Of a stretch of 64,000 nt of DNA, positions 1 through 64,000 are shown piece after piece. Positions within the stretch are counted from its first letter, which is position 1; every line of letters begins with the position of its first letter. The DNA is from Chloroflexota bacterium (GTDB lineage: Bacteria > Chloroflexota > Anaerolineae > JACRMK01): NCBI GenBank assembly GCA_016235055.1, contig JACRMK010000046.1:34958-98957 (forward strand). Reading direction: 5' to 3'. Both the position numbers and the translations under genes were made by a program. The notes below the pieces were generated by a model, which was given only the letters and a program-made list of their open reading frames with translations, ran no database searches and was not told where the DNA came from.

Positions 1-122
1 GCATGATCAATGATGGTGTATCGTGGGAGCGTATTCTAGCCGAGATCGACAAGTGTGAAGTGCGATGCGCAAACTGCCATCGCAGGCGAACAGCCGCTCA
101 GTTCGGCTGGTGGAAGCATTGA
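1..122 (+). CDS. HNH endonuclease-like protein, 3' fragment (gene enters window from upstream)
   Basis: Frame 3 reads ...WERILAEIDKCEVRCANCHRRRTAAQFGWWKH then TGA at 120-122; the C-x2-C / C-A-N-C-H pattern matches the C-terminal zinc knuckle of HNH nucleases; too short to appear in ORF track. Confidence 0.4.
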   Translation, partial: MINDGVSWERILAEIDKCEVRCANCHRRRTAAQFGWWKH

Positions 123-135
123 CCAAACACAATTC

Positions 136-208
136 GGGCCTGTAGCTCAATGGTCAGAGCAGCGCCCTCATAAGGCGTTGGTTGCTGGTTCGAGACCAGC
201 CGGGCCCA
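136..208 (+). tRNA. tRNA-Met, anticodon CAT, elongator-type (could also be tRNA-Ile2 if lysidinylated)
   Basis: 73-nt cloverleaf folded by hand: acceptor GGGCCTG/CGGGCCC (one G-T wobble), D-stem GCTC/GAGC, anticodon stem GCGCC/GGCGT with loop CTCATAA, T-stem GCTGG/CCAGC with loop TTCGAGA; G1-C72 paired and no three G-C pairs in anticodon stem, so not initiator; CCA not encoded. Confidence 0.9.
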
Positions 209-224
209 TCCATCTTCGGACACA

Positions 225-253
225 AGCCGCCCTCACCGTGCGGCTTATTTTTT
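225..253 (+). terminator. Rho-independent terminator after tRNA-Met
   Basis: Hairpin AGCCGC-cctcaccgt-GCGGCT followed by T-run TTATTTTTT. Confidence 0.6.
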
Positions 254-278
254 GTCCACCTTTATGTGAGGTCTTGCC

Positions 279-1991
279 ATGCCCGATTTCTCAGCCCTGC
301 CGCGCTACGCGCCCCGCCAGTGGGTGCCCGACCGCTTCGACCCGTCCGAGCCGGCGCAGATCGAAACGCTGTACGACCAGCTCGCCGAGCAGAACCTGGC
401 CTCCCCGGCCGCGCTCGAGCAGTTTCTGCGCCGCTGGAGCGAGTTGACCGATGCGATCCAGGAAGTCGGCATCCGGTGCTATATCGCCATGACCTGCCAG
501 ACCGACGACGCGACTGCCGCCGAGGCGTACCGCCAGTTTGTCACCGGCGTCGCCCCGCTCGTCAAGCGGCGCGACAACGAACTGGAGAAGATGGTCCTCG
601 CCTCGCCCGCGCGCAGCGCGCTGCCGGCGGCGCGCTACGCCGTCTTCGACCGCGAGGTGACGCGGCGCGACGAGATCTACCGCGAGGCCAATGTCGCGCT
701 GGAGACGGAAGACGAACTGCTGGCGCAAGAGTACACGACGCTGATCGGGTCGCTGACCGTGCAGTTCGACGGCGAGGAGCGCACGCTGGCGCAGTTGTAT
801 CCGGTGCTCGAAGAAACCGACCGGGCGCGGCGCGAGGCGGCCTGGCGCGCCATGAACGAGCGGCGCTACCGGGAGCGCGAGAAGCTCGACGCCATCCTGG
901 ACCGCATGATCGGCCTGCGCGAGACGATCGCGTGCAACGCCGGCTTCGCCAACTTCCGCGACTACAAATTTGCGCAGTTGCTGCGCTTCGACTACACGCC
1001 GGCCGACTGCTTCGCCTTCCATGACGCGGTCGAGCGCCACGTCGTGCCCCTGCTGCGGCGCATCCAGGCCGCGCGCCGCGCGCAAATGGGGTTGGGCGCC
1101 CTGCGCCCCTGGGACACATCGGCCGACCCGCTCGGCCGGCCGCCGCTGCGCCCGTTCGCGACCGCCCGCGAGTTGATCGACGGCTGCGCGCGCATCTTCA
1201 CGCAGGTCGACCCGGCGCTGGCGGCGCAGTTCGCGCAGATGGACCAGCGCGGCGTGCTCGATCTGGAGAACCGCAAAGGCAAGGGACCGGGCGGCTACCA
1301 GGAGCTGCTGCCGGAGTCGCGCGTGCCGTTCATCTTCATGAATGCCGTCAGCACCGATGGCGACGTGATGACGCTGCTGCACGAGGGCGGCCATGCCTTC
1401 AACGCCTTCGCCACGCAGAGTGAATGGCTGAACACCTACCGCCACCCGCCGATGGAGTTTGCCGAGGTCGCCTCGATGAGCATGGAACTGCTCGGCGCGC
1501 CGCACATCGAGGCGTTCTACGCGCTGGCCGACGCGCAGCGCTCGCGCACGCAGCACATGGAAAGTACCGTGACGGTGCTCTCGTGGATCGCGATCGTGGA
1601 TGCGTTCCAGCATTGGCTGTACACCGCACCGGGCCACACGCACACGGAACGCAACGCGGAGTGGGCGCGCCTTTACGCGCGCTTCGGCGGCGAGGCCGAC
1701 TGGACTGGGCTGGAGGCGTACCGCGACAGCATGTGGCATCGCCAGTTGCACATCTTCGAGGTGCCATTCTACTACATCGAATACGGCATCGCGCAGTTGG
1801 GGGCGTTGCAGATCTGGCGCAACATGCGGCAGGACCGCGCCGCCGCGATCGCCGCCTACCGGCGCGCGCTGGCGCTGGGCGGCTCCCGGACCCTGCCGGA
1901 GATCTACGCCACGGCCGGCATCGAGTTCAAGTTCGACGCCGGCACCGTCGCGCCGCTGATGGAGCTCGTCGCGAAGGAACTGGGCATATAA
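279..1991 (+). CDS. pepF: Oligoendopeptidase F, M3B family zinc metallopeptidase
   Basis: 570-aa ORF, HEGGH zinc-binding motif (HExxH), overall PepF-like length and composition; GAGG upstream of ATG. Confidence 0.9.
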   Translation: MPDFSALPRYAPRQWVPDRFDPSEPAQIETLYDQLAEQNLASPAALEQFLRRWSELTDAIQEVGIRCYIAMTCQTDDATAAEAYRQFVTGVAPLVKRRDNELEKMVLASPARSALPAARYAVFDREVTRRDEIYREANVALETEDELLAQEYTTLIGSLTVQFDGEERTLAQLYPVLEETDRARREAAWRAMNERRYREREKLDAILDRMIGLRETIACNAGFANFRDYKFAQLLRFDYTPADCFAFHDAVERHVVPLLRRIQAARRAQMGLGALRPWDTSADPLGRPPLRPFATARELIDGCARIFTQVDPALAAQFAQMDQRGVLDLENRKGKGPGGYQELLPESRVPFIFMNAVSTDGDVMTLLHEGGHAFNAFATQSEWLNTYRHPPMEFAEVASMSMELLGAPHIEAFYALADAQRSRTQHMESTVTVLSWIAIVDAFQHWLYTAPGHTHTERNAEWARLYARFGGEADWTGLEAYRDSMWHRQLHIFEVPFYYIEYGIAQLGALQIWRNMRQDRAAAIAAYRRALALGGSRTLPEIYATAGIEFKFDAGTVAPLMELVAKELGI

Positions 1992-1996
1992 GAAAA

Positions 1997-2027
1997 GACC
2001 CGAAGGGTTTGGGGAACCCTTCGGGTC
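1997..2027. terminator. Bidirectional terminator hairpin between convergent pepF and HAD hydrolase genes
   Basis: Near-perfect palindrome GACCCGAAGGGTT-tgggg-AACCCTTCGGGTC; member of a hairpin family reused at 17612, 23058, 28754 and 62679. Confidence 0.55.
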
Positions 2028-2037
2028 TGTCGTTCAT

Positions 2038-2688
2038 CTACTCCGCCATCACCCGCCAGCCGTGCTCGCGCGCCGCGGCCGCCAGCGGCTCGTCGGGCGC
2101 GACCGCCACCGGCGCGGCGCTCATTTGCATCATCGGCACATCGGCGGCGGTGTCGCCGTACGCCGCGACCAGCGCATCGCCGTTCAGCGCGGTGCGCAGG
2201 CGCTCGGCCTTCAGCGGGCCGACCGTCATCGGCCCGGTCAGCCGGCCGGTGGCGCGGCCATCGACCATCTCGAAGCCGGTCGCAATCGCCTCGGCCCCGA
2301 GCCGGCGGGCGAACGCTTCCAGCACGGGCAAGTACGAGCCGGAGGCCAGCACGACCCGGCGGCCTTCTTTCCGGTGCGCCTCCAGTTCGGCGATGACGGC
2401 CGCGCGCCGTTTCGGCCACAGTTCGTTCTCGACGACCCACTCGCCCATTTCGGCCAACTGCTCCGGCGTGCTGCCCTTAAACAGCCCAACCAGATCGATC
2501 AACCAACTCTGGCCGAACTTGTCGCGATCCATCCAGCCTAGTCGGACAGCGACGATGCCCGGCACGCGCGTGAAGAAGAAGCGGCGGTACGCGCCGGACT
2601 GGCCGCTCGCTTCCAGATAGCGGCCGATGCCGCGCCAGGTGGCGCCGCTCGACAGCGTCCCTTCCAGGTCCGATGCAACGACGGGCAT
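2038..2688 (-). CDS. HAD-superfamily hydrolase (HAD-IB / phosphoserine-phosphatase-like)
   Basis: 216 aa; N-terminal DLEGTL is HAD motif I (DxDGT-like); GAGGA upstream of start. Confidence 0.8.
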   Translation of the reverse strand: MPVVASDLEGTLSSGATWRGIGRYLEASGQSGAYRRFFFTRVPGIVAVRLGWMDRDKFGQSWLIDLVGLFKGSTPEQLAEMGEWVVENELWPKRRAAVIAELEAHRKEGRRVVLASGSYLPVLEAFARRLGAEAIATGFEMVDGRATGRLTGPMTVGPLKAERLRTALNGDALVAAYGDTAADVPMMQMSAAPVAVAPDEPLAAAAREHGWRVMAE

Positions 2689-2776
2689 GTGTTATGTCCT
2701 CGATCGCGTCGTGATGAATTGCCGATCCGCGAATAACGCGAATCGACGATACTTCTTCAAGTAGAGCGCGGTCTCA

Positions 2777-2920
2777 TGGTTGTCATGCTGAGCGCGAAGG
2801 TCGAACTATTGGCCTATCGTGCGCTTCGCGCGCGAAGCGCCTGAAATGCAGCACTTCAGATGTCTCGCGCGAGCGACGAGCCAAAGGAAAGAAGTCTTGC
2901 CTTCGCGCTCAACATGACAA
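2777..2920. repeat. MITE-like element, family 1 (terminal inverted repeats GTTGTCATGYTGAGCGCGAAGG)
   Basis: 22-bp terminal inverted repeats with one mismatch flank about 100 bp containing internal hairpins; related copies at about 17279-17415 and 28809-28950. Confidence 0.6.
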
Positions 2921-2950
2921 CATGACAAATTGGGGCACGGCCAAGTCGAA

Positions 2951-3337
2951 TCAGTATGACCACCACGTTTCCGCCGCGCGAGGGCGCCGCGCATACCATT
3001 CGACGAAGCGCAGTTCGCGGCGGCCTTGCGCCGGGGTGATCAGAATGGCGGTCTTCCCGTAGCGCACGCGGATGCGCTTGCGCAGGGATTCCTCGTCCCG
3101 GTCATGATCGACGACCGCGCGCTGGTGAACTGCCACGAACTCGTCGGCATAGCGCAGCCGCTCGTCCGGTGGCAGCGAAGCCCACCACGCCGACTCCGCA
3201 TTCACCTTATGTCGCTGGGCCTCGAATCGATAGTGCCGAATCGCCGTTTCCACAAGACTCTCCGCGTCGACCCCTTCGGCCTGCGCGGCCGCGCGGATCT
3301 GCGACGCCAGCGGCTCGTGAACCACCAATTCACTCAT
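2951..3337 (-). CDS. Hypothetical protein, possible ribbon-helix-helix N-terminus, last gene of metallophosphoesterase-amidohydrolase operon
   Basis: 128-aa reading frame inside track ORF 2951..3781 beginning MSELVVHEPL...; AGGAGG Shine-Dalgarno 5-10 nt upstream of its ATG, start lies 12 nt after the amidohydrolase stop. Confidence 0.6.
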   Translation of the reverse strand: MSELVVHEPLASQIRAAAQAEGVDAESLVETAIRHYRFEAQRHKVNAESAWWASLPPDERLRYADEFVAVHQRAVVDHDRDEESLRKRIRVRYGKTAILITPAQGRRELRFVEWYARRPRAAETWWSY

Positions 3338-3348
3338 CCGACCTCCTG

Positions 3349-4947
3349 TTACTTCCGCTCGTAGACGAACTTGCCGCCGACCATCGTCAGGTCCACCTTG
3401 ACGTCGGTGATGCGCGCCGGGTCGATCGTGAAGATGTCCTCGTTCAGCACGGCCAGGTCGGCCAGCTTGCGCGGCGAGATCGAGCCTTTGATGTTCTCTT
3501 CGCCGGAGGCGAACGCCGGGCCCATCGTAAAGCCGTACACCGTCTCCTCGACGGTCAGCTTCTGCTCCGGGTGCCAGCCGCCCGGCGGCGTGCCGTCCTT
3601 CTTCGTGCGGGTGACGGCGGCGTGGATGTTCGGCATCATGTCGAGCGGCTCGACCGGCGCGTCGGAGCCGAGCGCCAGCATCGCGCCCGAGTTCAGCAGC
3701 GTACGGAACGCGTATGTGCGCGCGGCGCGCTCCTTGCCCCAGAAGCGGTCGGCGTTGGCCATGTCGGCCGGCTGGTGGCACGGCTGCATCGAGGCGATGA
3801 CGCCCAGCTTGGCGAAGCGCCCGATGTCCGCGCTGTCCAGCGTCTGGCAGTGCTCGATGCGGCAGCGCAGTTGGCGCTCGGTCGGCCGCAGTTCTTCGTA
3901 GATGTCAAGCATCTCGCGGTTGGCGCGGTCGCCGATCGCGTGGATCGTCGTCGCCAGCCCGTTTTCGATCGCGCGCGACATGCGGTCGTGCAGGACCTCC
4001 AGCGGTGTGACGGCGATGCCGGTATTGGCCGGCGCGCCCTCGAACGGCGACAGCATCAGCGCCGTCTGCGAGCCGAGCGTGCCGTCGGAGAACAGCTTGA
4101 TGCCGCCGATACGCAGCCACTCGTCGCCGAGTCCGGTGCGCAGTCCGAGTGCAATGGCGTGGTCCAGGTCCTCGTCCGGGATGTACGCCAGCACGCGCAG
4201 GTTCAGCGCGCCGCGGTCCTTCAGCGCCTGGTACGCCCAGAGGTGATCCTTGAAGACGCCCTCGTTCGACATGTCGTGCACGCTGCTGATGCCGTGCTTG
4301 TGCGCGTACGCAATGCCATCCTTCATGGCGTTCAACGCGTCCTCGCGGGTCGTCGGCGGGATGAAGTTGCGCACCAGTCCCATCGCGCTTTCGCGCAGGA
4401 TGCCGGTCGGCTCGCCCGACTCGTCGCGGTCGATATGGCCGCCCGGCACGTCGGCCGTGTCTTTGTTGATTCCCGCGATCTGGAATGCGACCGAATTGCA
4501 CCAGAGCAGGTGCCCGTCCGTGCGGCTCAGTGCCACCGGATGGTTCGGCGCGACGCGATCGAGGTCCTGGCGCGTCGGGTAGCGGTTCTCGACCCACTCG
4601 GTCTGGTCCCAGCCACGCCCTTGAACCCACTGGCCGGCGGGCGTCTTCGCGACACGCTCGGCGACGCGCTTGAGCGCCTCCTCCAGCGACGGCAGATCGT
4701 TGTGATCGACCATCTGCATCGCCTGCGACATCGAGGCGAAGTGCAGGTGCGCGTCGCAAAACGCCGGCACCACGGTGCGCCCCTTCAGATCGACCGCCTC
4801 GACGCCGGGCCGGATCAGGTCCTTGAGGTCCTTGTCCATGCCGGCCGTGACGAACTCGCCGTTGCGAATCACGATCGCCTGCGCGCGCGGGCGGCGTGGA
4901 TCCATCGTATGAACGTTGCCGTTGTACAGCACCATGTCAATCTTCAT
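3349..4947 (-). CDS. Amidohydrolase family protein (metal-dependent hydrolase, amidohydrolase-3 / YtcJ-like)
   Basis: 532 aa; metal-binding H-x-H near N-terminus (CDAHLHF), C-terminal HAIGD and GSDAPV motifs typical of the family. Confidence 0.9.
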   Translation of the reverse strand: MKIDMVLYNGNVHTMDPRRPRAQAIVIRNGEFVTAGMDKDLKDLIRPGVEAVDLKGRTVVPAFCDAHLHFASMSQAMQMVDHNDLPSLEEALKRVAERVAKTPAGQWVQGRGWDQTEWVENRYPTRQDLDRVAPNHPVALSRTDGHLLWCNSVAFQIAGINKDTADVPGGHIDRDESGEPTGILRESAMGLVRNFIPPTTREDALNAMKDGIAYAHKHGISSVHDMSNEGVFKDHLWAYQALKDRGALNLRVLAYIPDEDLDHAIALGLRTGLGDEWLRIGGIKLFSDGTLGSQTALMLSPFEGAPANTGIAVTPLEVLHDRMSRAIENGLATTIHAIGDRANREMLDIYEELRPTERQLRCRIEHCQTLDSADIGRFAKLGVIASMQPCHQPADMANADRFWGKERAARTYAFRTLLNSGAMLALGSDAPVEPLDMMPNIHAAVTRTKKDGTPPGGWHPEQKLTVEETVYGFTMGPAFASGEENIKGSISPRKLADLAVLNEDIFTIDPARITDVKVDLTMVGGKFVYERK

Positions 4948-6343
4948 CGTGTCGTTGTCTCCCGGGAAGTAATGCTCGCAAGCGGGCGAGCAGGTTGCTC
5001 ACAAAATCGGCCAGCCGCTGCAGGATGCCTGGCGCGGCCGGCGGCGCATCGACGAGGCTGGGCGGGGCGTGCTCCAGCAGACGCGCTGTCACGCCGCCGG
5101 CGTCGTCAAAGTCGAGACGCGCATAGTTGAGGCGACGCAGGGCGGCGTATGCGTCCGGTTTAGCGAACAGTTCGCGCCAGCGGCTGTCGTTGGCCCCGGA
5201 CAGGTCCAGTTGCCAGACCCAGCAGCCGGTATTGATGTAGCGCGCGCCGTTCCGCAACTCCATATCGACCGGCCGGTGCGTGTGCCCCAGCAGGACGACC
5301 GTCGCGCCATTCGTCTGCGACAACTGGGCGGCGCCGTCGATCAGGCGACGGTCCTGCTCCTCCTGCATCTGCTGAGCCGTCGCCTGCGGATCGGCCGACG
5401 CGCCGGGCGCCGGCGTTTCGCGGGCGACCGCGTCCATTTCATCCAGCGCGTGGCCCAACAGCGCATGCACTTCGGCGCGATAGGCGTCGCTGGTGCGGTA
5501 GCGCTGGGCAGCGAATTCGGGGTTCGTTTGCAGGTTCGTCAGCCACGAATCGCGGATCTCGTCGCGCACGCCGGCCAGGCGCGGCGCGGCGCGCAACAGC
5601 GCGACCAGCGTGCGGAACGCAAACGACGGGTCGTATTTGAGCGCGTGCCAGACCAGCGCGCCGATCGGCTTGACGCCGTCCACCCAGTACTTGTCGCGCT
5701 CGACGCGGTTGAAGAACTCGATGACGAACTTCGAGCCCCACGGCGTCTCGATCTGCGACGGATCGCCCGGCGCGAGCGGCGCAGCCATGTCCCGGAACCG
5801 GTTGGCCGACTCGGCGTACTGGTTGCCATGTTCCATGCAGGCTGCCCCGTGCCGGTAGCTGACGGCTGGGAACTCCACCAGCGTGCGCCGCTCGCCGCCC
5901 GCGCCGATCGCCTCGCGCAGCGCCTCCTGCACGGCCGACCAGTACCAGTGCGGGTCGTGGTTGCCGCGCAGGATGACGAGCCGGCGGCGCGGCGCATCGG
6001 CGCGCAGCCAGTCGCGCAGCGCGTCGAACAGCGGCCCATGCCCGGCGATGACGTGCCGCAGCCGCTGGGCCGACGCGCTCGGGCCCATATCGGCGTAGTC
6101 GGCGGGCGGGTAGTCCTGCGCGGGATCAAACGAAGCAGCGCGTGGCACCTGCAGGAACTCGACGAAATCGCCGTTGATGACCAGTTCGGCGGCGCGGCCG
6201 CTCTCCTCGCTCTCGCGCGCCAGCGCGGCCAGCAGCGAGGCGAACGCGCCATCGCTGGCGAAGTCTTCGAGCGTGTTTCCGGCGTAGAACCGGCCCGCCC
6301 CGAGATGCAGATCGCTCAGGACGGCGACGATATCGCCTGCCAT
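4937..6343 (-). CDS. Metallophosphoesterase (calcineurin-like phosphoesterase)
   Basis: Start chosen at MAGDIVAVLSDLHLG (7 codons downstream of alternative ATG at 6364; track ORF begins further upstream at 6460); D-x-H, GDFVE, GNHD metallophosphatase motifs; 3' end overlaps amidohydrolase start by 11 nt. Confidence 0.85.
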   Translation of the reverse strand: MAGDIVAVLSDLHLGAGRFYAGNTLEDFASDGAFASLLAALARESEESGRAAELVINGDFVEFLQVPRAASFDPAQDYPPADYADMGPSASAQRLRHVIAGHGPLFDALRDWLRADAPRRRLVILRGNHDPHWYWSAVQEALREAIGAGGERRTLVEFPAVSYRHGAACMEHGNQYAESANRFRDMAAPLAPGDPSQIETPWGSKFVIEFFNRVERDKYWVDGVKPIGALVWHALKYDPSFAFRTLVALLRAAPRLAGVRDEIRDSWLTNLQTNPEFAAQRYRTSDAYRAEVHALLGHALDEMDAVARETPAPGASADPQATAQQMQEEQDRRLIDGAAQLSQTNGATVVLLGHTHRPVDMELRNGARYINTGCWVWQLDLSGANDSRWRELFAKPDAYAALRRLNYARLDFDDAGGVTARLLEHAPPSLVDAPPAAPGILQRLADFVSNLLARLRALLPGRQRHDED

Positions 6344-6349
6344 GCGCGG

Positions 6350-6355
6350 ATTATA
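6350..6355 (-). promoter_or_regulatory. -10 hexamer TATAAT 6 nt upstream of metallophosphoesterase ATG (leaderless-type promoter)
   Basis: mRNA-sense sequence TGGTATAATCCGCGCATG; spacing fits a transcript starting at or next to the start codon. Confidence 0.5.
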
Positions 6356-6523
6356 CCACGGCATGACGGCGTGACAGGATGACAGGCTGGCCGGGTGACA
6401 CGGTGACACGATGAAGAGATGACGGGATAACACGATGACAAGGGGCAGCTTGGGGCGCACTATGAGCGCAGATTCGCGTTATTCGCGGACAGGTTGTTTT
6501 TAAGAAGTCCGACGGTTTGACGG

Positions 6524-6529
6524 TATAAT
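6524..6529 (+). promoter_or_regulatory. -10 hexamer TATAAT 7 nt upstream of epimerase ATG (leaderless-type promoter)
   Basis: GGTATAATGCCGCGTATG; no Shine-Dalgarno between box and ATG at 6537. Confidence 0.5.
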
Positions 6530-6536
6530 GCCGCGT

Positions 6537-7487
6537 ATGTCCTTATGTCTCGTAACCGGCGCGGCTGGCTTTGTCGGCTCGACGCTATCTGAGCGGCTGC
6601 TTACCGACGGCCACACCGTCGTCGGCATCGATTGCTTCACTGACTATTACGCACGCGACGTCAAAGAGAGCAACCTTGCGACGCTGCGCCGACACCCGCG
6701 TTTCACGCTGATCGAGCGAAACCTCGCGACCGGCGACCTCTCGGACGTCATCGACGGCGTTGATGCCGTGTTTCACCAGGCCGGCCAGCCCGGCGTCCTG
6801 CCCTCCTGGGGCCGGCTGTTCGACCAGTACGTGACCAACAACATCATCGCGACACAGCGCTTGCTCGAAGCGCTCAAGGGGCGGCCGCTGCAGCGCTTCG
6901 TTTTCGCCTCGTCGTCCACCGTGTACGGCGAAACGCCCGACCTGCCGGTGCGCGAGACCTCCCTGCCGCGCCCGATCGTGCCGTACGGCGTCACCAAGCT
7001 GGCCGCCGAGCACCTGGTCAATATGTACCACCTCAACTTCGGGCTGCCGGCCGTGATCCTGCGCTACTTCAGCGTGTACGGCCCGCGCCAGCGGCCCGAC
7101 ATGGCGCTCCACAAGTTCATCAATGCCATCGCGCGCGGCGAGACGATCCAGATTCGCGGCGACGGCGAGCAGACGCGCGATGCGACGTACGTGGACGACA
7201 TCGTCGAGGCGAACGTGCTGGCACTGCGCGCCGGCGACGGCGTGCTCGGCAGCGTGTTCAACATCGGCGGCGGCGAAAGCGCCAGCGTGAACCAGATCAT
7301 TCAGCACATGGAGCAGATCATCGAGCGCGCCGCCGTGACGACCCATGTGCCGACGCAGCCCGGTGAACTGCGCCACCAGTGGGCCAATACGAGCCGCGCG
7401 CACGACGCGCTCGGCTTTGCGCCGCACATGCCGTTCAGTCAGGGCTTGCGCCACCAGATCGAATGGCAAATCGGCGGCGGCCAATGA
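6537..7487 (+). CDS. NAD-dependent epimerase/dehydratase (SDR family, UDP-sugar 4-epimerase-like)
   Basis: N-terminal TGAAGFVGS Rossmann motif, YxxxK catalytic pair (YGVTK); start taken at second ATG (MSLCLV). Confidence 0.9.
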   Translation: MSLCLVTGAAGFVGSTLSERLLTDGHTVVGIDCFTDYYARDVKESNLATLRRHPRFTLIERNLATGDLSDVIDGVDAVFHQAGQPGVLPSWGRLFDQYVTNNIIATQRLLEALKGRPLQRFVFASSSTVYGETPDLPVRETSLPRPIVPYGVTKLAAEHLVNMYHLNFGLPAVILRYFSVYGPRQRPDMALHKFINAIARGETIQIRGDGEQTRDATYVDDIVEANVLALRAGDGVLGSVFNIGGGESASVNQIIQHMEQIIERAAVTTHVPTQPGELRHQWANTSRAHDALGFAPHMPFSQGLRHQIEWQIGGGQ

Positions 7488-7876
7488 GCGCAACGGATCC
7501 ATCGCTGACGCGCGTCTTCATCATTCTTGCGATCAACATCGTTTCGAGCGTCAGCGGCCAGTTGCTGCTCAAGCTCGGTATGCGCAATGCCGGCGGGTTT
7601 TCGCTGGATGCCATCGCGCAGGACCCGCTGGTCATTCTGCGCATCGTGTTTAACCCGTTCGTCTTCGTCGGTCTGGTGCTGTACGTGGTGAACGTCTTCC
7701 TCTGGCTCGACGTCATCTCGCGCGCCGACCTGTCCTTCGTCTACCCCTTCCTGAGCCTCTCGTACGCCGCTGTCGTCATCGCCTCGTGGCTGATCCTCGG
7801 CGAGCAGATGTCGTGGATCCGGCTCGTCGGCGTCGCGGTTGTGACCGTCGGCGTCTATCTCATCTCCCGCAGTTAG
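7484..7876 (+). CDS. EamA-like small membrane transporter (ArnE/ArnF-like flippase subunit)
   Basis: 130 aa, four hydrophobic helices; ATGA start-stop overlap with epimerase gene indicates translational coupling. Confidence 0.7.
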   Translation: MSATDPSLTRVFIILAINIVSSVSGQLLLKLGMRNAGGFSLDAIAQDPLVILRIVFNPFVFVGLVLYVVNVFLWLDVISRADLSFVYPFLSLSYAAVVIASWLILGEQMSWIRLVGVAVVTVGVYLISRS

Positions 7877-7968
7877 CACGTACGATTCTTCGCGGCGACG
7901 CAGCGGCACAGAGAAGATCCCTATGGTTCTCTCCATGTCTCCGTGGTGGCCTGGTTCTGGTTTGGCTG

Positions 7969-10900
7969 CTACTGCCGTATCAGCGGCAAGTACAGTTTGG
8001 CGCGCTCCACGAACGTCCACGCGCGGCGCACCAGTACGAAGCCCTCATCGACATCCGCCACCTCGTACTGCGCATAGAACGGATCGGCCGCGGCCGGGTC
8101 AAGCTGCACCGTCCACGTCAGCGGCGGCGCGGCAGTCACCATCCCGCTCCAGCGGATGCTGCGCGATGGCGCATCATACGCCAGCGATGGATCACCCAGT
8201 GAGAGCAACGTCACGGAGGCCGGCAGCGTCACCGTGACGCGCGCGCCCGCGCCAAACGCCGCGTTGCTCGTCGTCAGGCTCAGTTGGTAGGTGAACGCCG
8301 CGCCGGTCAGCACGCTGCTCGGCGCGATCACCGCCGAGTCGCCGAGCGGGCCGAGCCAGCCGGCAACGCGGCCGAGCACCACCGGGCGGGCGGCCACCGG
8401 CAGCGTCTCAAATGGAAAGGCGAAATACGCCGTCTTCCAGACGCCGTTCGGCTGGCGCACCGTCACGGCCGATGGCTGAGCGCCGTTCCCGAGGTACGCG
8501 GCCGTGGCCGTCACGGTTGGCAGCACGTAGTCGCTAAAATTGTTGAACGGGAACGTCAGCGTGTATGGGCCGAGCCCATCGGCGATCGGGCTGTACCGCG
8601 CACCGCCAACGCTGGTGACGGTCACGTCGTTGGTGTACGACAGCACGCCGAGGTACGACGGCGCAAAGCTCGACTGCCCGTAGCGCACATCCAGATAGTC
8701 CTGCGACGTGAAGAACAATCGTCCCCCAGCGTTGAGATAGGCCGCCAGCACTGCTTCGTCGTTCGCGCTCAGCGGGTCGAACCAGTCGTAGCCGGTGAAC
8801 CAGACGACCAGCGGGTACATCTGCATCGTCGCGGTCGACGGCCCCGGTCCGCCGCGCGTGTCGAAAACATCGTACGCGATGCCGGCCGCAGCCAGCGTGG
8901 CGGTGTATTTCTGCTCCTGCTCGTACCAGCGGTCGTCGTCCACCAGCAGCAGCGGCGCGGGCGTCTTGCTGGTAACGGTGCGTGTCTGCGCCACGCTCGG
9001 ATCGCCCTGCGCCTGCACGGCCAGTTGCGCCTGATCCGATGTGTTGCGCGCGGCGTCGGTCGGAATCGTCGTGCGCAGTTCCAGCGCGCGTATTTCGCAC
9101 GCGCCCAGCGTCAGCGGCGATCCAAGCGGCGCGCCGCCGCTCCAGAGCGCGGTCGGCCACGCCTGGCCGGATAGCGCGAGGTCGAATGCATCGGACACGA
9201 TGCCGGTATTGCGCACGCTCACGGCATGCGTCACGGTGGCGCCCGGCACGCCGACGGCGATCGACGCGTCGTCGGTCACGCTCAGGCCGTGCACGGCCGG
9301 CGCTGCCGTCAGCCAGTTGATGAGCTGCTGCAGCGCAGCCTGGCGCGTGGCGGCCGGGCCCGCACCCTCGAATCCGAACGACAAGTACGCCGCGCGGTAC
9401 GGCACACAGGTGTCCACGACCAGCCCGGCGATATCGCCGGTGGCATAGCGCGCCAGCGGCCGCGCCGTGGCGTCGAGCGGCTGGACGGCGTCCGTGGAGC
9501 CCTGGTTGTGCGCGCTGTCGGTCGTGTTGAGCGTGAACGTGATGCCCTGCAGCGCTTCCCCGCTTATGCCTGCGACGTGGGTAGTGGCCACGGCATCGGC
9601 CGCAAACTGCCCATGCAGCCGATACGGGAAGTAGTCGTAGCCGGCGAAGCCCGGCCCGGCGTCCCAGAAGGCGATGTCCTGCCCCGATAGCAGCATCCGC
9701 CCGCCGTAGTTGAAGTACTCGATCAGCGTCTGCCCCGCGCCGATATAGTCCGGCGAATCGAACGGCGCCGACCAGACCACGATGTCATACGCCTGCAGGG
9801 TCGTCGTGGCCGGCGCGCCGTGCAGCGGATCGCCGATAGCGTGCACGGCGTATGGATAACCGAGCGCGTCGAGCGCATCGCGATAGTACTGGATCTGGCT
9901 GCCCATGTACCACGCGCCACTGTCCACCAGCAGGATGGTCGGGGCGGACGCCAGCGCGAAATCGACCGTGAGCAGCGCGTTGGCCGTCAGGCTGACCGTC
10001 GCCGTCAGCGCGCGGTGGGCCCAGGCCGATGTGCGCAGCGTGTAGTCGCCGACCGGCAGGGTCAATGTGTAGAAGCCATCGGCGCCGGCGGTCGTCGTGG
10101 CCGGCGTGCCGGATGCCTGCACGCTGGCGCTGATCGGTTGGCTGCTCGCTACGTCGGTCAGGCGCCCGCGCACGACGCCGGACGGCAGGCGCAGCAGCGT
10201 CGCGTCGAGTGTCGTGGCCTGCGCGGTCGTGATCGCAAGCGCGTTGTTGAGCGCTGGCGCAAAGCCGTATGCAAACACCGAAACCCAGTAGTCGCCCGGC
10301 GCCAGCGGTAGGCGGTATACGCCGTCGGGGCCGCTGCTCGCCGTCGCGGTGCGGCTCAGGCGGTCGGTCGCGACGATCTGCGCGCCGGCCAGTGGTGCGC
10401 CTTCGGCCGTGATCGTGCCGCTCAGCGTGCCGTAGGCCGTCGCCTGCAAAACCGCCTGGAAGGCGTCCACGCGGCCCCAGCCGGTATTGTTGTTCGGCAC
10501 GCTCGTCGTCAGCGGCAGGGCCGTGGATGTGATCAGATAGTATGTGCCATCGACCGTCAGGCTGGGCTGCGCCTGCCGGAGCAGCGCGGCCAGGCCCGCC
10601 ACATGCGGCGCGGCCATCGAGGTGCCGCTCATCAATTGGTAACCACCGCCGGGGACGCTGGAGCGCACACCGACGCCGGGGGCCGACACATCCGGCTTGA
10701 TGTGACCATCGATCGGCGACGGGCCGCGCGACGAGAAGTAGGCCACCTGGTCGGCGCTGTCGGTCGCGCCGACGCCGAACGACTCGGGGTACGAAGCGGG
10801 CGCGCCAACCGTGCCCAAGCCCATGACGCCGTTGTTGCCGTTGGAGAAGACCTGCACGATGCCGGCCGCGCGCACGGCCCGCACATCGTCCTGGAAGACG

Positions 10901-11889
10901 GTGTCGAAGCCGTTGTCGGTGCCCCATGAGTTCGAGACGATATCCGGCGCCAGCGCCGGGTCGCCTCCGGGCGCAATGACCCACTGGAAGCCGGCGTGAA
11001 TCCACGAGTCGAGCCCGCGCCCGCTGTTGTCGAAGATCTTCGCGGCGATCCACTTCGCGCCGGGCGCCACGCCGATTGTGTCGCCGGGCGCGCCGCCGAC
11101 GAGCGTGCCCATCGTGTGTGTGCCGTGGCCGTAACCGTCGCCGGGGTAAAGGTAGCCGCTGCCGGTGGCGTCGAACCAGTTGCCGGTGTGCACCGCCGGG
11201 CCGCTGCCGCGATAACCGCGGTAGCGCGTCTGCAGCGCCGGGTGTTGCCAGTCCACGCCGGTGTCGAGATTGGCGATGACGACGCCGGAACCGTCGATGC
11301 CGAACGCGCTCCAGACGCGGTCGGCGCCGATCAACTGGAGGTTCCACTCGGCGGCAGAGGCGGCAGCCGGGGCGGCGGGCGGCGCATCGTCCGCTGCCGT
11401 GAGCACGCCGTCGACCAGTTGCCGCACGTGATCGGCGCGCACAACCGACACCTCCGACAGGGCAGCCAGCGCGAGAATCGTATCGCGGTCGGCTTCGCCG
11501 GCCAGCGCGTTCGCAATCCAGAGCACGCGCGGCGGCCCGGCCTGCCCGGATGTCTGTCGCGCCGCGAGCAGCGCGCGCGCGTTGACCTGCGCCCGGTCGG
11601 CGGCAATTTGCAGCGCCGACACGACCGACGCCGCGCGCGGGGCGCGCCCGCCCGTCGTCGCCGGCACCAGGCTGGCGCGCGCCGAGAAATGCGCCACAAA
11701 TGGCACGCGACCGCCTTTGGTTTGCAGCAGTTGTTTGCGAAGCGCCGGCTCGAGCTTGCGCGCGCTGTCGGGGAACGGCGCGCCGGCGGGCGCGGCGCTG
11801 GTGGCCGGCCCACGCGGGTCGAGCAGGGCCGCGCAGAGCAGCAACAGGGGCAGCAGCGCGACCAGCACGCGCGATAGTCGGCGGTTCAC
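7969..11889 (-). CDS. Secreted subtilisin-like serine protease (peptidase S8) with long C-terminal beta-rich extension
   Basis: 1306 aa; signal-peptide-like N-terminus; catalytic triad motifs DTGVD, HGTHTMG, GTSMAAPHVAG; GTG start. Confidence 0.9.
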   Translation of the reverse strand: MNRRLSRVLVALLPLLLLCAALLDPRGPATSAAPAGAPFPDSARKLEPALRKQLLQTKGGRVPFVAHFSARASLVPATTGGRAPRAASVVSALQIAADRAQVNARALLAARQTSGQAGPPRVLWIANALAGEADRDTILALAALSEVSVVRADHVRQLVDGVLTAADDAPPAAPAAASAAEWNLQLIGADRVWSAFGIDGSGVVIANLDTGVDWQHPALQTRYRGYRGSGPAVHTGNWFDATGSGYLYPGDGYGHGTHTMGTLVGGAPGDTIGVAPGAKWIAAKIFDNSGRGLDSWIHAGFQWVIAPGGDPALAPDIVSNSWGTDNGFDTVFQDDVRAVRAAGIVQVFSNGNNGVMGLGTVGAPASYPESFGVGATDSADQVAYFSSRGPSPIDGHIKPDVSAPGVGVRSSVPGGGYQLMSGTSMAAPHVAGLAALLRQAQPSLTVDGTYYLITSTALPLTTSVPNNNTGWGRVDAFQAVLQATAYGTLSGTITAEGAPLAGAQIVATDRLSRTATASSGPDGVYRLPLAPGDYWVSVFAYGFAPALNNALAITTAQATTLDATLLRLPSGVVRGRLTDVASSQPISASVQASGTPATTTAGADGFYTLTLPVGDYTLRTSAWAHRALTATVSLTANALLTVDFALASAPTILLVDSGAWYMGSQIQYYRDALDALGYPYAVHAIGDPLHGAPATTTLQAYDIVVWSAPFDSPDYIGAGQTLIEYFNYGGRMLLSGQDIAFWDAGPGFAGYDYFPYRLHGQFAADAVATTHVAGISGEALQGITFTLNTTDSAHNQGSTDAVQPLDATARPLARYATGDIAGLVVDTCVPYRAAYLSFGFEGAGPAATRQAALQQLINWLTAAPAVHGLSVTDDASIAVGVPGATVTHAVSVRNTGIVSDAFDLALSGQAWPTALWSGGAPLGSPLTLGACEIRALELRTTIPTDAARNTSDQAQLAVQAQGDPSVAQTRTVTSKTPAPLLLVDDDRWYEQEQKYTATLAAAGIAYDVFDTRGGPGPSTATMQMYPLVVWFTGYDWFDPLSANDEAVLAAYLNAGGRLFFTSQDYLDVRYGQSSFAPSYLGVLSYTNDVTVTSVGGARYSPIADGLGPYTLTFPFNNFSDYVLPTVTATAAYLGNGAQPSAVTVRQPNGVWKTAYFAFPFETLPVAARPVVLGRVAGWLGPLGDSAVIAPSSVLTGAAFTYQLSLTTSNAAFGAGARVTVTLPASVTLLSLGDPSLAYDAPSRSIRWSGMVTAAPPLTWTVQLDPAAADPFYAQYEVADVDEGFVLVRRAWTFVERAKLYLPLIRQ

Positions 11890-11941
11890 AGACAGATGTT
11901 ACCGATAAAGCGGCGCAGGCGCAAGCGAGTTGTGCGGTAGG

Positions 11942-12192
11942 AGGTATATTCAGTTCTGGGGCGCAACCAATACGGAGCAAGAACATAGTAGCTCGTTATG
12001 TCCGCGTAGGGGCGCATGGCCATGCGCCCGCATCCAGAGGTGCTGCCCCCTGGATTCCCGCGGTGCTCTGCGGCCTTCATCCTGTGCCCGCGCCTGCGGC
12101 GCGGAGCGGGGCGAAGCCCCGCTGCACAGGACATCGCGCAGAGCGTTAACCGCCCGCTGGCCCGAAGCCAGCGGGAAACGCGCGGGAGTGAC
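11942..12192. repeat. Composite intergenic repeat, family 4 (GGTATATTCAGTTCTGGGGCGCAACC module plus GTAGGGGCGC hairpins)
   Basis: Modules recur at about 31255-31370 (inverted) and 55057-55220; several perfect short palindromes. Confidence 0.55.
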
Positions 12193-12433
12193 GTCTTGTT
12201 CTGCCACGGACACCTATTTGCCCCCAATTTGAAATGCGCTCCTATGCCGTAGTGCATACCCGAAAGGTTTAGCGCACCTCCGATAGCGGACAACCCACGA
12301 GAAACTCTTCGGGTCGCAACGCGCCGCGCTCCCATTCGTCGTGCCGGACAACCCTGTGCGCCGATATCCGCGCAATTCCAGCAGATTCATTTCCTCTAGT
12401 ATAATGACCGACGTACCAATTTTGGAGGTCTCT

Positions 12434-14107
12434 GTGGGCAACTCGCAGAAAGTGCTCGTCATCGGACTCGATGGCGTGCCGCTTGAACTGATCAAACCGT
12501 GGGCCGATGCAGGCCACCTGCCGACCCTCAAGCAATTCATCGCTGACGGCGCGTCCGGGCACCTGGCGAGCACCATGCCGCCGACGTCCGGCCCGTCGTG
12601 GTCCACCTTCGCGACCGGCAAGAACCCCGGCAAGCACGGCATCTATGACTTCCTGTTCCGTCATCCGAAGGCGTACGTCTTCCCGCCGGTCAACACGACC
12701 CGCCGCGACGGCAAGGCGCTCTGGAAGATCATCGCCGATGCCGGCAAGGTCGCCGGCTCGCTCAACGTGCCGATCGCGTACCCGGTCGACAAGTTGAACG
12801 GCGGCATGATCTCCGGCTGGATGACGCCGTACAACGCCAAGGACTTCGCGTACCCGCCCGAGCTGCTCGGCGAGATCGAGAAGCGCATCGGCGGGCACTA
12901 TCACATCTACCCGACCGAGACGTTCGCCGAGGGGCGCGGCGAGGAGGCGTTCATGCGCGCCTCCGACGACCTGCTGGATGGGCTGACGAAGACGACGCTG
13001 GCGATGCTGGACAAGTACGCGCCGGACTTCTTCATCACCGTGAACTTCGACACCGACCGCATCCTGCACCAGATGTGGCACTACCTCGACCCGACGCACC
13101 CGTGGCGGAACGACAGCGCAGACCGTTCGGGTCCCGTCCTGCGCTACTTCCAGAAGGTGGACCAGAGCATCGCGCAGATGCTGACGCGCGCCGACGAGAA
13201 CACGCTGGTCGTCATCCTGTCCGATCATGGCATGGGCGCGGCGCACAACTTCGTGGTGCTGAACAACTGGCTGCTGCAGACCGGCCTGCTGCAACTGAAG
13301 CGCGACATCCCGACGCGTCTGAAGCGACTGCTGTTCGACCTCGGCTTCACGCTGCGCAATGTGCACCGCATCGCGAACCGGCTGGGGCTGGCCAAGCACG
13401 CCGAGTACAAGATGGGCTACTTCACCGACGCGCTCATCAAATACTTCTTCCTGTCGTTCCGCAACGTGGACTGGGCGCGCAGCAGGGCGTACTCGTTCGG
13501 GCGGCACGTCGGCTCGATCTATATCAACGTCAAAGGCCGCGAGCCGCAGGGCAGCGTCGAGCGCGGCGCGGAATACGAGCGCGTGCGCGACGAGATCATC
13601 GCGCTGGCGAAGGATTTCCGCGACCCGCACGACGGCCGGGCGATCATCGCGCAGGTGCTCAAGCGCGAAGATGTCTGGACGGGCAAGCATCTCGACGAAG
13701 CGCCCGACCTGGTCATGCTGCCGAAGGAGCCGACCGATATCTTTTTCGGGCTGGCCGACTTCGGCTCCAACCAGTTGATGGACCGCGTGTACCGCTATTC
13801 CGGCATGCACCGCAACGACGGCCTGCTGTTCATGCGCGGCCCGATGATCAAGAAAGGCCACGTCATCACGGGCGCGCAGATCCAGGACATGGCGCCGACG
13901 ATCCTGTGGGCGATGGGCCTGCCGGTCGCGCGCGACATGGACGGCAAGCCGCTGACCGATGTGTTCGAGTACGCGTTCACCGCCGAGCACCCGGTCACCT
14001 ACGACGACGGCAGCAGCGCGGAGCAGAAGCCCGACGTGGCGGACTACAGCGACGAAGAGGCCAGGCAGGTCGAAGAGCGCCTGCGCGAGCTCGGCTACCT
14101 CGGCTGA
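12434..14107 (+). CDS. Type I phosphodiesterase / nucleotide pyrophosphatase family protein (alkaline-phosphatase superfamily)
   Basis: Start chosen at GTG preceded by GGAGGT (alternative ATG at 12404); N-terminal KVLVIGLDG motif typical of the family. Confidence 0.8.
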   Translation: MGNSQKVLVIGLDGVPLELIKPWADAGHLPTLKQFIADGASGHLASTMPPTSGPSWSTFATGKNPGKHGIYDFLFRHPKAYVFPPVNTTRRDGKALWKIIADAGKVAGSLNVPIAYPVDKLNGGMISGWMTPYNAKDFAYPPELLGEIEKRIGGHYHIYPTETFAEGRGEEAFMRASDDLLDGLTKTTLAMLDKYAPDFFITVNFDTDRILHQMWHYLDPTHPWRNDSADRSGPVLRYFQKVDQSIAQMLTRADENTLVVILSDHGMGAAHNFVVLNNWLLQTGLLQLKRDIPTRLKRLLFDLGFTLRNVHRIANRLGLAKHAEYKMGYFTDALIKYFFLSFRNVDWARSRAYSFGRHVGSIYINVKGREPQGSVERGAEYERVRDEIIALAKDFRDPHDGRAIIAQVLKREDVWTGKHLDEAPDLVMLPKEPTDIFFGLADFGSNQLMDRVYRYSGMHRNDGLLFMRGPMIKKGHVITGAQIQDMAPTILWAMGLPVARDMDGKPLTDVFEYAFTAEHPVTYDDGSSAEQKPDVADYSDEEARQVEERLRELGYLG

Positions 14108-14153
14108 GCCGGAGCGCATCCCGCGCGGCAGACGGGACGCGCGATCGACCTCC

Positions 14154-15989
14154 ATGGCTACGCGGACGCGCCTCGCGATTCTCGCCATACTGCTGGCGGC
14201 GTTCGCCCTGCGCGCGGGCAACCTCGACACGCAGAGCATCTGGGGCGACGAGGCGTTTTCGATCTTTACGGCGAAACAGGATATTGCATTTGTGACCGGC
14301 GGCGGGGCGGACACGCACCCGCCGCTTTATCATTTCCTCCTGCACACCTGGATGCTGACGGCGGGCCGCACGCCGTTCGCCATCCGCTGGCTGTCGGTCA
14401 TGGCGTCCATGCTGGCGGTGGCGGCCGCCTATGTGCTGGCCCGACAGGTGTCCGGGCGGAACGCGGGAGCCGGAGCGCCGCTGCTGGCCGCCTTGCTGGT
14501 CGCCGCTGCGCCGTTCCAGGTCTTCTATGCGCAGGAAGCACGCATGTACGCGCAGACCGCCGCGCTGTGCGCGCTCTCGCTGGCCGGATTCATTGGCTGG
14601 CACGCGCGCGGCACGCGCCGTGCGCTGCTCGGCTGGATCGTGGCGACGCTGCCCGCGCTCTACTCTCACTATTTCGCATTCTTCGTGCTGGGCGCGCAGG
14701 ACCTGTTCCTGCTCGGCTCGTTGTGGCGCGACCGCCGCACCGCGCCAGGGCGTTTGCGGGCGGCGGTAGTTGCGCACCTCGCGCTGGCGCTCGCCTATCT
14801 GCCATGGGTCAACGCGCAGCGGGAATACCTCTCCAGCCGCGCCAACGCGCGTGCCAGCACGCTCTCACTACAGGGCATCTGGGATGTGGTGCGCCAATCG
14901 CTTGGCGCATTGTTCGCCGGCACGACCCTCGATGGCCCGGTGCAGGTCGCTGCCGCGCTGTTCTGCCTTGCGCTGGCTCTGTTTGGCCTGTGGTCGGCGC
15001 GGCGCGCGCCATACGCGTGGCTGATGGCGCTGGCGATTGGCGTGCCGATCGCGGGCGCGATCGTGGTCAACCCGCTGTTGCCGTTCTTCCGCGAGCGATT
15101 CTTGCTGCTGGCATCCGTGCCGTTCGCGCTCCTGATGGCGGCCGGACTGTGGCGTTTACCGACGCCGGAGCGATGGGTGTCACTGGCGGTTATCGGAGCG
15201 ATTGTGGCACTCGCGCTGTCGAACACCTGGTACGCAGACCGTTTCCACAAGGGTGAATACGGGCTGGCGATCAACACGATCCGGTCGAATATGCGCGCCG
15301 GCGACGCGGTGATCGTCTATACGCCGATACAGGAGGCGGTGTACGACTACTACCGCATTGAGGGGTTGCCCGCCTACACCATGCCGGGCGCCGACCTGGC
15401 CGCTGTCGCGGCGAAGCAGTCGCGCATCTGGCTGCTGCTGTACGGCGATCCGGCCGTGTTCGATCCGAACCGCAGCGCGGAACAGTTCCTGAGCCAGCAC
15501 GGTTTCAAGAGTTTCTACCAGGGCTACCGTGACGGTGCCCTGGCTCGTTACGATATGGCATCCGAAGCCGTGACGCTGACACCCGCGCAGACGCGATTCG
15601 GCGATGCGGTCACGCTGACCGGCTATGCCGTACCGCCATCGGTGGCCCGCGGAGAGACGCTGCCGGTCGTGCTGCAATGGCAATCGAGCGCGCCGCTAAG
15701 CGAGGATTACACAGTCTTCGCACACCTGCTGGCGCCGGATGGCCGCGTCGTCACGCAGATGGACAGCCAGCCGGTCGGCGGTACGCGCCCGACGCGCGGC
15801 TGGAAACCGGGCGAACCGGTGCGCGACCAGATCGGCGTGGCGGTGCCGTTTGACGCGCCGCCCGGCGTCTATCGCGTCGAGGTCGGCATGTACCTGCTGC
15901 GCACGCTCCAGCGGCTGCCCGTGCGCGAGTCGGGCGGCCTGCCTGTTCAAGCAGACGCCGTGATCCTCGGATCGATTGAGGTGCGATAG
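14154..15989 (+). CDS. Glycosyltransferase family 39 / ArnT-like membrane glycosyltransferase (GT-C fold)
   Basis: 611 aa from internal ATG; multiple TM helices; first-loop IWGDEAF (DE motif); soluble C-terminal domain. Confidence 0.85.
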   Translation: MATRTRLAILAILLAAFALRAGNLDTQSIWGDEAFSIFTAKQDIAFVTGGGADTHPPLYHFLLHTWMLTAGRTPFAIRWLSVMASMLAVAAAYVLARQVSGRNAGAGAPLLAALLVAAAPFQVFYAQEARMYAQTAALCALSLAGFIGWHARGTRRALLGWIVATLPALYSHYFAFFVLGAQDLFLLGSLWRDRRTAPGRLRAAVVAHLALALAYLPWVNAQREYLSSRANARASTLSLQGIWDVVRQSLGALFAGTTLDGPVQVAAALFCLALALFGLWSARRAPYAWLMALAIGVPIAGAIVVNPLLPFFRERFLLLASVPFALLMAAGLWRLPTPERWVSLAVIGAIVALALSNTWYADRFHKGEYGLAINTIRSNMRAGDAVIVYTPIQEAVYDYYRIEGLPAYTMPGADLAAVAAKQSRIWLLLYGDPAVFDPNRSAEQFLSQHGFKSFYQGYRDGALARYDMASEAVTLTPAQTRFGDAVTLTGYAVPPSVARGETLPVVLQWQSSAPLSEDYTVFAHLLAPDGRVVTQMDSQPVGGTRPTRGWKPGEPVRDQIGVAVPFDAPPGVYRVEVGMYLLRTLQRLPVRESGGLPVQADAVILGSIEVR

Positions 15990-15997
15990 CGAACTCG

Positions 15998-16957
15998 CTA
16001 GCGCCCCGCCAGCCGCGCGACGATCGGCGCAAATTCCGCCACCCGATCATCCGGCACGACGTAGTACGAGAACCCGTACACCGCGCGTCGCTCTTCCATC
16101 TGGGCCGCCATCTGCTCCGGCGTGCCGATGAACACCGACGGCATCGCCAACACCTGCTCGACGGTGACGCCCACCCATCCGCGAGTGCGGATCAGCTGCT
16201 CGGCACCGCCCTGCCGGTCGTCTGTGAAGACCAGCCCCGGTATCAGATTCAACTCGATCTGATCGAATCGCTCGCCGGCCCCCTGCCGCACCCACTCTAT
16301 CTTCTGCCGCACCGATTCGGCCAGGCGCTCGGTCGGATCATCAGACAGCGCCCCGCTGGCGACCGACGTGGTCAACATGCTAATGATGTCGGCCTCCCGT
16401 CCGGCCAGCATCAACATCCGCTTCTGCCCGCCACCGAGCAAGATCGGCGGGCGCAGCCGCTGGATGGGCTTCGGGTAGCCGTTCAGATTCGTAACATGGT
16501 AATGCTCGCCCGCATAGGTGAATGGGCCGTCCGCAAACAGGCCGTTTAGCACCCGCAGTGACTCCGCGAGGCGGCTAATGCGCGTGCCAGCGGAATCGAA
16601 TGGCAATCCCGCCTGCGCGTATTCTGTGCGCAGCCAACCCGCGCCGAGCCCCAGTTCCAGCCGCCCGCCGGACAGCGCGTCCAGCGTCGCCGCTTCCTTG
16701 GCCAGCACGACCGGATGCCGGTAATCGTTGTCAATCACGAGCGTACCGACGCGCAGGGTTGTCGTCGCCAGTGCAGCGGCGGTCAGCGCGCTGAACGGCG
16801 CCAGTTGGTCGCCGAAATAGTCGGGCACGAAGTGGTCGCGGATCAGGAACGTCGCGTAACCGAGGTCTTCTACGCGACGTGCGTGGTTCATCCACGTCTG
16901 CGGGTAATGCGACTGCTCGTTGATGACGCCGAAACGGAACGGGTGTGGGTGGGCCAT
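15998..16957 (-). CDS. LLM-class (luciferase-like) flavin/F420-dependent oxidoreductase
   Basis: 319 aa, TIM-barrel luciferase-like composition, N-terminal FRFGV motif. Confidence 0.8.
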   Translation of the reverse strand: MAHPHPFRFGVINEQSHYPQTWMNHARRVEDLGYATFLIRDHFVPDYFGDQLAPFSALTAAALATTTLRVGTLVIDNDYRHPVVLAKEAATLDALSGGRLELGLGAGWLRTEYAQAGLPFDSAGTRISRLAESLRVLNGLFADGPFTYAGEHYHVTNLNGYPKPIQRLRPPILLGGGQKRMLMLAGREADIISMLTTSVASGALSDDPTERLAESVRQKIEWVRQGAGERFDQIELNLIPGLVFTDDRQGGAEQLIRTRGWVGVTVEQVLAMPSVFIGTPEQMAAQMEERRAVYGFSYYVVPDDRVAEFAPIVARLAGR

Positions 16958-17278
16958 GAACTACCGCCTTTCTGGAATCTCAGAACTGCGGCCAGTATAG
17001 CGAGTACCGATGCGTCGTTCTATCCGATTCTTGCGGTTCAAACTGCCGCACAAGCAGGGGACGGCAAAAAGGAATCGTCCGCGCTAGAGCATCTTGCAGA
17101 AACATCGGGCACGCCATGCGGTTCGCCGGGTAGGGGCAGGTCTTTGACCTGCCCAGCGGACAGGCCAAAGGCCTGTCCCTACAGGCGGCGTGCAGCACCG
17201 TATCGGATCATGTCGCAAACCGCTATAAACGCTGGCGACGCTTATGCTTATCCGGGCAGAGCGTGTCCGCAGGAACAT

Positions 17279-17415
17279 GTCATGTTGAGCGCGGCGGCCA
17301 AGTCATCATTAGGCAGACAATCACGCACGCGAAGCATCTATGCCGAAGCATTTCAGGTGCTTCGCGCGCGTGACAGGCCTACCCACAGCGGCCTTGCCTT
17401 CGCGCTGCTCATGAC
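17279..17415. repeat. MITE-like element, family 1 copy
   Basis: Terminal inverted repeats GTCATGTTGAGCGCGG / CCTTCGCGCTGCTCATGAC; internal GAAGCATTTCAGGTGCTTC hairpin as in the copy at 2777. Confidence 0.55.
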
Positions 17416-17611
17416 GTTCGCGGTATTGCTCGTAGGGCCGACCCCGACCCGTTCGCCCCCTTTGGGGGGTTGCGGTCGCCCGGTGCTGGGCCGGGCAAGC
17501 GCTGCTCCTACACGGCTGTCATGCAACGGCGCATGCCCGCCGGGCATGGGGTTCTCGCAATGACGCTTTTGTCGCAGCGCCGCTTACTCTGCAAACCGCT
17601 TCAAAACAAAA

Positions 17612-17644
17612 CAGCCCTTCGGGTCTCTTAACCCGAAGGGCTGT
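17612..17644. terminator. Terminator hairpin (CCCTTCGGGTC family) downstream of L,D-transpeptidase gene
   Basis: Palindrome CAGCCCTTCGGGT-ctctta-ACCCGAAGGGCTG. Confidence 0.55.
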
Positions 17645-17668
17645 TGGTTTCTGGGCGAAGTGTTGCGT

Positions 17669-18472
17669 TTAGTAGTGCGTCCGCACCGGCATGCCGACGT
17701 AGCCGAAGCTGTAGAAGTACGCCGCGTCGTCGAGCGTCAGGTTCACGCAGCCGTGGCTCATCGGGTGCCCGAAGTTGCGGTGCCAGTAGGTGCCGTGCAG
17801 CGCGAAGCCGCGATAGAAGTACATGATGTTCGGCACGCCGGGCAGGCGGTAGTAGTCGCGGGCCGCGCGCGAGCCGCCGGACATTGTCTGCGACTTGACC
17901 TTGGCCCAGACGCGGAACAGGCCGACGACCGTCGGATGACGACGCACGCCGGTCGAGGTCAGCACGGTCTTCAGCGGCGTCGAGCCGCGATAGGCGGTGA
18001 CCGTCTGCCGCGAGATGTTGACGTCCACCCACATGCCGGAGGTCGGCGGGTTCGCCACCGGGCCGGCCAACGTCGTCTCGGCGGTCGTGCGCGGCCAACC
18101 GGGGGCGTCGCCGGGCTTCGCAGGCGGCGCGCCAAGCACGCCGGGCGGCAAGCCGAGCGACAGCGCGCTCTCGAAGGCGGGCGTTTCCGTGGGCGGCATC
18201 GCGAATGCCTCGCTGCTCAACGGCACGCCGCTCATATCCGGTCCACTGGCGGCCAACTCATCGTCGGCAAACAGATCGGCATCGGCGCCGGCCATGATCG
18301 GGTCAAAGCTCAACAGCGCGACCGGATCGATCTCCGCTGACTGCTGCAGCAAATCAGCGGCAACGGCAATGCGCTCCTGCGACACAAAGGCCAGCCCCGT
18401 GCCGATCACGAGCAGCAACAGACTTGCAGCGAGCAGTATACGGTTCTTCAATGTGCCCCCTTTGGCGCTCAA
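17669..18472 (-). CDS. L,D-transpeptidase (YkuD domain), membrane-anchored
   Basis: HGTYWHRNFGHPMSHGCVNL contains the YkuD catalytic His/Cys motif; N-terminal hydrophobic anchor; start is TTG (18472, or a second TTG at 18451 preceded by AAGGGGG). Confidence 0.8.
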   Translation of the reverse strand: MSAKGGTLKNRILLAASLLLLVIGTGLAFVSQERIAVAADLLQQSAEIDPVALLSFDPIMAGADADLFADDELAASGPDMSGVPLSSEAFAMPPTETPAFESALSLGLPPGVLGAPPAKPGDAPGWPRTTAETTLAGPVANPPTSGMWVDVNISRQTVTAYRGSTPLKTVLTSTGVRRHPTVVGLFRVWAKVKSQTMSGGSRAARDYYRLPGVPNIMYFYRGFALHGTYWHRNFGHPMSHGCVNLTLDDAAYFYSFGYVGMPVRTHY

Positions 18473-19566
18473 CGTGCAAAGTTAGGTTGTTCCGTTTTAC
18501 TGCCATTAAGATGGCTTGTCAAGCGCTGCCAATCGGAAACCATCGCTTCGACGCGTACGGCCGCCTCTGCATCTTCCGGCAGCGGGCCGTCGTGCAGGTC
18601 GGCGTACGACGCGCGCTTGTGCGGCGGCACGCAGCCGGCCAGCGTGCCGAGCATCAAGCTCCAGCAGCGCGCGACCGTTTCCGGATGATAGCCGCCGCCG
18701 CCGAACAGCAATAACCGCCCGCCGCACAACTGGTGCGCGGCCGCGTGCAGGCGCTCAGTCAGCGCCTGGTAGGTCTGCGTGGTCAACTGCAATCCGACGA
18801 GTGGGTCGTTGGCGTGCCCGTCGGTGCCGAACTGGACGAGCACGAACTGCGGCCGGTAGGCGCGCAGCGCGGGCAGCGCCACGCGATCGAACGCGTCGAG
18901 GTAGGCGCTGTGTCCCGTCCGGCGCGGCAGCGGCAGGTTGATGTTGTGGCCGAGGCCGGCGCCTTCGCCGTGGTCTTCCAAGCGGCCGGTGCGCGGGTAG
19001 AAGCGCCCGTCGTACTGGTGCAGGGAGATGGTCAGCACCGGTTCGGCGTACAGCAGGTTCTGCGTGCCGTCGCCGTGGTGCCCGTCCACGTCTACGACCG
19101 CGATGCGCGATAGCCCCTGCGCCTGCAGCCAGCGCACGACGATGACGATGTCGTTGAAGATGCAGAACCCGCCGGCGCGGTCGCGCTGCGCGTGGTGCAG
19201 GCCGCCGCTCGGGTTGAAGACGTGGTCGGCTGCGCCATCCATGATCAGCCGCGCGCCGAGCAGCGAGCCGCCGACGCTCAGGCGCGCGCGCTCGAACACG
19301 CCGGGGTAGGCCGGCGTGTCGCCGCCGTCAAGGAAGCCGCTGCCCTCGGCGTCGCGCTGCCGGACATAGTCGACGTACTCCGGCGTGTGCACGCGCAGCA
19401 GTTCGTCCACGCCGGCCGGCGCCTGCCGCTCGACGCGCAGCCCGTTGGCAAAGAAGCCAAGCGACTCAAACAGACGGTAGCTGTCGCGGTAGCGCATCCA
19501 CGAGCGCTGCATCCGCGCGAAGCCGCGCTCGTTGTAGCGCGGGTGGTAAATGAGGACGGTCGACAT
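18469..19566 (-). CDS. Histone deacetylase-family protein (AcuC / acetoin utilization-like deacetylase)
   Basis: 365 aa from internal ATG; zinc-site motifs DVDGHHGDG and GGGGY typical of HDAC/arginase-fold deacetylases. Confidence 0.85.
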   Translation of the reverse strand: MSTVLIYHPRYNERGFARMQRSWMRYRDSYRLFESLGFFANGLRVERQAPAGVDELLRVHTPEYVDYVRQRDAEGSGFLDGGDTPAYPGVFERARLSVGGSLLGARLIMDGAADHVFNPSGGLHHAQRDRAGGFCIFNDIVIVVRWLQAQGLSRIAVVDVDGHHGDGTQNLLYAEPVLTISLHQYDGRFYPRTGRLEDHGEGAGLGHNINLPLPRRTGHSAYLDAFDRVALPALRAYRPQFVLVQFGTDGHANDPLVGLQLTTQTYQALTERLHAAAHQLCGGRLLLFGGGGYHPETVARCWSLMLGTLAGCVPPHKRASYADLHDGPLPEDAEAAVRVEAMVSDWQRLTSHLNGSKTEQPNFAR

Positions 19567-19573
19567 GCGGGGT

Positions 19574-19909
19574 CTACCAGATCCAGCGCTTCGGGCTGTA
19601 GCCGAAGACGAGCACGCCGCAGGCCGCGGCGGCCGAGACGACCGCCATGGCGATGACATCTTCGACGGGCGTCACGCCGAACAACCAGATGCCAAGCACC
19701 TGCTGCGGGTCGAAGTACCACGCGCCCCACTGCCCGCCGAGCGGGTCGGTGACGAGCATCCACAGTTCGGCGATCAGCACGACCGTGATGATTATGCGGC
19801 GGCGGCTCCAGAGAAAGCGCGCGTTGCGCGCCCACAGGATCGCCATGAACAGCGCGCCCATCGCCCCCGTCATCACGAGATAGGTGGCGCGCGGGGGAAT
19901 CAGATCCAT
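19574..19909 (-). CDS. Lycopene cyclase domain protein (heterodimeric CrtYc/CrtYd type), subunit 2
   Basis: 111-aa membrane protein with PVED (PxE[ED]) motif; ATGA overlap with upstream subunit. Confidence 0.75.
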   Translation of the reverse strand: MDLIPPRATYLVMTGAMGALFMAILWARNARFLWSRRRIIITVVLIAELWMLVTDPLGGQWGAWYFDPQQVLGIWLFGVTPVEDVIAMAVVSAAAACGVLVFGYSPKRWIW

Positions 19910-20223
19910 CAGACGCGGCCCTCCGCTTCGGCCAGGACGATCGTCAGTGCGCCGAACAACACGGTGATGGCGGCGATCCAGATCCACTCTTCAATCGGCA
20001 GGCCGAGCAGCCAGATATTGGCGATGTGCTCCGGCGCGTAGAACCAGACGCCGCGCCGCACGGCCAACGCGTCCCACAGCCAGCCGCCGGCCAGCGAGCC
20101 GAGCGTGACCCACGTCAGCGCGCGCCGCTGCTTCCAGAAGACCTGTCGCCAGCGCAGCAGCGCCAGCAGCGGCACGCCCATGCAGAGCGCCAGCCAGATC
20201 AGGTATGTGTAGTGACCGAACAT
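19909..20223 (-). CDS. Lycopene cyclase domain protein (heterodimeric CrtYc/CrtYd type), subunit 1
   Basis: 104-aa membrane protein with PIEE (PxEE) motif. Confidence 0.75.
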   Translation of the reverse strand: MFGHYTYLIWLALCMGVPLLALLRWRQVFWKQRRALTWVTLGSLAGGWLWDALAVRRGVWFYAPEHIANIWLLGLPIEEWIWIAAITVLFGALTIVLAEAEGRV

Positions 20224-20233
20224 AGCTGTTATC

Positions 20234-20452
20234 GGGGATCGGGTTTCAGGTGTCAGGGATCAGGGGATAGGGTATAGGGCATAGTGAGAGCGTCTTGCGC
20301 CGGCCGTCGACATCCGCTTCGCGCAGCAACGCCTTGCTCCGATCCCGAATACCCGATGCCCGGACTCTATGCCTTGTTCCCCGAAACCTGACCCCTGATT
20401 CTCTATTCCCTATCCCCTGATCCCTGACACCCGATCCCTGATACCCGACCCC
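20234..20452. repeat. Large imperfect palindrome in divergent promoter region
   Basis: Left arm GTGTCAGGGATCAGGGGATAGGG is mirrored as CCCTATCCCCTGATCCCTGACAC about 140 bp away; arms extend to about 50-85 bp with mismatches. Confidence 0.6.
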
Positions 20453-20500
20453 CGCTCAACGCGTTTGATTATACCGCCGATATTGTGGTATTGTGATGAT

Positions 20501-21724
20501 ATGCCGCGCGCTGAGCCGCGGCTTCCGAAAATGTCAGACCTCCGAATCAAAGGGCTTGTCGCCGCGATGAACCGCGCCCGCGAGGGGTGGAGTCACGGCG
20601 TGCCCGTCGCCGAAGCCGACGATTTCCGCCGCATGGTGATGGATACGGTCGCGCAAGTCGAAGCGATCTGCCGGCGCAACCAGGTCAAGCCGTCGCAACT
20701 GCCCGGCCCCTCGTACCGCGCGTACCGCTACCTCAAGTCGCTCGATCTGGCCGCGCTGCCGGTCTGCGACGAGTCGGCGGCGCCGTCGCGCGCCGTGCGC
20801 ATCAAGAACGCCATCGCGACCGCGAACCGCATCCGCGCCGACCTGCTGGCGCTGCCCGGCCGCGCCGAACCGGCCGCCCTGCAGCATGGCCCCGCGGCCG
20901 CGCTGCTGAAGCGCATCCAGTCGCAGTCGCGCGCGATCGAGGAGATCTGCGCGCGGCTGTCGAGCTCGCCGGCGCGCCTGCCGCTGCCGTCGCGCCGCGC
21001 GTACCAGTGGCTCAAGTTCCTCAGCGCGACCGACAATCTGCTGTCGCACTGGGCGACGCTGGCGCTGGTGCGCGAGATCATCGGCAGCCTGCGCTGGATC
21101 AAGCAGCGCTGGCCCGGCTACGCCTTCAGCTTCGAAATCTACCCGAGCGACTATCTGTACCGCGCCCAGGTCAATCACACGCAGGTGCGCATCGTCGCCG
21201 CGCCCGGTTTCGTCGGCGCGCCGCCCGATGCGCTCGAAGCGTTGGTGCGCGCGGCGGTCAGCCGCCGGCAGGCGAGCGCAACCAACGCGGTCAAGCGCTA
21301 CATCAACGGCGAGGACTTCGCCGAGGCGTCGCTGGCGTTCGAGTTGTGCCTGGAGCGCCCCGACGGCGGCCTGAAGGGGCGCCACTACGACCTGGCCGAG
21401 GTGTTCGCGCGCGTCAACGCCGCGTACTTCGACGGGTGCATGCCGCGCCCGCGCCTGCAGTGGAGCCGCACCGTCACCGAGCGCACGATGGGCCACTATC
21501 AGGTCGAGAGCGACACGGTGATGATCAGCATCGCGCTCGACGACCATCGCGTGCCGCAGTACGCCATCGACTTCGTGATGTACCACGAACTGCTGCACAA
21601 GCAACTGGGCGTGCAGTTCGTGGACGGGCGGCACTACGCCCACACGCGCGCCTTCCGCGAGGCCGAGAAGCGCTTCAAGCGCTACGACGACGCCGAGGCG
21701 TTCCTGCAGTCGCTGGCGCGCTGA
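20501..21724 (+). CDS. Putative zinc metallohydrolase with C-terminal DUF45/SprT-like HExxH domain and N-terminal internally repeated domain
   Basis: C-terminus ...ISIALDDHRVPQYAIDFVMYHELLHKQ...HTRAF resembles YgjP/DUF45 metal-dependent hydrolases; two about 33-aa N-terminal repeats (...EAICRRNQ...PSYRAYRYLK / ...EEICARLS...PSRRAYQWLK). Confidence 0.65.
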   Translation: MPRAEPRLPKMSDLRIKGLVAAMNRAREGWSHGVPVAEADDFRRMVMDTVAQVEAICRRNQVKPSQLPGPSYRAYRYLKSLDLAALPVCDESAAPSRAVRIKNAIATANRIRADLLALPGRAEPAALQHGPAAALLKRIQSQSRAIEEICARLSSSPARLPLPSRRAYQWLKFLSATDNLLSHWATLALVREIIGSLRWIKQRWPGYAFSFEIYPSDYLYRAQVNHTQVRIVAAPGFVGAPPDALEALVRAAVSRRQASATNAVKRYINGEDFAEASLAFELCLERPDGGLKGRHYDLAEVFARVNAAYFDGCMPRPRLQWSRTVTERTMGHYQVESDTVMISIALDDHRVPQYAIDFVMYHELLHKQLGVQFVDGRHYAHTRAFREAEKRFKRYDDAEAFLQSLAR

Positions 21725-21739
21725 CCGGAAAGCCCACCG

Positions 21740-21955
21740 CAGAGCACGCAAAGAGCGCAAAGAAAAGCTTTGTTGACCGTGAATAACGCGAATTGGCGCT
21801 AGTCGAACGCTAACCGCAGAGAACGCAGAGGAAAACAAGACCAACCGCAAAGCACGCAAAGAGCGCAAAGGAGAACCCTGCTTTCGATTGGCGTCGATTC
21901 GCGTTATTCGCGGATAGAGAGCTTTTCTTTGCGGTCTTTGCGCCCTTTGCGGTTC
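21740..21955. repeat. MITE-like element, family 2 (nested inverted repeats; inner GAATAACGCGAAT / ATTCGCGTTATTC)
   Basis: Outer inverted repeat CGCAAAGAGCGCAAAG / CTTTGCGCCCTTTGCG and inner CCGCGAATAACGCGAAT-type termini; related copy at 56831-56974 and solo ends near 2712, 6465, 24808. Confidence 0.6.
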
Positions 21956-22026
21956 AATGTTCTTGGTGTCCATTCGTGTTCCTTCGTGGACAAAGGTGAT
22001 GTTGAATCTTCCCTGGGGATTTTCTA

Positions 22027-23052
22027 ATGACTGACAAGCTGACCATTATGATCGCCTCGCAACTGGAGCCGGAGCACATCGAGCGCATCCGCGCCGTCGA
22101 TCCGCGCATCGAGGTGCTATACGACCTCGCGCTCGTGCCCCAGATGCGCTACATCGCCGACCACACCGGCGGCCCGTTCCAGCGCACGCCGGAACAGCAG
22201 GCGCAGTGGCTCGACTGGCTTAAGCGCGCCGAGGTGCTGTTCGACTTCGAGCGCGCCGCACTGAAAGATCTGCCGGTCACCGGCCCGCGCGTCAAGTGGA
22301 TCCAGTGGACGAGCGCCGGCATCGGCCAGGTGATCAAGGGCGCGGGCATCGACCGGCTGCCGATCGCGCACACGACCGCCAGCGGCGTGCATGCGCGGCC
22401 GCTGGCCGACTTCTGCCTGATGGTCATGCTGATGACGGTCAAGAACTTCCTCTGGATGCAGCGCGACAAGCGTGCGCACCACTGGGAGCGCTACTGCGGC
22501 GAGGAACTGACCGGCAAGACGCTGGCGATCGTCGGCATGGGGCGCGTCGGCAGCGAGGTGGCGCGCACCGGCAAGCTGATGGGCATGTGTGTGATTGGCA
22601 TGCGCCGTGGCACCGAGCCGGCGCCGTACGTCGACCGGATGGTCACGCGCGCGGAACTGCCCGACATGCTGCGCGTGGCCGACTTCGTGGTGCTGATCGC
22701 GCCGCACACGCCCGAGACGGAGAACCTGATCGGTGGTACGGAACTGGCGCAGATGAAGCCGACCGCCGTGCTGATCAACATCGCGCGCGGCCAGTTGGTG
22801 GACGACGCCGCACTGGTGCGCGCCCTGCAGAGCGGCCAGATCGCCGGCGCGGCGATCGACGTGGCGCGCGTCGAGCCGCTCGACCCGGCGTCGCCGCTGT
22901 GGGCGATGCCGAATGTCGTCATCAGCCCGCACTCGGCCAGCACCGTGACGGCCGAGAACGATCGGATCATGGACATCTTCTGCGAGAACATCGGCCACTA
23001 CCTGCGCGGCGAGCCGATGCGCAACCGCTGGAACCCCGATCTGCTATATTGA
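22027..23052 (+). CDS. D-isomer-specific 2-hydroxyacid dehydrogenase, NAD-binding
   Basis: GxGxxG-type motif IVGMGRVG, conserved catalytic R/E/H region (NIARG..., ISPH). Confidence 0.85.
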   Translation: MTDKLTIMIASQLEPEHIERIRAVDPRIEVLYDLALVPQMRYIADHTGGPFQRTPEQQAQWLDWLKRAEVLFDFERAALKDLPVTGPRVKWIQWTSAGIGQVIKGAGIDRLPIAHTTASGVHARPLADFCLMVMLMTVKNFLWMQRDKRAHHWERYCGEELTGKTLAIVGMGRVGSEVARTGKLMGMCVIGMRRGTEPAPYVDRMVTRAELPDMLRVADFVVLIAPHTPETENLIGGTELAQMKPTAVLINIARGQLVDDAALVRALQSGQIAGAAIDVARVEPLDPASPLWAMPNVVISPHSASTVTAENDRIMDIFCENIGHYLRGEPMRNRWNPDLLY

Positions 23053-23057
23053 TTGGC

Positions 23058-23092
23058 AACCCTTCGGGTCTTCAAGACCCGAAGGGTTTTTT
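23058..23092 (+). terminator. Rho-independent terminator (CCCTTCGGGTC family) after dehydrogenase gene
   Basis: Palindrome AACCCTTCGGGTC-ttcaa-GACCCGAAGGGTT followed by TTTTTT. Confidence 0.65.
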
Positions 23093-23121
23093 GGATTCGC
23101 GAAACGACCGGAGGCGCGGAT

Positions 23122-24765
23122 ATGATCATCAAACGCCTGCTATACCTCGCCTGCACGCTCGTCGCGCTGTTTGCCGCGTACCGCATCCTTGTCGTGGACG
23201 GCGGCATCGTACGTACCTCGACCGTCGTAGATGGCATCCCGGTCGAGATATTCGCGCCGGCACCTGAGCCGAACGCGCGGCTGCCGCGAGTGTACCCTGC
23301 TGTCGTTATCGCACATGGCTATGCGGGAAGCAAGCAGGTCATGTACGAACTGGCGCGCACCCCGATCTATTTGTCACCGGATCAAGGTTTGTTTGTAGCG
23401 GGATTGCTCTCTGGTCCTGGACAGGCAATCGCTGTCACGTTCGACTTCACCGGGCATGGCGCTAATACAACTCCGCTTTCAGCGACCGCACGACTAGATC
23501 AACTGCAGAAGGATATAGGCCGCATTGTGCAGTACGCGCGCTCGCTGCCCAATGTGGATCCAAATAGCATCGCTTTGATTGGTCACTCGATGGGGGCCGG
23601 CGCAGTCGTGCAATACGCCAATCAACACCCGGATATCAAGGGGGTCATATCCATTTCGGGAGGCGCTACCGAGGTGACGCCCAACGCGCCGAAGAATCTG
23701 CTATTGCTGGCCGGTGTTCTCGAATTCGATTCAATCAAGACAGCCCAGAAGATCGCTCTGGCAAACGCGGGGGGCTCGTCCGAAGCATTTTGGTCAGGAC
23801 GGGCGCGAGCATTGGAGTTTGTACCGTCTTCAGAGCACCTTACGGTTTTGTGGAATGACATGACGCTAGTCAGCGCGGCGAGTTGGTTACGGTATTGCTT
23901 TCTCGGAGGGATTCCAGATCGCCTGAGAATAATCGATCGTTGGGGACCATCATTTTGGCAAACGTTGCCACAATCACTGCTTACCGTGCGGGCTATTCAG
24001 GCAGCGCTCTTGCTATCGCTCGCCGTCTTCGTCCTCTTCTTCCCCCTCTCATCATTCGCCGTGTCGCGGCTCGGCCTGCGCGTGGCCGCGCCCGTGCCCG
24101 CCGGTCTGCCGTACGGGCAGGTGCTGCTCGTCGCGCTCGTGCCGGCCGTGCTCGCGCCGCTGATCCTGCGTGGGCTGTCGCTGACGCCGATTGACCCGGC
24201 GACGTGGCTGCCGATCCAGATCGTCAACTACATGGCGATGCATTTCCTGCTGTACGCCGCGCTAATGCTGGGAGTGCTGCGACTGTTCGGCGTGCGCGAC
24301 CTGTGGGCACGCATCCGGCGCAATCTGCGGCCGGCTGCGCTCGTGCTGGCGGCGCTGTTCTTCGCGTGGATCTACGTCACGAACGGGGTGGTGGCGCACC
24401 TGACGTGGCTGAACTTCCTGCCGTCGGGCAGCCGGCTGTGGCTCTGGCCGGTGGTCTGCGCGTTGGCGATGCCGTACTTCGTGCTGAACGAGTATGTGAC
24501 GAAAGCGGCGACGATGCGGCGGAGCGCGCTGAACGAGTTGACCTCGAAGGTCGCGCTGATCGGCTCGCTGCTGTTCGCGGTGGCGATCACGCCGGGGTTG
24601 TTCTTCCTGCTGCTGGTGATCGCCGTCTTTGCGGTCTTCTTCGCCGTGTATGGCGCGTACGCGGTGCGCCTGCATAGCCTGACCGGCAACCCGCTGATCG
24701 CCGCGCTCGGCTACGCGGCTATGACCGCCGCGTTGCTCGTCGCCGTGTTCCCCATCACCGGATAG
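23122..24765 (+). CDS. Alpha/beta-hydrolase fold protein fused to C-terminal polytopic membrane domain
   Basis: GGAGG 7 nt upstream of internal ATG; N-terminal signal anchor; GHSMGAG nucleophile elbow (GxSxG); about 250-aa C-terminal region of 6-8 predicted TM helices. Confidence 0.75.
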   Translation: MIIKRLLYLACTLVALFAAYRILVVDGGIVRTSTVVDGIPVEIFAPAPEPNARLPRVYPAVVIAHGYAGSKQVMYELARTPIYLSPDQGLFVAGLLSGPGQAIAVTFDFTGHGANTTPLSATARLDQLQKDIGRIVQYARSLPNVDPNSIALIGHSMGAGAVVQYANQHPDIKGVISISGGATEVTPNAPKNLLLLAGVLEFDSIKTAQKIALANAGGSSEAFWSGRARALEFVPSSEHLTVLWNDMTLVSAASWLRYCFLGGIPDRLRIIDRWGPSFWQTLPQSLLTVRAIQAALLLSLAVFVLFFPLSSFAVSRLGLRVAAPVPAGLPYGQVLLVALVPAVLAPLILRGLSLTPIDPATWLPIQIVNYMAMHFLLYAALMLGVLRLFGVRDLWARIRRNLRPAALVLAALFFAWIYVTNGVVAHLTWLNFLPSGSRLWLWPVVCALAMPYFVLNEYVTKAATMRRSALNELTSKVALIGSLLFAVAITPGLFFLLLVIAVFAVFFAVYGAYAVRLHSLTGNPLIAALGYAAMTAALLVAVFPITG

Positions 24766-24839
24766 AACTTTTCACCGCAGAGAGCGCAGCGAGAACCTTT
24801 GTATCCGCGAATAACGCGAATCGGCGCGAATAGAACAAC

Positions 24840-24995
24840 TGCGTCCCCCAATGAACGCAAAGAGCGCAGAGGTTACTCCCTGCGCTCTCGTCATCTCTTC
24901 ATCCAGTTATCTTGTCATCTCTTCATCCAGTCATCTTGTCATCTCTTCACCTTGTCACCTTGTCACCTTGTCATCTTGTCATCCCGTCATCTTTC
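24840..24995. repeat. Short tandem repeats (CTTGTCAYC units) next to solo family-2 repeat end
   Basis: TCATCTCTTCATCCAG... then CACCTTGTCACCTTGTCACCTTGTCATCTTGTCATCC; similar GTGACAGGATGACAGG tract in inverted orientation near 6380-6450. Confidence 0.55.
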
Positions 24996-25479
24996 AGATG
25001 ACCGGCTTCTCCTTGTCGGTCAGGTTGACGACGACGGCGCGGCTCGCCTTGACCAGGTCGGCCGGCGCAATCAGGATCTCCTCGCCCCACTGGCCGGTGC
25101 CGACGCCGAGCACGCTCTCAATCAGCAGTGACGCTTCGAGGAACGAGCGGAAGCCCGGCCTCTGCCAGTGAAACGGCGGGATCGAGCCGATCTCGTAGCC
25201 GGTCGTCGTTTTGACCGCTTCCGGGCTGGCGAGCTTGATGTTGCGCGAGTTGAGCACCTTCTTCAGGTGCCCGGAGATCGCGCTCTGGTCGCCGCCGAGC
25301 ATGATCAGTGCCCGCTCGCCGCGGTCGTTCTCGAAGATCAGCGTCTTGACCATCTGCCGCTCGTTGAAGCCGAGCGCGCGCGCCACCGAGGCCGCGCCTT
25401 TCTCGATGTCGGTCGGGAATGAGCGCCGCTCGTATGGAATATTCTGCTGGTCGAGGTAGTCGTGGGATGGCAGGTTCAT
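24994..25479 (-). CDS. ybaK: YbaK/ProX-type aminoacyl-tRNA deacylase (Cys-tRNA(Pro) editing domain)
   Basis: 161 aa from internal ATG with AGGAGA upstream; central G-rich loop and K...GG editing-domain pattern (MVKTLIFENDRGERALIMLGGD). Confidence 0.75.
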   Translation of the reverse strand: MNLPSHDYLDQQNIPYERRSFPTDIEKGAASVARALGFNERQMVKTLIFENDRGERALIMLGGDQSAISGHLKKVLNSRNIKLASPEAVKTTTGYEIGSIPPFHWQRPGFRSFLEASLLIESVLGVGTGQWGEEILIAPADLVKASRAVVVNLTDKEKPVI

Positions 25480-25587
25480 CGCGGTCTCCTGTGCCGGTTG
25501 GCGTAGTGCGCGTATTATAGCCGAACCGCATCCACGAAGGAATACAAAGGGGCACGAATAGACCGCCGACACACAGCAATCCCGACC

Positions 25588-25687
25588 GTCATGCCGGCAA
25601 GTAGTAAGCCGGCATCCACGACCACGGCACGCAAAAGCCCGTGACTCTTGGCCGTGTGGATTCCGGCCAAAATCACGCCGGAATGAC
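25588..25687. repeat. MITE-like element, family 3 (termini GTCATGCCGGCA ... GCCGGAATGAC)
   Basis: About 100 bp with 11-bp terminal inverted repeats and internal hairpin GCCGGCAAGTAGTAAGCCGGC; second copy 41470-41568. Confidence 0.6.
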
Positions 25688-25852
25688 AAATTGCCGATTG
25701 TTGCCGACTTTTAGCGCTTCTTGCCTGTTTGGTGCCCCTTCGTGCCGCTTCGTGGACAATGCTCCCGCGATTTCTGGTATACTTTCAAGGATACGGCCGC
25801 GCGCGGCGGCGCGCCAGCCGGCTGGCGCTGGTTACCCACGGAGGACGCGAAT

Positions 25853-27763
25853 ATGGCTCACGGAAGCACTGGCAAGATCCTGCACGTCAATCTCACCACA
25901 TCGGCTATTCACACCGAAGATATCGACGAGGCGCTGTACCGCCTCTACCCCGGCGGCAAAGCGCTGGCCGCCTACCTGCTGCTCAAGCAGATGCCGGCAC
26001 ACGCCGACCCGCTCGGCCCCGACAATGTGCTGATCCTGGCCAACGGCGTGCTGACCGGCGCGCCGGTCTCGACCGCCACGCGCTTTTCGGCCGTCGCGCG
26101 CTCGCCACTAACCGGCGCATTCGGCGAGTCGGAAGCGGGCGGTTTCTGGGGCCCGGAACTCAAGTTCGCCGGCTTCGAGGCGATCGTGCTCAAAGGGCGC
26201 GCCGACAAGCCGGTCTACCTCTGGATCAAAGACGGCCGGGTCGAGATTCGCGATGCAGCGCACCTGTGGGGCAAGGAGACCGGCGACACGCAGAACGCCG
26301 TGCGCGCCGAACTGGGCGACAAGCTGGTGCGCTTCCTGCAGATCGGCCCCGGCGGCGAGAACCTGGTGCGCTTCGCCTGCCTGACCAACGACCTGCGCCA
26401 CTACAACGGCCGCAACGGCATGGGCGCGGTGATGGGCTCCAAGCGGCTCAAGGGTATCGCCGTGCGCGGCAGCGGCAAGTACCTCGACCTTGCCGAGCAG
26501 CCGAAGGCGCTCTCGGAGTTCGGCAAGCTGCTGTCGAAGCGCGTCAAGAACCAGCCGCAGTCGTTCGACTTGCAGGAGAAGGGCACGCCGGGCATCACCG
26601 GCGGCCTGAACGCGGCCGGCATCCTGCCGACGCGCAACTTCCTGCAGGGCGCGTTCGAAGGCGTGGACGGCCTCAAGTGGGAGGTATACGAGAAGGAACT
26701 GCTGACCGCCCGTCGCTCGTGCTACGCCTGCGCCGTGCGCTGCAAGCGCGAGGTCGCGGTGAACGACCGCTACGTGGTCAGCGATACTTACGGCGGCCCG
26801 GAGTACGAGGCGGTCGGCGGCTTCGGCTCGAACTGTGGCATCGGCGACCTGCAAGCGGTCGCCAAGGCGAACGAACTGTGCGGGCGCTACACGCTCGACG
26901 CCATCTCGACCTCATCGGTCATTTCGTTCGCCATGGAATGCTTCGAGCACGGGCTGATCACGACGAAGGACACCGGCGGCATGGAACTGCGCTTCGGCAA
27001 TGTCGACGCGATGCTGAAGACGGTCGAGTTGATCGCGTTCCGTAAGGGCATCGGCGACCTGCTGGCCGAGGGCGTCAAGCGCGCGGCTGAAAAGATCGGC
27101 GGCGACGCGCCGTTTTTCGCGATGCACGTCAAGGGCCAGGAACTGCCGATGCACGACCCGCGCGGCAAGATTGGCGTTGGCATCGGCTACGCCGTCAACG
27201 AGGGCGGCGCGGATCACCTCGTCGCGTACCACGACACGGCGCTCGCGAACCCGGCGTCGGCCGGTTTCAAGAGCGCGACGGCGCTCGGCATCACGGAAGC
27301 GGTGCCACCGCGCGAACTCAGCGCGCGCAAGGCGTTCAACTACGCGATTCTGGAGAACTGGAGCAGCGCCGGCAAGGTGACCGGCTACTGCTACTTCGGC
27401 CCCGGCCCGCGCTCGTTCATCGAGGCGCAGGAAGTCGTCGATTCGGTGCGCGCGGCGACCGGTTGGGATCTGACGATTGCCGACCTGCTCAAGATCGGCG
27501 AGCGGGCGACGAACCTGGCGCGCGTCTTCAACGTGCGCGAAGGGTTCTCGCGCAAAGACGACATGATCCCGGAGCGGTTGTTTGCGCCGTCGCCGGTCGG
27601 CGCGCTGCAGGGCGTCGGCATCTCGCACGACGAGTTCGAGCAGGCGCTGACCGAGCTGTACCGGCTGAAGGGCTGGGACCCGGAGACCGCGAAGCCGACC
27701 CGCGAGCGCCTGCGCGAGCTGGGCATCGAGTGGGCGGCGGACATCGTCGAGGCGTCCGCGTAG
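25853..27763 (+). CDS. Aldehyde:ferredoxin oxidoreductase (tungsten/molybdopterin AOR family)
   Basis: 636 aa from internal ATG with GGAGGA upstream; N-terminal HVNLT...YPGGKAL AOR signature; cysteine motif CYACAVRC for the [4Fe-4S] cluster. Confidence 0.9.
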   Translation: MAHGSTGKILHVNLTTSAIHTEDIDEALYRLYPGGKALAAYLLLKQMPAHADPLGPDNVLILANGVLTGAPVSTATRFSAVARSPLTGAFGESEAGGFWGPELKFAGFEAIVLKGRADKPVYLWIKDGRVEIRDAAHLWGKETGDTQNAVRAELGDKLVRFLQIGPGGENLVRFACLTNDLRHYNGRNGMGAVMGSKRLKGIAVRGSGKYLDLAEQPKALSEFGKLLSKRVKNQPQSFDLQEKGTPGITGGLNAAGILPTRNFLQGAFEGVDGLKWEVYEKELLTARRSCYACAVRCKREVAVNDRYVVSDTYGGPEYEAVGGFGSNCGIGDLQAVAKANELCGRYTLDAISTSSVISFAMECFEHGLITTKDTGGMELRFGNVDAMLKTVELIAFRKGIGDLLAEGVKRAAEKIGGDAPFFAMHVKGQELPMHDPRGKIGVGIGYAVNEGGADHLVAYHDTALANPASAGFKSATALGITEAVPPRELSARKAFNYAILENWSSAGKVTGYCYFGPGPRSFIEAQEVVDSVRAATGWDLTIADLLKIGERATNLARVFNVREGFSRKDDMIPERLFAPSPVGALQGVGISHDEFEQALTELYRLKGWDPETAKPTRERLRELGIEWAADIVEASA

Positions 27764-27787
27764 CGCCGGGCTGATGGAGGAGAGTCG

Positions 27788-28120
27788 ATGAGCACCCCCG
27801 TAATCGCCGAGCCGCCGTGCTTGGCTGAAGCGATTGAGCGCATCGTGCAGCAGTTTCACCCGCTGCGCATCATCCTGTTCGGCTCCTGGGCGCGCGGGGA
27901 CGCCCGCCCGGACAGCGACCTTGATTTGCTGGTGGTGATGCCGGAGGCGCAGAACAAGCGCGCTATGACAGTTCGCATAGGCAATTCGTTGAGTGATCTG
28001 CCGATCAGCAAAGATGTCGTGGTAACGACGCCAGCGGAGATCGTGGAGCACGGGCAGACTATCGGGCGGGTGCTCCAGCCGGCGCTGGCCGAAGGCAAAG
28101 TCGTCTATGAGCGCCGATGA
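27788..28120 (+). CDS. Nucleotidyltransferase (MNT/MntA-like antitoxin component)
   Basis: GSWARGD...DSDLDLLVV matches the GSx9-13Dx[DE] minimal nucleotidyltransferase motif; GGAGGAG upstream. Confidence 0.8.
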   Translation: MSTPVIAEPPCLAEAIERIVQQFHPLRIILFGSWARGDARPDSDLDLLVVMPEAQNKRAMTVRIGNSLSDLPISKDVVVTTPAEIVEHGQTIGRVLQPALAEGKVVYERR

Positions 28121-28508
28121 TGTAGGCACTTGGCTGGCGTATGCGCATTCCGACTTGGGGGCGGGTCGGTCACTCTTGCTCGGGCCTGAGCCTTTTTCAC
28201 GCCAGTCGTGTTTTTATGCACAACCGGCTGCGGAAAAGGCGCTAAAAGCTGTGCTGGTAGCGCATGGCATCAAAGTTCCGCACACGCATGACCTTGATCA
28301 TTTGCGTGAGATCATCCCGGGCGGGGCTTCGGTGAAAGTCGAATTCCCGCACCTCTATGCATTGTCGATCTGGGCCGTCGAGGCGCGCTATCCCGGCGAT
28401 CCGCAAGAGGTCACGGCCGATGAGGCACGCGCGGCGCTCGATCTGGCGGAACGAGTGCTGCGGGCGGTGGAGCGCGACTTGCGCGCCGGCGGCGCAGAGG
28501 CGTCGTAG
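28107..28508 (+). CDS. HEPN domain protein (toxin component), overlaps MNT gene by 14 nt
   Basis: 133 aa with HEPN-like helices (QQA/QPAAEKALKAVL); gene order MNT-HEPN with overlapping ends is the canonical arrangement. Confidence 0.75.
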   Translation: MSADDVGTWLAYAHSDLGAGRSLLLGPEPFSRQSCFYAQPAAEKALKAVLVAHGIKVPHTHDLDHLREIIPGGASVKVEFPHLYALSIWAVEARYPGDPQEVTADEARAALDLAERVLRAVERDLRAGGAEAS

Positions 28509-28745
28509 ATGCAGGTGCATCTCGGCGGGCATCTCAACTGGTACGAGCCGCAGCGCCGGGTCTGGGTGGAGTTGCCTGCCGGCGGGGCCATGCGCTTGCT
28601 GGCGATCTGTGCCGCGGTGGGCGTGCCGCCGGAGGAAGTCGCCATCGCCGTCGTGAACGGCCATGCGGTCGACCTGGAGCGTGCCACGGCGACCGATGCC
28701 GACCGCGTGGAGTTATACCCGCCGATCGGCGGCGGGGTGGCATAA
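28509..28745 (+). CDS. MoaD/ThiS-family small beta-grasp protein (sulfur-carrier-like)
   Basis: 78 aa; about this size and with Gly-Gly near the C-terminus (IGGGVA); this family commonly accompanies AOR genes. Confidence 0.55.
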   Translation: MQVHLGGHLNWYEPQRRVWVELPAGGAMRLLAICAAVGVPPEEVAIAVVNGHAVDLERATATDADRVELYPPIGGGVA

Positions 28746-28753
28746 CAACACCA

Positions 28754-28787
28754 AGCCCCTTCGGGATTTCAAGACCCGAAGGGGCTT
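28754..28787 (+). terminator. Terminator hairpin (CCCTTCGGG family)
   Basis: AAGCCCCTTCGGG-atttcaa-GACCCGAAGGGGCTT. Confidence 0.55.
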
Positions 28788-28808
28788 CTGTTTCCGGCCA
28801 CCTCGGGC

Positions 28809-28950
28809 GGTCATCCTGAGCGCGAAAGCGGGGCGTATGTCCTTTGGCTCGTTAGGCGCGCGAAGGATCTGAACTGCCGCCTCTCAGATTCTTCGCGCGC
28901 GAGGCGTGTTGCACGCCATCGGTCTTGCCGCCGCGCTCCGAATGACAGCG
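28809..28950. repeat. MITE-like element, family 1 copy
   Basis: Termini GGTCATCCTGAGCGCGAAAG / CCGCGCTCCGAATGACAGCG with internal CGCGCGAAGG...CTTCGCGCGCG hairpin. Confidence 0.5.
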
Positions 28951-28999
28951 GACCAGGGTATGCTCAGCGCAAAACCGCTGTACCTGCGCTTGATTTGCG

Positions 29000-29842
29000 C
29001 TACCGCATCGCGCCGTAGACCAGCACGGCGGTGACGGCGCCGGCCAGCGACGCGAGGAAGTTCACCACGTCGTTGTCCATCCATGCCAGCCCGCGCGTCA
29101 GGATCGCCGGGCGGCCGCAGGCGTGGATCGGCTTCTCGGTGTACGCAGCGTCGCTCGCGCAGTAGTAGAGCGCCTGCACCGTTGCGCCCAACAGCGAATC
29201 GACTACGCTGCCGATGAAGCCCGCGATCAGCGCGGTGGTCGGCAGCCAGAGATACGCGCTCAGGGGCACGTCCGCGAAGAATCCCTCGACGTAGCGCCCC
29301 AGCAGCGCCGCCGAGCCGATCAGCAGCGCGCCGGTGGCCGCCGAGATCAGGCCGAGCGTGCTGACCGCGCCGTTCTCGCCGGTCCGCGTCTCGCGCCAGG
29401 TGGTGACCATGCGCGGCGGCGTCAGGCTGAGCATGCCCAGTTCCGTCGCCCACGTGTCGGCCGTCACGGCCGCCATGGCGCCGGCAAACGCGGCGAAGAT
29501 CGGCAGGGTGTACGCGGGAAAAATGGCGCCCGAGACGGCCAGCACGGCCGCCGCGCCGCCGTTGGCGAGCGTCTGCGCCAGGTCGCGGCGGCCACCCTTG
29601 GCGAACTCGGCGGACGATTCGCGTTTGCGTTCCGCGCCGTAGCGCGTCAGCGCCGACGACGAGACGAAGAACGCCACGACGACCACGGCCCAGGCGAAGC
29701 CGCCGAGGCCGAACGTCAGCGTGCCGACGATGGCCGCGCCCGCGACGCCGTCGCGCGTCAGCGCGCCGCGTCGCTGCGCCGCCAGCCCGATCAGCAGGCT
29801 GAGCGCGAACCCGGCGGCCAGTTGCAGAGGCGAAAGAGACAT
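29000..29842 (-). CDS. Integral membrane protein, DUF92 / TIGR00297-like
   Basis: 280 aa, 7-8 predicted TM helices, Gly/Ala-rich composition as in DUF92 membrane proteins. Confidence 0.55.
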   Translation of the reverse strand: MSLSPLQLAAGFALSLLIGLAAQRRGALTRDGVAGAAIVGTLTFGLGGFAWAVVVVAFFVSSSALTRYGAERKRESSAEFAKGGRRDLAQTLANGGAAAVLAVSGAIFPAYTLPIFAAFAGAMAAVTADTWATELGMLSLTPPRMVTTWRETRTGENGAVSTLGLISAATGALLIGSAALLGRYVEGFFADVPLSAYLWLPTTALIAGFIGSVVDSLLGATVQALYYCASDAAYTEKPIHACGRPAILTRGLAWMDNDVVNFLASLAGAVTAVLVYGAMR

Positions 29843-29896
29843 AGGCAGCCCCTCCGGCGCGCGGCGCGGAGGGGCGTTTTCTTCGGAGCGCGGAGA

Positions 29897-30172
29897 CTAC
29901 TGCGGCAGGATGAAGCGCAGTGCAATCATGCCCGCGAGCAATATGGTCGCGAGCACGGCGATGCGGACCAGGTCGCTCTTGACGTGCGCGTACTGCTGCG
30001 CGGGTGCGGACGACAGCGCCGGCGCGGGCGACCGGGGCGCCGGGGCGGCGGTGACGCGCTCGATCGGCTCCATTGAAGCGCCATGCGGCATGGTGGCGGG
30101 TGCAGCGGAGCGGGGCGCCCTGGGGGTCTTGTCGCCCATGCGGCGGCGCTCGCGGCGTGACGGTTTTGCCAT
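29897..30172 (-). CDS. Small tail-anchored protein (basic N-terminus, C-terminal TM helix), hypothetical
   Basis: 91 aa; GGAG 9 nt upstream of ATG; lies between sortase and DUF92 genes on the same strand. Confidence 0.5.
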   Translation of the reverse strand: MAKPSRRERRRMGDKTPRAPRSAAPATMPHGASMEPIERVTAAPAPRSPAPALSSAPAQQYAHVKSDLVRIAVLATILLAGMIALRFILPQ

Positions 30173-30212
30173 GTGAATACTCCGGTGTCTGTGAAATGGC
30201 CCGAAGGGCCGG

Positions 30213-31037
30213 TTACTTCGCCAGTTGGGCGAAGACGATCATGCGCTGGTTGTCGATCAGGTACGGATAACAGGTGATCAGCGTCAGCGTCGGTTCGGTC
30301 GTCGCCTGCAGCACGCTGACGTCCGTCGGCTCGACAATGCGCCGGTTGCGGACGACGTATGTAAACTTCGCTTCCTTCGAATAGACCTGCACCTCGTCCC
30401 CGGCTTTCAGGTCGCCGATATAGCGGAAGACCTCGCCGAAGACATCATCGTGCCCCGATATGACCATGTTGCCGCGCTGGCCCGGATTGGTCGAGCCCGC
30501 CCGGTGTCCCGCGCCTTTCTTGAGCGCTTCCCAATCGTCGCCCTCGACGACCAGCGAATCGACGTTGATCGCCGGGATGACGATGCGCACCGGCTGCTGC
30601 GGGCCGGGCGTCGGAATAGCGACAGGCACGACCTGCTTGAGCACGCCCTTGAACCGCTCCGGCGTGCCCGCCGAGGGCGGCTGTGAAGCGCCGGGCAGCG
30701 TGGCCGCCGCCTCGGGACTGCCGGTGCGCACCTGGCCGCTGCCGGACTGCGCCGCCGCGCTCTCGCGGTTGAGCTCCTGCAGACGAAAGAAGATGGCGAG
30801 GCCGGCAATCAGCAGTCCCGCCACCGCAAAGACCTCGACAGCCAGCAGCAGGCGATTGCCGACGCGCATGAAGTTGATGTCGGGGCGCGCCGTGCCCGCC
30901 GCCTTGAGCTTCTGCGCGCCGCGCTCCATCGCGCTGGTCTGCGACTCCATGCGCGTGCTGAAGCGTTGCCGCGCGCGTTTCTCGGCCAGCAGTTTTTCCA
31001 GCTCTTCAATCGACAGGTCGTTCAGGTGGGTGCTCAT
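30213..31037 (-). CDS. Class E-like sortase (transpeptidase)
   Basis: N-terminal TM anchor, catalytic TLITCYP (TLxTC) motif and conserved His (MVISGHDD). Confidence 0.8.
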   Translation of the reverse strand: MSTHLNDLSIEELEKLLAEKRARQRFSTRMESQTSAMERGAQKLKAAGTARPDINFMRVGNRLLLAVEVFAVAGLLIAGLAIFFRLQELNRESAAAQSGSGQVRTGSPEAAATLPGASQPPSAGTPERFKGVLKQVVPVAIPTPGPQQPVRIVIPAINVDSLVVEGDDWEALKKGAGHRAGSTNPGQRGNMVISGHDDVFGEVFRYIGDLKAGDEVQVYSKEAKFTYVVRNRRIVEPTDVSVLQATTEPTLTLITCYPYLIDNQRMIVFAQLAK

Positions 31038-31254
31038 ACGACGCCCGTCGGCGCAATCGAAATTATACCCGCGCTATGGATGACGGGCAACTGGCGACCC
31101 GGCAACGGGTATACCGACAAACTGTCGGGGACTCAATCGGTCGTCATGCCGGAATGGCGGATTGGTCAGCCGTGCGGCCCCGACACTTTTGCGGTATACC
31201 CTTTCAATTGGGTGCATTTCGGATTGGGGCCGGGCGCATGCAACTCAACGAGGC

Positions 31255-31370
31255 GTCACTCCCGCGGAAGCGGGAGTCCAGGGACAACACCGCTGGATGC
31301 CCGCGCTGGTCGGCGGCGAGCCACCGTGGTCTCATACCGTATTGGTTGCGCCCCGGAACTGAAAATACCC
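31255..31370. repeat. Intergenic repeat, family 4 partial copy
   Basis: CGTATTGGTTGCGCCCCGGAACTGAAAATACC is the reverse complement of the module at 11942; CACTCCCGCGGAAGCGGGAGTC hairpin. Confidence 0.5.
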
Positions 31371-31467
31371 CCTTTCAACGTCTCAAGCATAGCGAACTGC
31401 CTGCGCAGGGGAGCGATTTGCGAGCTCATCGGGTCGGTATTCATAGGGCGTGCCGGGCGCGCCCGGA

Positions 31468-32397
31468 TCACACGTAGACGGTGCAGCCGCGCGTCTCAAG
31501 CTCCACGAGCCATGTGGGTGCGGCCAGCATCTTGTTCCAGCGCAGATCGAGCTTTTCCAGATGAGGCAGGTTGCGGATGCCCGCAGGCAGTTGCGCCAGC
31601 CGGTTGGCGCGCAGGTCGAGGGTGCGCAGATTGCGCAGGCCGCCGAGGGTTTCCGGCAGGGCGATCAGCGCATTGTTTCGCAAGTCGAGGTCAGTCAGGC
31701 TGCGCAGGCCACCGATTGACTCCGGGAGCGTGGTCAGCCGATTGTCCTGCAATACCAGTTTCCGCAGCGCCCCGAGCGCTCCAATGGATTCCGGCAGCGA
31801 CGCCAGCCGGTTGTTCATCGCGTGCAGTTCCCGCAGGCGCGTCAACCGCCCCAGCGATTCCGGCAGCGCGCCGATCTGGTTGTTGTACACGCGCAACTCG
31901 CTCAGTTGCGTCAGGTCGCCGATGAACTCCGGTAGCGACGTGAGCCGGTTATCGGTCACGTTCAGGTAGATCAGCCTGCCGAGTTTCCCCATTGATTCGG
32001 GCATGCTCGTCAGTTGATTGTTGCTCCCGTACAGAAACGCCAGTTGGCCCAGCCTGCCGAGTGCAACAGGGAGCTCGGCCAATGCGTTGTGCCCCAGGTC
32101 GAGCATGCGCAGCGCGGTGAGCTCGCCGATGCCGCCCGGTAATGCGGTCAGCCTGTTGTCCGCGACGTTGAGCGTTTGCAGCGCGCTCAACTGCCAGAGC
32201 GAGTCGGGCAGTTCGCTCAACCGGTTGTGGTACAGGCTCAACGATGTGAGCGTAATCAGTTCGCCGATCCAGCGGGGCAGTTCGCTCAACCGATTCAGAT
32301 CGAGGTCGAGATCGGCCAGCACAGCGCTGGCGCGAATATGGTCGGGCACGCTGGCCAAGTCGCGGCCGCGCAGGCTGATGCTGGTCGGGTTGTGCAT
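31468..32397 (-). CDS. Leucine-rich repeat (LRR) protein
   Basis: About 12 tandem 23-aa repeats of LxxLxLxxNxLxxLPxxIGxLxx; no other domain; start at internal ATG (MHNPTS). Confidence 0.8.
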   Translation of the reverse strand: MHNPTSISLRGRDLASVPDHIRASAVLADLDLDLNRLSELPRWIGELITLTSLSLYHNRLSELPDSLWQLSALQTLNVADNRLTALPGGIGELTALRMLDLGHNALAELPVALGRLGQLAFLYGSNNQLTSMPESMGKLGRLIYLNVTDNRLTSLPEFIGDLTQLSELRVYNNQIGALPESLGRLTRLRELHAMNNRLASLPESIGALGALRKLVLQDNRLTTLPESIGGLRSLTDLDLRNNALIALPETLGGLRNLRTLDLRANRLAQLPAGIRNLPHLEKLDLRWNKMLAAPTWLVELETRGCTVYV

Positions 32398-32565
32398 GAT
32401 GAGGTGCCGGCATTGTAGGTGCGGCCCCGGCAATCCGCAAATCGGCGCCAGATGCGCGCACGGTTAGCAGCACAATACGCCGTCGAATCACACCTTATTG
32501 TCGGAAAGCCTACCCTTCGACAGGCTCAGGGTACGTGTGTCATTGCGCCCGGCCGCTGGCCGTGT

Positions 32566-32571
32566 TATGAT
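32566..32571 (+). promoter_or_regulatory. -10-like hexamer TATGAT 7 nt upstream of ATG (leaderless-type)
   Basis: GTGTTATGATGCCGGTCATG. Confidence 0.4.
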
Positions 32572-32578
32572 GCCGGTC

Positions 32579-33601
32579 ATGGATACCATCCGCACCCTCC
32601 GCGTCGCCGTCAGCGGCATCCCGCGCGGCTGCCAGACGGCCCGCCCCGATGGCAACTGGCTCTCGCCTGTTCAGCGGACGCAGATCGAGTCCGTTTCCTC
32701 CCGCATCGAGTTAATCGAGCATCCGGCCGACCGGATCGGCGCACCGGTCGGCAGCGAGGTGCTGCTGGCCGAAGGCGGCAACCGCACGCACTACCCCGGC
32801 GAATTGGACTGGGACGACTATCTGCGCTTCTTCATGCCGAGCCTGCGCTGGGTGCAACTATGCAGCACCGGCTTCAGCGACAACATCACCCCGCAGGTGC
32901 TCGACGGCTCCGTGACGCTGACCAATGCGCCGGGCATTCACACCATTCCGATCGCCGAGAGCGTGCTGGCGGCGATGCTCGATCACGCCAAGCGCCTGCG
33001 CGAGCGGCGCATCCACCAGCAGTCGCGCGACTGGCAGGCGCTGCACACCGGTGAACTGCACGGGCGCACCGTGCTGATCATCGGCCTGGGGCGTATCGGC
33101 GGGCGCGTGGCGCAACTGGCGCGCGCGTTCGGCATGCGCGTGATCGGCGTGCGGCGCACCACGGCCGCCGCAAACGAGGCCGATGAAGTGATCGGTCCGC
33201 CGGCGCTGCGCGCGCGCCTGCCCGAGGCCGATTACGTTGTCATGACCGCGCCGTTGACGCCGGAGACCGAGCGCATGCTCGGCGCGGCTGAACTGGCCGC
33301 GATGAAGCCGTCGGCGTACTTCGTCAACGTCGGGCGCGGTTCTACGGTGGACGAAGACGCGCTGGCGCGCGCCATGGCGACGCGGCAGATCGCCGGCGCG
33401 TACCTCGATGCGTTTGCCGACGAGCCGCTGCCGCCGGCGCACCCGTTCTGGGCGCTCGACAACGTCCTGCTGGTGCCGCACGACAGCCACTCGTCGCCGC
33501 ACATCACCGACCGGATGGTGGCGCTGTTCTGCGACAACCTGCGGCGCTATGTCGGCGGCGAACCGCTCCTGCATGTCTGCGACCGGACGCGAGGCTATTG
33601 A
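32579..33601 (+). CDS. D-isomer-specific 2-hydroxyacid dehydrogenase, NAD-binding (paralog)
   Basis: IIGLGRIGG nucleotide-binding motif; catalytic region NVGRG ... VPHDSH. Confidence 0.85.
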   Translation: MDTIRTLRVAVSGIPRGCQTARPDGNWLSPVQRTQIESVSSRIELIEHPADRIGAPVGSEVLLAEGGNRTHYPGELDWDDYLRFFMPSLRWVQLCSTGFSDNITPQVLDGSVTLTNAPGIHTIPIAESVLAAMLDHAKRLRERRIHQQSRDWQALHTGELHGRTVLIIGLGRIGGRVAQLARAFGMRVIGVRRTTAAANEADEVIGPPALRARLPEADYVVMTAPLTPETERMLGAAELAAMKPSAYFVNVGRGSTVDEDALARAMATRQIAGAYLDAFADEPLPPAHPFWALDNVLLVPHDSHSSPHITDRMVALFCDNLRRYVGGEPLLHVCDRTRGY

Positions 33602-33723
33602 GATGAACGGAATCCATACCAACAATGCCGGACAGGGCGCACTCCGTATAATAAAGTAGATACTCAACCGTCCGCGCATGGCGCGGCCTATCAGCAGATG
33701 ATACACTCTGCAAGGTGTAGATA

Positions 33724-34659
33724 ATGAACTGGACTGCAAACGACCTGCCCGACTTACGCAATCGAACCGTGATTGTCACCGGCGCGAACAGCGGCGTCGG
33801 GTTTGAATCGGCGCGCGGCCTGGCGCAGCACGGCGCGACCGTGGTCATGGCCTGCCGCGACGAGGGGCGGGGCCAGCGCGCGGCCGACGCGATCCGTGCC
33901 GGTCAGCCGGATGCGGCGCTCGCGGTCATGCCGCTCGATCTGGCCGATCTCTCCTCCGTGCGGCGCTTCGCTGATGCGTTCACGGCGCGCCATGACCGGC
34001 TCGATGTGCTGCTGAACAACGCCGGCGTCATGGCCATCCCGTACCGCACGACGGCCGATGGCTTCGAGATGCAGTTCGGCACGAACCACCTGGGGCACTT
34101 CGCGCTGACGGGGCGGCTGCTGGACGCGCTGCGGCGCACACCGGGCGCGCGGGTGGTCGTGGTCAGCAGCGGCATGCACCGTCGTGGCCGCGTTGCGTTT
34201 GATGATCTGCAATCGAAGCGAGCGTACAGCCGCTATGGCGCATACGGGCAGAGCAAGCTCGCCAACCTGCTGTTCGCCTACGAGTTGAATCGCCGCTTCG
34301 CCGCGAACGGCGTGCCGGCGATCGGCGTGGGCGCGCATCCCGGCTATGCGGCGACCAACCTGCAGACGGCGGGGGCGCGCATGGACGGCGCACGCATGAC
34401 GGAGACGATCACGAACGCCGTGACCAATCTGGTGGCGCAGAGCTCGGCCATGGGCGCGCTGCCGCTGATGTACGCGGCTGCCGCACCGGGCGTCAGCGGC
34501 GGCGACTACATCGGCCCAACCGGGTTGGCGGGCATGCGCGGCTACCCCGGCCAGGCCAAGTCGAGCACCGCCTCGCACAGCCGCGCCGATGCCGCGCGCC
34601 TGTGGGAGAGCTCCGAGCAGCTGACTGGCGTCTCGTACAACCTGCCGCCCGCGCCGTGA
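33724..34659 (+). CDS. Short-chain dehydrogenase/reductase (SDR) family oxidoreductase
   Basis: TGANSGVG (TGxxxGxG) cofactor motif, NNAG, catalytic YGQSK (YxxxK). Confidence 0.85.
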   Translation: MNWTANDLPDLRNRTVIVTGANSGVGFESARGLAQHGATVVMACRDEGRGQRAADAIRAGQPDAALAVMPLDLADLSSVRRFADAFTARHDRLDVLLNNAGVMAIPYRTTADGFEMQFGTNHLGHFALTGRLLDALRRTPGARVVVVSSGMHRRGRVAFDDLQSKRAYSRYGAYGQSKLANLLFAYELNRRFAANGVPAIGVGAHPGYAATNLQTAGARMDGARMTETITNAVTNLVAQSSAMGALPLMYAAAAPGVSGGDYIGPTGLAGMRGYPGQAKSSTASHSRADAARLWESSEQLTGVSYNLPPAP

Positions 34660-34754
34660 CGCTTGCCCGCGCTGGGGCGGGTGGTACAATAGACCGTGCT
34701 GCGCCCGGCGCAGCTCAAAATCACGCTATTCCGGTCACCGGCAAGGAGAACCAG

Positions 34755-35606
34755 ATGGCAATCAAGACGGTCGGTGTTGTCGGCTGCGGTTTGATGGGGT
34801 CGGGTATTGTCGAAGTCTGCGCGAAGAGCGGCTACGACGTCATTGTAATGGAGATGAACGACGGGCTGTTGAAGCGCGGGCTGGAGCGCATCGATGCCAG
34901 CCTGGCCAAAGCGGTTGAGCGCAAGAAGCTGGACGCCGCCGCCCGCGACGGCATCCGGGCGCGCATCCGTGGCACCACCGGTTTCGCCGATTTCCGCGAC
35001 GCCGATTTCGTCGTCGAGGCGGCGATCGAGAACCTCGACGAGAAGAAGCAGATCTTCGCGCAGCTCGACACAGTCACCCGGCCGGACGCAACTCTGTCGT
35101 CGAACACGTCGTCGCTGTCGATCATCGACATGGCGTCGGCGACGAAGCGGCCGGCGCAGGTGCTCGGCATGCACTTCTTCAATCCGGTGCCGGTCATGCC
35201 GCTGCTCGAGATGGTGCGCTCGTTCCTGACGAGCGAGGCGACCTACCAGGCGGCGCGGGCTTTCGGCGAATCGCTCGGCAAGACCGTGGTCGTGGCGAAG
35301 GACAAGCCGGGCTTCATCGTCAACGCGTTGCTGATCCCGTACCTGCTCGACGCGATCCGCATGGTCGAAGAGGGCGCCGCGTCACGCGAGGATATCGACG
35401 CCGGCATTCATCTGGGGCTGAACCACCCGATGGGCCCGCTGACGCTGACGGACTTCGTGGGGCTGGACACGACGCTCTACGTGGCCGACGCGATGTTCGC
35501 GGAGACGAAGAACGCGCGTTACGCCGCGCCGACGCTGCTGCGCCGCATGGTCACGGCCGGGCACATGGGCCGCAAGAGCGGCAAGGGGTTCTACGAGTAT
35601 GAGTGA
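34755..35606 (+). CDS. hbd: 3-hydroxyacyl-CoA / 3-hydroxybutyryl-CoA dehydrogenase
   Basis: N-terminal VGVVGCGLMGSGI Rossmann motif; AAGGAGAA upstream of internal ATG; C-terminal dimerisation domain. Confidence 0.9.
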   Translation: MAIKTVGVVGCGLMGSGIVEVCAKSGYDVIVMEMNDGLLKRGLERIDASLAKAVERKKLDAAARDGIRARIRGTTGFADFRDADFVVEAAIENLDEKKQIFAQLDTVTRPDATLSSNTSSLSIIDMASATKRPAQVLGMHFFNPVPVMPLLEMVRSFLTSEATYQAARAFGESLGKTVVVAKDKPGFIVNALLIPYLLDAIRMVEEGAASREDIDAGIHLGLNHPMGPLTLTDFVGLDTTLYVADAMFAETKNARYAAPTLLRRMVTAGHMGRKSGKGFYEYE

Positions 35607-35751
35607 GGCTTGGGGGCTTGCAAAAGCCTCGGCTGGCACACTTGCCACGCTGCCGCCCATAGCGGTTATGGGCGGCAGCGAGTTGATTCCCCCCGTTTGG
35701 TCCGTCGGCGGCCAGAACGACGGTCTGGCCGCCAATCACGAACTCGGCAGA

Positions 35752-35997
35752 TTACGGGCAGGATGAATTGACCACAGCGGTGTGCATGCCGATGTTTCCA
35801 TTGATGTTATCGCGAGCCATCGGAATACTCCCCATCGTGGCGTCGGCGATCATGTTGCGCGCTCCGGCATATCCGGTGCCCGGAGCGGGGCACGTTCCGC
35901 CATCAGCCTGTGCCGGGCGCGGCGCGAGCGCGCCTGCACCCAATGCCAGGATAGCCAGCAACGCCCAAACCTTGATAGAGCGAATATTCATGTGCAT
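35752..35997 (-). CDS. Small secreted protein (signal peptide plus about 50-aa Gly/Ala-rich mature part with 2 Cys)
   Basis: GGAGGT 9 nt upstream of ATG; predicted signal peptide ending ...RPAQA; flanked by terminator-like hairpins and its own upstream region. Confidence 0.6.
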   Translation of the reverse strand: MHMNIRSIKVWALLAILALGAGALAPRPAQADGGTCPAPGTGYAGARNMIADATMGSIPMARDNINGNIGMHTAVVNSSCP

Positions 35998-36393
35998 GGT
36001 GGTCAGACCTCCAGTCTGAAGATGCGCTTTTGATCATGCTTATCCATTGCCGCGGAATTGAAGCCGAGACACAATTACACCGTTGTTGATCCGCAGTCAG
36101 ATTAGGGCGACATGTGAGCCTCCTTGAGAGTCCGCGCGCCTGCCCTTTGTGACGCACTGCAGTCGTGTCGTCGGAGCGAACGTTGCTATCGGGCAATGGC
36201 GTCTTGCAGCTAGCCTGCTTCGGGCACGCGCTCGACGGTCTGGATGTACTCCTCTATGAGCGTAGAACCCTGGGCTGTCTCGCGCTCCTCGCGCTTACGG
36301 CGGGTCGACCAATCGCGTCCGCCTTAATCTCCCTCCGGGCACGGTCGCTAGGCGTGCCCGGAGATCGACGCAATTGAAACCCGCTCGGCGATT

Positions 36394-37308
36394 CTAGCCG
36401 GGTTTCACGACCGGCAAACCGGCCTTGGCCCACGCGGCGAAGCCGCCGGCCAGGCTTTTTACGTTGGTATAGCCCAGCAGGCGCAGCGCCATCATCGTCT
36501 GCGCACCGTTGTGCCCGATGGAACAATGGGTCACGATGGGCGCGTTTTTGTCCTGCGGGAGCTTGTCCAGGTTCTTGAATAGGTTGCGGATCGGCACGTT
36601 CAGCGCGCCGACGATCATGCCGTTGGTTTTCAGATCCTGCTCGTTGCGCACATCGAGCACGACCGGCTTGCCCGCGGCCAACTGGTCTTTGAGACCAGCC
36701 GGCGCGACGGCGTTGTAGTCGTCCGGGAGGTTGCTCAGGTACTGGTCAACCAGTGCCAGCCGGTCGGCATCGACCGCGGCGGCTTTGCCCGCCACCGGCG
36801 CCGCGATCGGTCCTTTGACCACGGGCAGATTGGCGCCCGTCCAGCCGGCAAAGCCGCCCGCCACGCTTTTCACGTTCGTGTAGCCCAGCAGGTGCAGCGC
36901 CATCATGCTCTGCGCCCCGTTGTGCCCGATCCCACAGTACACCACGATGGGCGCCGTCTTGTCCTGCGGCAGCTTGTCCAGGTTCTTGGCCAGCGTGCGG
37001 ATCGGGATGTTGACTGCCCCCTCGATGTAACCATTCGTCGCCACGTCCTGGGCGCTCCGCACGTCCACCAGGAACGGCTTGCTGCCGGCCAGTTGCTCCT
37101 GCAAGCCAGCGGGTGTGACCGCCCAATTGCTGTCGGGCAGGGTCTCGATGTAGTTCTGGACCATGGCGCGGACGTCGAGCGCGGCTTTGGTTGGCGCTTG
37201 CGTCGGCGCCGGCGCGGGCGCAAGCGGGCCGCACGCCACCGTGCCGACAAAGGCAAGCAGCGTGAGCAGCATGGCGAACAACACAGTGAACCGATATTGG
37301 TTTCTCAT
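36394..37308 (-). CDS. Tandem-rhodanese sulfurtransferase lipoprotein
   Basis: Lipobox-like TVAC; two rhodanese domains each with active-site Cys loop (YCGIGHNG, HCSIGHNG). Confidence 0.85.
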   Translation of the reverse strand: MRNQYRFTVLFAMLLTLLAFVGTVACGPLAPAPAPTQAPTKAALDVRAMVQNYIETLPDSNWAVTPAGLQEQLAGSKPFLVDVRSAQDVATNGYIEGAVNIPIRTLAKNLDKLPQDKTAPIVVYCGIGHNGAQSMMALHLLGYTNVKSVAGGFAGWTGANLPVVKGPIAAPVAGKAAAVDADRLALVDQYLSNLPDDYNAVAPAGLKDQLAAGKPVVLDVRNEQDLKTNGMIVGALNVPIRNLFKNLDKLPQDKNAPIVTHCSIGHNGAQTMMALRLLGYTNVKSLAGGFAAWAKAGLPVVKPG

Positions 37309-37320
37309 GTCTCTCCTTGA

Positions 37321-37963
37321 TTATTTTCGCCCTAAGGCAATATGCGCAGCTGTTCGATAGACTTGTTCGTCACCGTCGACGTATGTTTGCAGGGCCCGCC
37401 CGATATCGCCCTCTACCGCCCGCGCCACGGCAGCGCGCTCATCGGGGCCCATGGTACTTACGGCGGGGACACATCCCCCAACGCTCGCCAGAATCGGAGC
37501 AATGATCTGCGGACTGCGCGGCTCACGCACGTTGTAGGCGCGAGCCGTGATCGTCACATCGATAAACCCGGCCGCCTCCAGCAGCGCCTCGAGTTCGCTC
37601 GCGTCGCCAAGATTGAAGAACGGAAGTAGGACGGAGACGCTGGTAGCAAAGCGATGGGCGAGCGCTACCCAGATGAGCCGCACCTTCGGATGGTGTTCAA
37701 TGGAGCGCCAGACACAACTGGCGGCGCGCCCGCATGGCTGGATCGATGTCCACGCCCACGACGATGCCGGCGCACCCCACGCGCGGTGCGACCCGCCGGG
37801 CGACGATTCCCGTGCCGCACGCCACATCCAAAACTCGCTCGCCGGGCAGTGGGTTGGCGATTTCGAGCAGGAGCGTCGCCCATGATCCCATCTGGTAGGT
37901 AACGAGGTTCTTCTCATAGTTCTCGGCTGCGGCCAGTGCGGGATTGGGTTGTGGTTGAGTCAT
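37321..37963 (-). pseudogene. Class I SAM-dependent methyltransferase, reading frame disrupted
   Basis: Motif I VLDVACGTG in ORF 37697..38005; C-terminal MTase-like part continues in a different frame (ORF 37321..37917). Confidence 0.5.
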
Positions 37964-38202
37964 GTGCTCTTCGATCGCCGTGTCGATATGGCATGCGCGT
38001 TTCATTCCCCTATGAACCCAGTTTAGCCAACCGGGCCAGAATGTATATGCTCAAAATCAACCGTTTATCGGCGCAAGTGCGCCGCAGGTCCCGCGGCACC
38101 ACTAGTCAATTTGGACTGTGCAAGAAAAAACCTGACGGTGCCAATGGGCCCGTCAGGTCTGCGCCTGCGTGCGAAGTTAGCGGCCGCCCGGCCGCTTGCG
38201 GC

Positions 38203-41200
38203 TCAGATCAGGCGGCGATCCAAAGCGGCGCGCATGGCAGCCGAACGAGAGGGCACGTCCAGCTTGGCGTAGACCGACCGCAGATGACCGCGCACGGTAT
38301 GCACGCTGATAACCAGCCGGTCCGCGATTTCCTTGTCGCTTAGGCCCTGAGCGAGCCAGCGCAGCACCTCCATCTCGCGCGCGGTCAGGGGTTCGCCGGG
38401 CGTTGGCGGTGCACCTTCGTCAACGGGCCCGCCATGCGACTCGGGAGAGGGGTGTTGCCGCTTGGGACCCAGTGCCTCCAGCGCGGCGCGCGCGCGCGCC
38501 GCGTCGGGCAGCGCCTGCACTTCCTCAAAACCGGCCAACGCGCGGGAAAGATAGTCGTGCGCGCGGACAGCGTCGCCGCGCGCGCGTTCGAGGTCGCCGA
38601 GGTCGGCCAACGTGCGACCCGTTTGCCAGGGGGTGCCTAATTGCTGGAACAGCGCCAGTGCCTGCTGGAAGCGTGTTTCCGCTGAGGGGTATTCGCCGGC
38701 CAGCCGGTGAGCCACGCCCCAGGCGCGATGGGCGACGGCCTGATAGAGCACATGGCCGTAGCGCATGGCCAGCGCTTCGGCGAGCGGCGCGTACCTGCGC
38801 AGCATCGGCTCGTCGGCCCGCTGCGCCGCCGTGTCGGCCATTGTGGCGAACAGATCATGGTCGCCGGGCCAGCTTCCGTTATTAAACACCTGTGGGTTGT
38901 TCGCAAATCGCTTCTGCAATGCCCCTTCCAGGTGCTGCTCCACGAGGGCGAACTCGCCCTCCGCCATTAACGGCAGCGCATGTCAGTAGTGCTGGGTGCG
39001 TCCCCACCCATCGGGCCCGACGACCGCGCCCATGATCTGGGCCGACTCGAGTCGCAGCCGGCGCGCGCGTTCGGAATCCCCGCGCATCGCATAGGCGCAC
39101 GAGAAAATGGCGGTGTGCCAGCAAGGATATTGGAACAGGTCCTGCGTGGAGCGCCGCTGCAGCGCAACCATGATTTGCTCGCTGCGGAGGACCTCGTTCC
39201 AGCGGTCGAGGCGCAGCCAAGACAGTGCCTGGCTCGCAAGTGTATGGAGGCAAAGGTCCAATGCGCGAATCTGCCCGGCCTGCGTCTGTGCTTCATCCAG
39301 ATACCGCAGCGCGTCTGTGTATTCGCCCACCGACGCCAACGCCGCGCCCAATTGCATCAAAATCCGCACACGCTCGCGCTGATCGCGGAAACGGGCATCG
39401 CGGCTCAGCGCCAACCGGCGCTGCACCAACTCTATTTGCTCGCGCAGCATGCCCTGCGCGCCATAGACCAGGGCCAGCGCGTCGAGCGCAACCGACGTGA
39501 CGACAGGGTCGTCCAGTTTTTCGGCCATATCCACGCCGGCGCGGGCGTACCGCTCGGCAGCCTCCCAGTCTGCGCTCGCTTGCCGGATCCACATGGCCGA
39601 GGAAAGGGTGGCCAGCAAGTAAACCGTTTCCACATGCGGCGGTTCCACGCTCGCTATTTCCCATGCAACGGCCAGCTGGGCCCGCGCATCGACCCGGAAG
39701 CGCTGGAAGTCGGCGCCCGCGCGCAGATTGAGCACGGCGTTCCCAAACTTGCGGCGCAAGCGAACGGCAAGCATCTTGTCACCGCTGGCCAGCGCGTCCC
39801 ACAGCGCGATCGCCTGCGCGAAGAGCGGAACCGCCAGCAAGGTGTCTCCCTGTTGGTCGTATATGTCGGCCAATTGCTCGACCACGGCGGCTTGCGTGTC
39901 CGGTTTGCGGCTGCCCTGCAGCCAGTCCAGCGCGCGGTGCAAATGCTGCGCCGCCGCGTCATACGCATGGACGGACTGAGCACGCCGCGCCGCCTTGCAG
40001 GCGTAATCGATCGCTTTGTCGCGCTCTCCGGCCGCGCTGAAGTGATAAGCCAGCGCTTCGTCGTCATCCGGATGCCGGCCCTCGATCGCCATCGCAACCT
40101 GGCGGTGAAGATGCTGGCGGCGCGGGGCCACAATATCTTCCTGCAGCGCCGACGGGATGAGCGCATGGGCAAAGACGGACAGGCTGTGCCCGCCTCGCCG
40201 CGTCTCCCGGATCAGCCCCGCGCGCCCGGCGGTCTCCAGGGCATCGATCAGCCGATCGGCCTCCAGGTCGCCCGCAATACGCAGCAGGTCAACGTCAAAT
40301 TCCCTGCCGATGATCGCCGCCAGGCGCAAGACATCCTGCACAGCAGCCGGCAGTTTCTCCACGCGCGCCCGGACCACGGCGCGCACGTTCTGCGGGATGT
40401 GGGACTGTTCCGGCGAGGGCCAGTGCCAGCGTTCTCCTGTGCGATACAGCGTGCCGTCTTCGAGCAGTCCTTTGACAACCTCCTCAATAAAGAAGGGGTT
40501 GCCTTCGGTCTGGCGATACAGGTATTCCAGAAATGCGGGCTCGACCTCGCCGCCAAAAGGCGCGGCCAGCAGCTCGCGAGCCTGCTCGAGGGTGAAGCGC
40601 GACACGCCGAGGTGCGTGCTCAGCCGCTCGCGATTGAGGTCCAGCAGCAGGTGGCCGAGGGCCGCGTTGTCGTGCAGCTCCTCCTCTCGGTAGGTCAGGA
40701 CCACCATGAGACGCATCTGGAATGCGCGGCGAGCCACGTGGCGCAGCAGGTCGAGGGTGCCTCGATCAGCCCAGTGCACGTCCTCAATAGCGAGCACGAC
40801 GGGCGTGCGCGCGGCCGGCGCAGCGCACAACTCCGCGACGCTTTCAAAGATGCGCTCTCGCTCCGAGAGCGGATCGAGCGTGGGATTTGGAGCTATGGCC
40901 GGATAGCGTGCACGCAGCGCCGGCGCGAGTGTAACGAGGTCAGCCAGGGCGAATGCGGGGAGACGCAATTCCTCGCTGGACTGCTCTAAGGCTTGCCGGA
41001 TGAACTGGGCAATGGGAGCATACGGCGTGCCGCCTTCGGCATGGCAGTCGCAGATGAACGCGCGTGCGCCGGCGCGGGACGCCCGGGAGGTGAATTCGCG
41101 CACCAGGCGCGTCTTGCCGACACCCGGCTCGCCGCTCACGAGCAGCGTATGACCTTCGCCGTCCAGCACTCGCCCGAACACGGCGTCGGCCTCGGCCAAC

Positions 41201-41253
41201 TCCCGCGCACGTCCAACAAATGGGCTGCGTAGCAGGCGTTCCAGCATTGGCAT
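38203..41253 (-). pseudogene. Large LuxR-family regulator (N-terminal AAA/NTPase, helical repeats, C-terminal LuxR HTH) interrupted by one in-frame TGA
   Basis: Walker A GEPGVGKT near N-terminus; LuxR HTH (EIADRLVISVHTVRGHLRSVYAKL) at C-terminus; ORFs 38983..41253 and 38203..38967 are in the same frame, separated by TGA at 38983-38985 plus 5 sense codons. Confidence 0.7.
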
Positions 41254-41469
41254 TAGAATCTCGGACCGACTAGCTAATGGAGTGCTACGGGGGTGTATTT
41301 ACCCGTGATCGTCGCGATCTGGGACACGGGCGTGCTCCCTTCCATAGCACGCTGCGCCGATGGTGCTGCCTCATTCGGGTAGACCGATAATAGGCTCGCG
41401 GGAAGCTAATGTCAAGCGAGTAAAAGGTAGGAGCGCACCTCAGTTTCGGGGTAGAGTTGTTGGCAACCC

Positions 41470-41568
41470 GTCATGCCGGCATGTAGTTAGCCGGCATCCA
41501 CGCCAGCATCTGGCGCGCATGCTGGCCCGTGTTACGCCGGCGTGGATTCCGGCCTTCGCCGGAATGAC
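41470..41568. repeat. MITE-like element, family 3 copy
   Basis: GTCATGCCGGCATGTAGTTAGCCGGCAT ... GCCGGAATGAC; close match to 25588-25687. Confidence 0.6.
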
Positions 41569-41792
41569 GGCTTGGATATGCGGTGCATCAGTTTCTGCAC
41601 TCACGCATCCGACGCTGCGGGATGTAATTCTTGCAACGACAGTCTCGCTGAGTGGTGGTTATGCGTATCGGACATCTCTGTTACTGAGTTGTCGAAATCT
41701 AGCATTCATCCGATATTCGCAATATACACTGTATTTCCGGGCGCTTCGTACTCATCGCATGCGCGCTATTTGCTGAAAAGTCAGTAAGCGTT

Positions 41793-42485
41793 CTAGCCGC
41801 CGCTGCGGCGGCCGGGCAGTCCCGCAGAGTCTTTCGGTGCCGTGCGCATCTTTTCCATCATCCGCATGCGCACCTGCGCCAGCGCGTGCTTGAGCGGCGT
41901 CACGCGCAACAGCAGCAGTAACGCGAGCACCGTGCCGTACACCAGCGGCAGGCCGACGTTGCCTTGCAAACGCAGGAAGTCGCCTTTGACCGATAGAACG
42001 AAGTGCACGACCACCAGCGGCGCAATCAGATAGACCAGCTTGTGCAGGCGCGTCCAGCCTTTGCCAAGCCGTTTCATCCAGTAGCGGAACGACGTGACCG
42101 CCAGCGGCACCAGCAGCAGGAACGCCGTCGTGCCGATGATGATGTACCACTTGCTGCCGACGTCGGCCCAAATCAACCCGAAATCGAACGTGTAGTCCAC
42201 CCCGACGAACGCCAGCAGGTGCAGGCTGGCGTACATGAAGCCATAGAGCCCCAGCGCCTTGCGGCGCCGCAGCACCGCCTTCCAGCCGCCGATCGAGGCC
42301 AGCGGCGTGCAGGCCAGCGACAGCAGCAGGAAGGTCAGCGCGACCAGCCCCGTGCGCTGCTCGATCGCCTGGATCGGGTTGGATGTCAGGTTGCGCGCCA
42401 GCGCATCGGCAGCCAGCCACGCCAGCGGCAGCCAGCCGCCGATGTGGACGAGCGCCTGCAGCGGGTCAGGCAAGTGATGTTTCAT
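41793..42485 (-). CDS. msrQ: Protein-methionine-sulfoxide reductase heme-binding subunit MsrQ (YedZ-like)
   Basis: 230 aa from internal ATG, 6 TM helices, conserved His residues for heme b; immediately downstream of msrP. Confidence 0.85.
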   Translation of the reverse strand: MKHHLPDPLQALVHIGGWLPLAWLAADALARNLTSNPIQAIEQRTGLVALTFLLLSLACTPLASIGGWKAVLRRRKALGLYGFMYASLHLLAFVGVDYTFDFGLIWADVGSKWYIIIGTTAFLLLVPLAVTSFRYWMKRLGKGWTRLHKLVYLIAPLVVVHFVLSVKGDFLRLQGNVGLPLVYGTVLALLLLLRVTPLKHALAQVRMRMMEKMRTAPKDSAGLPGRRSGG

Positions 42486-42535
42486 GACCGGACGTAGACC
42501 TGGCGGGTTTGCAAAACCCGCGAGGTCTTTCTCGC

Positions 42536-43507
42536 TCAATAGTTCTTCCGCAAGTCCAGCCCCGCGTAGAGGCCGGCGACCTGCTCGGCATAGCCGTTGA
42601 ACGGCTGCGTCGTCCGCCGGCGCAATTCGCCGATGCGCCGCTCGCTGCCCTGCGACCAGCGCGGGTGATTGACCTCCGGATTCACATTAGCGTAGAAGCC
42701 ATATTCATTCGAGGCAATCGTGCTCCACATCGTCTTCGGCTGCGTGTCGGTTAACTCGATCTTGACGACCGCCTTGATCGACTTGAACCCGTACTTCCAC
42801 GGCACGACCAGCCGGATGCCGCCGCCGTTCGCGGCCGGTAGTTCGCCGCCGTACAGGCCGGTCGCCAGCAGCGTCAGGTCGTTCATCGCCTCGTCGATAC
42901 GCAGCCCTTCCTGGTACGGCCAGGGGTAGAACGGCGAGCGCTGGCCGGGGAAGTCGTCCGGCTTGAAGAGCGTCTCGAAGCGCACATATTTCGCGGCTGC
43001 CGTCGGTTCGACCGCCTTCAGCAGCTTCGCGAGCGGGAAGCCGACCCACGGGATGACCATGCTCCACGCTTCGACGCAGCGCAGGCGGTAGATGCGCTCC
43101 TCGGGCTGGAAGCGCTTGATCATCTCCTCGACGGCGTACTTGCCCGGCTTGCCTACCAGGCCCGACACCTGCACGTCCCACGGCGACGTCTTGAAGTTGG
43201 CGGCGCGCGGCGCAACGCCCTCTTTCTCTTCCGTGAACTCGTAGTAGTTGTTGTAGTGCGTGATGTCCTGGTACGACGTCGCCGGATCGCCCAGTTCGTC
43301 CTTGCGCGCGGACGCGCCCGGCTGGGCCGCAGGCGGCGCCGTGGCCGAAGGCGCCGGCTGCGCGTCGTTGCCTGCCAGCGGACCGCACGCCGCAAGTGCC
43401 ATGCTGCCCGCCACCACGCCGGTGGCCTTGATAAACTCGCGCCGCGAGAGGTACACCGCCTTCGGCGTGACCTCGGATTCCGCGATGCGCGGATAACGGC
43501 TCTTCAT
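42536..43507 (-). CDS. msrP: Protein-methionine-sulfoxide reductase catalytic subunit MsrP (YedY-like molybdopterin oxidoreductase)
   Basis: Twin-arginine signal (SRREFIK), sulfite-oxidase-fold motifs (ITHYNNYYEF, RLRCVEAW, GGGIRLVVPWKYGFKSIKAV). Confidence 0.9.
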   Translation of the reverse strand: MKSRYPRIAESEVTPKAVYLSRREFIKATGVVAGSMALAACGPLAGNDAQPAPSATAPPAAQPGASARKDELGDPATSYQDITHYNNYYEFTEEKEGVAPRAANFKTSPWDVQVSGLVGKPGKYAVEEMIKRFQPEERIYRLRCVEAWSMVIPWVGFPLAKLLKAVEPTAAAKYVRFETLFKPDDFPGQRSPFYPWPYQEGLRIDEAMNDLTLLATGLYGGELPAANGGGIRLVVPWKYGFKSIKAVVKIELTDTQPKTMWSTIASNEYGFYANVNPEVNHPRWSQGSERRIGELRRRTTQPFNGYAEQVAGLYAGLDLRKNY

Positions 43508-43531
43508 ACAGCTCTCCCTCCCTGGGTGTGT

Positions 43532-44083
43532 CTAAGCCGGCTCATTCAGCAATGTCACGATGGCGGCTTCCAGTTCATCATACCGCCCCTCGCCGATATG
43601 CGTGAATCGAATGCGGCCGTGCTTGTCGATCAGGTACAACGTCGGCCAGAACTGATTGCGATACGCGCGCCACGTCGCACCGTCATTGTCCTGCGCCACC
43701 GCATATGGCACGCCCAACCGGGCCACGGCATCCTTCAGATTGCCAAGGTCGGCCTCGTAGCCGAACTCCGGGAAATGGTTGCCGATGATCGTCAGCCCTT
43801 GCGGGCCGTACTGCGCATGCCAGCCCCTCAACGAGGGGATCACATTACGGCAGTTGATTCAGCCAAACGTCCACATATCGAGCAGCACGACGCGCCCGCG
43901 CAGATCGGCCAGCCGCAGCGGGCGGTCGGTGTTGAGCCAGACCGTGTTGGTCAGCTCCGGCGCCGGGCCGAGATCAACCAGTTGCGCCTTTGGCGCGCCG
44001 GCGGCTTGCGGCAACTGCGCAGCCGCCTGCGGAGCGCACGCCGCCAAACATACGAGGGCCAACAGCCAGATAGCATGTCTCAT
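43532..44083 (-). CDS. TlpA/DipZ-type thiol:disulfide oxidoreductase lipoprotein with in-frame TGA at first active-site position (candidate selenoprotein, U-x-x-C)
   Basis: ORFs 43859..44083 and 43532..43843 are in the same frame; TGA at 43859-43861 gives ...[19 protein letters not shown]..., matching the WTYTCINC redox motif of this family with Sec in place of Cys; AGGAGG 6 nt upstream of ATG; lipobox LAAC. Confidence 0.7.
43803..43850 (-). promoter_or_regulatory. Candidate SECIS-like hairpin downstream of the in-frame UGA
   Basis: mRNA CCCCUC-guu-GAGGGG hairpin about 20 nt 3' of UGA, nested in a longer GCCGUA...UACGGC pairing; not verified against a SECIS model. Confidence 0.3.
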
Positions 44084-44150
44084 GGTCGCCTCCTGAAAAC
44101 ATACTAACCGGTTGACATTACGAAAGTATTACCCGGCGCTGAATGGCCGC

Positions 44151-45383
44151 TTACGGCAGCGTAAAGCGGAACGTCGTCCCGGCACCCGGTTCGCTCGCGA
44201 CGCTGATGTCGCCGCCGTGCGCCTGCACCAGCCCGCGCGCGATCGCCAGCCCCAGCCCGGAACCGCCGGTCGCGCGACTGCGCGACTTCTCGCCGCGGTA
44301 GAACTGCTCGAACACGCGCGCCAGATCCTCGGTGCGAATCCCCTCCCCGCTGTCGCTGATGCTCACGCCAACCTGGCCGCCCTCGCGTGCCGCCTGCACG
44401 ACCACGCGCCCGCCGGCCGGCGTGTGCCGCAGGCCATTGCCGACCAGGTTGCTCAGCACGCGACCAATGCGTGCCGCGTCCATCGTGACCGGATCCACAC
44501 CGGGCGCGACAGCCCCTTCCAGCACGACGCCCTGGCGAGCCGCCATGGCGGAAAAGCTTTCCAGCGTGTCGGACACCAGGTCGGCGAGCGAATTCGGCGC
44601 GCGGTCCAGCCGCAGGCCGCCCGCGTCGATCTGGGCCATCTGGAACAGGTCGTCAATCAGCGCCGACAGCGCGCGCACGTCGCGCTGCGCGCCTGCCAGG
44701 TACCGGCGCGCCGTCTGCGGATCGTCCACCACGTCGTCGGCCAGCGCCTCGACAACCGCACGGATCGACGCGAGCGGGGTCTGCAGATCATGGCCCACCC
44801 AGGCGATCAGGTCAGCGCGGAGCCGCGCGACCTCCTGCTGGCGCTCGGCCGCTTCCTGCAACTGCGCCGCCATGCGGTTGAAGGCGCGTGCCAGCGATGC
44901 CACCTCGTCGGTGCCGTGCGCCTCGACGCGCACGCCGAGCTCGCCCCCGGCCACCGCCTGCGCCGCGGACTCGACCTGCCGGATGCGGTCGGTCACAGCG
45001 CTGGATAGAAAATATCCGAGCGCCATCGCCATACCACCGGCAAAGACCAGCAGGATCGTCGCCAGCGCCAGATCATGCGCGCTGGCGAACATCAGGCGCG
45101 CAGTCAGCCATACATTGACGAACGTCAGCACGCTGGACAGGGCATGCCCGGCCAGCAGCGCCCATCGCAGCGTCGGCGCGTACGACAGCCAACCCAGCCG
45201 GTAGGCCGCAAAAGCCGCCGCGCCGGAAATGATCGCCGTCACGCCCAGGAACGCCGTCATCAGCCCGAGCTCGGCCGGCGGCGGCTGCATGACGAGCGTA
45301 AACAGCGCCAGCGCCGCCAGGGTGGCGATCAGGACGCCGGCGGCATAGCGCGCGGCCAGTGGTATGCGAGTGATAGCGCTCAT
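44151..45383 (-). CDS. Sensor histidine kinase (HAMP-HisKA-HATPase)
   Basis: Two N-terminal TM helices; H-box EVARLRADLIAWVGHDLQTPL; N, G1, G2 boxes (GLGLAIAR, GAGTTF); ATGA overlap with response-regulator gene. Confidence 0.85.
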   Translation of the reverse strand: MSAITRIPLAARYAAGVLIATLAALALFTLVMQPPPAELGLMTAFLGVTAIISGAAAFAAYRLGWLSYAPTLRWALLAGHALSSVLTFVNVWLTARLMFASAHDLALATILLVFAGGMAMALGYFLSSAVTDRIRQVESAAQAVAGGELGVRVEAHGTDEVASLARAFNRMAAQLQEAAERQQEVARLRADLIAWVGHDLQTPLASIRAVVEALADDVVDDPQTARRYLAGAQRDVRALSALIDDLFQMAQIDAGGLRLDRAPNSLADLVSDTLESFSAMAARQGVVLEGAVAPGVDPVTMDAARIGRVLSNLVGNGLRHTPAGGRVVVQAAREGGQVGVSISDSGEGIRTEDLARVFEQFYRGEKSRSRATGGSGLGLAIARGLVQAHGGDISVASEPGAGTTFRFTLP

Positions 45384-46069
45384 GGTTCGAACTTGTACCC
45401 CACGCCCCACACGGTCAGCAGGCGGCGCGGATTGGAGGCGTCGGCCTCGATCTTTTCGCGCAGACGCCGCACGTGCACCGTCACCGTGCCTGGGTCGATG
45501 TATTCCGCGCCACCCCACACGCGCTCCAGCAGTTGATCGCGCGTGAACACCTGGCGCGGGTGTCGTGCGAACAGGTAGAGCATGTCAAACTCCCTGGCCG
45601 TGAGTATGGCCGGCGCGCCGGCAACCGTGACGCTGCGCGCACGTGGGTCCACGCACAGGTCGCCATGCTGGATGGCGCGCTCGCCGTCGGCGCCCTTGTC
45701 TCCGCCGGCGCGGCGCAGCACAGCGCGCACGCGACTGACCAGCTCTTGCGGGCTGAACGGCTTAACCATGTAGTCGTCGGCGCCCATCTCCAGTCCGGCA
45801 ATGCGGTCAATCTCCTCGCGTCGCGCGGTGAGCATGATGATCGGCACGTCGCTCTGCTCGCGCAGCCAGCGGGTGAGCGTGTAGCCGTCCAGACCCGGCA
45901 GCATCAGATCGAGCACGAGCAGAGCGGGCAGGCGCTGCGACAGCCACGTACGCGCCGACAGACCGTCCGCCGCGATGTGAACGGTGTAGCCCGAGCGCCG
46001 GAGGTATAAGCCGATCACTTCAGCGATGCTCGGTTCATCTTCAACGACAAGGATTGTTTTCTCGGACAT
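45380..46069 (-). CDS. OmpR-family response regulator (REC plus winged helix)
   Basis: ILVVEDEP, phospho-acceptor region LLVLDLMLPGLDG, C-terminal ...LTVWGVGYKF winged-helix signature. Confidence 0.9.
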   Translation of the reverse strand: MSEKTILVVEDEPSIAEVIGLYLRRSGYTVHIAADGLSARTWLSQRLPALLVLDLMLPGLDGYTLTRWLREQSDVPIIMLTARREEIDRIAGLEMGADDYMVKPFSPQELVSRVRAVLRRAGGDKGADGERAIQHGDLCVDPRARSVTVAGAPAILTAREFDMLYLFARHPRQVFTRDQLLERVWGGAEYIDPGTVTVHVRRLREKIEADASNPRRLLTVWGVGYKFEP

Positions 46070-46259
46070 CGTTCGTGCCCCGCCTCACTGAATAATACAC
46101 CGATTCCGGTCAAACTCATCACTTTGTTAAGAATCTTGTAATACTCCGGCAGGCTGCGCGTAATGAGGATGCGGTAGGATACGCACAGTTATCAATCCAC
46201 CGTGCCGACGGCTTCCGCAAGTCAGGAACCCGTACCGGCCGCTTTTCAAGGAGCAAACC

Positions 46260-47024
46260 ATGCGCAAAGAGATAGCAACCGTCGTGTTGGGATTAACAAT
46301 GATACTCGCGGCTTGCGGGCCGACCCCCACACCCGCCGCCATGATGCAAGCCGCGATGCCAACGCCTGACGCAATGATGGCCAAGCCGACGCCCGATGCG
46401 ATGATGGCCAAGCCGACGCCCGATGCCATGATGGCCAAGCCGACGCCCGACGCCATGATGGCGCGCCCAACACCCGACGCGATGATGGCGCACCCAACAC
46501 CCGACGCCATGATGGCGCACCCAACACCCGACGCGATGATGGCGCATTCGACCCCGGATGCCATGATGCAAGCCCCGGCCTGGTTTGGCGCATCGCTGAC
46601 CGATGTGCGCACCGGTCAGACGTTCTCGCTCAACGGCTTCAAAGGCAAGGTGGTGCTGGTCGAAACGATGGCGCAATGGTGTCCGAGTTGCCGCACGCAG
46701 CAGACGCAGGTGAAAGACCTGCGCGCGATGTTTGCCGGGCGCGATGATCTGGTGACGATCGCGCTCGACGTGGATCCGAATGAGCAGGCCGCCGACCTGA
46801 AGAAATACGTGCAGGCCAACGGCTTCGAAGGGTTCTACGGCATCGCGCCCGCCGCCGTGGCGCGCGAGATCGGCAATCTTTATGGCGCGCAATTCCTGAA
46901 TCCGCCGTCCACGCCGATCCTGATTGTGGACCGCCACGGCCTGGCGCATCCCCTGCCGTTCGGCATCAAGAGCGCACGCGATCTGGCGAGCGCCATCGAG
47001 CCGTACCTCAAGGACGCCATGTAA
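46260..47024 (+). CDS. TlpA/ResA-like thioredoxin-fold lipoprotein with tandem nonapeptide linker
   Basis: Lipobox ILAAC; seven to eight repeats of A[KRH]PTPDAMM; redox motif WCPSC; AAGGAG upstream. Confidence 0.85.
   Translation: MRKEIATVVLGLTMILAACGPTPTPAAMMQAAMPTPDAMMAKPTPDAMMAKPTPDAMMAKPTPDAMMARPTPDAMMAHPTPDAMMAHPTPDAMMAHSTPDAMMQAPAWFGASLTDVRTGQTFSLNGFKGKVVLVETMAQWCPSCRTQQTQVKDLRAMFAGRDDLVTIALDVDPNEQAADLKKYVQANGFEGFYGIAPAAVAREIGNLYGAQFLNPPSTPILIVDRHGLAHPLPFGIKSARDLASAIEPYLKDAM
46341..46560 (+). repeat. 27-bp tandem repeat array inside the tlpA-like gene (coding, in frame)
   Basis: GCCAAGCCGACGCCCGATGCGATGATG-type unit repeated about 8 times with third-position and K/R/H variation. Confidence 0.8.
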
Positions 47025-47088
47025 GGCTGCACGGTTGCGGGCGGACGGCGCTCCAGGGAGCGCCGTCCGCCCCGGGAGGGACAGTTCT

Positions 47089-47757
47089 ATGGAAACGATT
47101 CTGACCGCGATCGGCATTGGCCTGTTGGCGACGACCAGCCCGTGCGTGTTCCCGCTCTATCCCGGGTTTCTCGCCTATATCGGTGGGGGGCCAGTGGCGC
47201 CGAGCCGCGCCGGGCGCTACACGCTGGGCGTGTTCGTGTTGGCGGGCGTGCTGACCATGATGCTCGCACTGGGTGCGCTAATCGCGGCGCTATCCGTCTC
47301 GGTCGGCCGCGCGCTCTCCCTGCTCGTGCCGCTGGCCGACGGCCTGATCGTATTGCTGGGCGTGCTGTTGTTGCTGGGCGCCAACCCGTTCAAGGCGCTG
47401 CCGCAGGTACGTGTGCCGGCGCTGTCGCACCCCTTCGCCAACGCATTCGTCTATGGCTTGTTGTATGGACCGATCGCCCTGCCGTGCGCGGGTCCATTGC
47501 TGGTCGGCCTCTTCGCGTTTTCGCTGACCGCGACGGAGTTCGTCTCGAAACTGGGAGTCTTTCTGGGCTTCGGGTTCGGCTTCGGCTTGCCGTTGCTGGC
47601 GCTTTCGTTTCTGTCCGGCGCCGCCCAGCGCGTCATCACGCGCGCCTTCGCGCGTCATAGCCGGGCGATCAACCGCGCGAGCGGCAGCCTGTTGGTCGGC
47701 GTGGGAGCGTACGATCTCTGGTCGAACTGGACGCTGATCAGCGCGTACCTCGCCTGA
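47089..47757 (+). CDS. ccdA: Cytochrome c-type biogenesis protein CcdA (DsbD-like transmembrane electron transporter)
   Basis: 222 aa, 6 TM helices, two conserved Cys in TM1 and TM4 (TSPCVFPLYP, LPCAGP); GGGAGGG upstream; perfect 30-bp palindrome between tlpA and ccdA. Confidence 0.85.
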   Translation: METILTAIGIGLLATTSPCVFPLYPGFLAYIGGGPVAPSRAGRYTLGVFVLAGVLTMMLALGALIAALSVSVGRALSLLVPLADGLIVLLGVLLLLGANPFKALPQVRVPALSHPFANAFVYGLLYGPIALPCAGPLLVGLFAFSLTATEFVSKLGVFLGFGFGFGLPLLALSFLSGAAQRVITRAFARHSRAINRASGSLLVGVGAYDLWSNWTLISAYLA

Positions 47758-48006
47758 CTTGTGCGCACCGGTTCTTGAAGCGCAATACCGTTTCCCGGAG
47801 TAGACCAGGAGCTAGCGCAGCGTGCAGAACCATCGAGCAGGCAGAATGGAAATCGCCACCCGCGCTGTGCCATGCCTGGCGTCCGGCTTTTGCGGGAATG
47901 ACGTACCGAGACCGTGCCGGTTCATTCTACAAGCCGCGCCAGGGGATGAAGTGGCTCAGCATCGCGCCAGTATGCGCCGTGATGATGGAGACGGATGGCG
48001 ACTGCG

Positions 48007-48174
48007 TCAAAGCAAAACCGTATGCACGCGCCCGGGCGCGCCCGGCGGCCCGCAGGCCGCGATGGCCATACTGCCCGCCACGACGCCGGCGGCCATGATG
48101 AATGCGCGCCGCGAGAGGTACGCCGCCTTCGGCGTGACCTCGGATTCCGCGATGCGCGGATAGCGATTGTTCAT
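48007..48174 (-). pseudogene. Truncated duplicate of the msrP 5' end (RBS plus twin-arginine signal peptide only)
   Basis: About 110 bp near 48060-48175 is roughly 90% identical to msrP 43395-43505 including the GGGAGG ribosome-binding region; reads MNNRYPRIAESEVTPKAAYLSRRAFIMAAGVVAGSMAIAACGP then terminates; end coordinate approximate. Confidence 0.5.
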
Positions 48175-48338
48175 ATTTTTCCCTCCCCTGGATATACGCG
48201 CAGGCCGCCCTGGTCCATTGCCTCCGGCTGTGGCAGCGTGCTGTTCATCTTACCGCCCTTGCCCGAATTGCGTGAACGGCCGCCGGCAACAAAAAGCCCC
48301 GCGTAAGCGCGGGGCGTGTCTGGCTGACCCGCTGCGGG

Positions 48339-49283
48339 CTACCCGCCCGCGCAGATGCTCATGTTCGGATAGAACTGCTTGCAGATGCGCGGCACCGACG
48401 GGCCGAGGATCACCAGGCCCAGCGCCGGCAGCAGCATCAGCACCAGCACCACGCTCATCTTGACCGGCGCGCGCTGCGCCTCTTCCTCGGCGCGCTGGCG
48501 CCGCTGAATGCGCATCATGTCGGACTGCACGCGCAGCACCTTGGCGATATTCACACCCAATTGCTCGGCCTGCAGGATGGCCGCCACAAAGCTGGACAAC
48601 TCCGGCAGGCCGGCGCGCGCCGCCATATCGCGCATCGCTTCGGAGCGCGTCTTGCCGATCTGCACCTCCACCAGCATCTGCGCCAGCCCGCGCGCCATCT
48701 CGTCGTCCCGCTCGCGCGCGACGCGCGCCATGGCCGCCTCCAGGCCAAGTCCGGCTTCCACGCTGACCGTGATCAGGTCAATCGCATCCGGCAGCGCGCG
48801 GCGAATCAAATGCTGGCGGGCGCGAATGCGGCTGTTCAGCCAGAGCACCGGCGCATAGAATCCCAGGCCAACCACCGCCAGGAAAACCAGGATCTGGTTG
48901 GCCAGCGGCAAATTGAGCACCCCGAAAAGCAGTAAGCCGAAGCCGCCGAATAGCGCCGCCAACACGACCCGCATCCCCAGGAAATCGGCCGGCGCCCAGC
49001 GAAACGGGTTGCCCGCCATATCGAGCTTGAGCCGGATCGCATCCAGGTTGACCTGCGGCATCAGGCGCAGCAGCAGTCGCGCCAGGTTGCGCAGTCCGGG
49101 CCGGATCACACGCTCATACAGCGGCTGGTCCAGATCCACCTCGTCCAGCGAGCGGACGCGGCGCCCGTAGTTTTCGAGGCGCGCCTGCACGCGATCGCGG
49201 CGCGTAGTTACCGCCAGGCCCGCGAAGACCAGAAAGATGCCGTAGGCCAGCGACAGCGCGATAATGACAATCTCGGTGGGCAT
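48339..49283 (-). CDS. tadC: Tad pilus inner-membrane platform protein TadC (T2SS F-family)
   Basis: 314 aa, N-terminal TM, cytoplasmic GspF-like domain, two C-terminal TM helices. Confidence 0.85.
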   Translation of the reverse strand: MPTEIVIIALSLAYGIFLVFAGLAVTTRRDRVQARLENYGRRVRSLDEVDLDQPLYERVIRPGLRNLARLLLRLMPQVNLDAIRLKLDMAGNPFRWAPADFLGMRVVLAALFGGFGLLLFGVLNLPLANQILVFLAVVGLGFYAPVLWLNSRIRARQHLIRRALPDAIDLITVSVEAGLGLEAAMARVARERDDEMARGLAQMLVEVQIGKTRSEAMRDMAARAGLPELSSFVAAILQAEQLGVNIAKVLRVQSDMMRIQRRQRAEEEAQRAPVKMSVVLVLMLLPALGLVILGPSVPRICKQFYPNMSICAGG

Positions 49284-49292
49284 GGGGTTGCG

Positions 49293-50267
49293 TCAAACCT
49301 CGATACTGATAATCCGGCGGATGACCAGCATGGCCGAGCCGACCAGCACCAGCACTGTGAAGAAGATCAGTTGCCCGCACAGCGAGTTGAAGAACTGTCC
49401 CATGTACGCGGGGCTGATGACAAAGAGCAGCACGGTCAGCAGGAACGGCATGGCGCCGACAAAATAGCCGGATGCCTGCTGCTGCGTGGTCAGGATGCGC
49501 ACCTCACCCTTGATGCGGATGCGCTCGCGGATCGTGTGGTTGATCGTGTCGAGAATGAGCGAGAGGTTGCCGCCGACCTCGTGCTGGATCAGCAGCGCGG
49601 TGACCAGCAGGTCGAGGTCTTCATTGCGGATGCGATTGCGCATGTTTGAGATCGCCTGATCGAACGCCACGCCAAGGCCGATCTCGCGCACCACCCGGCC
49701 GAACTCCTCCGAGATCGGCGGCTGCAGTTCCCGCGACAACAACTCCATGGACTGCAAGAGGCTGTAGCCGGACCGCAGCGAGGTGGACATCAGGCTGATC
49801 GCGTCGGGCAGTTGCCCGCTGAAGGCGCTGCGCCGCTGGTACTGGCGGAACACCAGGTACCAGCGCGGGCCCAGGTAGCCCAGGATGGCGCACGGCAGCG
49901 CCACATACCACTGCTTGAAGATGAGGAGTCCCAGCGCAAACGCGAGCAGCACGCCGGTGACCATCACGACGATGAACTCGCCGGGCGTCAGCTTCAGGTC
50001 GGCCTGCGCCAGCTCCAGCTCCAGCGTGTGGCCGCGACCGCGGCGCGTCAACTGGCGGTCGATGTCGCGCGTCAGGCGCCCGCGCGCGCGCGCGCCGCCC
50101 GTCACGTGCCCGCCGACGACGCTGGCGCGCATCGCATAGTGTTCCATGCGGTCGTCCACGTCGTACGGGTTGCGCGATAGCGCGCGCGCCAGCCCGGCAA
50201 AGAACAGGACGATCCCCAGCATGGCGAGGCCGCCGACGACCAGCGCCGCAACGGGTAGCCCGCCCAT
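49293..50267 (-). CDS. tadB: Tad pilus inner-membrane platform protein TadB (T2SS F-family)
   Basis: 324 aa with the same topology; start codon directly abuts cpaE-like stop. Confidence 0.85.
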   Translation of the reverse strand: MGGLPVAALVVGGLAMLGIVLFFAGLARALSRNPYDVDDRMEHYAMRASVVGGHVTGGARARGRLTRDIDRQLTRRGRGHTLELELAQADLKLTPGEFIVVMVTGVLLAFALGLLIFKQWYVALPCAILGYLGPRWYLVFRQYQRRSAFSGQLPDAISLMSTSLRSGYSLLQSMELLSRELQPPISEEFGRVVREIGLGVAFDQAISNMRNRIRNEDLDLLVTALLIQHEVGGNLSLILDTINHTIRERIRIKGEVRILTTQQQASGYFVGAMPFLLTVLLFVISPAYMGQFFNSLCGQLIFFTVLVLVGSAMLVIRRIISIEV

Positions 50268-51536
50268 CTAGCGTGCTCCGAACAGCCCGTGCTTCGGCCG
50301 GGAACCGGCCGCGCGCAACTCGGGCGCCATGTGCTGCGCCAGGTGTAACACCACCTGGCTGATCGGCGTTTTGGGACTGCTGATGACGAACGGCAGGCCG
50401 GACTGCACCGCCTCGACCGCCGTCTTGTCGTCGCGCTCGATCACGGCGACGATCGGCTGGCCGATGGCAGATTCGATCTCCTTGGGCGACACGCGTCCTT
50501 TGGGGTTATGCCGGTTCAGCACCAGCATCATCTTATTCGCCGGGTATTTGAGCAGTTCCGCAACCTCCAGGAACAGCCGCATGTTCTTGACGACATGCAC
50601 CTCGCTGGTGGCGACCAGCACGATCCGGTCGGCATGGTCGAGGATCGTCAGCATCGTCTCGTCGAGCGCGCTGAATGTGTCCACGATCACATAGTCGAAC
50701 TGGTCGCGCAGCGCGTTCAACACCTGGTCAACGGCATGCGGCGTCAGCGTGTCGGCAAGCTCCGGCGACGCCGGCGCCAGCAGGACCTTAACGCCGCTGT
50801 GGTGCGCGGCCAGCACGTCGGGCAACGCCGCCAGGTCCACCTTGCCGTTGGACGAGCAAATATCGGTGATCGTGCGCTGGGAGCGCAGGTTCATGTACAC
50901 GCCCACGTCGCCGTAGCGCAGGCTGGCATCCATCAGCGCGACCCGTTCGATCCCGCCGGTTTGCAGCGCAATGGCCAGGTTAACCGCCAGCGTGGTGCGC
51001 CCGATGCCGCCGTTGGCGCTGTACACGGCAATGATTCGACCGTGCCGCGACGGCGGTGGCGGTGGCGGCGGAGCGATCGCGGCCAGGCGCGGCGCCGAGC
51101 CGGGTATCACGCTGCCGGGCGACAGCGGCATAGGGCCAGCCGACGGCGCAGCGTACGCGGTGCGCCGGATCCCTTCCAGCAGTTCTGCCGACTCAAACGG
51201 CCGGATGATAAACTCGCGCGCGCCAGCCAGCAGTACGCGCTGCAGATATTCCGCGCTCGCCAGCGACTTGGGAATCACCATCAAGATGCGCGTGGCGGGC
51301 AAGCGCTCGGCAATCGCCTGGCTAATCTGCAGACCATCGGCGCCCTGGCCGCCCACCACCGCCACCAGCACGACGTCGGGCATCTTCTGCTCGGCCGCAA
51401 ACAACGCGTCGTGCAGCGAGGTCGCCGTACCCACAATCTGGATGGTAGACTCAAGGGACAGCAACTGCTCAAGCGCAGACAGCGTGTCCCGCTCGGCGTC
51501 GACTAACAGGAGTCGGATCGGTTGCGTTGAGTTCAT
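50268..51536 (-). CDS. cpaE: CpaE/TadZ-like pilus-assembly ATPase (ParA/MinD fold) with N-terminal receiver-like domain
   Basis: Deviant Walker A VYSANGGIGRTT; N-terminal about 120-aa REC-like domain (IRLLLVDAE...); Pro-rich linker. Confidence 0.85.
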   Translation of the reverse strand: MNSTQPIRLLLVDAERDTLSALEQLLSLESTIQIVGTATSLHDALFAAEQKMPDVVLVAVVGGQGADGLQISQAIAERLPATRILMVIPKSLASAEYLQRVLLAGAREFIIRPFESAELLEGIRRTAYAAPSAGPMPLSPGSVIPGSAPRLAAIAPPPPPPPSRHGRIIAVYSANGGIGRTTLAVNLAIALQTGGIERVALMDASLRYGDVGVYMNLRSQRTITDICSSNGKVDLAALPDVLAAHHSGVKVLLAPASPELADTLTPHAVDQVLNALRDQFDYVIVDTFSALDETMLTILDHADRIVLVATSEVHVVKNMRLFLEVAELLKYPANKMMLVLNRHNPKGRVSPKEIESAIGQPIVAVIERDDKTAVEAVQSGLPFVISSPKTPISQVVLHLAQHMAPELRAAGSRPKHGLFGAR

Positions 51537-51560
51537 AAAGAGCTATCGGACCGGTTGACG

Positions 51561-51953
51561 CTAGCGCGGCTTGCCCAATTGCGCCGCCACAAAACGGACA
51601 ATGCTCAGCGCGTATTGATAATATTCCCCGGATTGCTCGATCGTCGGCGCCGCTTCAATATCAGCCGGGTAGACCGATTGCGTCGTAAACGGCACGAGCG
51701 CCGCCACCGGCCGCTCAAACTGGCGGAACGCCGCATCGACCGAGACACACAGCCCCAGCAGGTAGGTCAGGTTCTGGCGCAGCAAAAAGTGCTTGGCGCT
51801 CGCCACCAGATATGCCTTCAGGCTCTTTTCGATCGCCTGCTGGCAATGAAAGGCGTGGATCGCCGTCGGGAAGTCGTCGACGTGCTGCAGAATCTCCGCG
51901 GTTCTAAGGTCGGACTGCGCATAGCGCAGCCAGTCTTGAGCATTTTCAGCCAC
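51561..51953 (-). CDS. HEPN domain protein, orphan (no adjacent nucleotidyltransferase gene)
   Basis: 130 aa, GTG start; helix pattern HCQQAIEKSLKAYL similar to the HEPN at 28107; sits between cpaB and cpaE-like genes. Confidence 0.7.
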   Translation of the reverse strand: MAENAQDWLRYAQSDLRTAEILQHVDDFPTAIHAFHCQQAIEKSLKAYLVASAKHFLLRQNLTYLLGLCVSVDAAFRQFERPVAALVPFTTQSVYPADIEAAPTIEQSGEYYQYALSIVRFVAAQLGKPR

Positions 51954-52004
51954 GGGTGCGTCTATCCTTTGTGTAGTGTGATGCAGAGCGTCCGTCGCGG
52001 CCGC

Positions 52005-52778
52005 TCACTTGACGAGCATGCCGTTGAAGCCGAAGCGAATATCCACGTATTCCACGACGATCGGCTGGGTCCGGAAGCGCTGGTGGTCGCCCGCCGCGCG
52101 CAGGACGAGATGCAGCCCCGATGACGTCTCGCGCAGGAACTTGAGCGTCAGCGCGTCCTGCGGCGTCAGCAGGAAGGTCACGTACGACTGCGCGCCCGCC
52201 TCAGCGCTCGCCGACCAGAGGCCGACCTTGAGCACCTCGACGTCCTGCAGCGCGATCTGGGTGATCTGCCGCCGGGTGACGCCGGTCGTGATGTTGCCGG
52301 TCGAGGCGACATCGTAGGACGCCAGCACGTCCACGTGGTCGCCTTCGCGCAGCGCCGATGCTACGCCGCTGACGGCGTCGATCGCGTATGCCATCGCCAC
52401 CAGGCCGTTCGGGACAATGTATGAGGCCTGGCTGCCGGCGCCGCGGCGCGTCTCCTCGATCTCTTTGTCGATCAGCATGCCGGGCAGGATGACCTGCCCC
52501 TCGGCGATCTGCGTCGCCGCCAGCCGGTTGTACGCGTCGACCGGATCGGTCAGCGCGCCGCGCGGCACGGAGGCGGTTGGCCAGTCGGCCAGCCCGATCG
52601 TATCGGTTGTCACCGTCGCGCGCGGCGCAATCGCCCGGCGCGCCACGACGACTTTGGTCGTCTGCACTTCCACCTGCGCCCGATTGCGATCGGGGTTGAG
52701 AAAGACAAATGACGCGATGAGTGCGAGGCCGCCGAGCAGAATGCCCAGCAGGATCAGAACGCGCCCGCTTCGTTGCAT
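52005..52778 (-). CDS. cpaB: Flp pilus assembly protein CpaB (RcpC-like)
   Basis: N-terminal TM anchor, SAF-like and beta-rich periplasmic domains typical of CpaB. Confidence 0.85.
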   Translation of the reverse strand: MQRSGRVLILLGILLGGLALIASFVFLNPDRNRAQVEVQTTKVVVARRAIAPRATVTTDTIGLADWPTASVPRGALTDPVDAYNRLAATQIAEGQVILPGMLIDKEIEETRRGAGSQASYIVPNGLVAMAYAIDAVSGVASALREGDHVDVLASYDVASTGNITTGVTRRQITQIALQDVEVLKVGLWSASAEAGAQSYVTFLLTPQDALTLKFLRETSSGLHLVLRAAGDHQRFRTQPIVVEYVDIRFGFNGMLVK

Positions 52779-52838
52779 ACGATTCTCCGAATGGCCGGCG
52801 AAAGTCGCTTGCGCAGCGACGCTGCTGCGCGCCGCCGG

Positions 52839-53855
52839 CTAGTTGGTCAGATTGACGCTCTTAACGCCCGACACACCACCACAGTTGGTTATACAGATCT
52901 CGCCCGGCATGATGTAATGCTGGAAATAGCCCATTACCGTCTTCGGATTGCCGGTCATGTTTACCACGCTTACCACGAGGCGCGCGAAGCCCACGACGTG
53001 GTACATCTTATGGCCCTGCTCCGAATTCGCTGTGTCGTAGAATAATACCGTCACCGACATCCCCTGATGCGCTACGATGGCGTCGCGAATGTTCTGCGTA
53101 TTGCCCAGGCCGGTGTCGCCGTCCAGGCAATCGCCGATGGACAGCATCGTCTTCGATGTCGCCTGATTCTGATCGCACTCGCCGCCTGAATACAGATAGG
53201 TCATGTACGGGCTGGCGGACTGACCGTTCAGCCAATTCAGCGTGTCGGTCGAATTGTTGTTGCCGCCATTAAAGTCGACCCACCCGAACGTGCCCGGCTG
53301 GTAGTTGGTGCCGTTGTCGTTGAACAGCGTATACACCTGACCATAGGACAATGGCGAGGTGATCGACGGCGTGTGCACAACCATCGGCCACAGCGGCGCA
53401 TTGGTCATTCCGATCGGCCCGGCGCACGCCGTGGCTTGCGCGGACGTGTTCATCGCGTTGAATCCGACGATGCCCATGAAGTAGGTGCCAAAGGTCACGT
53501 AGGTTGTGACCCGCACGCAGTTGTCGCTGGCCGACGGGTTGGTCGTTTTGACATCGTTGTTGCTGGGCAGGAAGACACCTTCCCAGTTGTCGGCGCGATT
53601 GCCGAAACCGCCGCCGCCCACCGTGTACGACTGAACCTGTCCTTCGATAATCGAGCGCGCCATCGCGTTACCCAGTGCATACGCGCCTGCCATGGAACCC
53701 GAATCGGCGGCGTTCTGCATCATGCGCCGCCGCTCGAAAACCTGCGCACCATCCAGCGCCAGACCCACGAACGCGACCAGCGCAACCGCCATCAGCGCCA
53801 CCAGCACAACGGCTTGCCCGCGCCGGCGACGGTCCTTCAAATGTAGGCCGTTCAT
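52839..53855 (-). CDS. TadG-like pilus-assembly protein (Tad N-terminal domain plus large extracellular domain)
   Basis: N-terminus RRGQAVVLVALMAVALVAFVGLALDGAQV matches the Tad/TadG motif; Gly/Asn/Thr-rich remainder. Confidence 0.7.
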   Translation of the reverse strand: MNGLHLKDRRRRGQAVVLVALMAVALVAFVGLALDGAQVFERRRMMQNAADSGSMAGAYALGNAMARSIIEGQVQSYTVGGGGFGNRADNWEGVFLPSNNDVKTTNPSASDNCVRVTTYVTFGTYFMGIVGFNAMNTSAQATACAGPIGMTNAPLWPMVVHTPSITSPLSYGQVYTLFNDNGTNYQPGTFGWVDFNGGNNNSTDTLNWLNGQSASPYMTYLYSGGECDQNQATSKTMLSIGDCLDGDTGLGNTQNIRDAIVAHQGMSVTVLFYDTANSEQGHKMYHVVGFARLVVSVVNMTGNPKTVMGYFQHYIMPGEICITNCGGVSGVKSVNLTN

Positions 53856-53927
53856 GGGACCATCTCCTTCTGCATCAGACCGCTCCCCCTTAGGCCTCGA
53901 AAGCCCTGGGACCTTCCGCCCTCACCG

Positions 53928-54359
53928 TTAATTGCACGTGCTATTATTGTTCGTACGGCCAATCCGCATGGTCGCCGTCGCCGCCAGCGGCAAACTCGGA
54001 ATAAACGACACGATCGGCGAGAACGTGTAACTGGTGCCCACCTGGATCCGATTGCCAAACGAGCAGTAGCTGCTGCCGGTGGCGCCGGCATCGTTCAAGC
54101 AGGTGACCGTAACGTCGCTGGATGTCATACCCACCGCGACGACGCGCTGCAAAGCGACCTGCGTGACGCATGCCGTATTCTGGTTAACTATCCCGTAGCG
54201 CGCGCCTTCTTCCGCCGCGCTCAGGACGGTGTTGTAATAGAAATAGGCGCGCGAGAACTCCAGAATGCCGAACACGATCAGAAACAGCAGGGAAGCGATC
54301 GCTGCAAACTCAACCAGCGATTGCCCGGCCTGCCGCATGCGCGCGACAATGCTCATCAC
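53928..54359 (-). CDS. TadE/TadF-like pseudopilin
   Basis: N-terminal GQSLVEFAAIASLLFLIVFGILEF (TadE motif); 143 aa. Confidence 0.75.
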   Translation of the reverse strand: MMSIVARMRQAGQSLVEFAAIASLLFLIVFGILEFSRAYFYYNTVLSAAEEGARYGIVNQNTACVTQVALQRVVAVGMTSSDVTVTCLNDAGATGSSYCSFGNRIQVGTSYTFSPIVSFIPSLPLAATATMRIGRTNNNSTCN

Positions 54360-54821
54360 CTAATTCCCGGTCGTCAAAACCATCATGTCAGCCTGCCCCA
54401 TCAGCGGAATCGTCGAGAAGCCGATGATGCCGGCGAAATACGGGGTCAGACTGTAGGCGACCGCGACGCGCACCGGGCAACCTGCGGCGGCAGAGCCGCC
54501 GGCGCACGTGATTGTTCCGCTGAGCGCTGGATAGCTGACCGTCACATCGCCGCACGCCACCGTCAGTGTGCCGGACAGCGATTCCTGCACACGCGAGCAG
54601 ACCGTCGCCGACGTTCCATCCGGCAGCGCAGCATAATATGCGCCCTCGCGCGCCGCGTTGGTCAGCGCGATGTAGATACGAAACGCGTTGGCGAAGTCAA
54701 CCACGCCGGCCAGCAGGAGGATGAGGAACGGCAACACGAGCGCGAACTCGATCACGCTCTGCGCCCGGCTGTTTTTGCGGTGCAATACTCCGACCATATC
54801 ACCCCATACTCCCTTAACCAT
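54360..54821 (-). CDS. TadE/TadF-like pseudopilin
   Basis: N-terminal AQSVIEFALVLPFLILLLAGVVDF (TadE motif); 153 aa; start may be the internal ATG 24 nt downstream. Confidence 0.75.
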   Translation of the reverse strand: MVKGVWGDMVGVLHRKNSRAQSVIEFALVLPFLILLLAGVVDFANAFRIYIALTNAAREGAYYAALPDGTSATVCSRVQESLSGTLTVACGDVTVSYPALSGTITCAGGSAAAGCPVRVAVAYSLTPYFAGIIGFSTIPLMGQADMMVLTTGN

Positions 54822-55056
54822 ATTATAACATTATAACGGCATAGCGGGAGCGCAACAATAGCCCATACGGCACAAAAGTCGCTGAACTGTGCCATCCGGC
54901 CAGCCGGCCAGCGCGGTGCCGTCAGGCTCTGCCGGGGTGGAAGGCGCCAATCCCCTCGCCTGCGACGCCGTTGGGTGAGCCTGCCGAACCCCGTCGCGGG
55001 AGAGGGTTTGGGAGCGGGCCAATCCGACTCTGAAAAGACCCAGACCCGATAAGCAG

Positions 55057-55220
55057 GGTGCATTTCACTTCTGGGGCGGCTAATGGGCCAACAAGCCGTC
55101 ATGCCGTTGCCCGCTGGCCCCTTGCCAGCGGGCGCTTGACGGTCAGCGGCGAGAAGCCGCTGACCAGCGCGGGCATCCAGAGGTGTTGCCCCTGGACTCC
55201 CGCTTTCGCGGGAGTGACGA
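55057..55220. repeat. Composite intergenic repeat, family 4 copy
   Basis: GGTGCATTTCACTTCTGGGGCGGC module; GCCCGCTGGCCCCTTGCCAGCGGGC and TCCCGCTTTCGCGGGA hairpins matching modules at 12030-12192. Confidence 0.55.
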
Positions 55221-55316
55221 TGTGGAGGGCTGACTGGTTATGCGCCGAATCTCGCCCCTAATCTGAAATACACCCGATAAGAACATTTGTTTCATTGGTG
55301 GTTCATCCTGTGGTAT

Positions 55317-55322
55317 TATAAT
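55317..55322 (+). promoter_or_regulatory. -10 hexamer TATAAT 6 nt upstream of ATG (leaderless-type)
   Basis: GGTATTATAATGATGCCATG. Confidence 0.45.
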
Positions 55323-55328
55323 GATGCC

Positions 55329-56690
55329 ATGCCCCAGCCGATCCATTTTGAGAAAGGCGCGACGCAGACCGTCGCCTTTGTGCCCGGCGCCGACGCGACC
55401 GCCATCGCCGAGACGATGGTCGCCTTCGCCAATGCCGAGGGCGGCAGCCTGTTCATCGGCATGAGCGCCGACGGCCGCATCCACGACCTGTCCGGCGAGG
55501 ATGTCGACGCCTCCGTCACGCGCGCGCAGTCGCTCTGCCGCCCGCCGGTGCGCTCCGAGTGGCAGCGCGTCGAGACGCCGGCCGGCTTCGCCATCGGCAT
55601 CACCATCGCGCGCAGCCCCGAATTGCACTCGCTGGCCGACGGCCGCGTGCTGATCCGCGCCGGCGCGGAGAACCGGCCGCTGGCCGGCTCCGAGATCCGC
55701 CAACTGGCGGCGACCAAGGGCAGCGGCGATTTCGAAGCGGAACTGGTGCCTGCCGCGCGCCGCGCCGATCTCAGCGACGCCCTCATCAAGGAGTACATCG
55801 CCAAGCGCGAGGAGAAGCAGCGCCGTCGCTTTGCCCAGCCCGCCGACGAGATCCTGCGCGACGCCGCGTTCACCGACGAGCACGGCAACCCGACCGTGGC
55901 CGGATTGCTGCTGCTCGGGCACAACCCGCAAGCGCTCCTGCCGCAGAGCGGGCTCGTCTTCGTGCGCTTCCCCGGCACCCAGCCGACCTCCGGCGAGAAA
56001 GCCGGTTACGGCCGCCGCGAGGAGATCGGCGGCCCCCTGCCGCGCCTGACCGAAGAGGCGTGGGACTTGATTCACCAGGAGATGCGCGTCGGCGCCGTCG
56101 TCACCGGCCTGCGCCGGCAGGAGACGACCGAGTACCCGCCGTTCGCCGTGCGCGAGGCGCTGATCAACGCCGTGGCGCACCGCGACTACCGGCTGGGCGG
56201 TCGGCGCATCGAGGTGCGCATGTTCGACGACCGGCTGGAGATCATCAGCCCCGGCGGGCTGGCCGGCTACATCACCGTGGACAACATTGTCGAGGAGCAC
56301 TTCTCGCGCAACCCGCGCATCGTGCACGGCCTGTTCCAGTGGGGCTACATCGAGGAGCTCGGGCTCGGCGTGGACAAGATGATCGACGACATGCTGGCCG
56401 CCGGGCACCCGCCGCCCAAGTTCAAGCCCGCGCCGTACTCGTTCACCGTGATCCTGTCGAACCAGAAACAGCGCGCGCCGATGCCGACCTGGCAGAAGAA
56501 CATCAGCGAGCGCCAGAAGCGCGCCGTGCAGTACGTGCAGGAGAACGGGCGCATCACCAATCGCGAGTACCAGCAACTGTGCCCCGACGTCAGCGCCGAG
56601 ACGCTGCGCATCGATCTGGCCGACCTGGTCGACAAGGGCCTGCTGATCCGCATCGGCGACAAGAAGGGCACCTATTACATGCTGAAATGA
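55329..56690 (+). CDS. Schlafen/AlbA_2-type ATP-binding protein with HATPase_c_4 and C-terminal HTH (RecG-C-terminal-like putative regulator)
   Basis: N-terminal AFANAEGGSLFIGMSADGRI (AlbA_2 pattern); middle REALINAVAHRDY; C-terminal winged-helix-like segment. Confidence 0.75.
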   Translation: MPQPIHFEKGATQTVAFVPGADATAIAETMVAFANAEGGSLFIGMSADGRIHDLSGEDVDASVTRAQSLCRPPVRSEWQRVETPAGFAIGITIARSPELHSLADGRVLIRAGAENRPLAGSEIRQLAATKGSGDFEAELVPAARRADLSDALIKEYIAKREEKQRRRFAQPADEILRDAAFTDEHGNPTVAGLLLLGHNPQALLPQSGLVFVRFPGTQPTSGEKAGYGRREEIGGPLPRLTEEAWDLIHQEMRVGAVVTGLRRQETTEYPPFAVREALINAVAHRDYRLGGRRIEVRMFDDRLEIISPGGLAGYITVDNIVEEHFSRNPRIVHGLFQWGYIEELGLGVDKMIDDMLAAGHPPPKFKPAPYSFTVILSNQKQRAPMPTWQKNISERQKRAVQYVQENGRITNREYQQLCPDVSAETLRIDLADLVDKGLLIRIGDKKGTYYMLK

Positions 56691-56830
56691 TGCGGGTGCG
56701 TAGGGGCGCGTTGCACGCGTCCCGCAACGGGGCACATGCAATGTGCCCCTACGTTATCCGCAGGTGGCAGATGTCGTTCTGCGAAACGATCATCCGCTGC
56801 CCGCCCAGCACCTCCGCCGCATAGACTCAT

Positions 56831-56974
56831 CCACGAAGGGACACGAAGGAACACCAAGAACACCTTTATCCGCGAATAACGCGAATGAACGCGAATAGAG
56901 CCCACAAACTCCAGAACTGATTGGCCTCGATTCGCGTTATTCGCGGATCGCTTTTTATTTGTGTTCCTTCGTGG
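56831..56974. repeat. MITE-like element, family 2 copy (nested inverted repeats)
   Basis: Outer CCACGAAGGGACACGAAGGAACAC / GTGTTCCTTCGTGG; inner CCGCGAATAACGCGAAT / ATTCGCGTTATTCGCGG. Confidence 0.6.
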
Positions 56975-56982
56975 ACGGTGTG

Positions 56983-58008
56983 TTAGATCATCGCGCGCGC
57001 GCGGCGGGCGAGGGCCGGCACGCCGGTATCCAGCATCGCGAAGAACGGGTCGTCGGTCGTGCCGAGCTGATGGCGCTTATAGCTGCCTTCCAGCAGGATC
57101 GCCAGCTTCCAGATCGCCAGCACGATGTAGAAATTGAGGTTGGCGACCTTGCGGCCGCTCAGTTCCTCGTAGCGCGCGGCGACCTCCGCGCGGCCCGGGA
57201 AGCCGCCCGAGGCCGTTACATCGCCCATGTCGTCGGGCAGCGGCGTTGTTGGCGCCTCGCCCGGCTCGCGCCAGAACGACAGCAGGTAGCCCAGGTCGGC
57301 CAGCGGATCGCCGAGCGTGGACATCTCCCAGTCGAGCACCGCCAGCAGCTTGACCGGCGGCCGGCTGGCGTAGATCGCGTTGTCGAGCCGGAAGTCGCCG
57401 TGCACGATCGTCGCGGCAGGCGATTCCGGGATGTGGCCTTGCAGCCACGCGCTCACGGCGTCGAGGTCGGGCAGGTCGCGGGTACGCGCGCCGTCCAGTT
57501 GGCCGACCCAGCGCTTGACCTGCCGCGCGATGTAGCCATCGGGCTTGCCCAGCGTGCCGAGGCCGGCCGCCGTGTAGTCCACCGTGTGCAGGGCAACCAG
57601 CGCGCGAATCAACTCATCGGCGAGCGCGGCGCGTTCCGCCGGGCCGCTCAGAGCTGCCGGCAGCTTGTTGCGCACGACCGCGCCCTCGATGCGCTGCATC
57701 AGGTAGAACGGCGCGCCGATGACCGCCGTGTCTTCGCACAACAGGATCGGTTGCGGGACCGGAAAGTGCGCCGCCGTCAGCCCCGCGATGACGCGGTACT
57801 CGCGCGCCACGTCGTGCGCGGTCGGCAGGTACGGCGGGCGCGGCGGGCGGCGCAGGACGTACTGCTCCGCGCCGCGCGAGACGAAGAACGTCAGGTTCGA
57901 GTGTCCCGCATCGATCCGTTCCGCGCGGACCGGCGCCTCGCTCGGCGACAGCGCGCGGTCGAGGTACGCTTGCAGGTTCGCTTCATCCACGAGCGGGGGC
58001 AGGGTCAT
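56983..58008 (-). CDS. Phosphotransferase-family protein (APH-like kinase fold)
   Basis: Brenner motif HGDFRLDN and downstream D-W-E metal-binding region (VLDWEMS). Confidence 0.8.
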   Translation of the reverse strand: MTLPPLVDEANLQAYLDRALSPSEAPVRAERIDAGHSNLTFFVSRGAEQYVLRRPPRPPYLPTAHDVAREYRVIAGLTAAHFPVPQPILLCEDTAVIGAPFYLMQRIEGAVVRNKLPAALSGPAERAALADELIRALVALHTVDYTAAGLGTLGKPDGYIARQVKRWVGQLDGARTRDLPDLDAVSAWLQGHIPESPAATIVHGDFRLDNAIYASRPPVKLLAVLDWEMSTLGDPLADLGYLLSFWREPGEAPTTPLPDDMGDVTASGGFPGRAEVAARYEELSGRKVANLNFYIVLAIWKLAILLEGSYKRHQLGTTDDPFFAMLDTGVPALARRARAMI

Positions 58009-58347
58009 GGCTGGTCATCCTCACAACACAATGGGTCGATGCGGACGCAAGCCATTATAGCACGGCCGAATGAGCGCGGCGCTAGTTTGCTTCTGCGCGT
58101 TATCGCGGTTGCAGCTGGAGTAGATGGATGGTTTGCCGGCACGGAAGGTCATGGGGCAGGTCGAATTGCACTCCCTTTGATCCCAGATGAGGTTTGCTGG
58201 TCCGGGCTACTGCGCTTGCTTCATGGATTGAGGGCGCATATAATCCCATTGACCCCGACGGTTTACGAGCATCGTTGGTGGTAGCTGCGGGACGGATGAC
58301 CTGCGCACCAGGCATAGTGGCCGGTTCGCAAAAGGAGACGCGACTCC

Positions 58348-58686
58348 ATGAACATAACGGCGCAAGGAAGCCGCACGGCGTCAACACGTGGACGGTCCGA
58401 TCTGAACCGATTCAGACGAATCCTGAAGCGGCACATGCCTGATTTGGAGAACCGCTACAACGTCCGGTCGCTAGGCATCTTCGGATCGTATGTTAGGGGC
58501 GAACAGCGGAAGCGTAGTGATCTGGACGTGCTGGTCGAATTCGCCAAATCGCCCGACCTGTTCGAGTTCACGGCATTGGCCGACGACCTCGAGCACCTGT
58601 TGGGCGTTAAGGTGGATTTGGTCAGCCGGAACGGCCTGCAAGGCCGCTTGGCAGAGCGCATCTTAAGCGAGGTTGTGCCGGTATGA
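58348..58686 (+). CDS. Nucleotidyltransferase MntA-like antitoxin
   Basis: LGIFGSYVRGE...SDLDVLV motif; AAGGAG upstream. Confidence 0.8.
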   Translation: MNITAQGSRTASTRGRSDLNRFRRILKRHMPDLENRYNVRSLGIFGSYVRGEQRKRSDLDVLVEFAKSPDLFEFTALADDLEHLLGVKVDLVSRNGLQGRLAERILSEVVPV

Positions 58687-59069
58687 GTGCCGCGCGCCGC
58701 CATCTCGACTACCTGCGGGACATCGCCGACATGATGGGCACCGTTGTCGAGTTGACCGATGCGATGACGTTTGAGCAGTTTGCGACTGACAAACGCACGG
58801 CTTTGGCCGTCAGAAAGGCAATCGAGATCATCGGCGAAGCCGCCAAGCATCTGCCACCGTCCTTCCGCGATCGGCACGATGCAATCCCCTGGAAACAAAT
58901 GGCTGGCATGCGCGATCGGTTAATCCACGCTTACTGGGGCATCAACATTGACATTTTGTGGGCAACGGCAACCGAAGTGATTCCCAGCCTGCGCCCGCGC
59001 ATCGCACTAGTCCTGGAACAGGAGCTGGCACGCGAACAGCGCGCGCGGCCGGCGCCAGATGATACGTGA
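58683..59069 (+). CDS. HepT-like (DUF86) HEPN toxin
   Basis: R-x4-H-x-Y HEPN motif (RDRLIHAY); ATGA overlap with mntA-like gene. Confidence 0.8.
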   Translation: MSAARRHLDYLRDIADMMGTVVELTDAMTFEQFATDKRTALAVRKAIEIIGEAAKHLPPSFRDRHDAIPWKQMAGMRDRLIHAYWGINIDILWATATEVIPSLRPRIALVLEQELAREQRARPAPDDT

Positions 59070-59186
59070 GTCACATCCGTTCCAGCCGGTCTTATTTATC
59101 TCGCCTCGCTTGACTTTCCCCCGCCAAATCGAGTACGCTTGCAACGCAACACCGTCCACAACCATGACCTGGTAAGGAGGCATCCC

Positions 59187-60785
59187 ATGACCACGTTGTA
59201 TGCCGAGAAGCAGGCTGCGTTCGATTGGATCGAAGCCAACCGAGCGCGCCTTTCCGGCTTCTGCGAGCAGATCTGGAACTATGCGGAGACGGCGTTCCGC
59301 GAGTACAAGTCCGCGCGCGCGTATTGCGATCTGCTGCGCGCCGAAGGGTTCACCGTCGAGGAAGGCTCCGCCGAGATGCCGACGGCGTTCGTCGCGACGT
59401 ACGGCAACGGCGGGCCGGTGCTGGCGACGTTCTCCGAATACGACGCCGTGCCGGAGAACTCGCAGGAGCGCGTGCCGTACCCGTCGCCGCGCGCCGGCCT
59501 GAACCGCTGGGCGGCCGGGCACACCGACCCGCACTCGTCGCTCGGCACGAGCGCGCTGATCGGTGCGCTGGCCGCCAAGGCGATGATGGTCAAATACGGG
59601 CTGCACGGCACGCTCAAGCTGTTCGGCGAGCCGGCGGAGAAGGTCTGCGGTTCCAAGCCGGTACACGCCGCCAAGGGGTATTACGACGGGCTCGACGCGG
59701 CGGTCGTCTATCACCCCAATGCCAGCAACTCCGTAGTGTGGGAAACACACAGCGGCTCGTACTGGAGCGCGGCGTTCGTCTTTGAGTGCATCGATCCGGA
59801 GGAGTGGATCGACCAGCGCCTGCTGCCGAACACGAGCACCTCGCACGCGGCGGCGCGCTGTCCGGCGGCGATCGACGCGCTGTGCCTGATGTATACGCTG
59901 ACCAAGTACAGCAAGGAGGCGATGTTCCCGCACACCGGCACCTGGACGCTCAACGAGAACATCATGGTTGGCGGGCAGTGCACCTCGGACAACCTGCCGC
60001 CGCGCCTGGCGGTCATCCAGTACTCGTGGCGCTCGCCGACGCTCGACATCCAGGAGCGCGTATTCCAGGTGCTGGCGCAGAACGCGCGGCAGGTCGCCGG
60101 CGCGACCGGCTGCGTCGCCTCGGTGCGCTGGATCACGAAGACGCGCGTCGGCCTGCCGAACCTGGCGATCTCCGACCTGGCCTACCGCAACCTGGAACTG
60201 GTCGGCGCGCCCCAGTTTGGAGACGAGGCGCGCACCTTCGCCCGCGCGATCCAGAAGAATCTCGGCTTCGAGCCGATGGACGACCCGTTCATTGCCGACA
60301 ACCAGACGCTGACGCCGCCGCCCGAACTGGAAGCGCGCGTGCGCCAGGGCCTGCCGCCGTGGCAGCTCAACTTCACGTCGGATGATTATGTGGAATACAC
60401 CTGGCACGCGCCGACCGTGCGGCTCTACACGGCGCGGCCGCGCCTGAAGGCGCCCAAGCCCGGTTACACGTACCCGGCATGGGTGAACAACGCGATGGGC
60501 GGCGTGCCGGCCTGCATCGATCCCGGCATGTTCGTCGCGGGCAAGACGATCGCCGCGACGATGCTCGATCTGCTCAAGTCCCCGGACGAGCTCGCCAAAG
60601 CGCAAGCCGAGTTCCGCGAGCGGACGGGTGGCGGCGTGGGCGGCAGCCAGTGGGTCGCGCCGCTGTTGGCGCGCGATTTCCCGCCGCCGGTCGAATTACG
60701 CTGGCCGGAGTACGTGCAGACGCCGCGCGGCGAGGAGTGGTGGGTGCCGACGGTGACGCACGAATCGGCCTACGTGAAGCTGTAG
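59187..60785 (+). CDS. M20-family amidohydrolase (aminobenzoyl-glutamate-utilization AbgB-like)
   Basis: 532 aa from internal ATG with AAGGAGG upstream; metal-ligand regions (GHTDPHS, EPAEK) typical of M20 peptidases. Confidence 0.8.
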   Translation: MTTLYAEKQAAFDWIEANRARLSGFCEQIWNYAETAFREYKSARAYCDLLRAEGFTVEEGSAEMPTAFVATYGNGGPVLATFSEYDAVPENSQERVPYPSPRAGLNRWAAGHTDPHSSLGTSALIGALAAKAMMVKYGLHGTLKLFGEPAEKVCGSKPVHAAKGYYDGLDAAVVYHPNASNSVVWETHSGSYWSAAFVFECIDPEEWIDQRLLPNTSTSHAAARCPAAIDALCLMYTLTKYSKEAMFPHTGTWTLNENIMVGGQCTSDNLPPRLAVIQYSWRSPTLDIQERVFQVLAQNARQVAGATGCVASVRWITKTRVGLPNLAISDLAYRNLELVGAPQFGDEARTFARAIQKNLGFEPMDDPFIADNQTLTPPPELEARVRQGLPPWQLNFTSDDYVEYTWHAPTVRLYTARPRLKAPKPGYTYPAWVNNAMGGVPACIDPGMFVAGKTIAATMLDLLKSPDELAKAQAEFRERTGGGVGGSQWVAPLLARDFPPPVELRWPEYVQTPRGEEWWVPTVTHESAYVKL

Positions 60786-60835
60786 CCAAACGCGACGCAC
60801 AAACGGAAGCGGGACAGGCATGATGCCTGTCCCGC
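60705..60835 (+). repeat. Direct repeat, left copy (3' end of M20 gene plus terminator)
   Basis: 131 bp; identical to 62092-62222 except 2 substitutions. Confidence 0.85.
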
Positions 60836-60841
60836 TTTTTT
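60811..60841 (+). terminator. Rho-independent terminator of M20 gene
   Basis: GGGACAGGC-atga-GCCTGTCCC followed by GCTTTTTTG. Confidence 0.7.
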
Positions 60842-60945
60842 GTTGTGCGTGCTATCCCTCAGCGCGCCCGGCTGGACGAAACTGGCTTGAATCCCCGTTT
60901 GCGGCAATCCGCACGAGGAATGTCAAACAGCATCAGTACGGAGAA

Positions 60946-61080
60946 AATGGGGGTACGACGGCGTGTGCCCATTGCCAACGCAGTGGGCAACAAGTCAAGG
61001 ACGGAATCAATGCGTTTGGCAGCCTGCAGTATCGATGCAAAGGCTGTTGCCCTTCTGAACTTTTTCACTTAACACGGTAG
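60946..61080 (+). pseudogene. Possible IS1595-family transposase N-terminal zinc-ribbon remnant
   Basis: ...NGGTTACAHCQRSGQQVKDGINAFGSLQYRCKGCCPSELFHLTR then stop; pattern NG..C.HC...(13)...YRCK.C...F resembles the Zn_Tnp_IS1595 ribbon; no DDE domain follows. Confidence 0.3.
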
Positions 61081-61086
61081 CAATTG

Positions 61087-61743
61087 TCATCTTCCAAGCA
61101 ATTCTGCATTCGACTGGAATAGAGGAATCTGTGTACTTTCAGTATCATCGCAGTCCGGTGAGAACTTGTATTTCACGTTGAAACTCATTTCTGAATAGCT
61201 GTAGGCTTGATACCCTTTAAAATGGGAATTGGAAAGCTGGGTAAAGCGATTCTCAATAGGTTTCCATACGGCGGTGCTCCAATATGAAACCGGATATCGT
61301 ATGCACGACCTCTCGTGAGCCCCACCATCTTGAACATCCAAATCGACAAAAACCAAGAATCGATCTGAACCGAACTTCACATACTCGACCAAGTAGTAGC
61401 CCTTGCCATGATACCAAACGTCTCGCCTGACCCCGACGTTTATCGAACCAAGCGCTTGTGCCTTGGTGATAAACGCCGCGACCCCTGAGGCATCTTGCAC
61501 GGCCGCAGTCGCCCAGAAGGTATTTTCGCGTTGAGCTTTACGCTGTGACTCAATTGTGCTGACAGCTCGATCATCAAGTGTACCATATGAAATCGCATTC
61601 GACGCGCCTTGGTAAACTGCGACGACGGCAGAGAATCCGACGAGGATGATCAGGAGGCCGATTAATCCCCTCAGCAAATTGCCAAAACATCCCGACTCGA
61701 TCAAAATACCCAAGCCAACAGCTCGAAAGAAGTTATCGCTCAT
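61087..61743 (-). CDS. Hypothetical membrane-anchored protein (cargo gene B)
   Basis: 218-aa ORF in AT-richer DNA where stop-free frames of this length are unlikely by chance; two N-terminal hydrophobic helices; ATGA overlap with upstream ORF. Confidence 0.55.
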   Translation of the reverse strand: MSDNFFRAVGLGILIESGCFGNLLRGLIGLLIILVGFSAVVAVYQGASNAISYGTLDDRAVSTIESQRKAQRENTFWATAAVQDASGVAAFITKAQALGSINVGVRRDVWYHGKGYYLVEYVKFGSDRFLVFVDLDVQDGGAHERSCIRYPVSYWSTAVWKPIENRFTQLSNSHFKGYQAYSYSEMSFNVKYKFSPDCDDTESTQIPLFQSNAELLGR

Positions 61744-62054
61744 ATTCCGCCTGCGTCTTTCTCTTCGGTGACAACTGGAGGAAAACAGCGCTTTGCACTA
61801 GAAAGCATGTCTCGCCGTGTGTACCGCATGTATCCAATCTTCAAGTATATGCACTTTGCATTGTGGCGACCATCATGATAGCGGTGTGAGTTTCCAGGCT
61901 TGGGCAATGGCGAACGAAGATGGAAATAGCATCGAACTTCGCTCGCGTATTTTCTTCTGAACTCAGCCCACGGTTGGTTTGTCCCATAAACACAGTCATT
62001 ATACAACTTTGTGCTGCGTTTCTGGTTTATCGGCAATGGGTGTAGCAACGACAT
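61740..62054 (-). CDS. Hypothetical Cys/His-rich small protein (cargo gene A)
   Basis: 104 aa; 4 Cys and 6 His could form a metal site; no obvious RBS. Confidence 0.45.
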   Translation of the reverse strand: MSLLHPLPINQKRSTKLYNDCVYGTNQPWAEFRRKYASEVRCYFHLRSPLPKPGNSHRYHDGRHNAKCIYLKIGYMRYTRRDMLSSAKRCFPPVVTEEKDAGGI

Positions 62055-62091
62055 ACACTTGATTCCATCGATACCGTGCGGTTTGCTCTGG

Positions 62092-62222
62092 CCGGAATAC
62101 GTGCAGACGCCGCGCGGCGAGGAGTGGTGGGTGCCGACGGTGACGCACGAATCGGCCTACGTGAAGCTGTAGCCAAACGCGACGCACAAACGGAAGCGGG
62201 ACAGGCATCATGCCTGTCCCGC
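62092..62222 (+). repeat. Direct repeat, right copy (duplicate of M20 3' end plus terminator hairpin)
   Basis: Same 131 bp as 60705-60835 with G-to-A at position 6 and loop ATGA-to-ATCA; followed by TTCATTTTC. Confidence 0.85.
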
Positions 62223-62459
62223 TTCATTTTCACTCGGGCGCGGTATTCTGTTCGGACCCTATCTGGCTGCGTCGGGATCGCGTAGGGGCGCACCGACGTG
62301 TGCGCCCGCCTGGCACGCTGCGGGCCGACACGCAGGTCGGCCCCTACCACCGGCGCTTTGCGGGTGGCTTTGCCCAATTCGCACGCATGTTCTAAGTTTG
62401 TGCTATAATAGCGACGGGCACAGAACATTAGTTCTCACTACCGCTATAGGAGAATCGCG

Positions 62460-62654
62460 ATGATCACCGGACCGCAATCCCAACTGCTCTTCATCGGCGT
62501 GTTTGCCGTGCTGTTCGCCTTTTGCCTCGCGTTCGCGTGGCTGTTTGCCACCGTGGCCGCCAGGATCGGCATGCCCAATGACGACGAGCTCGACGAACTA
62601 GCGGAGGCCGTGCTGAATGGCACGCCGGTCCGCGCGCCGCGCGTCGCCGAGTGA
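62460..62654 (+). CDS. Small membrane protein, hypothetical
   Basis: 64 aa; AGGAGAA 7 nt upstream of ATG; TATAAT-like box about 50 nt upstream; one TM helix plus acidic C-terminus. Confidence 0.55.
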   Translation: MITGPQSQLLFIGVFAVLFAFCLAFAWLFATVAARIGMPNDDELDELAEAVLNGTPVRAPRVAE

Positions 62655-62678
62655 CCAGCTCGTGCGGTTGTAACAAAA

Positions 62679-62710
62679 GACCCGAAGGGTTTGCAAACCC
62701 TTCGGGTCTA
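62679..62710. terminator. Bidirectional terminator hairpin (CCCTTCGGGTC family) between convergent genes
   Basis: AGACCCGAAGGGTT-tgca-AACCCTTCGGGTCT. Confidence 0.6.
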
Positions 62711-62733
62711 TTTCGCTGCGCCCGCGACGGCGC

Positions 62734-64000
62734 TTACGCCGGTCGCCAGCAGAGGTCCGGCTTGCGCGCTGCCGTCGCCTCGTCCAGCCGCGAGACCGGC
62801 GTGGTGTGCGGCGCAGAGCGCACGAGCTCGGGGTTCTCCTCGGCCTCGCGCGCGATCTGCAGCATCACCTCGCAGAAGCGGTCGATCGTCTCCTTGCTCT
62901 CCGTCTCGGTCGGCTCGACCATCAGCGCTTCCTCGACGACCAGCGGGAAGTAGACCGTCGGCGGGTGAATGCCGAAGTCGATCAGCCGCTTGGCGATGTC
63001 GAGCGTGCGCACGTTGTTCTTCGCCTGGCGCTTGCCGGAAAAGACGACCTCGTGGTAGCAGGTGCGGTCGAACGGCAGGTCGTACGCGCCCTTGAGGCGC
63101 TCCTTGATGTAGTTCGCGTTCAGCACGGCGATCTGGCTCACCTCGCGCAGGCCGTCCTCGCCGTGTGAGCGGATGTACGCGTAGCCGCGCACCAGGTTGG
63201 CGAAGTTGCCGTGGAACGCGCGCACCCGGCCGATCGACAGCGGCCGGTCGTTGTCGAGCGTGTAGCGGCCATCCTTGAATGCGACGACCGGCGCCGGCAG
63301 GAACGGCGCCAGCGCCTTGGAAACGCTTGTGCCGCACGCGCCCGGCCCGCCGCCGCCGTGCGGCACGCCGAACGTCTTGTGCAGGTTGTAGTGCAGGATG
63401 TCGAAGCCGACCTCGCCCGGCTTGCAGATGCCGAGCAGGGCGTTCATGTTCGCGCCGTCGCCGTACACCAGGCCGCCCGCCGCGTGCACCAGTCGATTGA
63501 TCTGCTCGATGTGCTGGTCGAAAAGGCCAACCGTCGACGGATTGGTGATCATCATGCCCGCGACCGTGTCGTCGAGCAGCGCCTTCAGCGCGTCCACGTC
63601 CACGTTGCCGTGGGCGTCCGCCTTGACGGTGACGACGCTGTAGCCGACCATCGCGGCGGTCGCCGGGTTGGTGCCGTGCGAGCTATCCGGCACGATAATT
63701 TTGGTGCGCTTCGTGTCGCCGCGCGACTTGTGATAGCCGTGGATCATCAGCACGCCGGTCAGTTCGCCGTGCGCGCCTGCCGCCGGCTGCAGCGTCGCGC
63801 CCGCGTGCCCTGCGATCTCGGCGAGCTGCTCCTGCAGTTCGTACATCATGCGCAGCGCGCCCTGCACGGTGCTCTCAGCCTGGTACGGGTGAATGCGCGC
63901 AAAGCCCGCCTGCCCGGCGATGACGTCGTTGATCTTCGGGTTGTACTTCATCGTGCACGAGCCGAGCGGATAGAACACGGTATCCACGCTGAAGTTCTTG
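62734..64000 (-). CDS. gcvPB: Glycine dehydrogenase (decarboxylating) subunit 2, GcvPB; 5' end lies beyond window
   Basis: PLP-enzyme motifs incl. [13 protein letters not shown] and LHKTF (Lys for PLP); reading frame stays open to the window edge. Confidence 0.9.

What the first reader, a model, noticed from the sequence alone, without database searches (positions are those of the whole stretch)
31468..32397. Stand-alone eukaryote-like leucine-rich-repeat protein
About 12 regular 23-residue LRRs with the LxxLxLxxNxLxxLP consensus and essentially nothing else. In bacteria such proteins are often horizontally acquired effectors, adhesins or E3-ligase-type substrate adaptors. The gene is bracketed by repeat-rich intergenic DNA.
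Basis: partly seen in the sequence, partly recalled or inferred. Interest (0 to 1): 0.4.

Follow-up and report, generated by a model that had tools for sequence, protein, structure and literature searches.

The report
Ordinary cytoplasmic leucine-rich-repeat adaptor protein
This is a real 309-residue gene made only of leucine-rich repeats, in an uncultured Anaerolineae (Chloroflexota) genome; it belongs to a widespread bacterial family of non-secreted repeat proteins of unknown partner, and nothing marks it as an imported effector, adhesin or ubiquitin-ligase adaptor.

Summary
Window 31468-32397 (-) encodes a 309-aa protein with one degenerate and 12 exact 23-residue LRRs plus a short C-terminal cap, and no other domain. 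The AF2 model has pLDDT 96.

The effector/adhesin/E3 reading is not supported:
- There is no signal peptide, TM segment, NEL, Roc/COR, Fic or internalin module.
- GC3 (0.83) is typical of the window (0.857 +/- 0.048).
- The closest relatives are bacterial, not eukaryotic.

The protein belongs to a large bacterial family marked by the tail LEKLDLRW...LExRGCxVY. More narrowly, it belongs to a group of gap-free 309-aa orthologues, 56-62% identical, on metagenome contigs of 46-56% GC. A 75%-identical partial orthologue sits in the same position upstream of the sortase gene in a related groundwater contig (dN/dS 0.17). A second relative shows the same C-terminal tail there. Five other relatives have different genes at that junction. 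It is therefore a lineage-restricted accessory gene, neither housekeeping nor recently imported.

Conservation is concentrated on the concave face (69% invariant against 12% for convex positions), which implies a conserved but unknown ligand. No recurrent neighbouring gene was found.

Only the 3' intergenic spacer is repeat-rich: 373 bp of dispersed repeat modules that are absent from relatives.

Verdict: new member of a known kind, low interest.

The parts
31468..32397 (-). CDS of the 309-aa LRR-only protein. It has 13 LRRs (residues 4-26 degenerate; 12 exact 23-residue repeats from residue 27), the last running on to the end as the cap LETRGCTVYV. The stop codon TGA is at 31470-31468.
   Evidence: start and length supported by gap-free 309-aa orthologues
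32398..32566 (.). Divergent 169-bp spacer between the LRR gene and a D-2-hydroxyacid dehydrogenase gene (32567-33601 +). Read by eye on the - strand: TTGCGG (32440-32435), 17 nt, TACAAT (32417-32412), ending 14 nt before the ATG. This is a weak promoter candidate that would give a very short leader. The spacer holds no dispersed repeats.
   Evidence: sequence; not reported by the promoter scan because the -35 hexamer matches only 3 of 6; no repeats; dehydrogenase identified
31453..31466 (-). Perfect GC palindrome CCGGGCGCGCCCGG starting one base after the stop codon. No T-run follows it. It may act as a transcript-end hairpin.
   Evidence: self-match 31466-31453; not called by the terminator scan
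31095..31467 (.). Window-specific 373-bp repeat-rich spacer between the LRR stop codon and the conserved sortase promoter. Relatives have far less DNA here: the LRR-to-sortase intergenic gap is about 80 bp in L047 and about 130 bp in L044, promoter included. The spacer contains an inverted repeat (31104-31135/31173-31204), 'GGGTrYAyyyC...GGGGCCG' units at 31176-31201 (-) and 31210-31232 (+), module B (31254-31317) and module C (31337-31369).
   Evidence: Independent Logan assemblies break exactly at 31172-31201
31062..31090 (-). Sigma-70-like promoter of the downstream sortase gene (TTGCCC, 17 nt, TATAAT), conserved in relatives whether or not they carry the LRR gene. This argues that the LRR gene is a separate transcription unit.

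Best explanation
The gene encodes a cytoplasmic solenoid protein made only of LRRs. It most likely acts as a protein-protein recognition adaptor that binds a conserved but still unknown bacterial ligand on its concave beta-sheet face.

Shown:
- It is a real gene under purifying selection.
- It has 13 LRRs and no catalytic, anchoring or secretion module.
- It belongs to a large bacterial family defined by the C-terminal signature LEKLDLRW-x(8-10)-LExRGCxVY, and within it to a 309-aa orthologous group.
- Sequence conservation is concentrated on the concave face.
- The same LRR module occurs elsewhere fused to many different N-terminal domains: GNAT, methyltransferase, P-loop kinase, receiver, alpha/beta-hydrolase, nucleotidyltransferase, TIR, RING/U-box, Roc GTPase and membrane transporters.
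- In this lineage it is an accessory gene at a synteny breakpoint upstream of a conserved sortase / 91-aa protein / DUF92 block.

Inferred:
- Cytoplasmic location.
- Adaptor function through the concave face.
- Monocistronic expression from its own weak promoter.
For: Repeat anatomy. LRR-only Pfam content.

Structure: AF2 horseshoe with pLDDT 96.2. The closest folds are the Leptospira LRR-only proteins (4u08, 4u06, 7yjw at TM 0.85-0.88), SHOC2, LRRD1 and the Chlorobium Roco LRR.

Location: no signal peptide or TM segment.

Family: 76 of the 120 best hits carry the DLRW...RGCxV tail, either as stand-alone 200-330 aa proteins or fused to varied N-terminal domains.

Orthologues: gap-free 309-aa orthologues at 56-62% identity in L051-L054, L064 and L066, whose genes are 46-56% GC.

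Selection: dN/dS is 0.17 against the 75%-identical partial orthologue in L047.

Concave face: positions 3, 5, 7 and 8 are invariant in 69% of cells, against 12% for convex/loop positions and 64% for the structural core. The same trend holds in the wider family.

Composition: typical of the genome.

Position: the gene sits upstream of the sortase gene in L044 and L047, which lack the repeat-rich spacer.
Against: - No ligand is identified.
- No recurrent neighbouring gene appears among 42 family loci that could point to a partner.
- Cytoplasmic location rests only on the absence of a recognisable N-terminal signal. The structurally closest solved proteins (Leptospira LIC10831, LIC11098) are extracellular, and some Leptospira LRR proteins lack predicted signal peptides (PMC11674859).
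- There is no expression evidence. The promoter candidate is weak, and no Shine-Dalgarno sequence is evident upstream of the ATG.
Confidence: 0.6

Rival explanations
1. It is a secreted or surface 'eukaryote-like' LRR protein (effector or adhesin) that binds host or other extracellular molecules. The models are the Leptospira LRR proteins, the internalins, and the LRR proteins enriched in sponge-symbiont Chloroflexi.
For: - The best structural matches are extracellular Leptospira LRR-only proteins (PMC11674859).
- Papers retrieved on sponge-symbiont Chloroflexi mention leucine-rich repeats and eukaryote-like proteins in their text (PMC6306507; term counts, paper not read).
- NCBIfam's nearest models are type III effectors, although all are far below their cut-offs.
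Against: - No signal peptide, lipobox, TM segment, LPXTG or cell-wall anchor.
- No NEL, Fic or IR domains.
- One relative carrying the orthologue comes from a groundwater metagenome.
- The concave face is conserved across family members from contigs of 40-70% GC, which fits a conserved bacterial ligand better than host targets.
- Eukaryotic proteins are more distant than bacterial ones.
Confidence: 0.1
2. It is a sensor or adaptor subunit of a conflict (anti-phage or programmed-death) system. It would act like the LRR of NLR-type proteins and work in trans with a separately encoded effector.
For: - The same LRR module is fused to TIR, RING/U-box, Roc and nucleotidyltransferase domains in other proteins.
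- An MNT-HEPN pair lies about 3 kb away.
- Comparative-genomics papers on bacterial conflict systems that mention leucine-rich repeat or ROCO proteins and Chloroflexi were retrieved (PMC7159879, PMC8195603; term counts, papers not read).
Against: - No PADLOC model matches.
- No conserved neighbour in 42 family loci.
- The recognition face is strongly conserved rather than diversifying, and dN/dS is 0.17.
- The MNT-HEPN pair is separated from it by the conserved sortase / 91-aa protein / DUF92 block.
Confidence: 0.12
3. It is recently acquired mobile cargo: the LRR gene arrived by horizontal transfer together with the flanking repeats.
For: - The gene sits at a synteny breakpoint. It is absent at this junction from L045/L046, L048, L049, L005 and L006.
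- Repeat modules lie next to it.
- Its GC (63.5%) is slightly below that of its neighbours.
Against: - GC3 is within 0.6 sd of the window mean. The lower total GC comes from codon position 2, that is, from Leu/Asn-rich composition.
- Orthologues in the same position exist in L047 and L044 without the repeat insert, so the repeats came later.
- Repeats lie on one side only.
- No integrase, transposase or tRNA is adjacent.
Confidence: 0.08

Closest known systems
Leptospira LRR-only proteins (LIC11098 / 4u08, LIC10831 / 4u06, LIC12759 / 4u09, LSS01692 / 7yjw)
   Same: These are bacterial proteins consisting only of LxxLxLxxNxLxxLP-type LRRs. They are the best Foldseek matches (E 1e-22 to 1e-18; TM up to 0.88 with 7yjw) and strong sequence matches (4u08 at 3e-84).
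   Different: LIC10831 and LIC11098 carry predicted signal peptides and are experimentally extracellular host-binding proteins of a pathogen (PMC11674859). The window protein has no signal peptide and comes from an uncultured Anaerolineae genome; one related contig is from groundwater. Identity in the Foldseek alignments is only 31-36%, and the Leptospira proteins are not among the hits that carry the LEKLDLRW...RGCxVY tail.
SHOC2 (eukaryotic LRR scaffold of the SHOC2-MRAS-PP1C holophosphatase)
   Same: It is a cytoplasmic scaffold with the same LRR type that binds partners on the concave face. PDB sequence match 3e-71; Foldseek E about 1e-19 to 1e-20. This is the best analogy for how the window protein probably works.
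   Different: SHOC2 has about 20 LRRs plus an N-terminal disordered region and is eukaryotic. There is no evidence of MRAS- or PP1-like partners here. Identity is 28-33%.
NEL-type E3 ligase effectors (IpaH, SspH2, SlrP)
   Same: They contain an LRR domain that recognises the substrate.
   Different: They need a C-terminal NEL catalytic domain and type III secretion. The window protein ends 7 residues after its last full 23-residue repeat unit. NCBIfam scores are 128 bits against a cut-off of 1113 (SlrP) and 70 against 1243 (SspH2).
Xanthomonas LRR effectors XopAC / XopAE / XopL
   Same: They give the highest-scoring NCBIfam models, but the match covers LRR segments only.
   Different: The scores (187, 175 and 124 bits) are far below the cut-offs (450, 600, 500). 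Fic and XL-box domains are absent.
ROCO proteins (e.g. Chlorobium tepidum Roco LRR, 5il7)
   Same: The LRR is of the same type, and some family members are fused to Roc/Ras-like GTPase domains (P0116, P0249). Foldseek E 3e-14.
   Different: The window protein has no Roc or COR domain.
Internalins (InlA and relatives)
   Same: Bacterial LRR solenoids (Foldseek TM 0.74-0.82).
   Different: From general knowledge, internalins have 22-residue repeats, an N-terminal signal peptide and cap, an Ig-like inter-repeat domain and LPXTG/GW anchors. None of these is present here. NCBIfam internalin_A scores 54 bits against a cut-off of 1600.

Membership tests
Leucine-rich repeat superfamily (23-residue LxxLxLxxNxLxxLP type; COG4886-like) | Tandem 20-30-residue repeats with the LxxLxLxxN/CxL core | tested here: met
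   12 exact 23-residue repeats plus 1 degenerate repeat; Pfam LRR_14, LRR_8, LRR_4 and LRR_1 all above cut-offs
Leucine-rich repeat superfamily (23-residue LxxLxLxxNxLxxLP type; COG4886-like) | Curved solenoid with a parallel beta-sheet on the concave face | tested here: met
   AF2 model with pLDDT 96.2 and 13 regularly spaced strands plus a terminal capping strand; Foldseek matches to LRR structures, 766 with E <= 0.001
'RGC-tail' bacterial LRR family (defined here, not curated) | C-terminal signature LEKLDLRW-x(8-10)-LExRGCxVY ending the protein | tested here: met
   The window protein ends ...LEKLDLRWNKMLAAPTWLVELETRGCTVYV. 76 of the 120 best hits share the signature, as do all the metagenome orthologues.
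'RGC-tail' bacterial LRR family (defined here, not curated) | Repeat-specific concave signatures: MLDLGHN, FLYxxNN, YLNxxxN, ELRxxxN, ELHxxNN, LDLRxN | tested here: met
   Alignments A2 and A4; conservation statistics
NEL (IpaH/SspH/SlrP) E3 ubiquitin ligase effectors | C-terminal NEL domain with a catalytic cysteine | tested here: not met
   No sequence follows the LRR cap. NCBIfam SlrP scores 128 bits against 1113 and SspH2 70 against 1243.
NEL (IpaH/SspH/SlrP) E3 ubiquitin ligase effectors | Type III secretion by the producing organism | not testable with these tools
   Only 64 kb of the genome is available. No T3SS genes were seen in the parts of the window that were annotated.
Internalins | Signal peptide, N-cap, 22-residue LRRs, Ig-like IR domain, and an LPXTG or GW anchor | tested here: not met
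   The period is 23. There is no N-terminal hydrophobic segment and no LPXTG. internalin_A scores 54 bits against 1600.
ROCO proteins | Roc GTPase and COR domains following the LRR | tested here: not met
   Only LRR families reach their Pfam cut-offs; there is no Roc or COR match. The protein is 309 aa and the repeats fill it.
Xanthomonas XopAC / XopAE / XopL effectors | Score above the NCBIfam cut-off, and a Fic or XL-box effector domain | tested here: not met
   187/450, 175/600 and 124/500 bits; the matches are confined to LRR segments.
Known anti-phage defence system components | Match to a PADLOC-DB model | tested here: not met
   0 families at E <= 0.01

The most novel reading that the evidence does not exclude
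The 309-aa orthologous group, and the wider 'LEKLDLRW...RGCxVY' family, may be an uncharacterised and widespread bacterial cytosolic adaptor. Its near-invariant concave face would recognise one conserved cellular ligand, making it a prokaryotic counterpart of SHOC2-type scaffolds. The many enzyme-LRR fusions (GNAT, methyltransferase, kinase, receiver, TIR, RING/U-box, Roc) would then be 'Rosetta-stone' clues that different activities are recruited to that same ligand.
Probability: 0.25. Interest if true: 0.45.

Novelty: new member of a known kind. Interest (0 to 1): 0.15.

Why it matters
For this window it matters little. The gene is one more LRR-only protein among a very large number: 148,160 cluster representatives match at E <= 0.001 and 11,195 at E <= 1e-30. 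It should not be annotated as an effector, adhesin or E3 adaptor.

The mildly useful by-product is a sharply defined and apparently unstudied bacterial subfamily. It has fixed length, a fixed repeat-by-repeat concave signature and a conserved C-terminal RGCxVY tail. Its conservation pattern predicts a single conserved ligand. If someone identified that ligand, a very common 'hypothetical LRR protein' annotation in soil and groundwater bacteria could be resolved.

Tried and rejected
1. Guilt by association. I looked at the gene neighbourhoods of three homologues. I also clustered all ORFs from 42 family loci by all-against-all comparison. No neighbour recurred beyond groups of near-identical contigs.

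2. Protein searches to find named close orthologues and their taxonomy. The word-index prefilter is saturated by generic LRR proteins. The 56-75% orthologues found at DNA level never appeared, so a taxonomic distribution could not be derived.

3. Exact-sequence cluster look-up of the window protein and four orthologues. None was found.

4. Exhaustive HMMER search of 1.84 billion representatives. The top of the list is dominated by giant multi-LRR proteins, so it only shows the size of the LRR universe.

5. Rfam search of the flanks, at both gathering and E <= 1 thresholds. Nothing was found. The RNA fold of the 3' spacer is only weakly better than shuffles (z -1.9).

6. PADLOC search: no match.

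7. Sortase substrate idea, rejected. There is no signal peptide and no LPXTG/LAXTG sorting signal (the tail LETRG is followed by only 5 residues). The sortase block is conserved in relatives that lack the LRR gene.

8. Truncated fragment of a multidomain protein, rejected. Orthologues have the same 309-aa length, dN/dS is 0.17, and only 169 bp lie upstream.

9. Literature search for the Logan run accessions to learn the habitat: no hits.

Full report
**Observation**

The ORF list shows a minus-strand ORF at 31468-32433. Its in-frame ATG at 32397 gives the 309-aa protein at exactly the coordinates of the finding. A motif scan places LxxLxLxxNxL cores at residues 27, 50, 73, 96, 119, 142, 165, 188, 211, 234, 257 and 280. 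That is twelve repeats with an exact period of 23. A degenerate repeat (residues 4-26...ISLRGRDLASVPDHI...) precedes them, and the last repeat runs on to the end as the cap ...LVELETRGCTVYV.

Pfam finds only LRR families (LRR_14 7.5e-47, LRR_8 2.3e-36, LRR_4, LRR_1). An AlphaFold2 model built on a 48-sequence alignment has mean pLDDT 96.2 and pTM 0.91, with 13 regularly spaced beta-strands plus a terminal capping strand. The repeat observation is therefore correct and far beyond chance.

**Location and extra domains**

There is no N-terminal hydrophobic segment. The most hydrophobic 19-residue window scores 1.15 and lies inside a repeat. There is no LPXTG-type signal, and the pI is 7.0.

NCBIfam's best models are type III effectors and internalins. 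Every match covers only LRR segments and lies far below the curated cut-off:

| Model | Score (bits) | Cut-off (bits) |
|---|---|---|
| XopAC | 187 | 450 |
| XopAE | 175 | 600 |
| SlrP | 128 | 1113 |
| XopL | 124 | 500 |
| SspH2 | 70 | 1243 |
| InlA | 54 | 1600 |

. PADLOC has no match. The protein ends seven residues after its last full 23-residue repeat unit. Only 169 bp separate its start from a divergently transcribed D-2-hydroxyacid dehydrogenase gene. There is no room for a lost catalytic domain.

**Organism and composition**

The downstream sortase is 100% identical to an NCBI protein named 'MAG: class D sortase [Chloroflexi bacterium]' on a 139,767-bp contig. All related genome loci are Anaerolineae or other Chloroflexota MAGs.

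GC3 of the LRR gene is 0.829. Forty-two window genes average 0.857 +/- 0.048. Its slightly lower total GC (63.5%) comes from codon position 2, that is, from Leu/Asn-rich composition. Codon choice for Leu and Arg resembles that of the neighbours. There is no compositional sign of recent import.

**Family**

The 120 best database hits are 33-57% identical. Seventy-six of them end with the same signature, LEKLDLRW followed by about ten residues and LExRGCxVY(R). Most are stand-alone proteins of 200-330 aa with nine repeats. Others carry the same C-terminal LRR module behind unrelated N-terminal domains:
- GNAT (Kitasatospora), SAM methyltransferase and AAA_33 kinase-like domains;
- BrkB/YihY, MFS and AI-2E membrane domains;
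- receiver, alpha/beta-hydrolase and nucleotidyltransferase domains;
- TIR, RING/U-box and Roc/Ras-like GTPase domains.

A DNA-level scan of JGI metagenomes then found proteins that align with the window protein over all 309 residues without a single gap, at 56-62% identity (L051, L052-L054, L064, L066). These genes are 46-56% GC. More family members occur on contigs of 40-70% GC.

So the window protein belongs to a fixed-length orthologous group inside a large bacterial family. Eukaryotic proteins (a plant SHOC2-like protein, fish LRRC40) are more distant at 36-39%. 'Eukaryote-like' describes the repeat type, not the ancestry.

Relatives were ordered by sortase identity.

| Locus | Sortase aa identity | Gene upstream of sortase |
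|---|---|---|
| L044 (Logan) | 91% (86% nt) | Contig starts with ...LEARGCTVYT*, an LRR tail 130 bp upstream |
| L047 (groundwater) | 85% | 133-aa partial LRR gene, 75% identical, including the two repeats that distinguish the 13-repeat group; ends 80 bp upstream |
| L045/L046 | 89% | Polytopic membrane protein |
| L048 | 77% | Oppositely oriented alpha/beta-hydrolase-like gene |
| L049 | 70% | HldE-like genes and MurJ |
| L005 | 61% | HldE-like genes and MurJ |
| L006 | 65% | TPR protein |

None of the 34 GTDB loci, including L005 and L006, has an LRR gene within 10 kb. L045 and L047 are equally diverged from the window at the nucleotide level (79.6% and 78.7%), yet they differ in LRR presence.

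The sortase / small protein / DUF92 block is conserved throughout. The LRR gene sits at its variable upstream junction. dN/dS between the window gene and the L047 gene is 0.17. The gene is therefore an older, selectively maintained, lineage-restricted accessory gene. It is neither a housekeeping gene of the whole lineage nor a recent acquisition.

**Flanking repeats**

Only the 3' side is repeat-rich. An alignment of the window with L044, L047 and L045 shows a conserved sortase promoter (TTGCCC, 17 nt, TATAAT; window 31090-31062) in all four. The window carries 373 bp between the LRR stop codon and that conserved region (31095-31467). In the relatives the whole LRR-to-sortase intergenic gap, promoter included, is only about 80 bp (L047) and about 130 bp (L044).

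This stretch contains:
- a GC palindrome directly after the stop codon (31466-31453);
- module C (31337-31369, 94% identical to 11943-11975);
- module B (31254-31317, 94% identical to 55156-55219, with a CTCCCGC-N4-GCGGGAG hairpin);
- several 'GGGTrYAyyyC...GGGGCCG' units in alternating orientation, including the 32-nt inverted repeat 31104-31135/31173-31204.

Four Logan contigs from three sequencing runs are 100% identical to the window and end at 31172 or start at 31196/31201, that is, inside one such unit. This is what a multi-copy repeat does to a de Bruijn assembler.

The repeats are thus later insertions of small dispersed elements into the spacer, not part of an LRR-carrying mobile unit. 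There is no Rfam match, and the RNA fold z-score is only -1.9. The 5' spacer has no repeats.

**How it probably works**

The strongest functional clue is where conservation lies.

| Position class | Invariant cells, six 309-aa orthologues |
|---|---|
| Solvent-exposed concave 'x' positions 3, 5, 7, 8 of LxxLxLxxN | 69% |
| Structural core | 64% |
| Convex and loop positions | 12% |

Repeats 5-13 carry fixed signatures: MLDLGHN, FLYxSNN, YLNxTDN, ELRxYxN, ELHxMNN, KLxLQxN, DLDLRxN, LDLRAN, KLDxRWN. The wider family shows the same pattern (0.76-0.94 against 0.42-0.58).

A conserved concave face is the hallmark of an LRR that binds one conserved partner. An immune sensor or host-targeting effector would be expected to diversify there. 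The structurally closest solved proteins are the Leptospira LRR-only proteins, SHOC2, LRRD1 and a Roco LRR. SHOC2 is the best mechanistic analogy: a cytoplasmic scaffold that assembles partners on its concave face.

I therefore commit to a cytoplasmic protein-binding adaptor with an unknown conserved ligand (confidence about 0.6). The identity of the ligand could not be approached. No neighbouring gene recurs across 42 family loci.

**Rivals**

- Secreted effector or adhesin, about 0.1. This is supported only by analogy to Leptospira proteins (PMC11674859) and by papers retrieved on sponge-symbiont Chloroflexi (PMC6306507; not read). It is contradicted by the lack of any export signal and by the conserved face.
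- Conflict-system sensor, about 0.12. TIR, RING and Roc fusions and a nearby MNT-HEPN pair speak for it. The absence of a PADLOC match, the lack of a conserved partner gene and purifying selection on the recognition face speak against it.
- Recent mobile cargo, about 0.08. This is largely refuted by composition and by orthologues in the same position that lack the repeats.

**Novelty and verdict**

LRR-only proteins of this type are extremely common: 148,160 cluster representatives match at E <= 0.001 and 11,195 at E <= 1e-30. This gene is a new member of a known kind, and interest is low (0.15).

The only modestly novel point is that it belongs to a sharply defined, apparently unstudied subfamily with a fixed repeat-by-repeat concave signature and a conserved RGCxVY tail. 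Its single conserved ligand would be worth identifying.

Noticed in passing
window 31095-31467; 55056-55275; 11943-11975: A family of small dispersed intergenic repeat modules. 'GGGTGyATTTC...GGGGCG' units form terminal inverted copies of a roughly 220-bp MITE-like element at 55056-55275. Module B (with the hairpin CTCCCGC-N4-GCGGGAG) and module C (CCGTATTGGTTGCGCCCCnGAACTGAA) are each shared between the LRR 3' spacer and one other intergenic site. Independent metagenome assemblies break inside the unit at 31172-31201.
   Followed up: partly
window 60687-62224: A low-GC insert (48% against about 65%) of roughly 1.24 kb carries two unannotated minus-strand ORFs (61087-61743, 218 aa; 61740-62054, 104 aa). 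It is flanked by a 151-nt direct repeat (60687-60837 and 62074-62224, 95%). The repeat duplicates the 3' end and terminator-like hairpin of the 548-aa gene at 59139-60785. This looks like an integration with target duplication.
   Followed up: partly
window 27788-28745: An MNT (NTP_transf_2/Polbeta) and HEPN toxin-antitoxin-like pair, followed by a small Ub-Mut7C (ubiquitin-like) ORF. It lies next to an aldehyde:ferredoxin oxidoreductase gene at 25721-27763.
   Followed up: no
window 29000-31037, and L044, L045, L047, L049, L050: A conserved three-gene block of class D/E-type sortase, a small (about 91-102 aa) hydrophobic-tailed protein and the DUF92 membrane protein. It has a strongly conserved sigma-70-like promoter upstream of the sortase gene. 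The block persists across Anaerolineae relatives while the upstream gene varies.
   Followed up: partly
window 63283-63374: ARAGORN calls a 92-nt 'tRNA-Ala(GGC)' on the minus strand. Rfam's tRNA model does not report it at gathering score. It overlaps the 5' part of a long coding ORF (62734-63987), so it is probably a false positive.
   Followed up: no
window 22027-23052 and 32567-33601: Two paralogous D-2-hydroxyacid dehydrogenase genes lie in the window, 39% identical over 245 aa.
   Followed up: no

Follow-up and report, generated by a model that had tools for sequence, protein, structure and literature searches.

A new family of small exported proteins with two cysteines and four conserved methionines, found at a Chloroflexota locus

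The small gene and its surroundings

The window, the whole stretch of 64,000 nucleotides that was analysed from a Chloroflexota contig, carries a small gene encoding an 81-residue precursor (Table 1). The gene is on the minus strand; the first-pass annotation named no strand. The precursor consists of the signal peptide MHMNIRSIKVWALLAILALGAGALAPRPAQA followed by the mature part DGGTCPAPGTGYAGARNMIADATMGSIPMARDNINGNIGMHTAVVNSSCP, and is a 100% match to the NCBI entry 'MAG: hypothetical protein HZB53_10910 [Chloroflexi bacterium]'. Two independent assemblies contain the same small protein, with identical sequence and the same neighbours. The gene lies in a gap of 787 bp between the stop codon of hbd (35606) and that of a rhodanese gene (36394), in agreement with the non-coding stretch of about 800 bp reported in the first-pass annotation, and is flanked within this gap by 145 bp on its 3′ side and 396 bp on its 5′ side. 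Homologues from family loci L001-L003 have GGAGG or AAGGAG ahead of the start codon at the same spacing. The predicted signal peptide combines a basic n-region (R6, K9) with a hydrophobic core (WALLAILALGAGALA) and a predicted cleavage site after A-Q-A, while Cys36 and Cys80 are the only cysteines in the mature part. The ribosome-binding site, the signal peptide and the mature region of roughly 50 residues with a cysteine near each end are therefore as first described. The label 'Gly/Ala-rich' fares less well: the Gly plus Ala content is 30-31%, which is a mild enrichment, and the four methionines of the mature protein (8% Met, with 10% charged residues) are the more telling feature.

Table 1. 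Features of the small-gene locus and its neighbourhood (positions in the window)
Feature	Position	Strand	Remarks
Perfect 14-bp inverted repeat, 5-nt loop	35648-35680		Between convergent hbd and small gene
11-bp GC-rich hairpin, no U-tract	35706-35734	minus	17 nt past small-gene stop
Small-protein coding sequence, 81-residue precursor	35752-35997	minus	ATG-to-TAA reading frame, stop codon included
Mature 50-residue domain, D32-P81	35755-35904	minus	Invariant family positions; AF2 model
Predicted Sec signal peptide, residues 1-31	35905-35997	minus	Manual -3/-1 rule; homologues align at AxA site
Upstream intergenic region, 396 bp	35998-36393	minus	Putative site of the gene's own promoter
Ribosome-binding site, GGAGG	36008-36012	minus	10 nt upstream of ATG
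12-bp GC hairpin	36333-36363	minus	Just past rhodanese stop
Exported tandem-rhodanese	36394-37308	minus	Lipoprotein-like signal; directly upstream of small gene
LuxR-type STAND regulator, two reading frames	38203-41253	minus	38983-41253, AAA_16 and TPR; 38203-38967, TPR and GerE
MsrQ-like, Ferric_reduct	41793-42539	minus	Strand of small gene
MsrP-like, TAT-signal Oxidored_molyb	42536-43507	minus	Strand of small gene

Hairpins had been noted on both sides of the gene, and stems are indeed found in both flanks. The GC-rich hairpin beyond the stop codon is probably the terminator of the small gene, and folding of this 3′ region beats that of shuffled sequences (z = -3.9). The inverted repeat further downstream is possibly a bidirectional terminator, while the hairpin past the rhodanese stop is a probable terminator separating that gene from the small gene. 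The upstream intergenic region presumably holds the small gene's own promoter, with a promoter scan of it returning no sigma-70-like site. Overall folding of the 396-nt leader is no better than that of shuffled sequences, and an Rfam search of positions 35400-36600 returned just a sub-threshold miRNA match and no family. The small gene appears to be its own transcription unit, and the earlier description of it as 'stand-alone' holds to that extent; where the description falls short is in the regulator, rhodanese or DUF1059 genes that recur as neighbours of the family.

The small gene is under purifying selection

Chance reading frames are frequent here, with 71 of at least 30 residues in 6 kb, and the third-position GC content of the small gene (0.68) is below that of neighbouring genes (0.84-0.92). 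Both observations would suit a chance reading frame in GC-rich intergenic DNA. However, the substitutions in the small gene are concentrated at third codon positions (15/11/31), and dN/dS ranges from 0.12 to 0.52 across pairs with three soil-metagenome homologues. For the mature part compared with its L001 homologue, dN is 0.09 and dS is 0.80, and the mature part is more tightly constrained than the leader. The gene is under purifying selection, its ribosome-binding site is conserved, and hundreds of homologues keep a fixed architecture, so that the chance reading is refuted by the conservation data and retains next to no probability. Loss of the frame in close relatives, which the first-pass annotation had named as refuting, is not what the homologues show: the frame is conserved in them. 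We are highly confident that the reading frame encodes a real exported protein of a new family.

A family of exported proteins with fixed cysteines and methionines

Searches seeded by the small protein of the window delimited a family whose members, all labelled 'hypothetical', amount to 68 representatives at the 50% identity level and 398 clusters at the 90% level (the latter counted at E<=1e-3). Its members come from Chloroflexota, Ca. Dormibacterota, Gemmatimonadales and Actinomycetes, which represent four phyla; uncultured soil bacteria of the Chloroflexota, Gemmatimonadota and Dormibacterota account for most of them. The genome scan used a narrow family alignment (A5). Intrasporangium sp. 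DVR (L033) is a candidate for a culturable carrier, its copy being located at the end of a contig. The small protein matches the family HMM with 83 bits (E = 1e-24). The domain spans 46-48 residues, with the consensus CPAPGTGxxGAxNMLxDxTMxxxPMxxDAxQGNAGMxxAVxxSxC.

Signal and cysteine counts were derived from 202 members, and position conservation from 245 non-identical sequences. An N-terminal hydrophobic segment is present in 198 of the 202 members, and a lipobox-like motif in 63 (about 30%; for example L007, L012 and L101), so that such members would be anchored rather than released. Exactly two cysteines are found in 197 of the 202, with the last cysteine 0-1 residue from the C-terminus in 171. 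In the aligned sequences this C-terminal cysteine is present in 95%, the other 5% being gaps, with zero substitutions. The first cysteine is found at any of four places relative to N48 (-12, -6, -4 or -1) and lies within a C-P-x-P motif in 70% of members; such shifting is expected if its sole role is to pair with the C-terminal cysteine. Four methionines are conserved almost without exception (M49 100%, M55 94%, M60 93% and M71 99%), with Leu at these positions in at most 0.5% of sequences and Ile in none, and His is frequent beside them. N48 and G67 (both 100%) and G70 (99%) are equally fixed. The protein of the window carries all of these marks, namely the export signal, the two cysteines and N48, M49, M55, M60, G67, G70 and M71. 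An AF2 model of the domain is helical, with short helices at 45-61, a helix at 65-77 and a pLDDT of about 80-85, while the model of the mature part by itself reaches just 66.

The first-pass annotation recognised no family, and the searches bear this out. Pfam and NCBIfam scans matched neither the small protein (E<=10) nor any of 63 members, apart from weak NCBIfam matches of some members (JUQZ_fam_ocin, ExtJ and lipoprotein models), which are confined to signal peptides and were discarded. A profile search of PDB sequences with the family returned noise only (E>=0.45) and no fold match, and full-text literature searches yielded nothing on the family sequence motifs or on 'predicted small metal-binding protein'. 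The family is new, absent from curated families and solved folds.

Regulators, rhodaneses and DUF1059 proteins recur beside the family

A large regulator lies within 3.5 kb of the family member in 13 of 31 dereplicated clusters, or in 11 of the 21 with at least 2 kb of flank. The regulators are of several types (LuxR/GerE-STAND, SARP/BTAD, STAND-wHTH and BTAD-TM-PD40), and a rough binomial test of the enrichment gives P values of 5e-7 to 3e-3, calculated with assumed background frequencies. One Gemmatimonadales cluster comprises 36 loci, and 28 of these have the member transcribed divergently from a BTAD-TM-PD40 regulator. TPR/STAND regulators adjoin members in many loci, and that of the window lies 2.2 kb from the small gene with two genes between. 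The window regulator shares 36% identity over 512 residues with the regulator that heads the L026 cluster, and the order of regulator, rhodanese and family member is common to both loci. It is not orthologous to the L005/L011 regulator. Genes for ECF sigma or anti-sigma factors occur near members in L020, L004, L011 and L009.

A rhodanese also adjoins the member in L021, where the gene order differs and a molybdopterin oxidoreductase is next in line; most family loci are without a rhodanese. In L026, the rhodanese gene, the family member and the gene after it share upstream motifs (CCCCGCGGGAGGG..., GCGCCCGGCGGGTT). Elsewhere, a DUF1059 gene is directly upstream of the member (L003, L005, L011 and L055), and in P0063 DUF1059 is fused to the family domain. 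The window contains neither a DUF1059 gene nor a paralogue of the small gene, and no solved structure for DUF1059 was found by sequence. DUF1059 also occurs together with two single-TM proteins of 82-92 residues in group 1m hydrogenase clusters (Ray et al., 2022, PMC9561532). The rhodaneses of L026 and L021, which are cytoplasmic, and all DUF1059 proteins are without signal peptides, which precludes direct contact with the exported protein. A SAM methyltransferase gene is found two genes upstream of the small gene in the window and is not recurrent beside family members.

In about 110 family loci, the recurrent neighbours do not include an ABC exporter, an immunity gene or a peptide-modifying enzyme. 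The flanks of the small gene in the window and the annotated family loci contain no cop, cus, pco or sil genes, and no copper-homeostasis gene (CopA/CopZ, multicopper oxidase, CusCBA, CsoR/CueR) is located beside any examined member.

A proposed envelope miniprotein and its alternatives

The reading we favour, tentatively and at a little short of even, is that the small protein is an envelope miniprotein closed by a disulfide, and that its methionine thioethers make up a site for soft-metal or redox chemistry. In this scheme, Sec export and cleavage between AQA and D would release a mature domain that folds as a small helical unit, in which a putative Cys36-Cys80 disulfide joins the N- and C-termini. 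The protein would be retained in the envelope, in a free form in the window and in a lipid-anchored form in Gemmatimonadales. M49, M55, M60 and M71 may together form the methionine-thioether site, whose most likely job would be to hold a soft ligand, a Cu(I)-type ion being the first choice and reversible methionine oxidation a close second. The neighbouring large one-component regulator would control expression of the gene, which may be co-expressed with small cytoplasmic or exported cysteine proteins (the rhodanese here, DUF1059 elsewhere), the whole possibly constituting a response to thiol- and thioether-reactive stress. The parts of this proposal differ in strength. That the protein is envelope-resident, and neither an antibiotic nor a diffusible pheromone, is likely; that its methionines bind a soft metal is doubtful. 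The invariant methionines could instead mean specific packing or a partner-binding surface, and several of the observations above weigh against the proposal as a whole: the lack of copper-homeostasis genes beside examined members, the L026 and L021 rhodaneses and the DUF1059 proteins, which do not enter the envelope, the distance of the window regulator and its lack of orthology to the L005/L011 regulator, the assumed backgrounds of the enrichment, and the modest pLDDT of the mature-only model.

The first-pass annotation had proposed a secreted signalling or antimicrobial peptide and suggested looking nearby for ABC exporter or modification genes, and neither half of this proposal is borne out by a 46-residue domain that is conserved in four phyla, carries lipoprotein-type signals in about 30% of members and has no such genes as recurrent neighbours. 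A Sec-dependent bacteriocin would be compatible with the size, the signal peptide and the two cysteines, and three family members have weak NCBIfam matches to an '..._ocin' model; these matches cover the signal peptide only, however, and the examined loci lack an immunity gene, an ABC transporter or a double-glycine leader. Pheromones and bacteriocins normally diversify, whereas this family shows strong purifying, non-diversifying conservation over a range that is not narrow, and includes lipoprotein variants, making an antimicrobial role very improbable. Signalling of another kind deserves more weight while still being unlikely: the protein could act outside the cytoplasm as a partner of the adjacent one-component regulator or as its signal, either as a co-sensor bound by the periplasmic PD40 propeller of a BTAD regulator or as an RRNPP-like exported peptide that a TPR/STAND regulator senses. 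Adjacency recurs across phyla despite differing DNA-binding domains (GerE versus wHTH/BTAD), and includes the divergent Gemmatimonadales pairs; RRNPP propeptides, too, are small, Sec-exported and encoded beside TPR regulators. Yet the Chloroflexota STAND/TPR regulators have no exported domain, and an importer of the Opp type is not a recurrent neighbour; conservation extends over the whole domain and across phyla, where pheromones diversify; lipid-anchored variants cannot diffuse; and the adjacency is equally explained if the small gene is a regulated target. We also considered that the family supplies the exported component of a sensor module shared across phyla, in which methionine ligation or oxidation reports a soft metal or oxidant to the regulator. 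In Gemmatimonadales the report would go straight to the PD40 propeller that the BTAD regulators have in the periplasm, in Chloroflexota it would take an indirect route, and cytoplasmic rhodanese or DUF1059 might be co-induced as protectants. This idea is quite unlikely; if true, it would add a novel, peptide-dependent form of envelope stress sensing.

The remaining alternatives concern the chemistry of the methionines and cysteines. A sacrificial methionine buffer resembling MrpX, scavenging hypochlorite-type oxidants and re-reduced by periplasmic MsrPQ, draws on the genes for an MsrP/MsrQ-like pair, a TlpA-like thioredoxin and a histidine kinase located 5.8-9.5 kb upstream on the same strand, on the ECF sigma and anti-sigma genes near some members, and on MrpX itself, which is small, carries a signal peptide and is encoded with yedYZ (PMC4436054). 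Against this, the composition does not match that of MrpX, which is low-complexity with 20% Met and 44% charged residues (PMC4436054), the methionines are fixed at invariant positions of a folded domain, and msrQ is separated from the small gene by four genes and a 540-bp gap. Moreover, none of 113 family loci yielded a copy to tblastn with the MsrP and MsrQ of the window, and an MsrPQ link beyond the window was rejected; such a buffer is unlikely. An envelope sulfur or thiol relay, in which the C-terminal cysteine carries sulfane sulfur or swaps disulfides with the exported rhodanese in the manner of SoxY, is improbable. Its attractions are the essentially invariant cysteine at the very end of the chain, the C-P-x-P setting of the first cysteine, the rhodaneses adjoining members in the window (there exported), L026 and L021, and the molybdopterin oxidoreductase of L021, but the L026 and L021 rhodaneses are cytoplasmic, most loci have none, a second cysteine that migrates and is yet always present suits a structural disulfide better, and the invariance of the methionines is left unexplained. 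Least credible among these is a RiPP precursor whose cysteines or methionines are enzymatically modified. Bufferin precursors share the Sec signal peptide and cysteine residues and are copper-protective (PMC11626156), but no MNIO/DUF692, DUF2063, YcaO or dedicated radical-SAM gene lies beside members in the examined loci, the small protein has no Pfam match, DUF2282 and BUF_6/12Cys included, and the SAM methyltransferase of the window is not a recurrent neighbour.

If the envelope-miniprotein reading is correct, a widespread unannotated family of at least 398 clusters at 90% identity is now named and delimited, and a new minimal scaffold joins the few methionine-based envelope proteins that handle metal or oxidant. 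It would also provide a handle on the targets of the LuxR-STAND and BTAD-PD40 regulators, which abound in these phyla and are poorly understood. The family signature, a putative N-to-C disulfide with four invariant methionines, is simple and testable, and a protein of this length can be synthesised chemically, allowing the hypotheses to be tested directly. Should it be merely a structural envelope protein, the gain would be better annotation of 'hypothetical' genes.

Comparison with known systems

CopK, CusF and PcoE/SilE are small periplasmic proteins that bind Cu(I)/Ag(I) through three or four Met thioethers, in some cases together with His; they are beta-rich or disordered and are encoded in cop, cus, pco or sil operons. 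The small protein resembles them as an exported protein of fewer than 100 residues with methionines as candidate ligands, but this is a functional analogy only, as it is predicted to be helical and disulfide-closed and has no copper genes nearby. Their Pfam and NCBIfam models are unmatched by the small protein (E<=10) and by 63 members, and no sequence or fold similarity was detected. The mycobacterial Rv0203-type proteins combine a signal peptide with a small all-helical mature protein that has a cysteine near each end and a terminal disulfide, and bind heme through Tyr and His. The signal peptide, helical mature part and terminal cysteine pair are features in common, whereas the Rv0203 type has about twice the length, and the NCBIfam and PDB searches gave no similarity. 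The RRNPP propeptides (Phr, PapR, NprX, AimP), known from Bacillota and their phages, are cut to 5-10 residues, re-imported and fast-diversifying. In many loci of the present family, too, a small Sec-exported product is encoded beside a large TPR-containing transcription factor, which in the window is 2.2 kb away, but its 46-residue domain is conserved in four phyla and is often predicted to be lipid-anchored.

MrpX of Azospira suillum is a methionine-rich periplasmic peptide that works with YedYZ/MsrPQ and is encoded in the yedYZ operon under control of SigF/NrsF (Melnyk et al., 2015, PMC4436054). Like MrpX, the small protein is small and signal-peptide-bearing, with methionines as putative functional residues and an MsrPQ-like pair on the same strand in the window; unlike MrpX, it belongs to no yedYZ/msrPQ operon, and its invariant methionines sit in a folded domain that is predicted to be disulfide-closed. 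Bufferins are MNIO-modified RiPP metallophores with Sec signal peptides that chelate copper, belong to DUF2282 or BUF_6/12Cys and need MNIO (DUF692) and DUF2063 partners (PMC11626156; PMC12452194). The signal peptide, the small cysteine-containing core, the probable envelope location and a putative metal-stress theme are similar here, while DUF692, DUF2063, DUF2282 and BUF_6/12Cys are absent from the small protein and its examined neighbours. In Streptomyces, the SARP/STAND regulator AfsR has a small adjacent target gene, afsS, whose product is cytoplasmic and repeat-containing. Although the small protein differs from AfsS in being exported and is unrelated to it in sequence, the two systems are alike in pairing a large BTAD/STAND regulator with a tiny gene beside it, its likely direct target.

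A conserved gene in an undescribed family

Chance ORFs of about 81 aa are common in the window's DNA (65% GC), and it is conservation that decides between a gene and a chance ORF. A word-indexed search returned an identical protein, 'MAG: hypothetical protein HZB53_10910 [Chloroflexi bacterium]', along with three soil-metagenome homologues of 57-75% identity. In codon alignments with homologues, changes cluster at third positions (e.g., 15/11/31) and dN/dS is 0.12-0.52, the mature part being most constrained (dN 0.09 vs. dS 0.80 against the homologue at locus L001). The gene also occurs, unchanged and beside the same neighbors, in two independent assemblies. The frame is thus conserved in relatives and the small gene is genuine; the ORF called by the first-pass annotation is real and lies on the minus strand, with a ribosome-binding site of a kind and spacing also seen before the gene in its three closest homologues. 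By manual reading, the N-terminus carries a Sec-type signal made up of basic R6 and K9, a hydrophobic core (WALLAILALGAGALA) and an A-Q-A cleavage site, leaving a predicted mature protein of 50 aa (D32-P81) with its sole two cysteines at 36 and 80. Its description as Gly/Ala-rich holds only mildly, with these residues at 30%.

The gene occupies a 787-bp gap bounded by the stops of a convergent 3-hydroxyacyl-CoA dehydrogenase gene and a rhodanese gene. Because hairpins follow both the small-gene and rhodanese stops, the gene seems to form a separate transcription unit. Its upstream region spans 396 bp; a sigma-70 consensus, an Rfam family and unusual folding were looked for there, and none was found. 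The two hairpins 3′ of the gene jointly fold much better than shuffled sequence (z = -3.9). Codon usage is atypical, as indicated by a GC3 of 0.68 vs. 0.84-0.92 in neighbors and a lower local GC (~0.58).

Features of the window around the small gene
Feature	Position	Strand
Sortase gene adjoining a leucine-rich-repeat protein	30213-32433	minus
3-hydroxyacyl-CoA dehydrogenase gene	34602-35606	plus
Perfect 14-bp hairpin	35648-35680	
11-bp GC hairpin, 17 nt past the small-gene stop	~35706-35734	
Small gene CDS, 81 aa	35752-35997	minus
Ribosome-binding site GGAGG, 10 nt 5′ of the ATG	36008-36012	minus
12-bp hairpin past the rhodanese stop	36333-36363	
Rhodanese gene	36394-37308	minus
Class I SAM methyltransferase (broken; junction 37729-37738)	37321-38005	minus
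LuxR-type STAND regulator, 254-aa ORF, TPR+GerE	38203-38967	minus
LuxR-type STAND regulator, 756-aa ORF, AAA_16+TPR	38983-41253	minus
MsrP/MsrQ-like periplasmic methionine sulfoxide reductase pair (TAT-signal Oxidored_molyb protein, Ferric_reduct membrane protein)	41793-43507	minus
TlpA/ResA-like exported thioredoxin-fold lipoprotein	43532-44083	minus
HAMP histidine kinase	44151-45518	minus

A profile of the mature region matched 68 proteins at E<=1e-3 among 1.84 billion representatives, nearly all 70-105 aa long with the domain at the C-terminus; a broader profile matched 398 of 5.8 billion clusters, and a metagenome scan added 182 further places. All source-given names are 'hypothetical protein'. 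Neither in the window protein nor in any of 63 members does the domain match a Pfam or NCBIfam model, and a search of PDB sequences gave no match to the family, which agrees with the earlier statement that no family is recognizable. The weak matches lie within signal peptides. According to source names and GTDB species representatives, the family occurs in Chloroflexota (Bellilinea and other Anaerolineae, Aggregatilineales, Chloroflexia), Ca. Dormibacterota, Gemmatimonadales and Actinomycetes, including one cultured Intrasporangium. The gene is a member of a family that is widespread yet undescribed, and whose signature is unusually crisp.

The sequence signature

Among 202 members, 198 have an N-terminal hydrophobic segment, 63 a lipobox-like motif ahead of the domain, and 197 exactly two domain cysteines. 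For 171 the final Cys sits within 0-1 residue of the C-terminus, while the first takes one of four alternative positions relative to an invariant Asn: -12 (136 of the 202), -6, -4 or -1. Since the C-terminal Cys keeps its place while its partner shifts, we infer a disulfide that would tie both ends of the small fold together.

Residue conservation was scored by aligning 245 non-identical sequences to the family HMM. N48 and M49 are both at 100%, followed by M71 (99%), M55 (94%) and M60 (93%), with G67 (100%), G45, A46 and G70 (99% each), A74 (98%) and D52 (92%) also conserved; His is frequent beside conserved Met (65% at position 51, 38% at position 73). In the four Met columns Leu reaches at most 0.5% and Ile is absent, although in an ordinary hydrophobic core Met and Leu readily replace each other. 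This positional fixation across four phyla points to a role for the Met thioethers themselves.

An n-region motif, R-S-[IML]-K-x-W, recurs ahead of the signal hydrophobic core in the small gene (residues 4-9; 35973-35988) and several other Chloroflexota members (P0003, P0008, P0029, P0033). It is also found in a secreted protein of 193 aa at locus L004 (6467-7048) that is unrelated to them, and may be a lineage-specific leader signature. In L004 (5531-7048), that protein, with its similar leader, follows two tandem family paralogues (93 and 91 aa), one with Asn-Val in place of the invariant Asn-Met.

Genomic neighborhood

Close homologues lie on short contigs with unrelated flanks, and recurring themes are visible in longer loci. 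A LuxR-STAND regulator is directly upstream of the member in L005/L006, L011 and L055 and heads the L026 cluster; L021 has a PDZ-GerE and L042 a GerE regulator, L025 a divergent SARP/BTAD-STAND-TPR regulator, and L027 and L030-L032 a STAND and winged-helix regulator just downstream. In 28 of the 36 loci of one Gemmatimonadales cluster, a BTAD-TM-PD40 regulator is divergent from the member. A large regulator lies <=3.5 kb from the member in 13 of 31 dereplicated clusters, or 11 of the 21 with >=2 kb of flank (rough binomial P = 5e-7 to 3e-3, assuming backgrounds of 60-150 such genes per 4,000), and the association is non-random. The conserved Gemmatimonadales module (L101, 1572-5373, and ~30 similar soil contigs) pairs the divergent BTAD-TM-PD40 regulator with a family lipoprotein, followed by a second lipoprotein of ~190 aa with a nearly identical leader.

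Two kinds of small Cys protein also recur. A DUF1059 gene is directly upstream of the member in L003 (3-176), L005 (5633-5815), L011 (5749-5925) and L055 (4281-4649), and in protein P0063 DUF1059 is fused N-terminal to the family domain via a hydrophobic segment. DUF1059, labeled 'predicted small metal-binding protein' by JGI, has a Cys-x6-Cys ... His-x4-His pattern without a signal peptide. According to Ray et al. 2022 (PMC9561532), it occurs in group 1m [NiFe]-hydrogenase clusters along with a pair of unassigned single-TM proteins of 82-92 aa. The window, when searched, held neither DUF1059 nor a paralogue of the small gene. The gene order is regulator, rhodanese, member, cupin in L026, and regulator, member, an orthologous rhodanese and a molybdopterin oxidoreductase in L021. 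Short motifs are common to the upstream regions of the L026 rhodanese gene, member and next gene, with direct repeats of GCGCCCGGCGGGTT (4019-4032/4750-4763) and of a 29-nt motif beginning CCCCGCGGGAGGG (4882-4910/5217-5245), which are candidate shared regulatory sites.

The window cluster follows the same logic, with a LuxR-STAND regulator (36% identity to that of L026 over 512 aa), a methyltransferase, an exported tandem rhodanese and the small gene in order on the minus strand. The two-ORF split of the regulator seems real, because in an independent assembly the 254-aa ORF is again preceded by another ORF's end. The broken methyltransferase lacks ~172 bp that two independent assemblies (L114, L115) contain, the 288-aa gene being intact there; either the assembly collapsed at this point or the strain carries a deletion. 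The rhodanese gene is tandemly duplicated within itself, the 300-nt repeat showing 73% identity. Its product has a lipoprotein-like signal, and the active-site loop, C-[GS]-I-G-H-N-G, is unusual and lacks Arg.

Proposed function and alternatives

As we infer the family's function, the small protein would be exported, cut at AQA|D and oxidized at C36-C80 to a disulfide-closed helical miniprotein retained in the envelope, free in the window's Chloroflexi MAG and lipid-anchored in Gemmatimonadales. The conserved Met cluster would be its functional site. Regulators recur and small Cys proteins (rhodanese, DUF1059) are co-located, which suggests that these genes form a small regulon for stress by agents that react with thiols and thioethers. 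Neither cytoplasmic rhodaneses nor DUF1059 proteins, however, could touch an exported protein, and no copper genes were found near the small gene; the invariant Met might instead form a partner-binding surface.

An attractive alternative is that the protein acts like MrpX alongside MsrP/MsrQ, since an MsrP/MsrQ-like pair, a TlpA-like protein and a histidine kinase lie 5.8-9.5 kb upstream on the strand of the Met-bearing small protein. MrpX, however, is a low-complexity protein within the yedYZ operon with 20% Met and 44% charged residues (PMC4436054), compared with 8% and 10% here, and a search of 113 other family loci found neither msrP nor msrQ. The TlpA/ResA-like gene itself is apparently split into 74-aa and 103-aa ORFs exactly at the expected CxxC position, and thus carries a frameshift or is a pseudogene. 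A sulfur relay would draw on the C-terminal Cys and the neighboring rhodanese, but leaves unexplained the Met residues and the majority of loci, which have no rhodanese. Regulator adjacency would suit a regulator partner or pheromone, but this reading is hard to square with conservation across phyla, the existence of lipoprotein variants and the cytoplasmic location of STAND receptors. Bacteriocin and RiPP readings face the lack of every accessory gene at the examined family loci. While the first-pass annotation was right that the product is exported and without a curated family, the antimicrobial or signaling role it proposed does not hold up as well: the protein is probably neither an antimicrobial nor a diffusible signal.

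For the Met site, with three or four thioethers in an oxidizing compartment, the most economical chemistry would be to bind a soft cation, for example Cu(I) or Ag(I), with reversible Met oxidation a close second. Met thioethers bind soft cations in CopK, CusF and related proteins, and the family sits within a known kind, the small exported Met/Cys envelope proteins.

Follow-up and report, generated by a model that had tools for sequence, protein, structure and literature searches.

A TGA codon that interrupts a long regulator gene in a Chloroflexota genome is probably read as selenocysteine (Sec); we put the probability of this reading at roughly 0.85. The codon lies at 38983-38985 on the minus strand of the window, by which we mean the whole 64-kb stretch of DNA analysed, and its decoding would make 38203..41253 a single gene for a 1016-residue STAND-type AAA_16/TPR/LuxR regulator. 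Judged from sequence, this regulator is most likely the first to be recognised from a large family of Chloroflexota signalling selenoproteins whose genes are entered in databases as two. In the NCBI annotation, 38203..41253 is divided between MBI5878156.1 and MBI5878155.1.

The first open reading frame, of 756 codons (38983..41253, minus strand), encodes an AAA_16/TPR protein and ends at the TGA. Fifteen nucleotides follow, five codons reading HALPL (38968..38982), and then an ATG (38967-38965; Met763 of the full-length product), the annotated-style start of a 254-aa TPR/LuxR-HTH ORF that runs to 38203. Both ORFs occupy one frame and the junction reads GRTQHY, stop, HALPLMAEGEF. The original prediction, which had an ATPase ORF and a LuxR-HTH ORF parted in the same frame by nothing but this TGA, therefore described the layout correctly. 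The recoded CDS (38203..41253, minus strand) would comprise 1016 codons and a final stop, TGA 38203-38205, with the domains in the order AAA_16 NTPase, TPR sensor, Sec, TPR and LuxR HTH. The P-loop NTPase domain (aa 11-185; 40699..41223, minus strand) matches Pfam PF13191 with E=1.1e-28 and has the Walker A motif GEPGVGKT. The helical/TPR sensor region (38446..40386, minus strand) continues unbroken across the TGA, with Pfam TPR_12 matches on either side of it, the downstream one at E=2.4e-11. The GerE/LuxR-type DNA-binding domain (38227..38391, minus strand; PF00196, E=2.7e-18) becomes part of the ATPase polypeptide only through decoding of the TGA. In an AF2 model of P0241, a naturally fused homologue, the residue equivalent to the stop sits mid-helix in a continuous TPR solenoid, and Foldseek gave matches to TPR domains.

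Adjacent ORFs share a frame by chance in one case out of three and TGA accounts for 24 of the 52 stops (46%) within the window, so a single locus of this kind proves nothing; the family does. Using the downstream TPR protein as a query, we collected 115 distinct homologous junctions from metagenomes and GTDB Chloroflexota metagenome-assembled genomes (MAGs), representing many samples and assemblers. In all 115 the stop was TGA, never TAA or TAG, and the downstream ORF was in frame after a spacer of exactly 15 nt; the shared pattern is W.R..HY, TGA, five codons and xAEGEF. As a control, we counted the ordinary stops with which the downstream parts of these loci end: TGA in 58 cases, TAA in 31 and TAG in 27 (50% TGA). 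The TGA was retained in orthologues at 92, 66 and 60% identity. The following base was C in 68 loci, A in 41, G in 6 and never T; consistently with this, a leucine at position +1 was encoded by CTN 56 times and never by TTR, compared with 27.6% TTR elsewhere. The two parts were called as separate genes in hundreds of contigs.

Beyond the five spacer codons, the family shares an RNA hairpin, (G)AGGGCG-AGUU-CGCCYU(C). At the locus studied here it reads GAGGGCG-AGUU-CGCCCUC, lies within the EGEFAL codons (38944..38961, minus strand; loop 38951-38954), has a 7-bp stem starting 21 nt past the UGA and a UGA-to-loop distance of 28 nt, and is predicted to fold with an MFE of -14.4 kcal/mol. Across the family, 95.8% of the pair cells were paired and four pairs showed double changes, a number reached in 0 of 500 shuffles; the compensatory combinations were GGT with ACY, AGC with GCT and GGG with CCC. 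Synonymous variation was depressed over the hairpin (pS 0.27 vs 0.6-0.8 elsewhere) and the codons that form it were nearly fixed (GAG 98/100, GGC 108/113, GAG 115/115, TTC 114/115, and then GCC or GCT only). The AGUU loop was invariant among the UGA forms. Zhang and Gladyshev's bacterial SECIS consensus, of which PMC13188914 gives a summary, places the hairpin 16-37 nt from the UGA, and the criteria given there concern the apical loop with its G-U, the stem, the UGA-to-loop distance and the MFE (<= -7.5). On all four counts the junction hairpin conforms (4-nt AGUU loop with G second and then U, 6-7 bp stem, 28 nt, -14.4 kcal/mol), although its loop is unlike the GUU triloop of the two other SECIS types described below. 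Rfam returned no SECIS match at the junction; this carries little weight, since the canonical SECIS of a redoxin gene in the same window was also unmatched. A palindrome acting at the DNA level as a protein-binding site was considered and rejected, because the changes that are tolerated are G-U wobbles, and these can pair in the sense-strand RNA only.

Exchange between putative Sec and Cys was found at two sites. At the junction, Cys replaces UGA in three independent homologues, P0304, P0360 (locus L133, TGC) and P0366 (locus L134, TGT), as against hundreds of UGA forms. In L133 the hairpin loop has changed from AGUU to AACU, in L134 the hairpin is destroyed, and in P0304 the SECIS-region motif reads GGEDAL. 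The only lineage with another residue at this position has Trp (TGG) in P0004 and Val in P0241; the hairpin is lost in P0004 and mostly retained in P0241, and both lack the otherwise invariant Cys found further upstream. This Cys (Cys711, TGC, 39121..39123, minus strand) lies 46 codons before the TGA in the gene under study. At the corresponding upstream position, 46-47 codons before the junction, 15 loci have a TGA in its place, and 26 nt past that TGA every one of the 15 has a hairpin, CCRCGC-GUU-GCGYGG, which is absent from Cys members whose amino acids are the same. The pairs of residues observed at the upstream and junction sites, with U for UGA, were (C,U), (U,U), (U,C), (C,C) and (L,W/V). 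This comparison shows putative Sec and Cys interchanging at both sites, with decay of the hairpin when UGA gives way to a Cys codon.

The window also contains a more familiar selenoprotein gene, predicted to encode a ResA/TlpA-like redoxin with a UxxC motif, WTFG-U-INC (43532..44083, minus strand). Its matches to AhpC-TSA (2.8e-11) and Redoxin (6.5e-8) extend across the U position, its TGA is at 43859-43861, and a SECIS with a GUU loop, CCCCUC-GUU-GAGGGG, lies at 43824-43838, all on the minus strand. The presence of this canonical gene suggests that the organism decodes Sec. None of selA, selB, selC and selD was found within the 64-kb window: Pfam scans of 36 further window ORFs gave no selA, selB or selD, and ARAGORN found no tRNA-Sec. 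A 92-nt 'tRNA-Ala' called by ARAGORN was dismissed as a false positive; it falls within a GcvP-like coding region, and no Rfam tRNA model matched it. The regulator is surrounded by genes for envelope redox repair (MsrP/MsrQ-like, redoxins and CcdA), and a rhodanese gene is also among its neighbours. Conserved linkage to redox genes was weak when loci were compared, the neighbours seen in the window being common only to loci L131 and L094.

Several other explanations of the interrupted frame were weighed. Nothing but the bare in-frame TGA of one MAG speaks for a recent nonsense mutation that makes a pseudogene, for an error of sequencing or assembly, or for reassignment of the genetic code; the original prediction offered the nonsense mutation and the sequencing error. 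Both are excluded by the persistence of the same TGA in the 92, 66 and 60% identical orthologues and in 115 distinct loci, which stem from many samples and assemblers; moreover, both halves are under purifying selection (pN/pS of 0.48 upstream of the TGA and 0.49 downstream). TGA, TAG and TAA are all used as ordinary stops in the window and in related loci, which rules out reassignment of the code, and explanations of this whole class are scarcely credible. A second possibility is that there really are two genes, an ATPase/TPR gene that ends at the TGA and a TPR-LuxR gene translated by termination-reinitiation from the ATG at 38967, or from a GTG as in the PGAP annotation, with the hairpin positioning the ribosome. 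NCBI annotates the region in this way, gene callers do the same in hundreds of contigs, and 79 of the 115 loci (69%) have an ATG at codon +6, 7 nt ahead of the hairpin. In the closest orthologues there is indeed, formally, a conserved stop followed by a start of its own, an arrangement that the original prediction had named as evidence for separate genes. This appearance is misleading, as the spacer evolves in frame 0 as coding sequence (pN/pS 0.50, compared with 1.04 and 2.0 in the other frames), with Pro at +4 and Leu at +5 conserved while their codons vary freely. Furthermore, an ATG, GTG or TTG precedes the conserved Pro-Leu in only 25 loci and is missing there in the other 90; 13 of the 115 have none of these codons anywhere from +1 to +7, and where +6 is not ATG it may be a non-start codon such as CAG, AAG, GCN or ACN. 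No Shine-Dalgarno-like run was seen in the spacer. The frame and the length of the spacer never change, the stop is never TAA or TAG, the break would, according to the structural model, fall in the middle of a helix, and fused Cys forms exist. On the sequence evidence, then, the HALPL codons are translated as part of the protein, and the start-codon counts together with the coding constraint on the spacer led us to reject termination-reinitiation as the main mechanism; two genes in this sense are very unlikely. Reinitiation could still serve as a side route: an ATG five codons after the UGA in 69% of loci means that the downstream part may also be initiated separately, and the ATG at 38965..38967 may be a secondary initiation site.

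The remaining alternative accepts that the TGA is decoded and assigns the decoding to a near-cognate tRNA such as tRNA-Trp, so that a leaky UGA stimulated by the hairpin would yield a short and a long isoform with an ordinary residue at position 757. The fused homologue P0004, with TGG at the site, fits this idea, as does the restriction of the base after the UGA to C, A or G, which in E. coli makes a weak termination context. Such a mechanism would predict sense homologues bearing Trp and no Sec signature, whereas we found a single Trp/Val lineage, three independent Cys homologues with decayed hairpins, and SECIS features. Since the partner Cys, too, is gone from the Trp/Val lineage, this looks like a degenerate form. 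A hairpin 21-22 nt from the UGA is too far away for the mRNA entry channel but at the right distance for a SECIS, and a hairpin of the same style accompanies the UGA at the second site, where the alternative to UGA is an invariant Cys. Our literature searches gave no bacterial case of hairpin-stimulated readthrough. We consider readthrough by a near-cognate tRNA improbable, and dropped Trp insertion in favour of Sec, on the strength of the Cys-for-TGA homologues, the second Sec/Cys site and the canonical redoxin selenoprotein of the window. The earlier suggestion of a readthrough site giving a full-length form and a truncated form deficient in DNA binding thus holds as far as a decoded stop and two products are concerned; what the evidence favours in place of leakiness is SECIS-directed insertion of Sec.

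If Sec insertion follows the established bacterial mechanism, the hairpin 21-22 nt past the UGA would act as a bacterial SECIS, SelB carrying Sec-tRNA(Sec) would bind the G-U of its apical loop, and delivery of Sec to the UGA would compete with RF2. Termination would release a 756-residue protein without the DNA-binding domain, and selenium supply would in this way gate synthesis of the HTH-bearing form. In the full-length protein, Sec757 and Cys711 might form a putative selenenylsulfide, by which the TPR sensor would act as a redox or ligand switch and control the NTPase and the output. A more general proposal, which we advance tentatively and regard as somewhat less probable than its negation, is that throughout this STAND family, with its many paralogues per Chloroflexota genome and its kinase, cyclase, SARP, XRE or LuxR outputs, a Sec/Cys or Sec/Sec pair in the TPR sensor serves as a redox or ligand switch that depends on selenium. 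For the LuxR branch, to which the gene in this window belongs, insertion of Sec would also decide whether the DNA-binding domain is gained, and selenium supply and redox state would both be wired into transcription.

To our knowledge, nearly all known selenoproteins are oxidoreductases. If the Sec reading is true, ATPases of signal transduction and regulators of transcription would be among the Sec-containing proteins, so that selenium biology would reach into sensing and gene control, and the selenoproteome of a phylum abundant in the environment would gain a widespread family. A systematic error of annotation would be put right as well, by which public databases enter hundreds of these genes as two, an "AAA family ATPase" followed by a small "TPR protein" or "LuxR regulator". 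A 2026 catalogue of 119 prokaryotic selenoprotein families, read whole, contains no such regulator family, and our literature searches found no description of one. The great rarity of Cys forms at the main site points to a blind spot of pipelines for selenoprotein discovery, where these depend on an ample supply of Cys homologues. For the proposed switch, the residue combinations that occur naturally at the two sites offer a ready-made set of variants.

The junction resembles bacterial selenoprotein genes such as E. coli fdhF in having an in-frame UGA followed, at 16-37 nt, by a short hairpin with a small G-U apical loop, and in that Cys homologues exist, the hairpin constrains the downstream amino acids and truncation is the alternative outcome. 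It differs in its host, a STAND signalling NTPase and transcription regulator rather than an oxidoreductase, with the putative Sec in a TPR helix of the sensor. UGA forms here vastly outnumber Cys forms at the main site, and the hairpin sequence is almost invariant among paralogues at about 40% amino-acid identity. The paucity of Cys forms recalls glycine reductase selenoprotein A (GrdA), a family that, as far as we know, is held to have no Cys homologues. Like some prokaryotic selenoproteins with two Sec residues, certain members of the present family contain a pair of UGA codons and a separate SECIS for each; unlike in those proteins, 47 residues of helical repeats separate the two sites, which form no CxxU or UxxC motif.

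In its architecture the regulator resembles the LAL/MalT-type members of the LuxR family, which are STAND proteins with an N-terminal P-loop NTPase, a helical/TPR sensor and a C-terminal LuxR/GerE HTH, except that here the output domain lies beyond the UGA. Only with the UGA decoded is this arrangement present in one polypeptide, as it is in the uninterrupted relatives P0108 and P0120, which belong with P0104, P0105 and P0118 to a group of GerE proteins of about 1000 aa at 33-35% identity. The architecture is shared without the protein being MalT: the MalT equivalog NF003420 scored 39 bits against a cutoff of 537, with the HTH alone aligned. The nearest relatives of the NTPase-TPR core have N-terminal kinase, cyclase, SARP or XRE outputs, and the best NCBIfam match, TIGR03903 (TOMM system kinase/cyclase fusion), reached 199 bits against a cutoff of 705, with only the NTPase-helical core aligned. 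OxyR is a thiol-based redox-sensing regulator. It has no homology to the present protein, in which the switch is putative, one Cys is replaced by Sec and the scaffold is STAND/TPR; the proposed logic, in which two reactive chalcogens of a sensor domain switch a transcription factor, would nonetheless, by analogy only, be the same.

The original prediction that the ATPase ORF and the LuxR-type ORF share one frame and are split by a TGA only was borne out. The upstream ORF (38983..41253, minus strand; 756 aa) stops at the TGA at 38983-38985, and a 254-aa ORF with an ATG at 38967, 15 nt (HALPL) past the TGA, runs on to 38203, so that GRTQHY, the stop and HALPLMAEGEF lie in a single frame. Pfam finds AAA_16 (1.1e-28) and TPR_12 before the TGA, and TPR_12 and a GerE/LuxR HTH (2.7e-18) after it. 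In the NCBI annotation of this Chloroflexota MAG there are two genes, MBI5878156.1 ('AAA family ATPase') and MBI5878155.1 ('LuxR family transcriptional regulator'). The latter (246 aa) starts not at ATG 38967 but at GTG 38941-38943 (Val9 of the 254-aa ORF), directly 3' of a hairpin described below, and the annotated product therefore lacks the conserved MAEGEFAL motif. TGA serves as a normal stop codon in this organism; the 52 ORF stops in the window are 24 TGA, 18 TAG and 10 TAA.

Judged by its homologues, the 756-aa module belongs to a far wider family. Of its top 103 homologues, about 97 have a kinase, adenylate cyclase, SARP/BTAD or XRE domain at the N-terminus, and these end without exception in a common '...W.R..HY' motif. 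The part downstream of the TGA also forms a family, with hundreds of ~160-aa TPR 'proteins', each called as its own gene. We fetched 127 homologous loci; their sources were metagenomes and GTDB genomes under the titles Anaerolineales, Anaerolineae, Chloroflexia, Roseiflexaceae, Caldilineaceae, Litorilinea and Promineifilaceae. Every one of the 115 distinct junctions has the form '...HY TGA, five codons, xAEGEF...', with an in-frame TGA and a 15-nt spacer; at the true terminal stop of the downstream part, used as a control in the same loci, TGA (58), TAA (31) and TAG (27) all occur. Three orthologous contigs (92, 66 and 60% identity) likewise retain the TGA, the spacer, the frame and the downstream TPR-LuxR ORF. 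This conservation argues strongly against both a recent nonsense mutation and a sequencing error, each of which had been proposed, and we regard mutation, error or a reassigned code as very improbable. An ortholog alignment had been proposed to show the sense codon used at this position: the three orthologs carry TGA, and Cys, Trp or Val is found in fused homologues. One homologue, P0039 (1411 aa), continues beyond the junction out of frame: the tail '...IAPGAWLIGWPGS...' corresponds to 'AHRAWGVAHRLAG' read in another frame, a frameshift or gene-calling artefact that illustrates the annotation confusion caused by the junction.

The substitution pattern indicates that the five-codon spacer is translated from upstream. 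Its pN/pS is 0.50 in frame 0 and 1.04 and 2.0 in the other two frames, the flanking coding sequence having values of 0.48 and 0.49, and Pro(+4) and Leu(+5) are kept with free codon choice. Two coupled genes with reinitiation would find a frequent ATG at +6, the 'Met' codon of MAEGEF being ATG in 79/115 loci; elsewhere it encodes Leu, Val, Gln, Lys, Ala, Thr or Ser. A start codon (ATG, GTG or TTG) occurs within codons +1 to +3 in only 25/115 loci, and 13/115 have none across +1 to +7, their next canonical start lying 8 to 41 codons further 3'. When P0241, a natural fused homologue, was modelled with AlphaFold2 (pLDDT 81.6), the helical repeat was continuous, with the residue equivalent to the stop placed centrally in helix 98-114, 'EGE' in the following turn and the Cys equivalent two helices before; Foldseek matched this model to generic TPR domains. 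A gene boundary in mid-helix is implausible. We thus consider reinitiation quite unlikely as the main route, though it may coexist as a side route.

Selenocysteine insertion at the TGA, to which we assign a probability of roughly 0.85 on comparative evidence throughout, is supported by an RNA hairpin, (G)AGGGCG-AGUU-CGCCYU(C), formed by codons +8 to +13 (EGEFAL; 38944-38961, minus strand; MFE -14.4 kcal/mol). Synonymous sites in EGEFAL are fixed (GAG 98/100, GGC 108/113, GAG 115/115, TTC 114/115, only GCC/GCT, only CTN), whereas the same loci freely use GAA, GGN and GCN outside it, and synonymous pS over the hairpin codons is 0.27 versus 0.6-0.8 elsewhere. Stem pairing is supported by compensatory changes (GGT with ACC or ACT, U-A; AGC with GCT, A-U; GGG with CCC, G-C); there are also at least 30 G-U wobbles, and the AGUU loop is invariant. 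The paired fraction of pair cells, 95.8%, was reached by 0/500 shuffles, and slid controls gave 42-67%. The hairpin agrees with the bacterial SECIS consensus, in the summary given by PMC13188914, on 4/4 constraints. Its loop has 4 nt, compared with 3 nt in the two other SECIS types, at a second site and in a redoxin gene.

That redoxin gene (43532-44083, minus strand) encodes a ResA/TlpA-like protein with a lipoprotein-type signal peptide and is cut in two by ORF callers. It reads as a selenoprotein gene of the canonical type: a TGA at 43859-43861 occupies the CxxC position ('WTFG-U-INC'), and a SECIS, CCCCUC-GUU-GAGGGG (43824-43838), lies 20 nt 3', its loop containing G-U-U as does that of the junction hairpin. 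Because of this in-frame TGA and GUU hairpin, the organism would be expected to decode Sec; no sel genes are visible within the 64-kb window. Other fetched loci contain comparable candidates. The contig with P0004, the fused Trp variant, has an AhpC/redoxin gene at L131:838-1413 (minus strand) that contains an in-frame TGA ('FYLSYT-U-SVC') and the hairpin UCAACUC-GGU-GAGUUGG and adjoins DsbD/CcdA and further AhpC-TSA genes. A SECIS-style scan of all the collected DNA gave additional candidate Sec genes at L095:4322, L108:4604 and L108:3824 (+), each with a G-rich-loop hairpin ('...KVAT-U-GTC...' at two loci, '...WSLC-U-MEAEG...' at one).

The same scan showed that some family members have a second TGA in frame, 46 codons 5' of the junction and exactly at the family's invariant Cys ('..VG.T[C/U]F.VAL..'). 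In 14/14 loci first found with it, fixed codons form CCACGC-GUU-GCGUGG 26 nt 3'; some 95 Cys members have identical amino acids there, encoded by varied codons without this hairpin. A fifteenth locus, L133, has the compensatory variant CCGCGC-GUU-GCGCGG, with Sec (TGA) upstream and Cys at the junction. The remaining CCRCGC-GUU-GCGYGG loci (L022, L042, L045, L050, L053, L102, L105, L110, L117, L120, L121, L122, L125 and L130) would be double selenoproteins. Searching 1.84 billion representative proteins exhaustively with HMMER yielded three independent fused homologues with a junction Cys: P0360/L133 (TGC; loop AGUU changed to AACU), P0366/L134 (TGT; hairpin destroyed) and P0304 (motif GGEDAL). 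Junction Cys forms are rare. The sole other fused lineage has Trp (P0004, hairpin lost) or Val (P0241, hairpin mostly retained), and its upstream Cys is gone too. The (upstream, junction) combinations, (C,U) in the majority including the window, (U,U), (U,C), (C,C) and (L,W/V), amount to the classical exchange of Sec and Cys, here at two coupled sites. Near-cognate Trp readthrough at the UGA, with the P0004 Trp beside the three Cys forms, is unlikely. The base after the junction TGA is C in 68, A in 41, G in 6 and T in 0 loci, T following the true terminal stop in 34/116, and Leu at +1 is CTN in 56 and TTR in 0, against a TTR share of 27.6% elsewhere.

If Sec insertion follows the established bacterial pathway here, SelB loaded with Sec-tRNA(Sec) would bind the hairpin loop so that UGA is decoded, and RF2 termination would leave a 756-aa product without the HTH. 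In this STAND regulator, Cys711 (upstream site) and Sec757 (the TGA residue) may act together as a redox or ligand switch within the TPR sensor, with selenium supply putatively gating synthesis of the form that binds DNA. The gene neighbourhood fits a redox theme: beside the regulator lies an envelope redox cluster (41793-47757) with MsrQ-like Ferric_reduct (41793-42539), MsrP-like Oxidored_molyb carrying a TAT signal (42536-43507), the Sec-redoxin, a histidine kinase of the HAMP/HisKA type (44151-45518), another redoxin (46260-47024) and a DsbD_TM/CcdA-like protein (46924-47757). Synteny of redox genes across loci is weak. Directly 3' of the regulator is a tandem-rhodanese protein (36394-37308, minus strand), and a 54%-identical one (L094:2137-2967) adjoins another family member; this adjacency may hint at a connection to sulfur or selenium trafficking. 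A Tad/Flp-pilus-like cluster (48339-53855, minus strand; two T2SSF, a response-regulator/ParA-like ATPase, RcpC/CpaB, TadE/G-like) is unrelated to the regulator. A 92-nt tRNA-Ala(GGC) called by ARAGORN (63283-63374, minus strand), inside a glycine dehydrogenase-motif coding region and with no Rfam tRNA match, is probably a false positive.

A catalogue dated May 2026, covering 119 families of prokaryotic selenoproteins, holds no STAND, AAA_16, TPR, LuxR, SARP, kinase or cyclase family. No NCBIfam model exists for the regulator family, the best match, TIGR03903, falling under its cutoff, and literature searches returned no description of such a selenoprotein regulator family. The recoding mechanism is already known; what is new is the regulator family and the functional class it represents.
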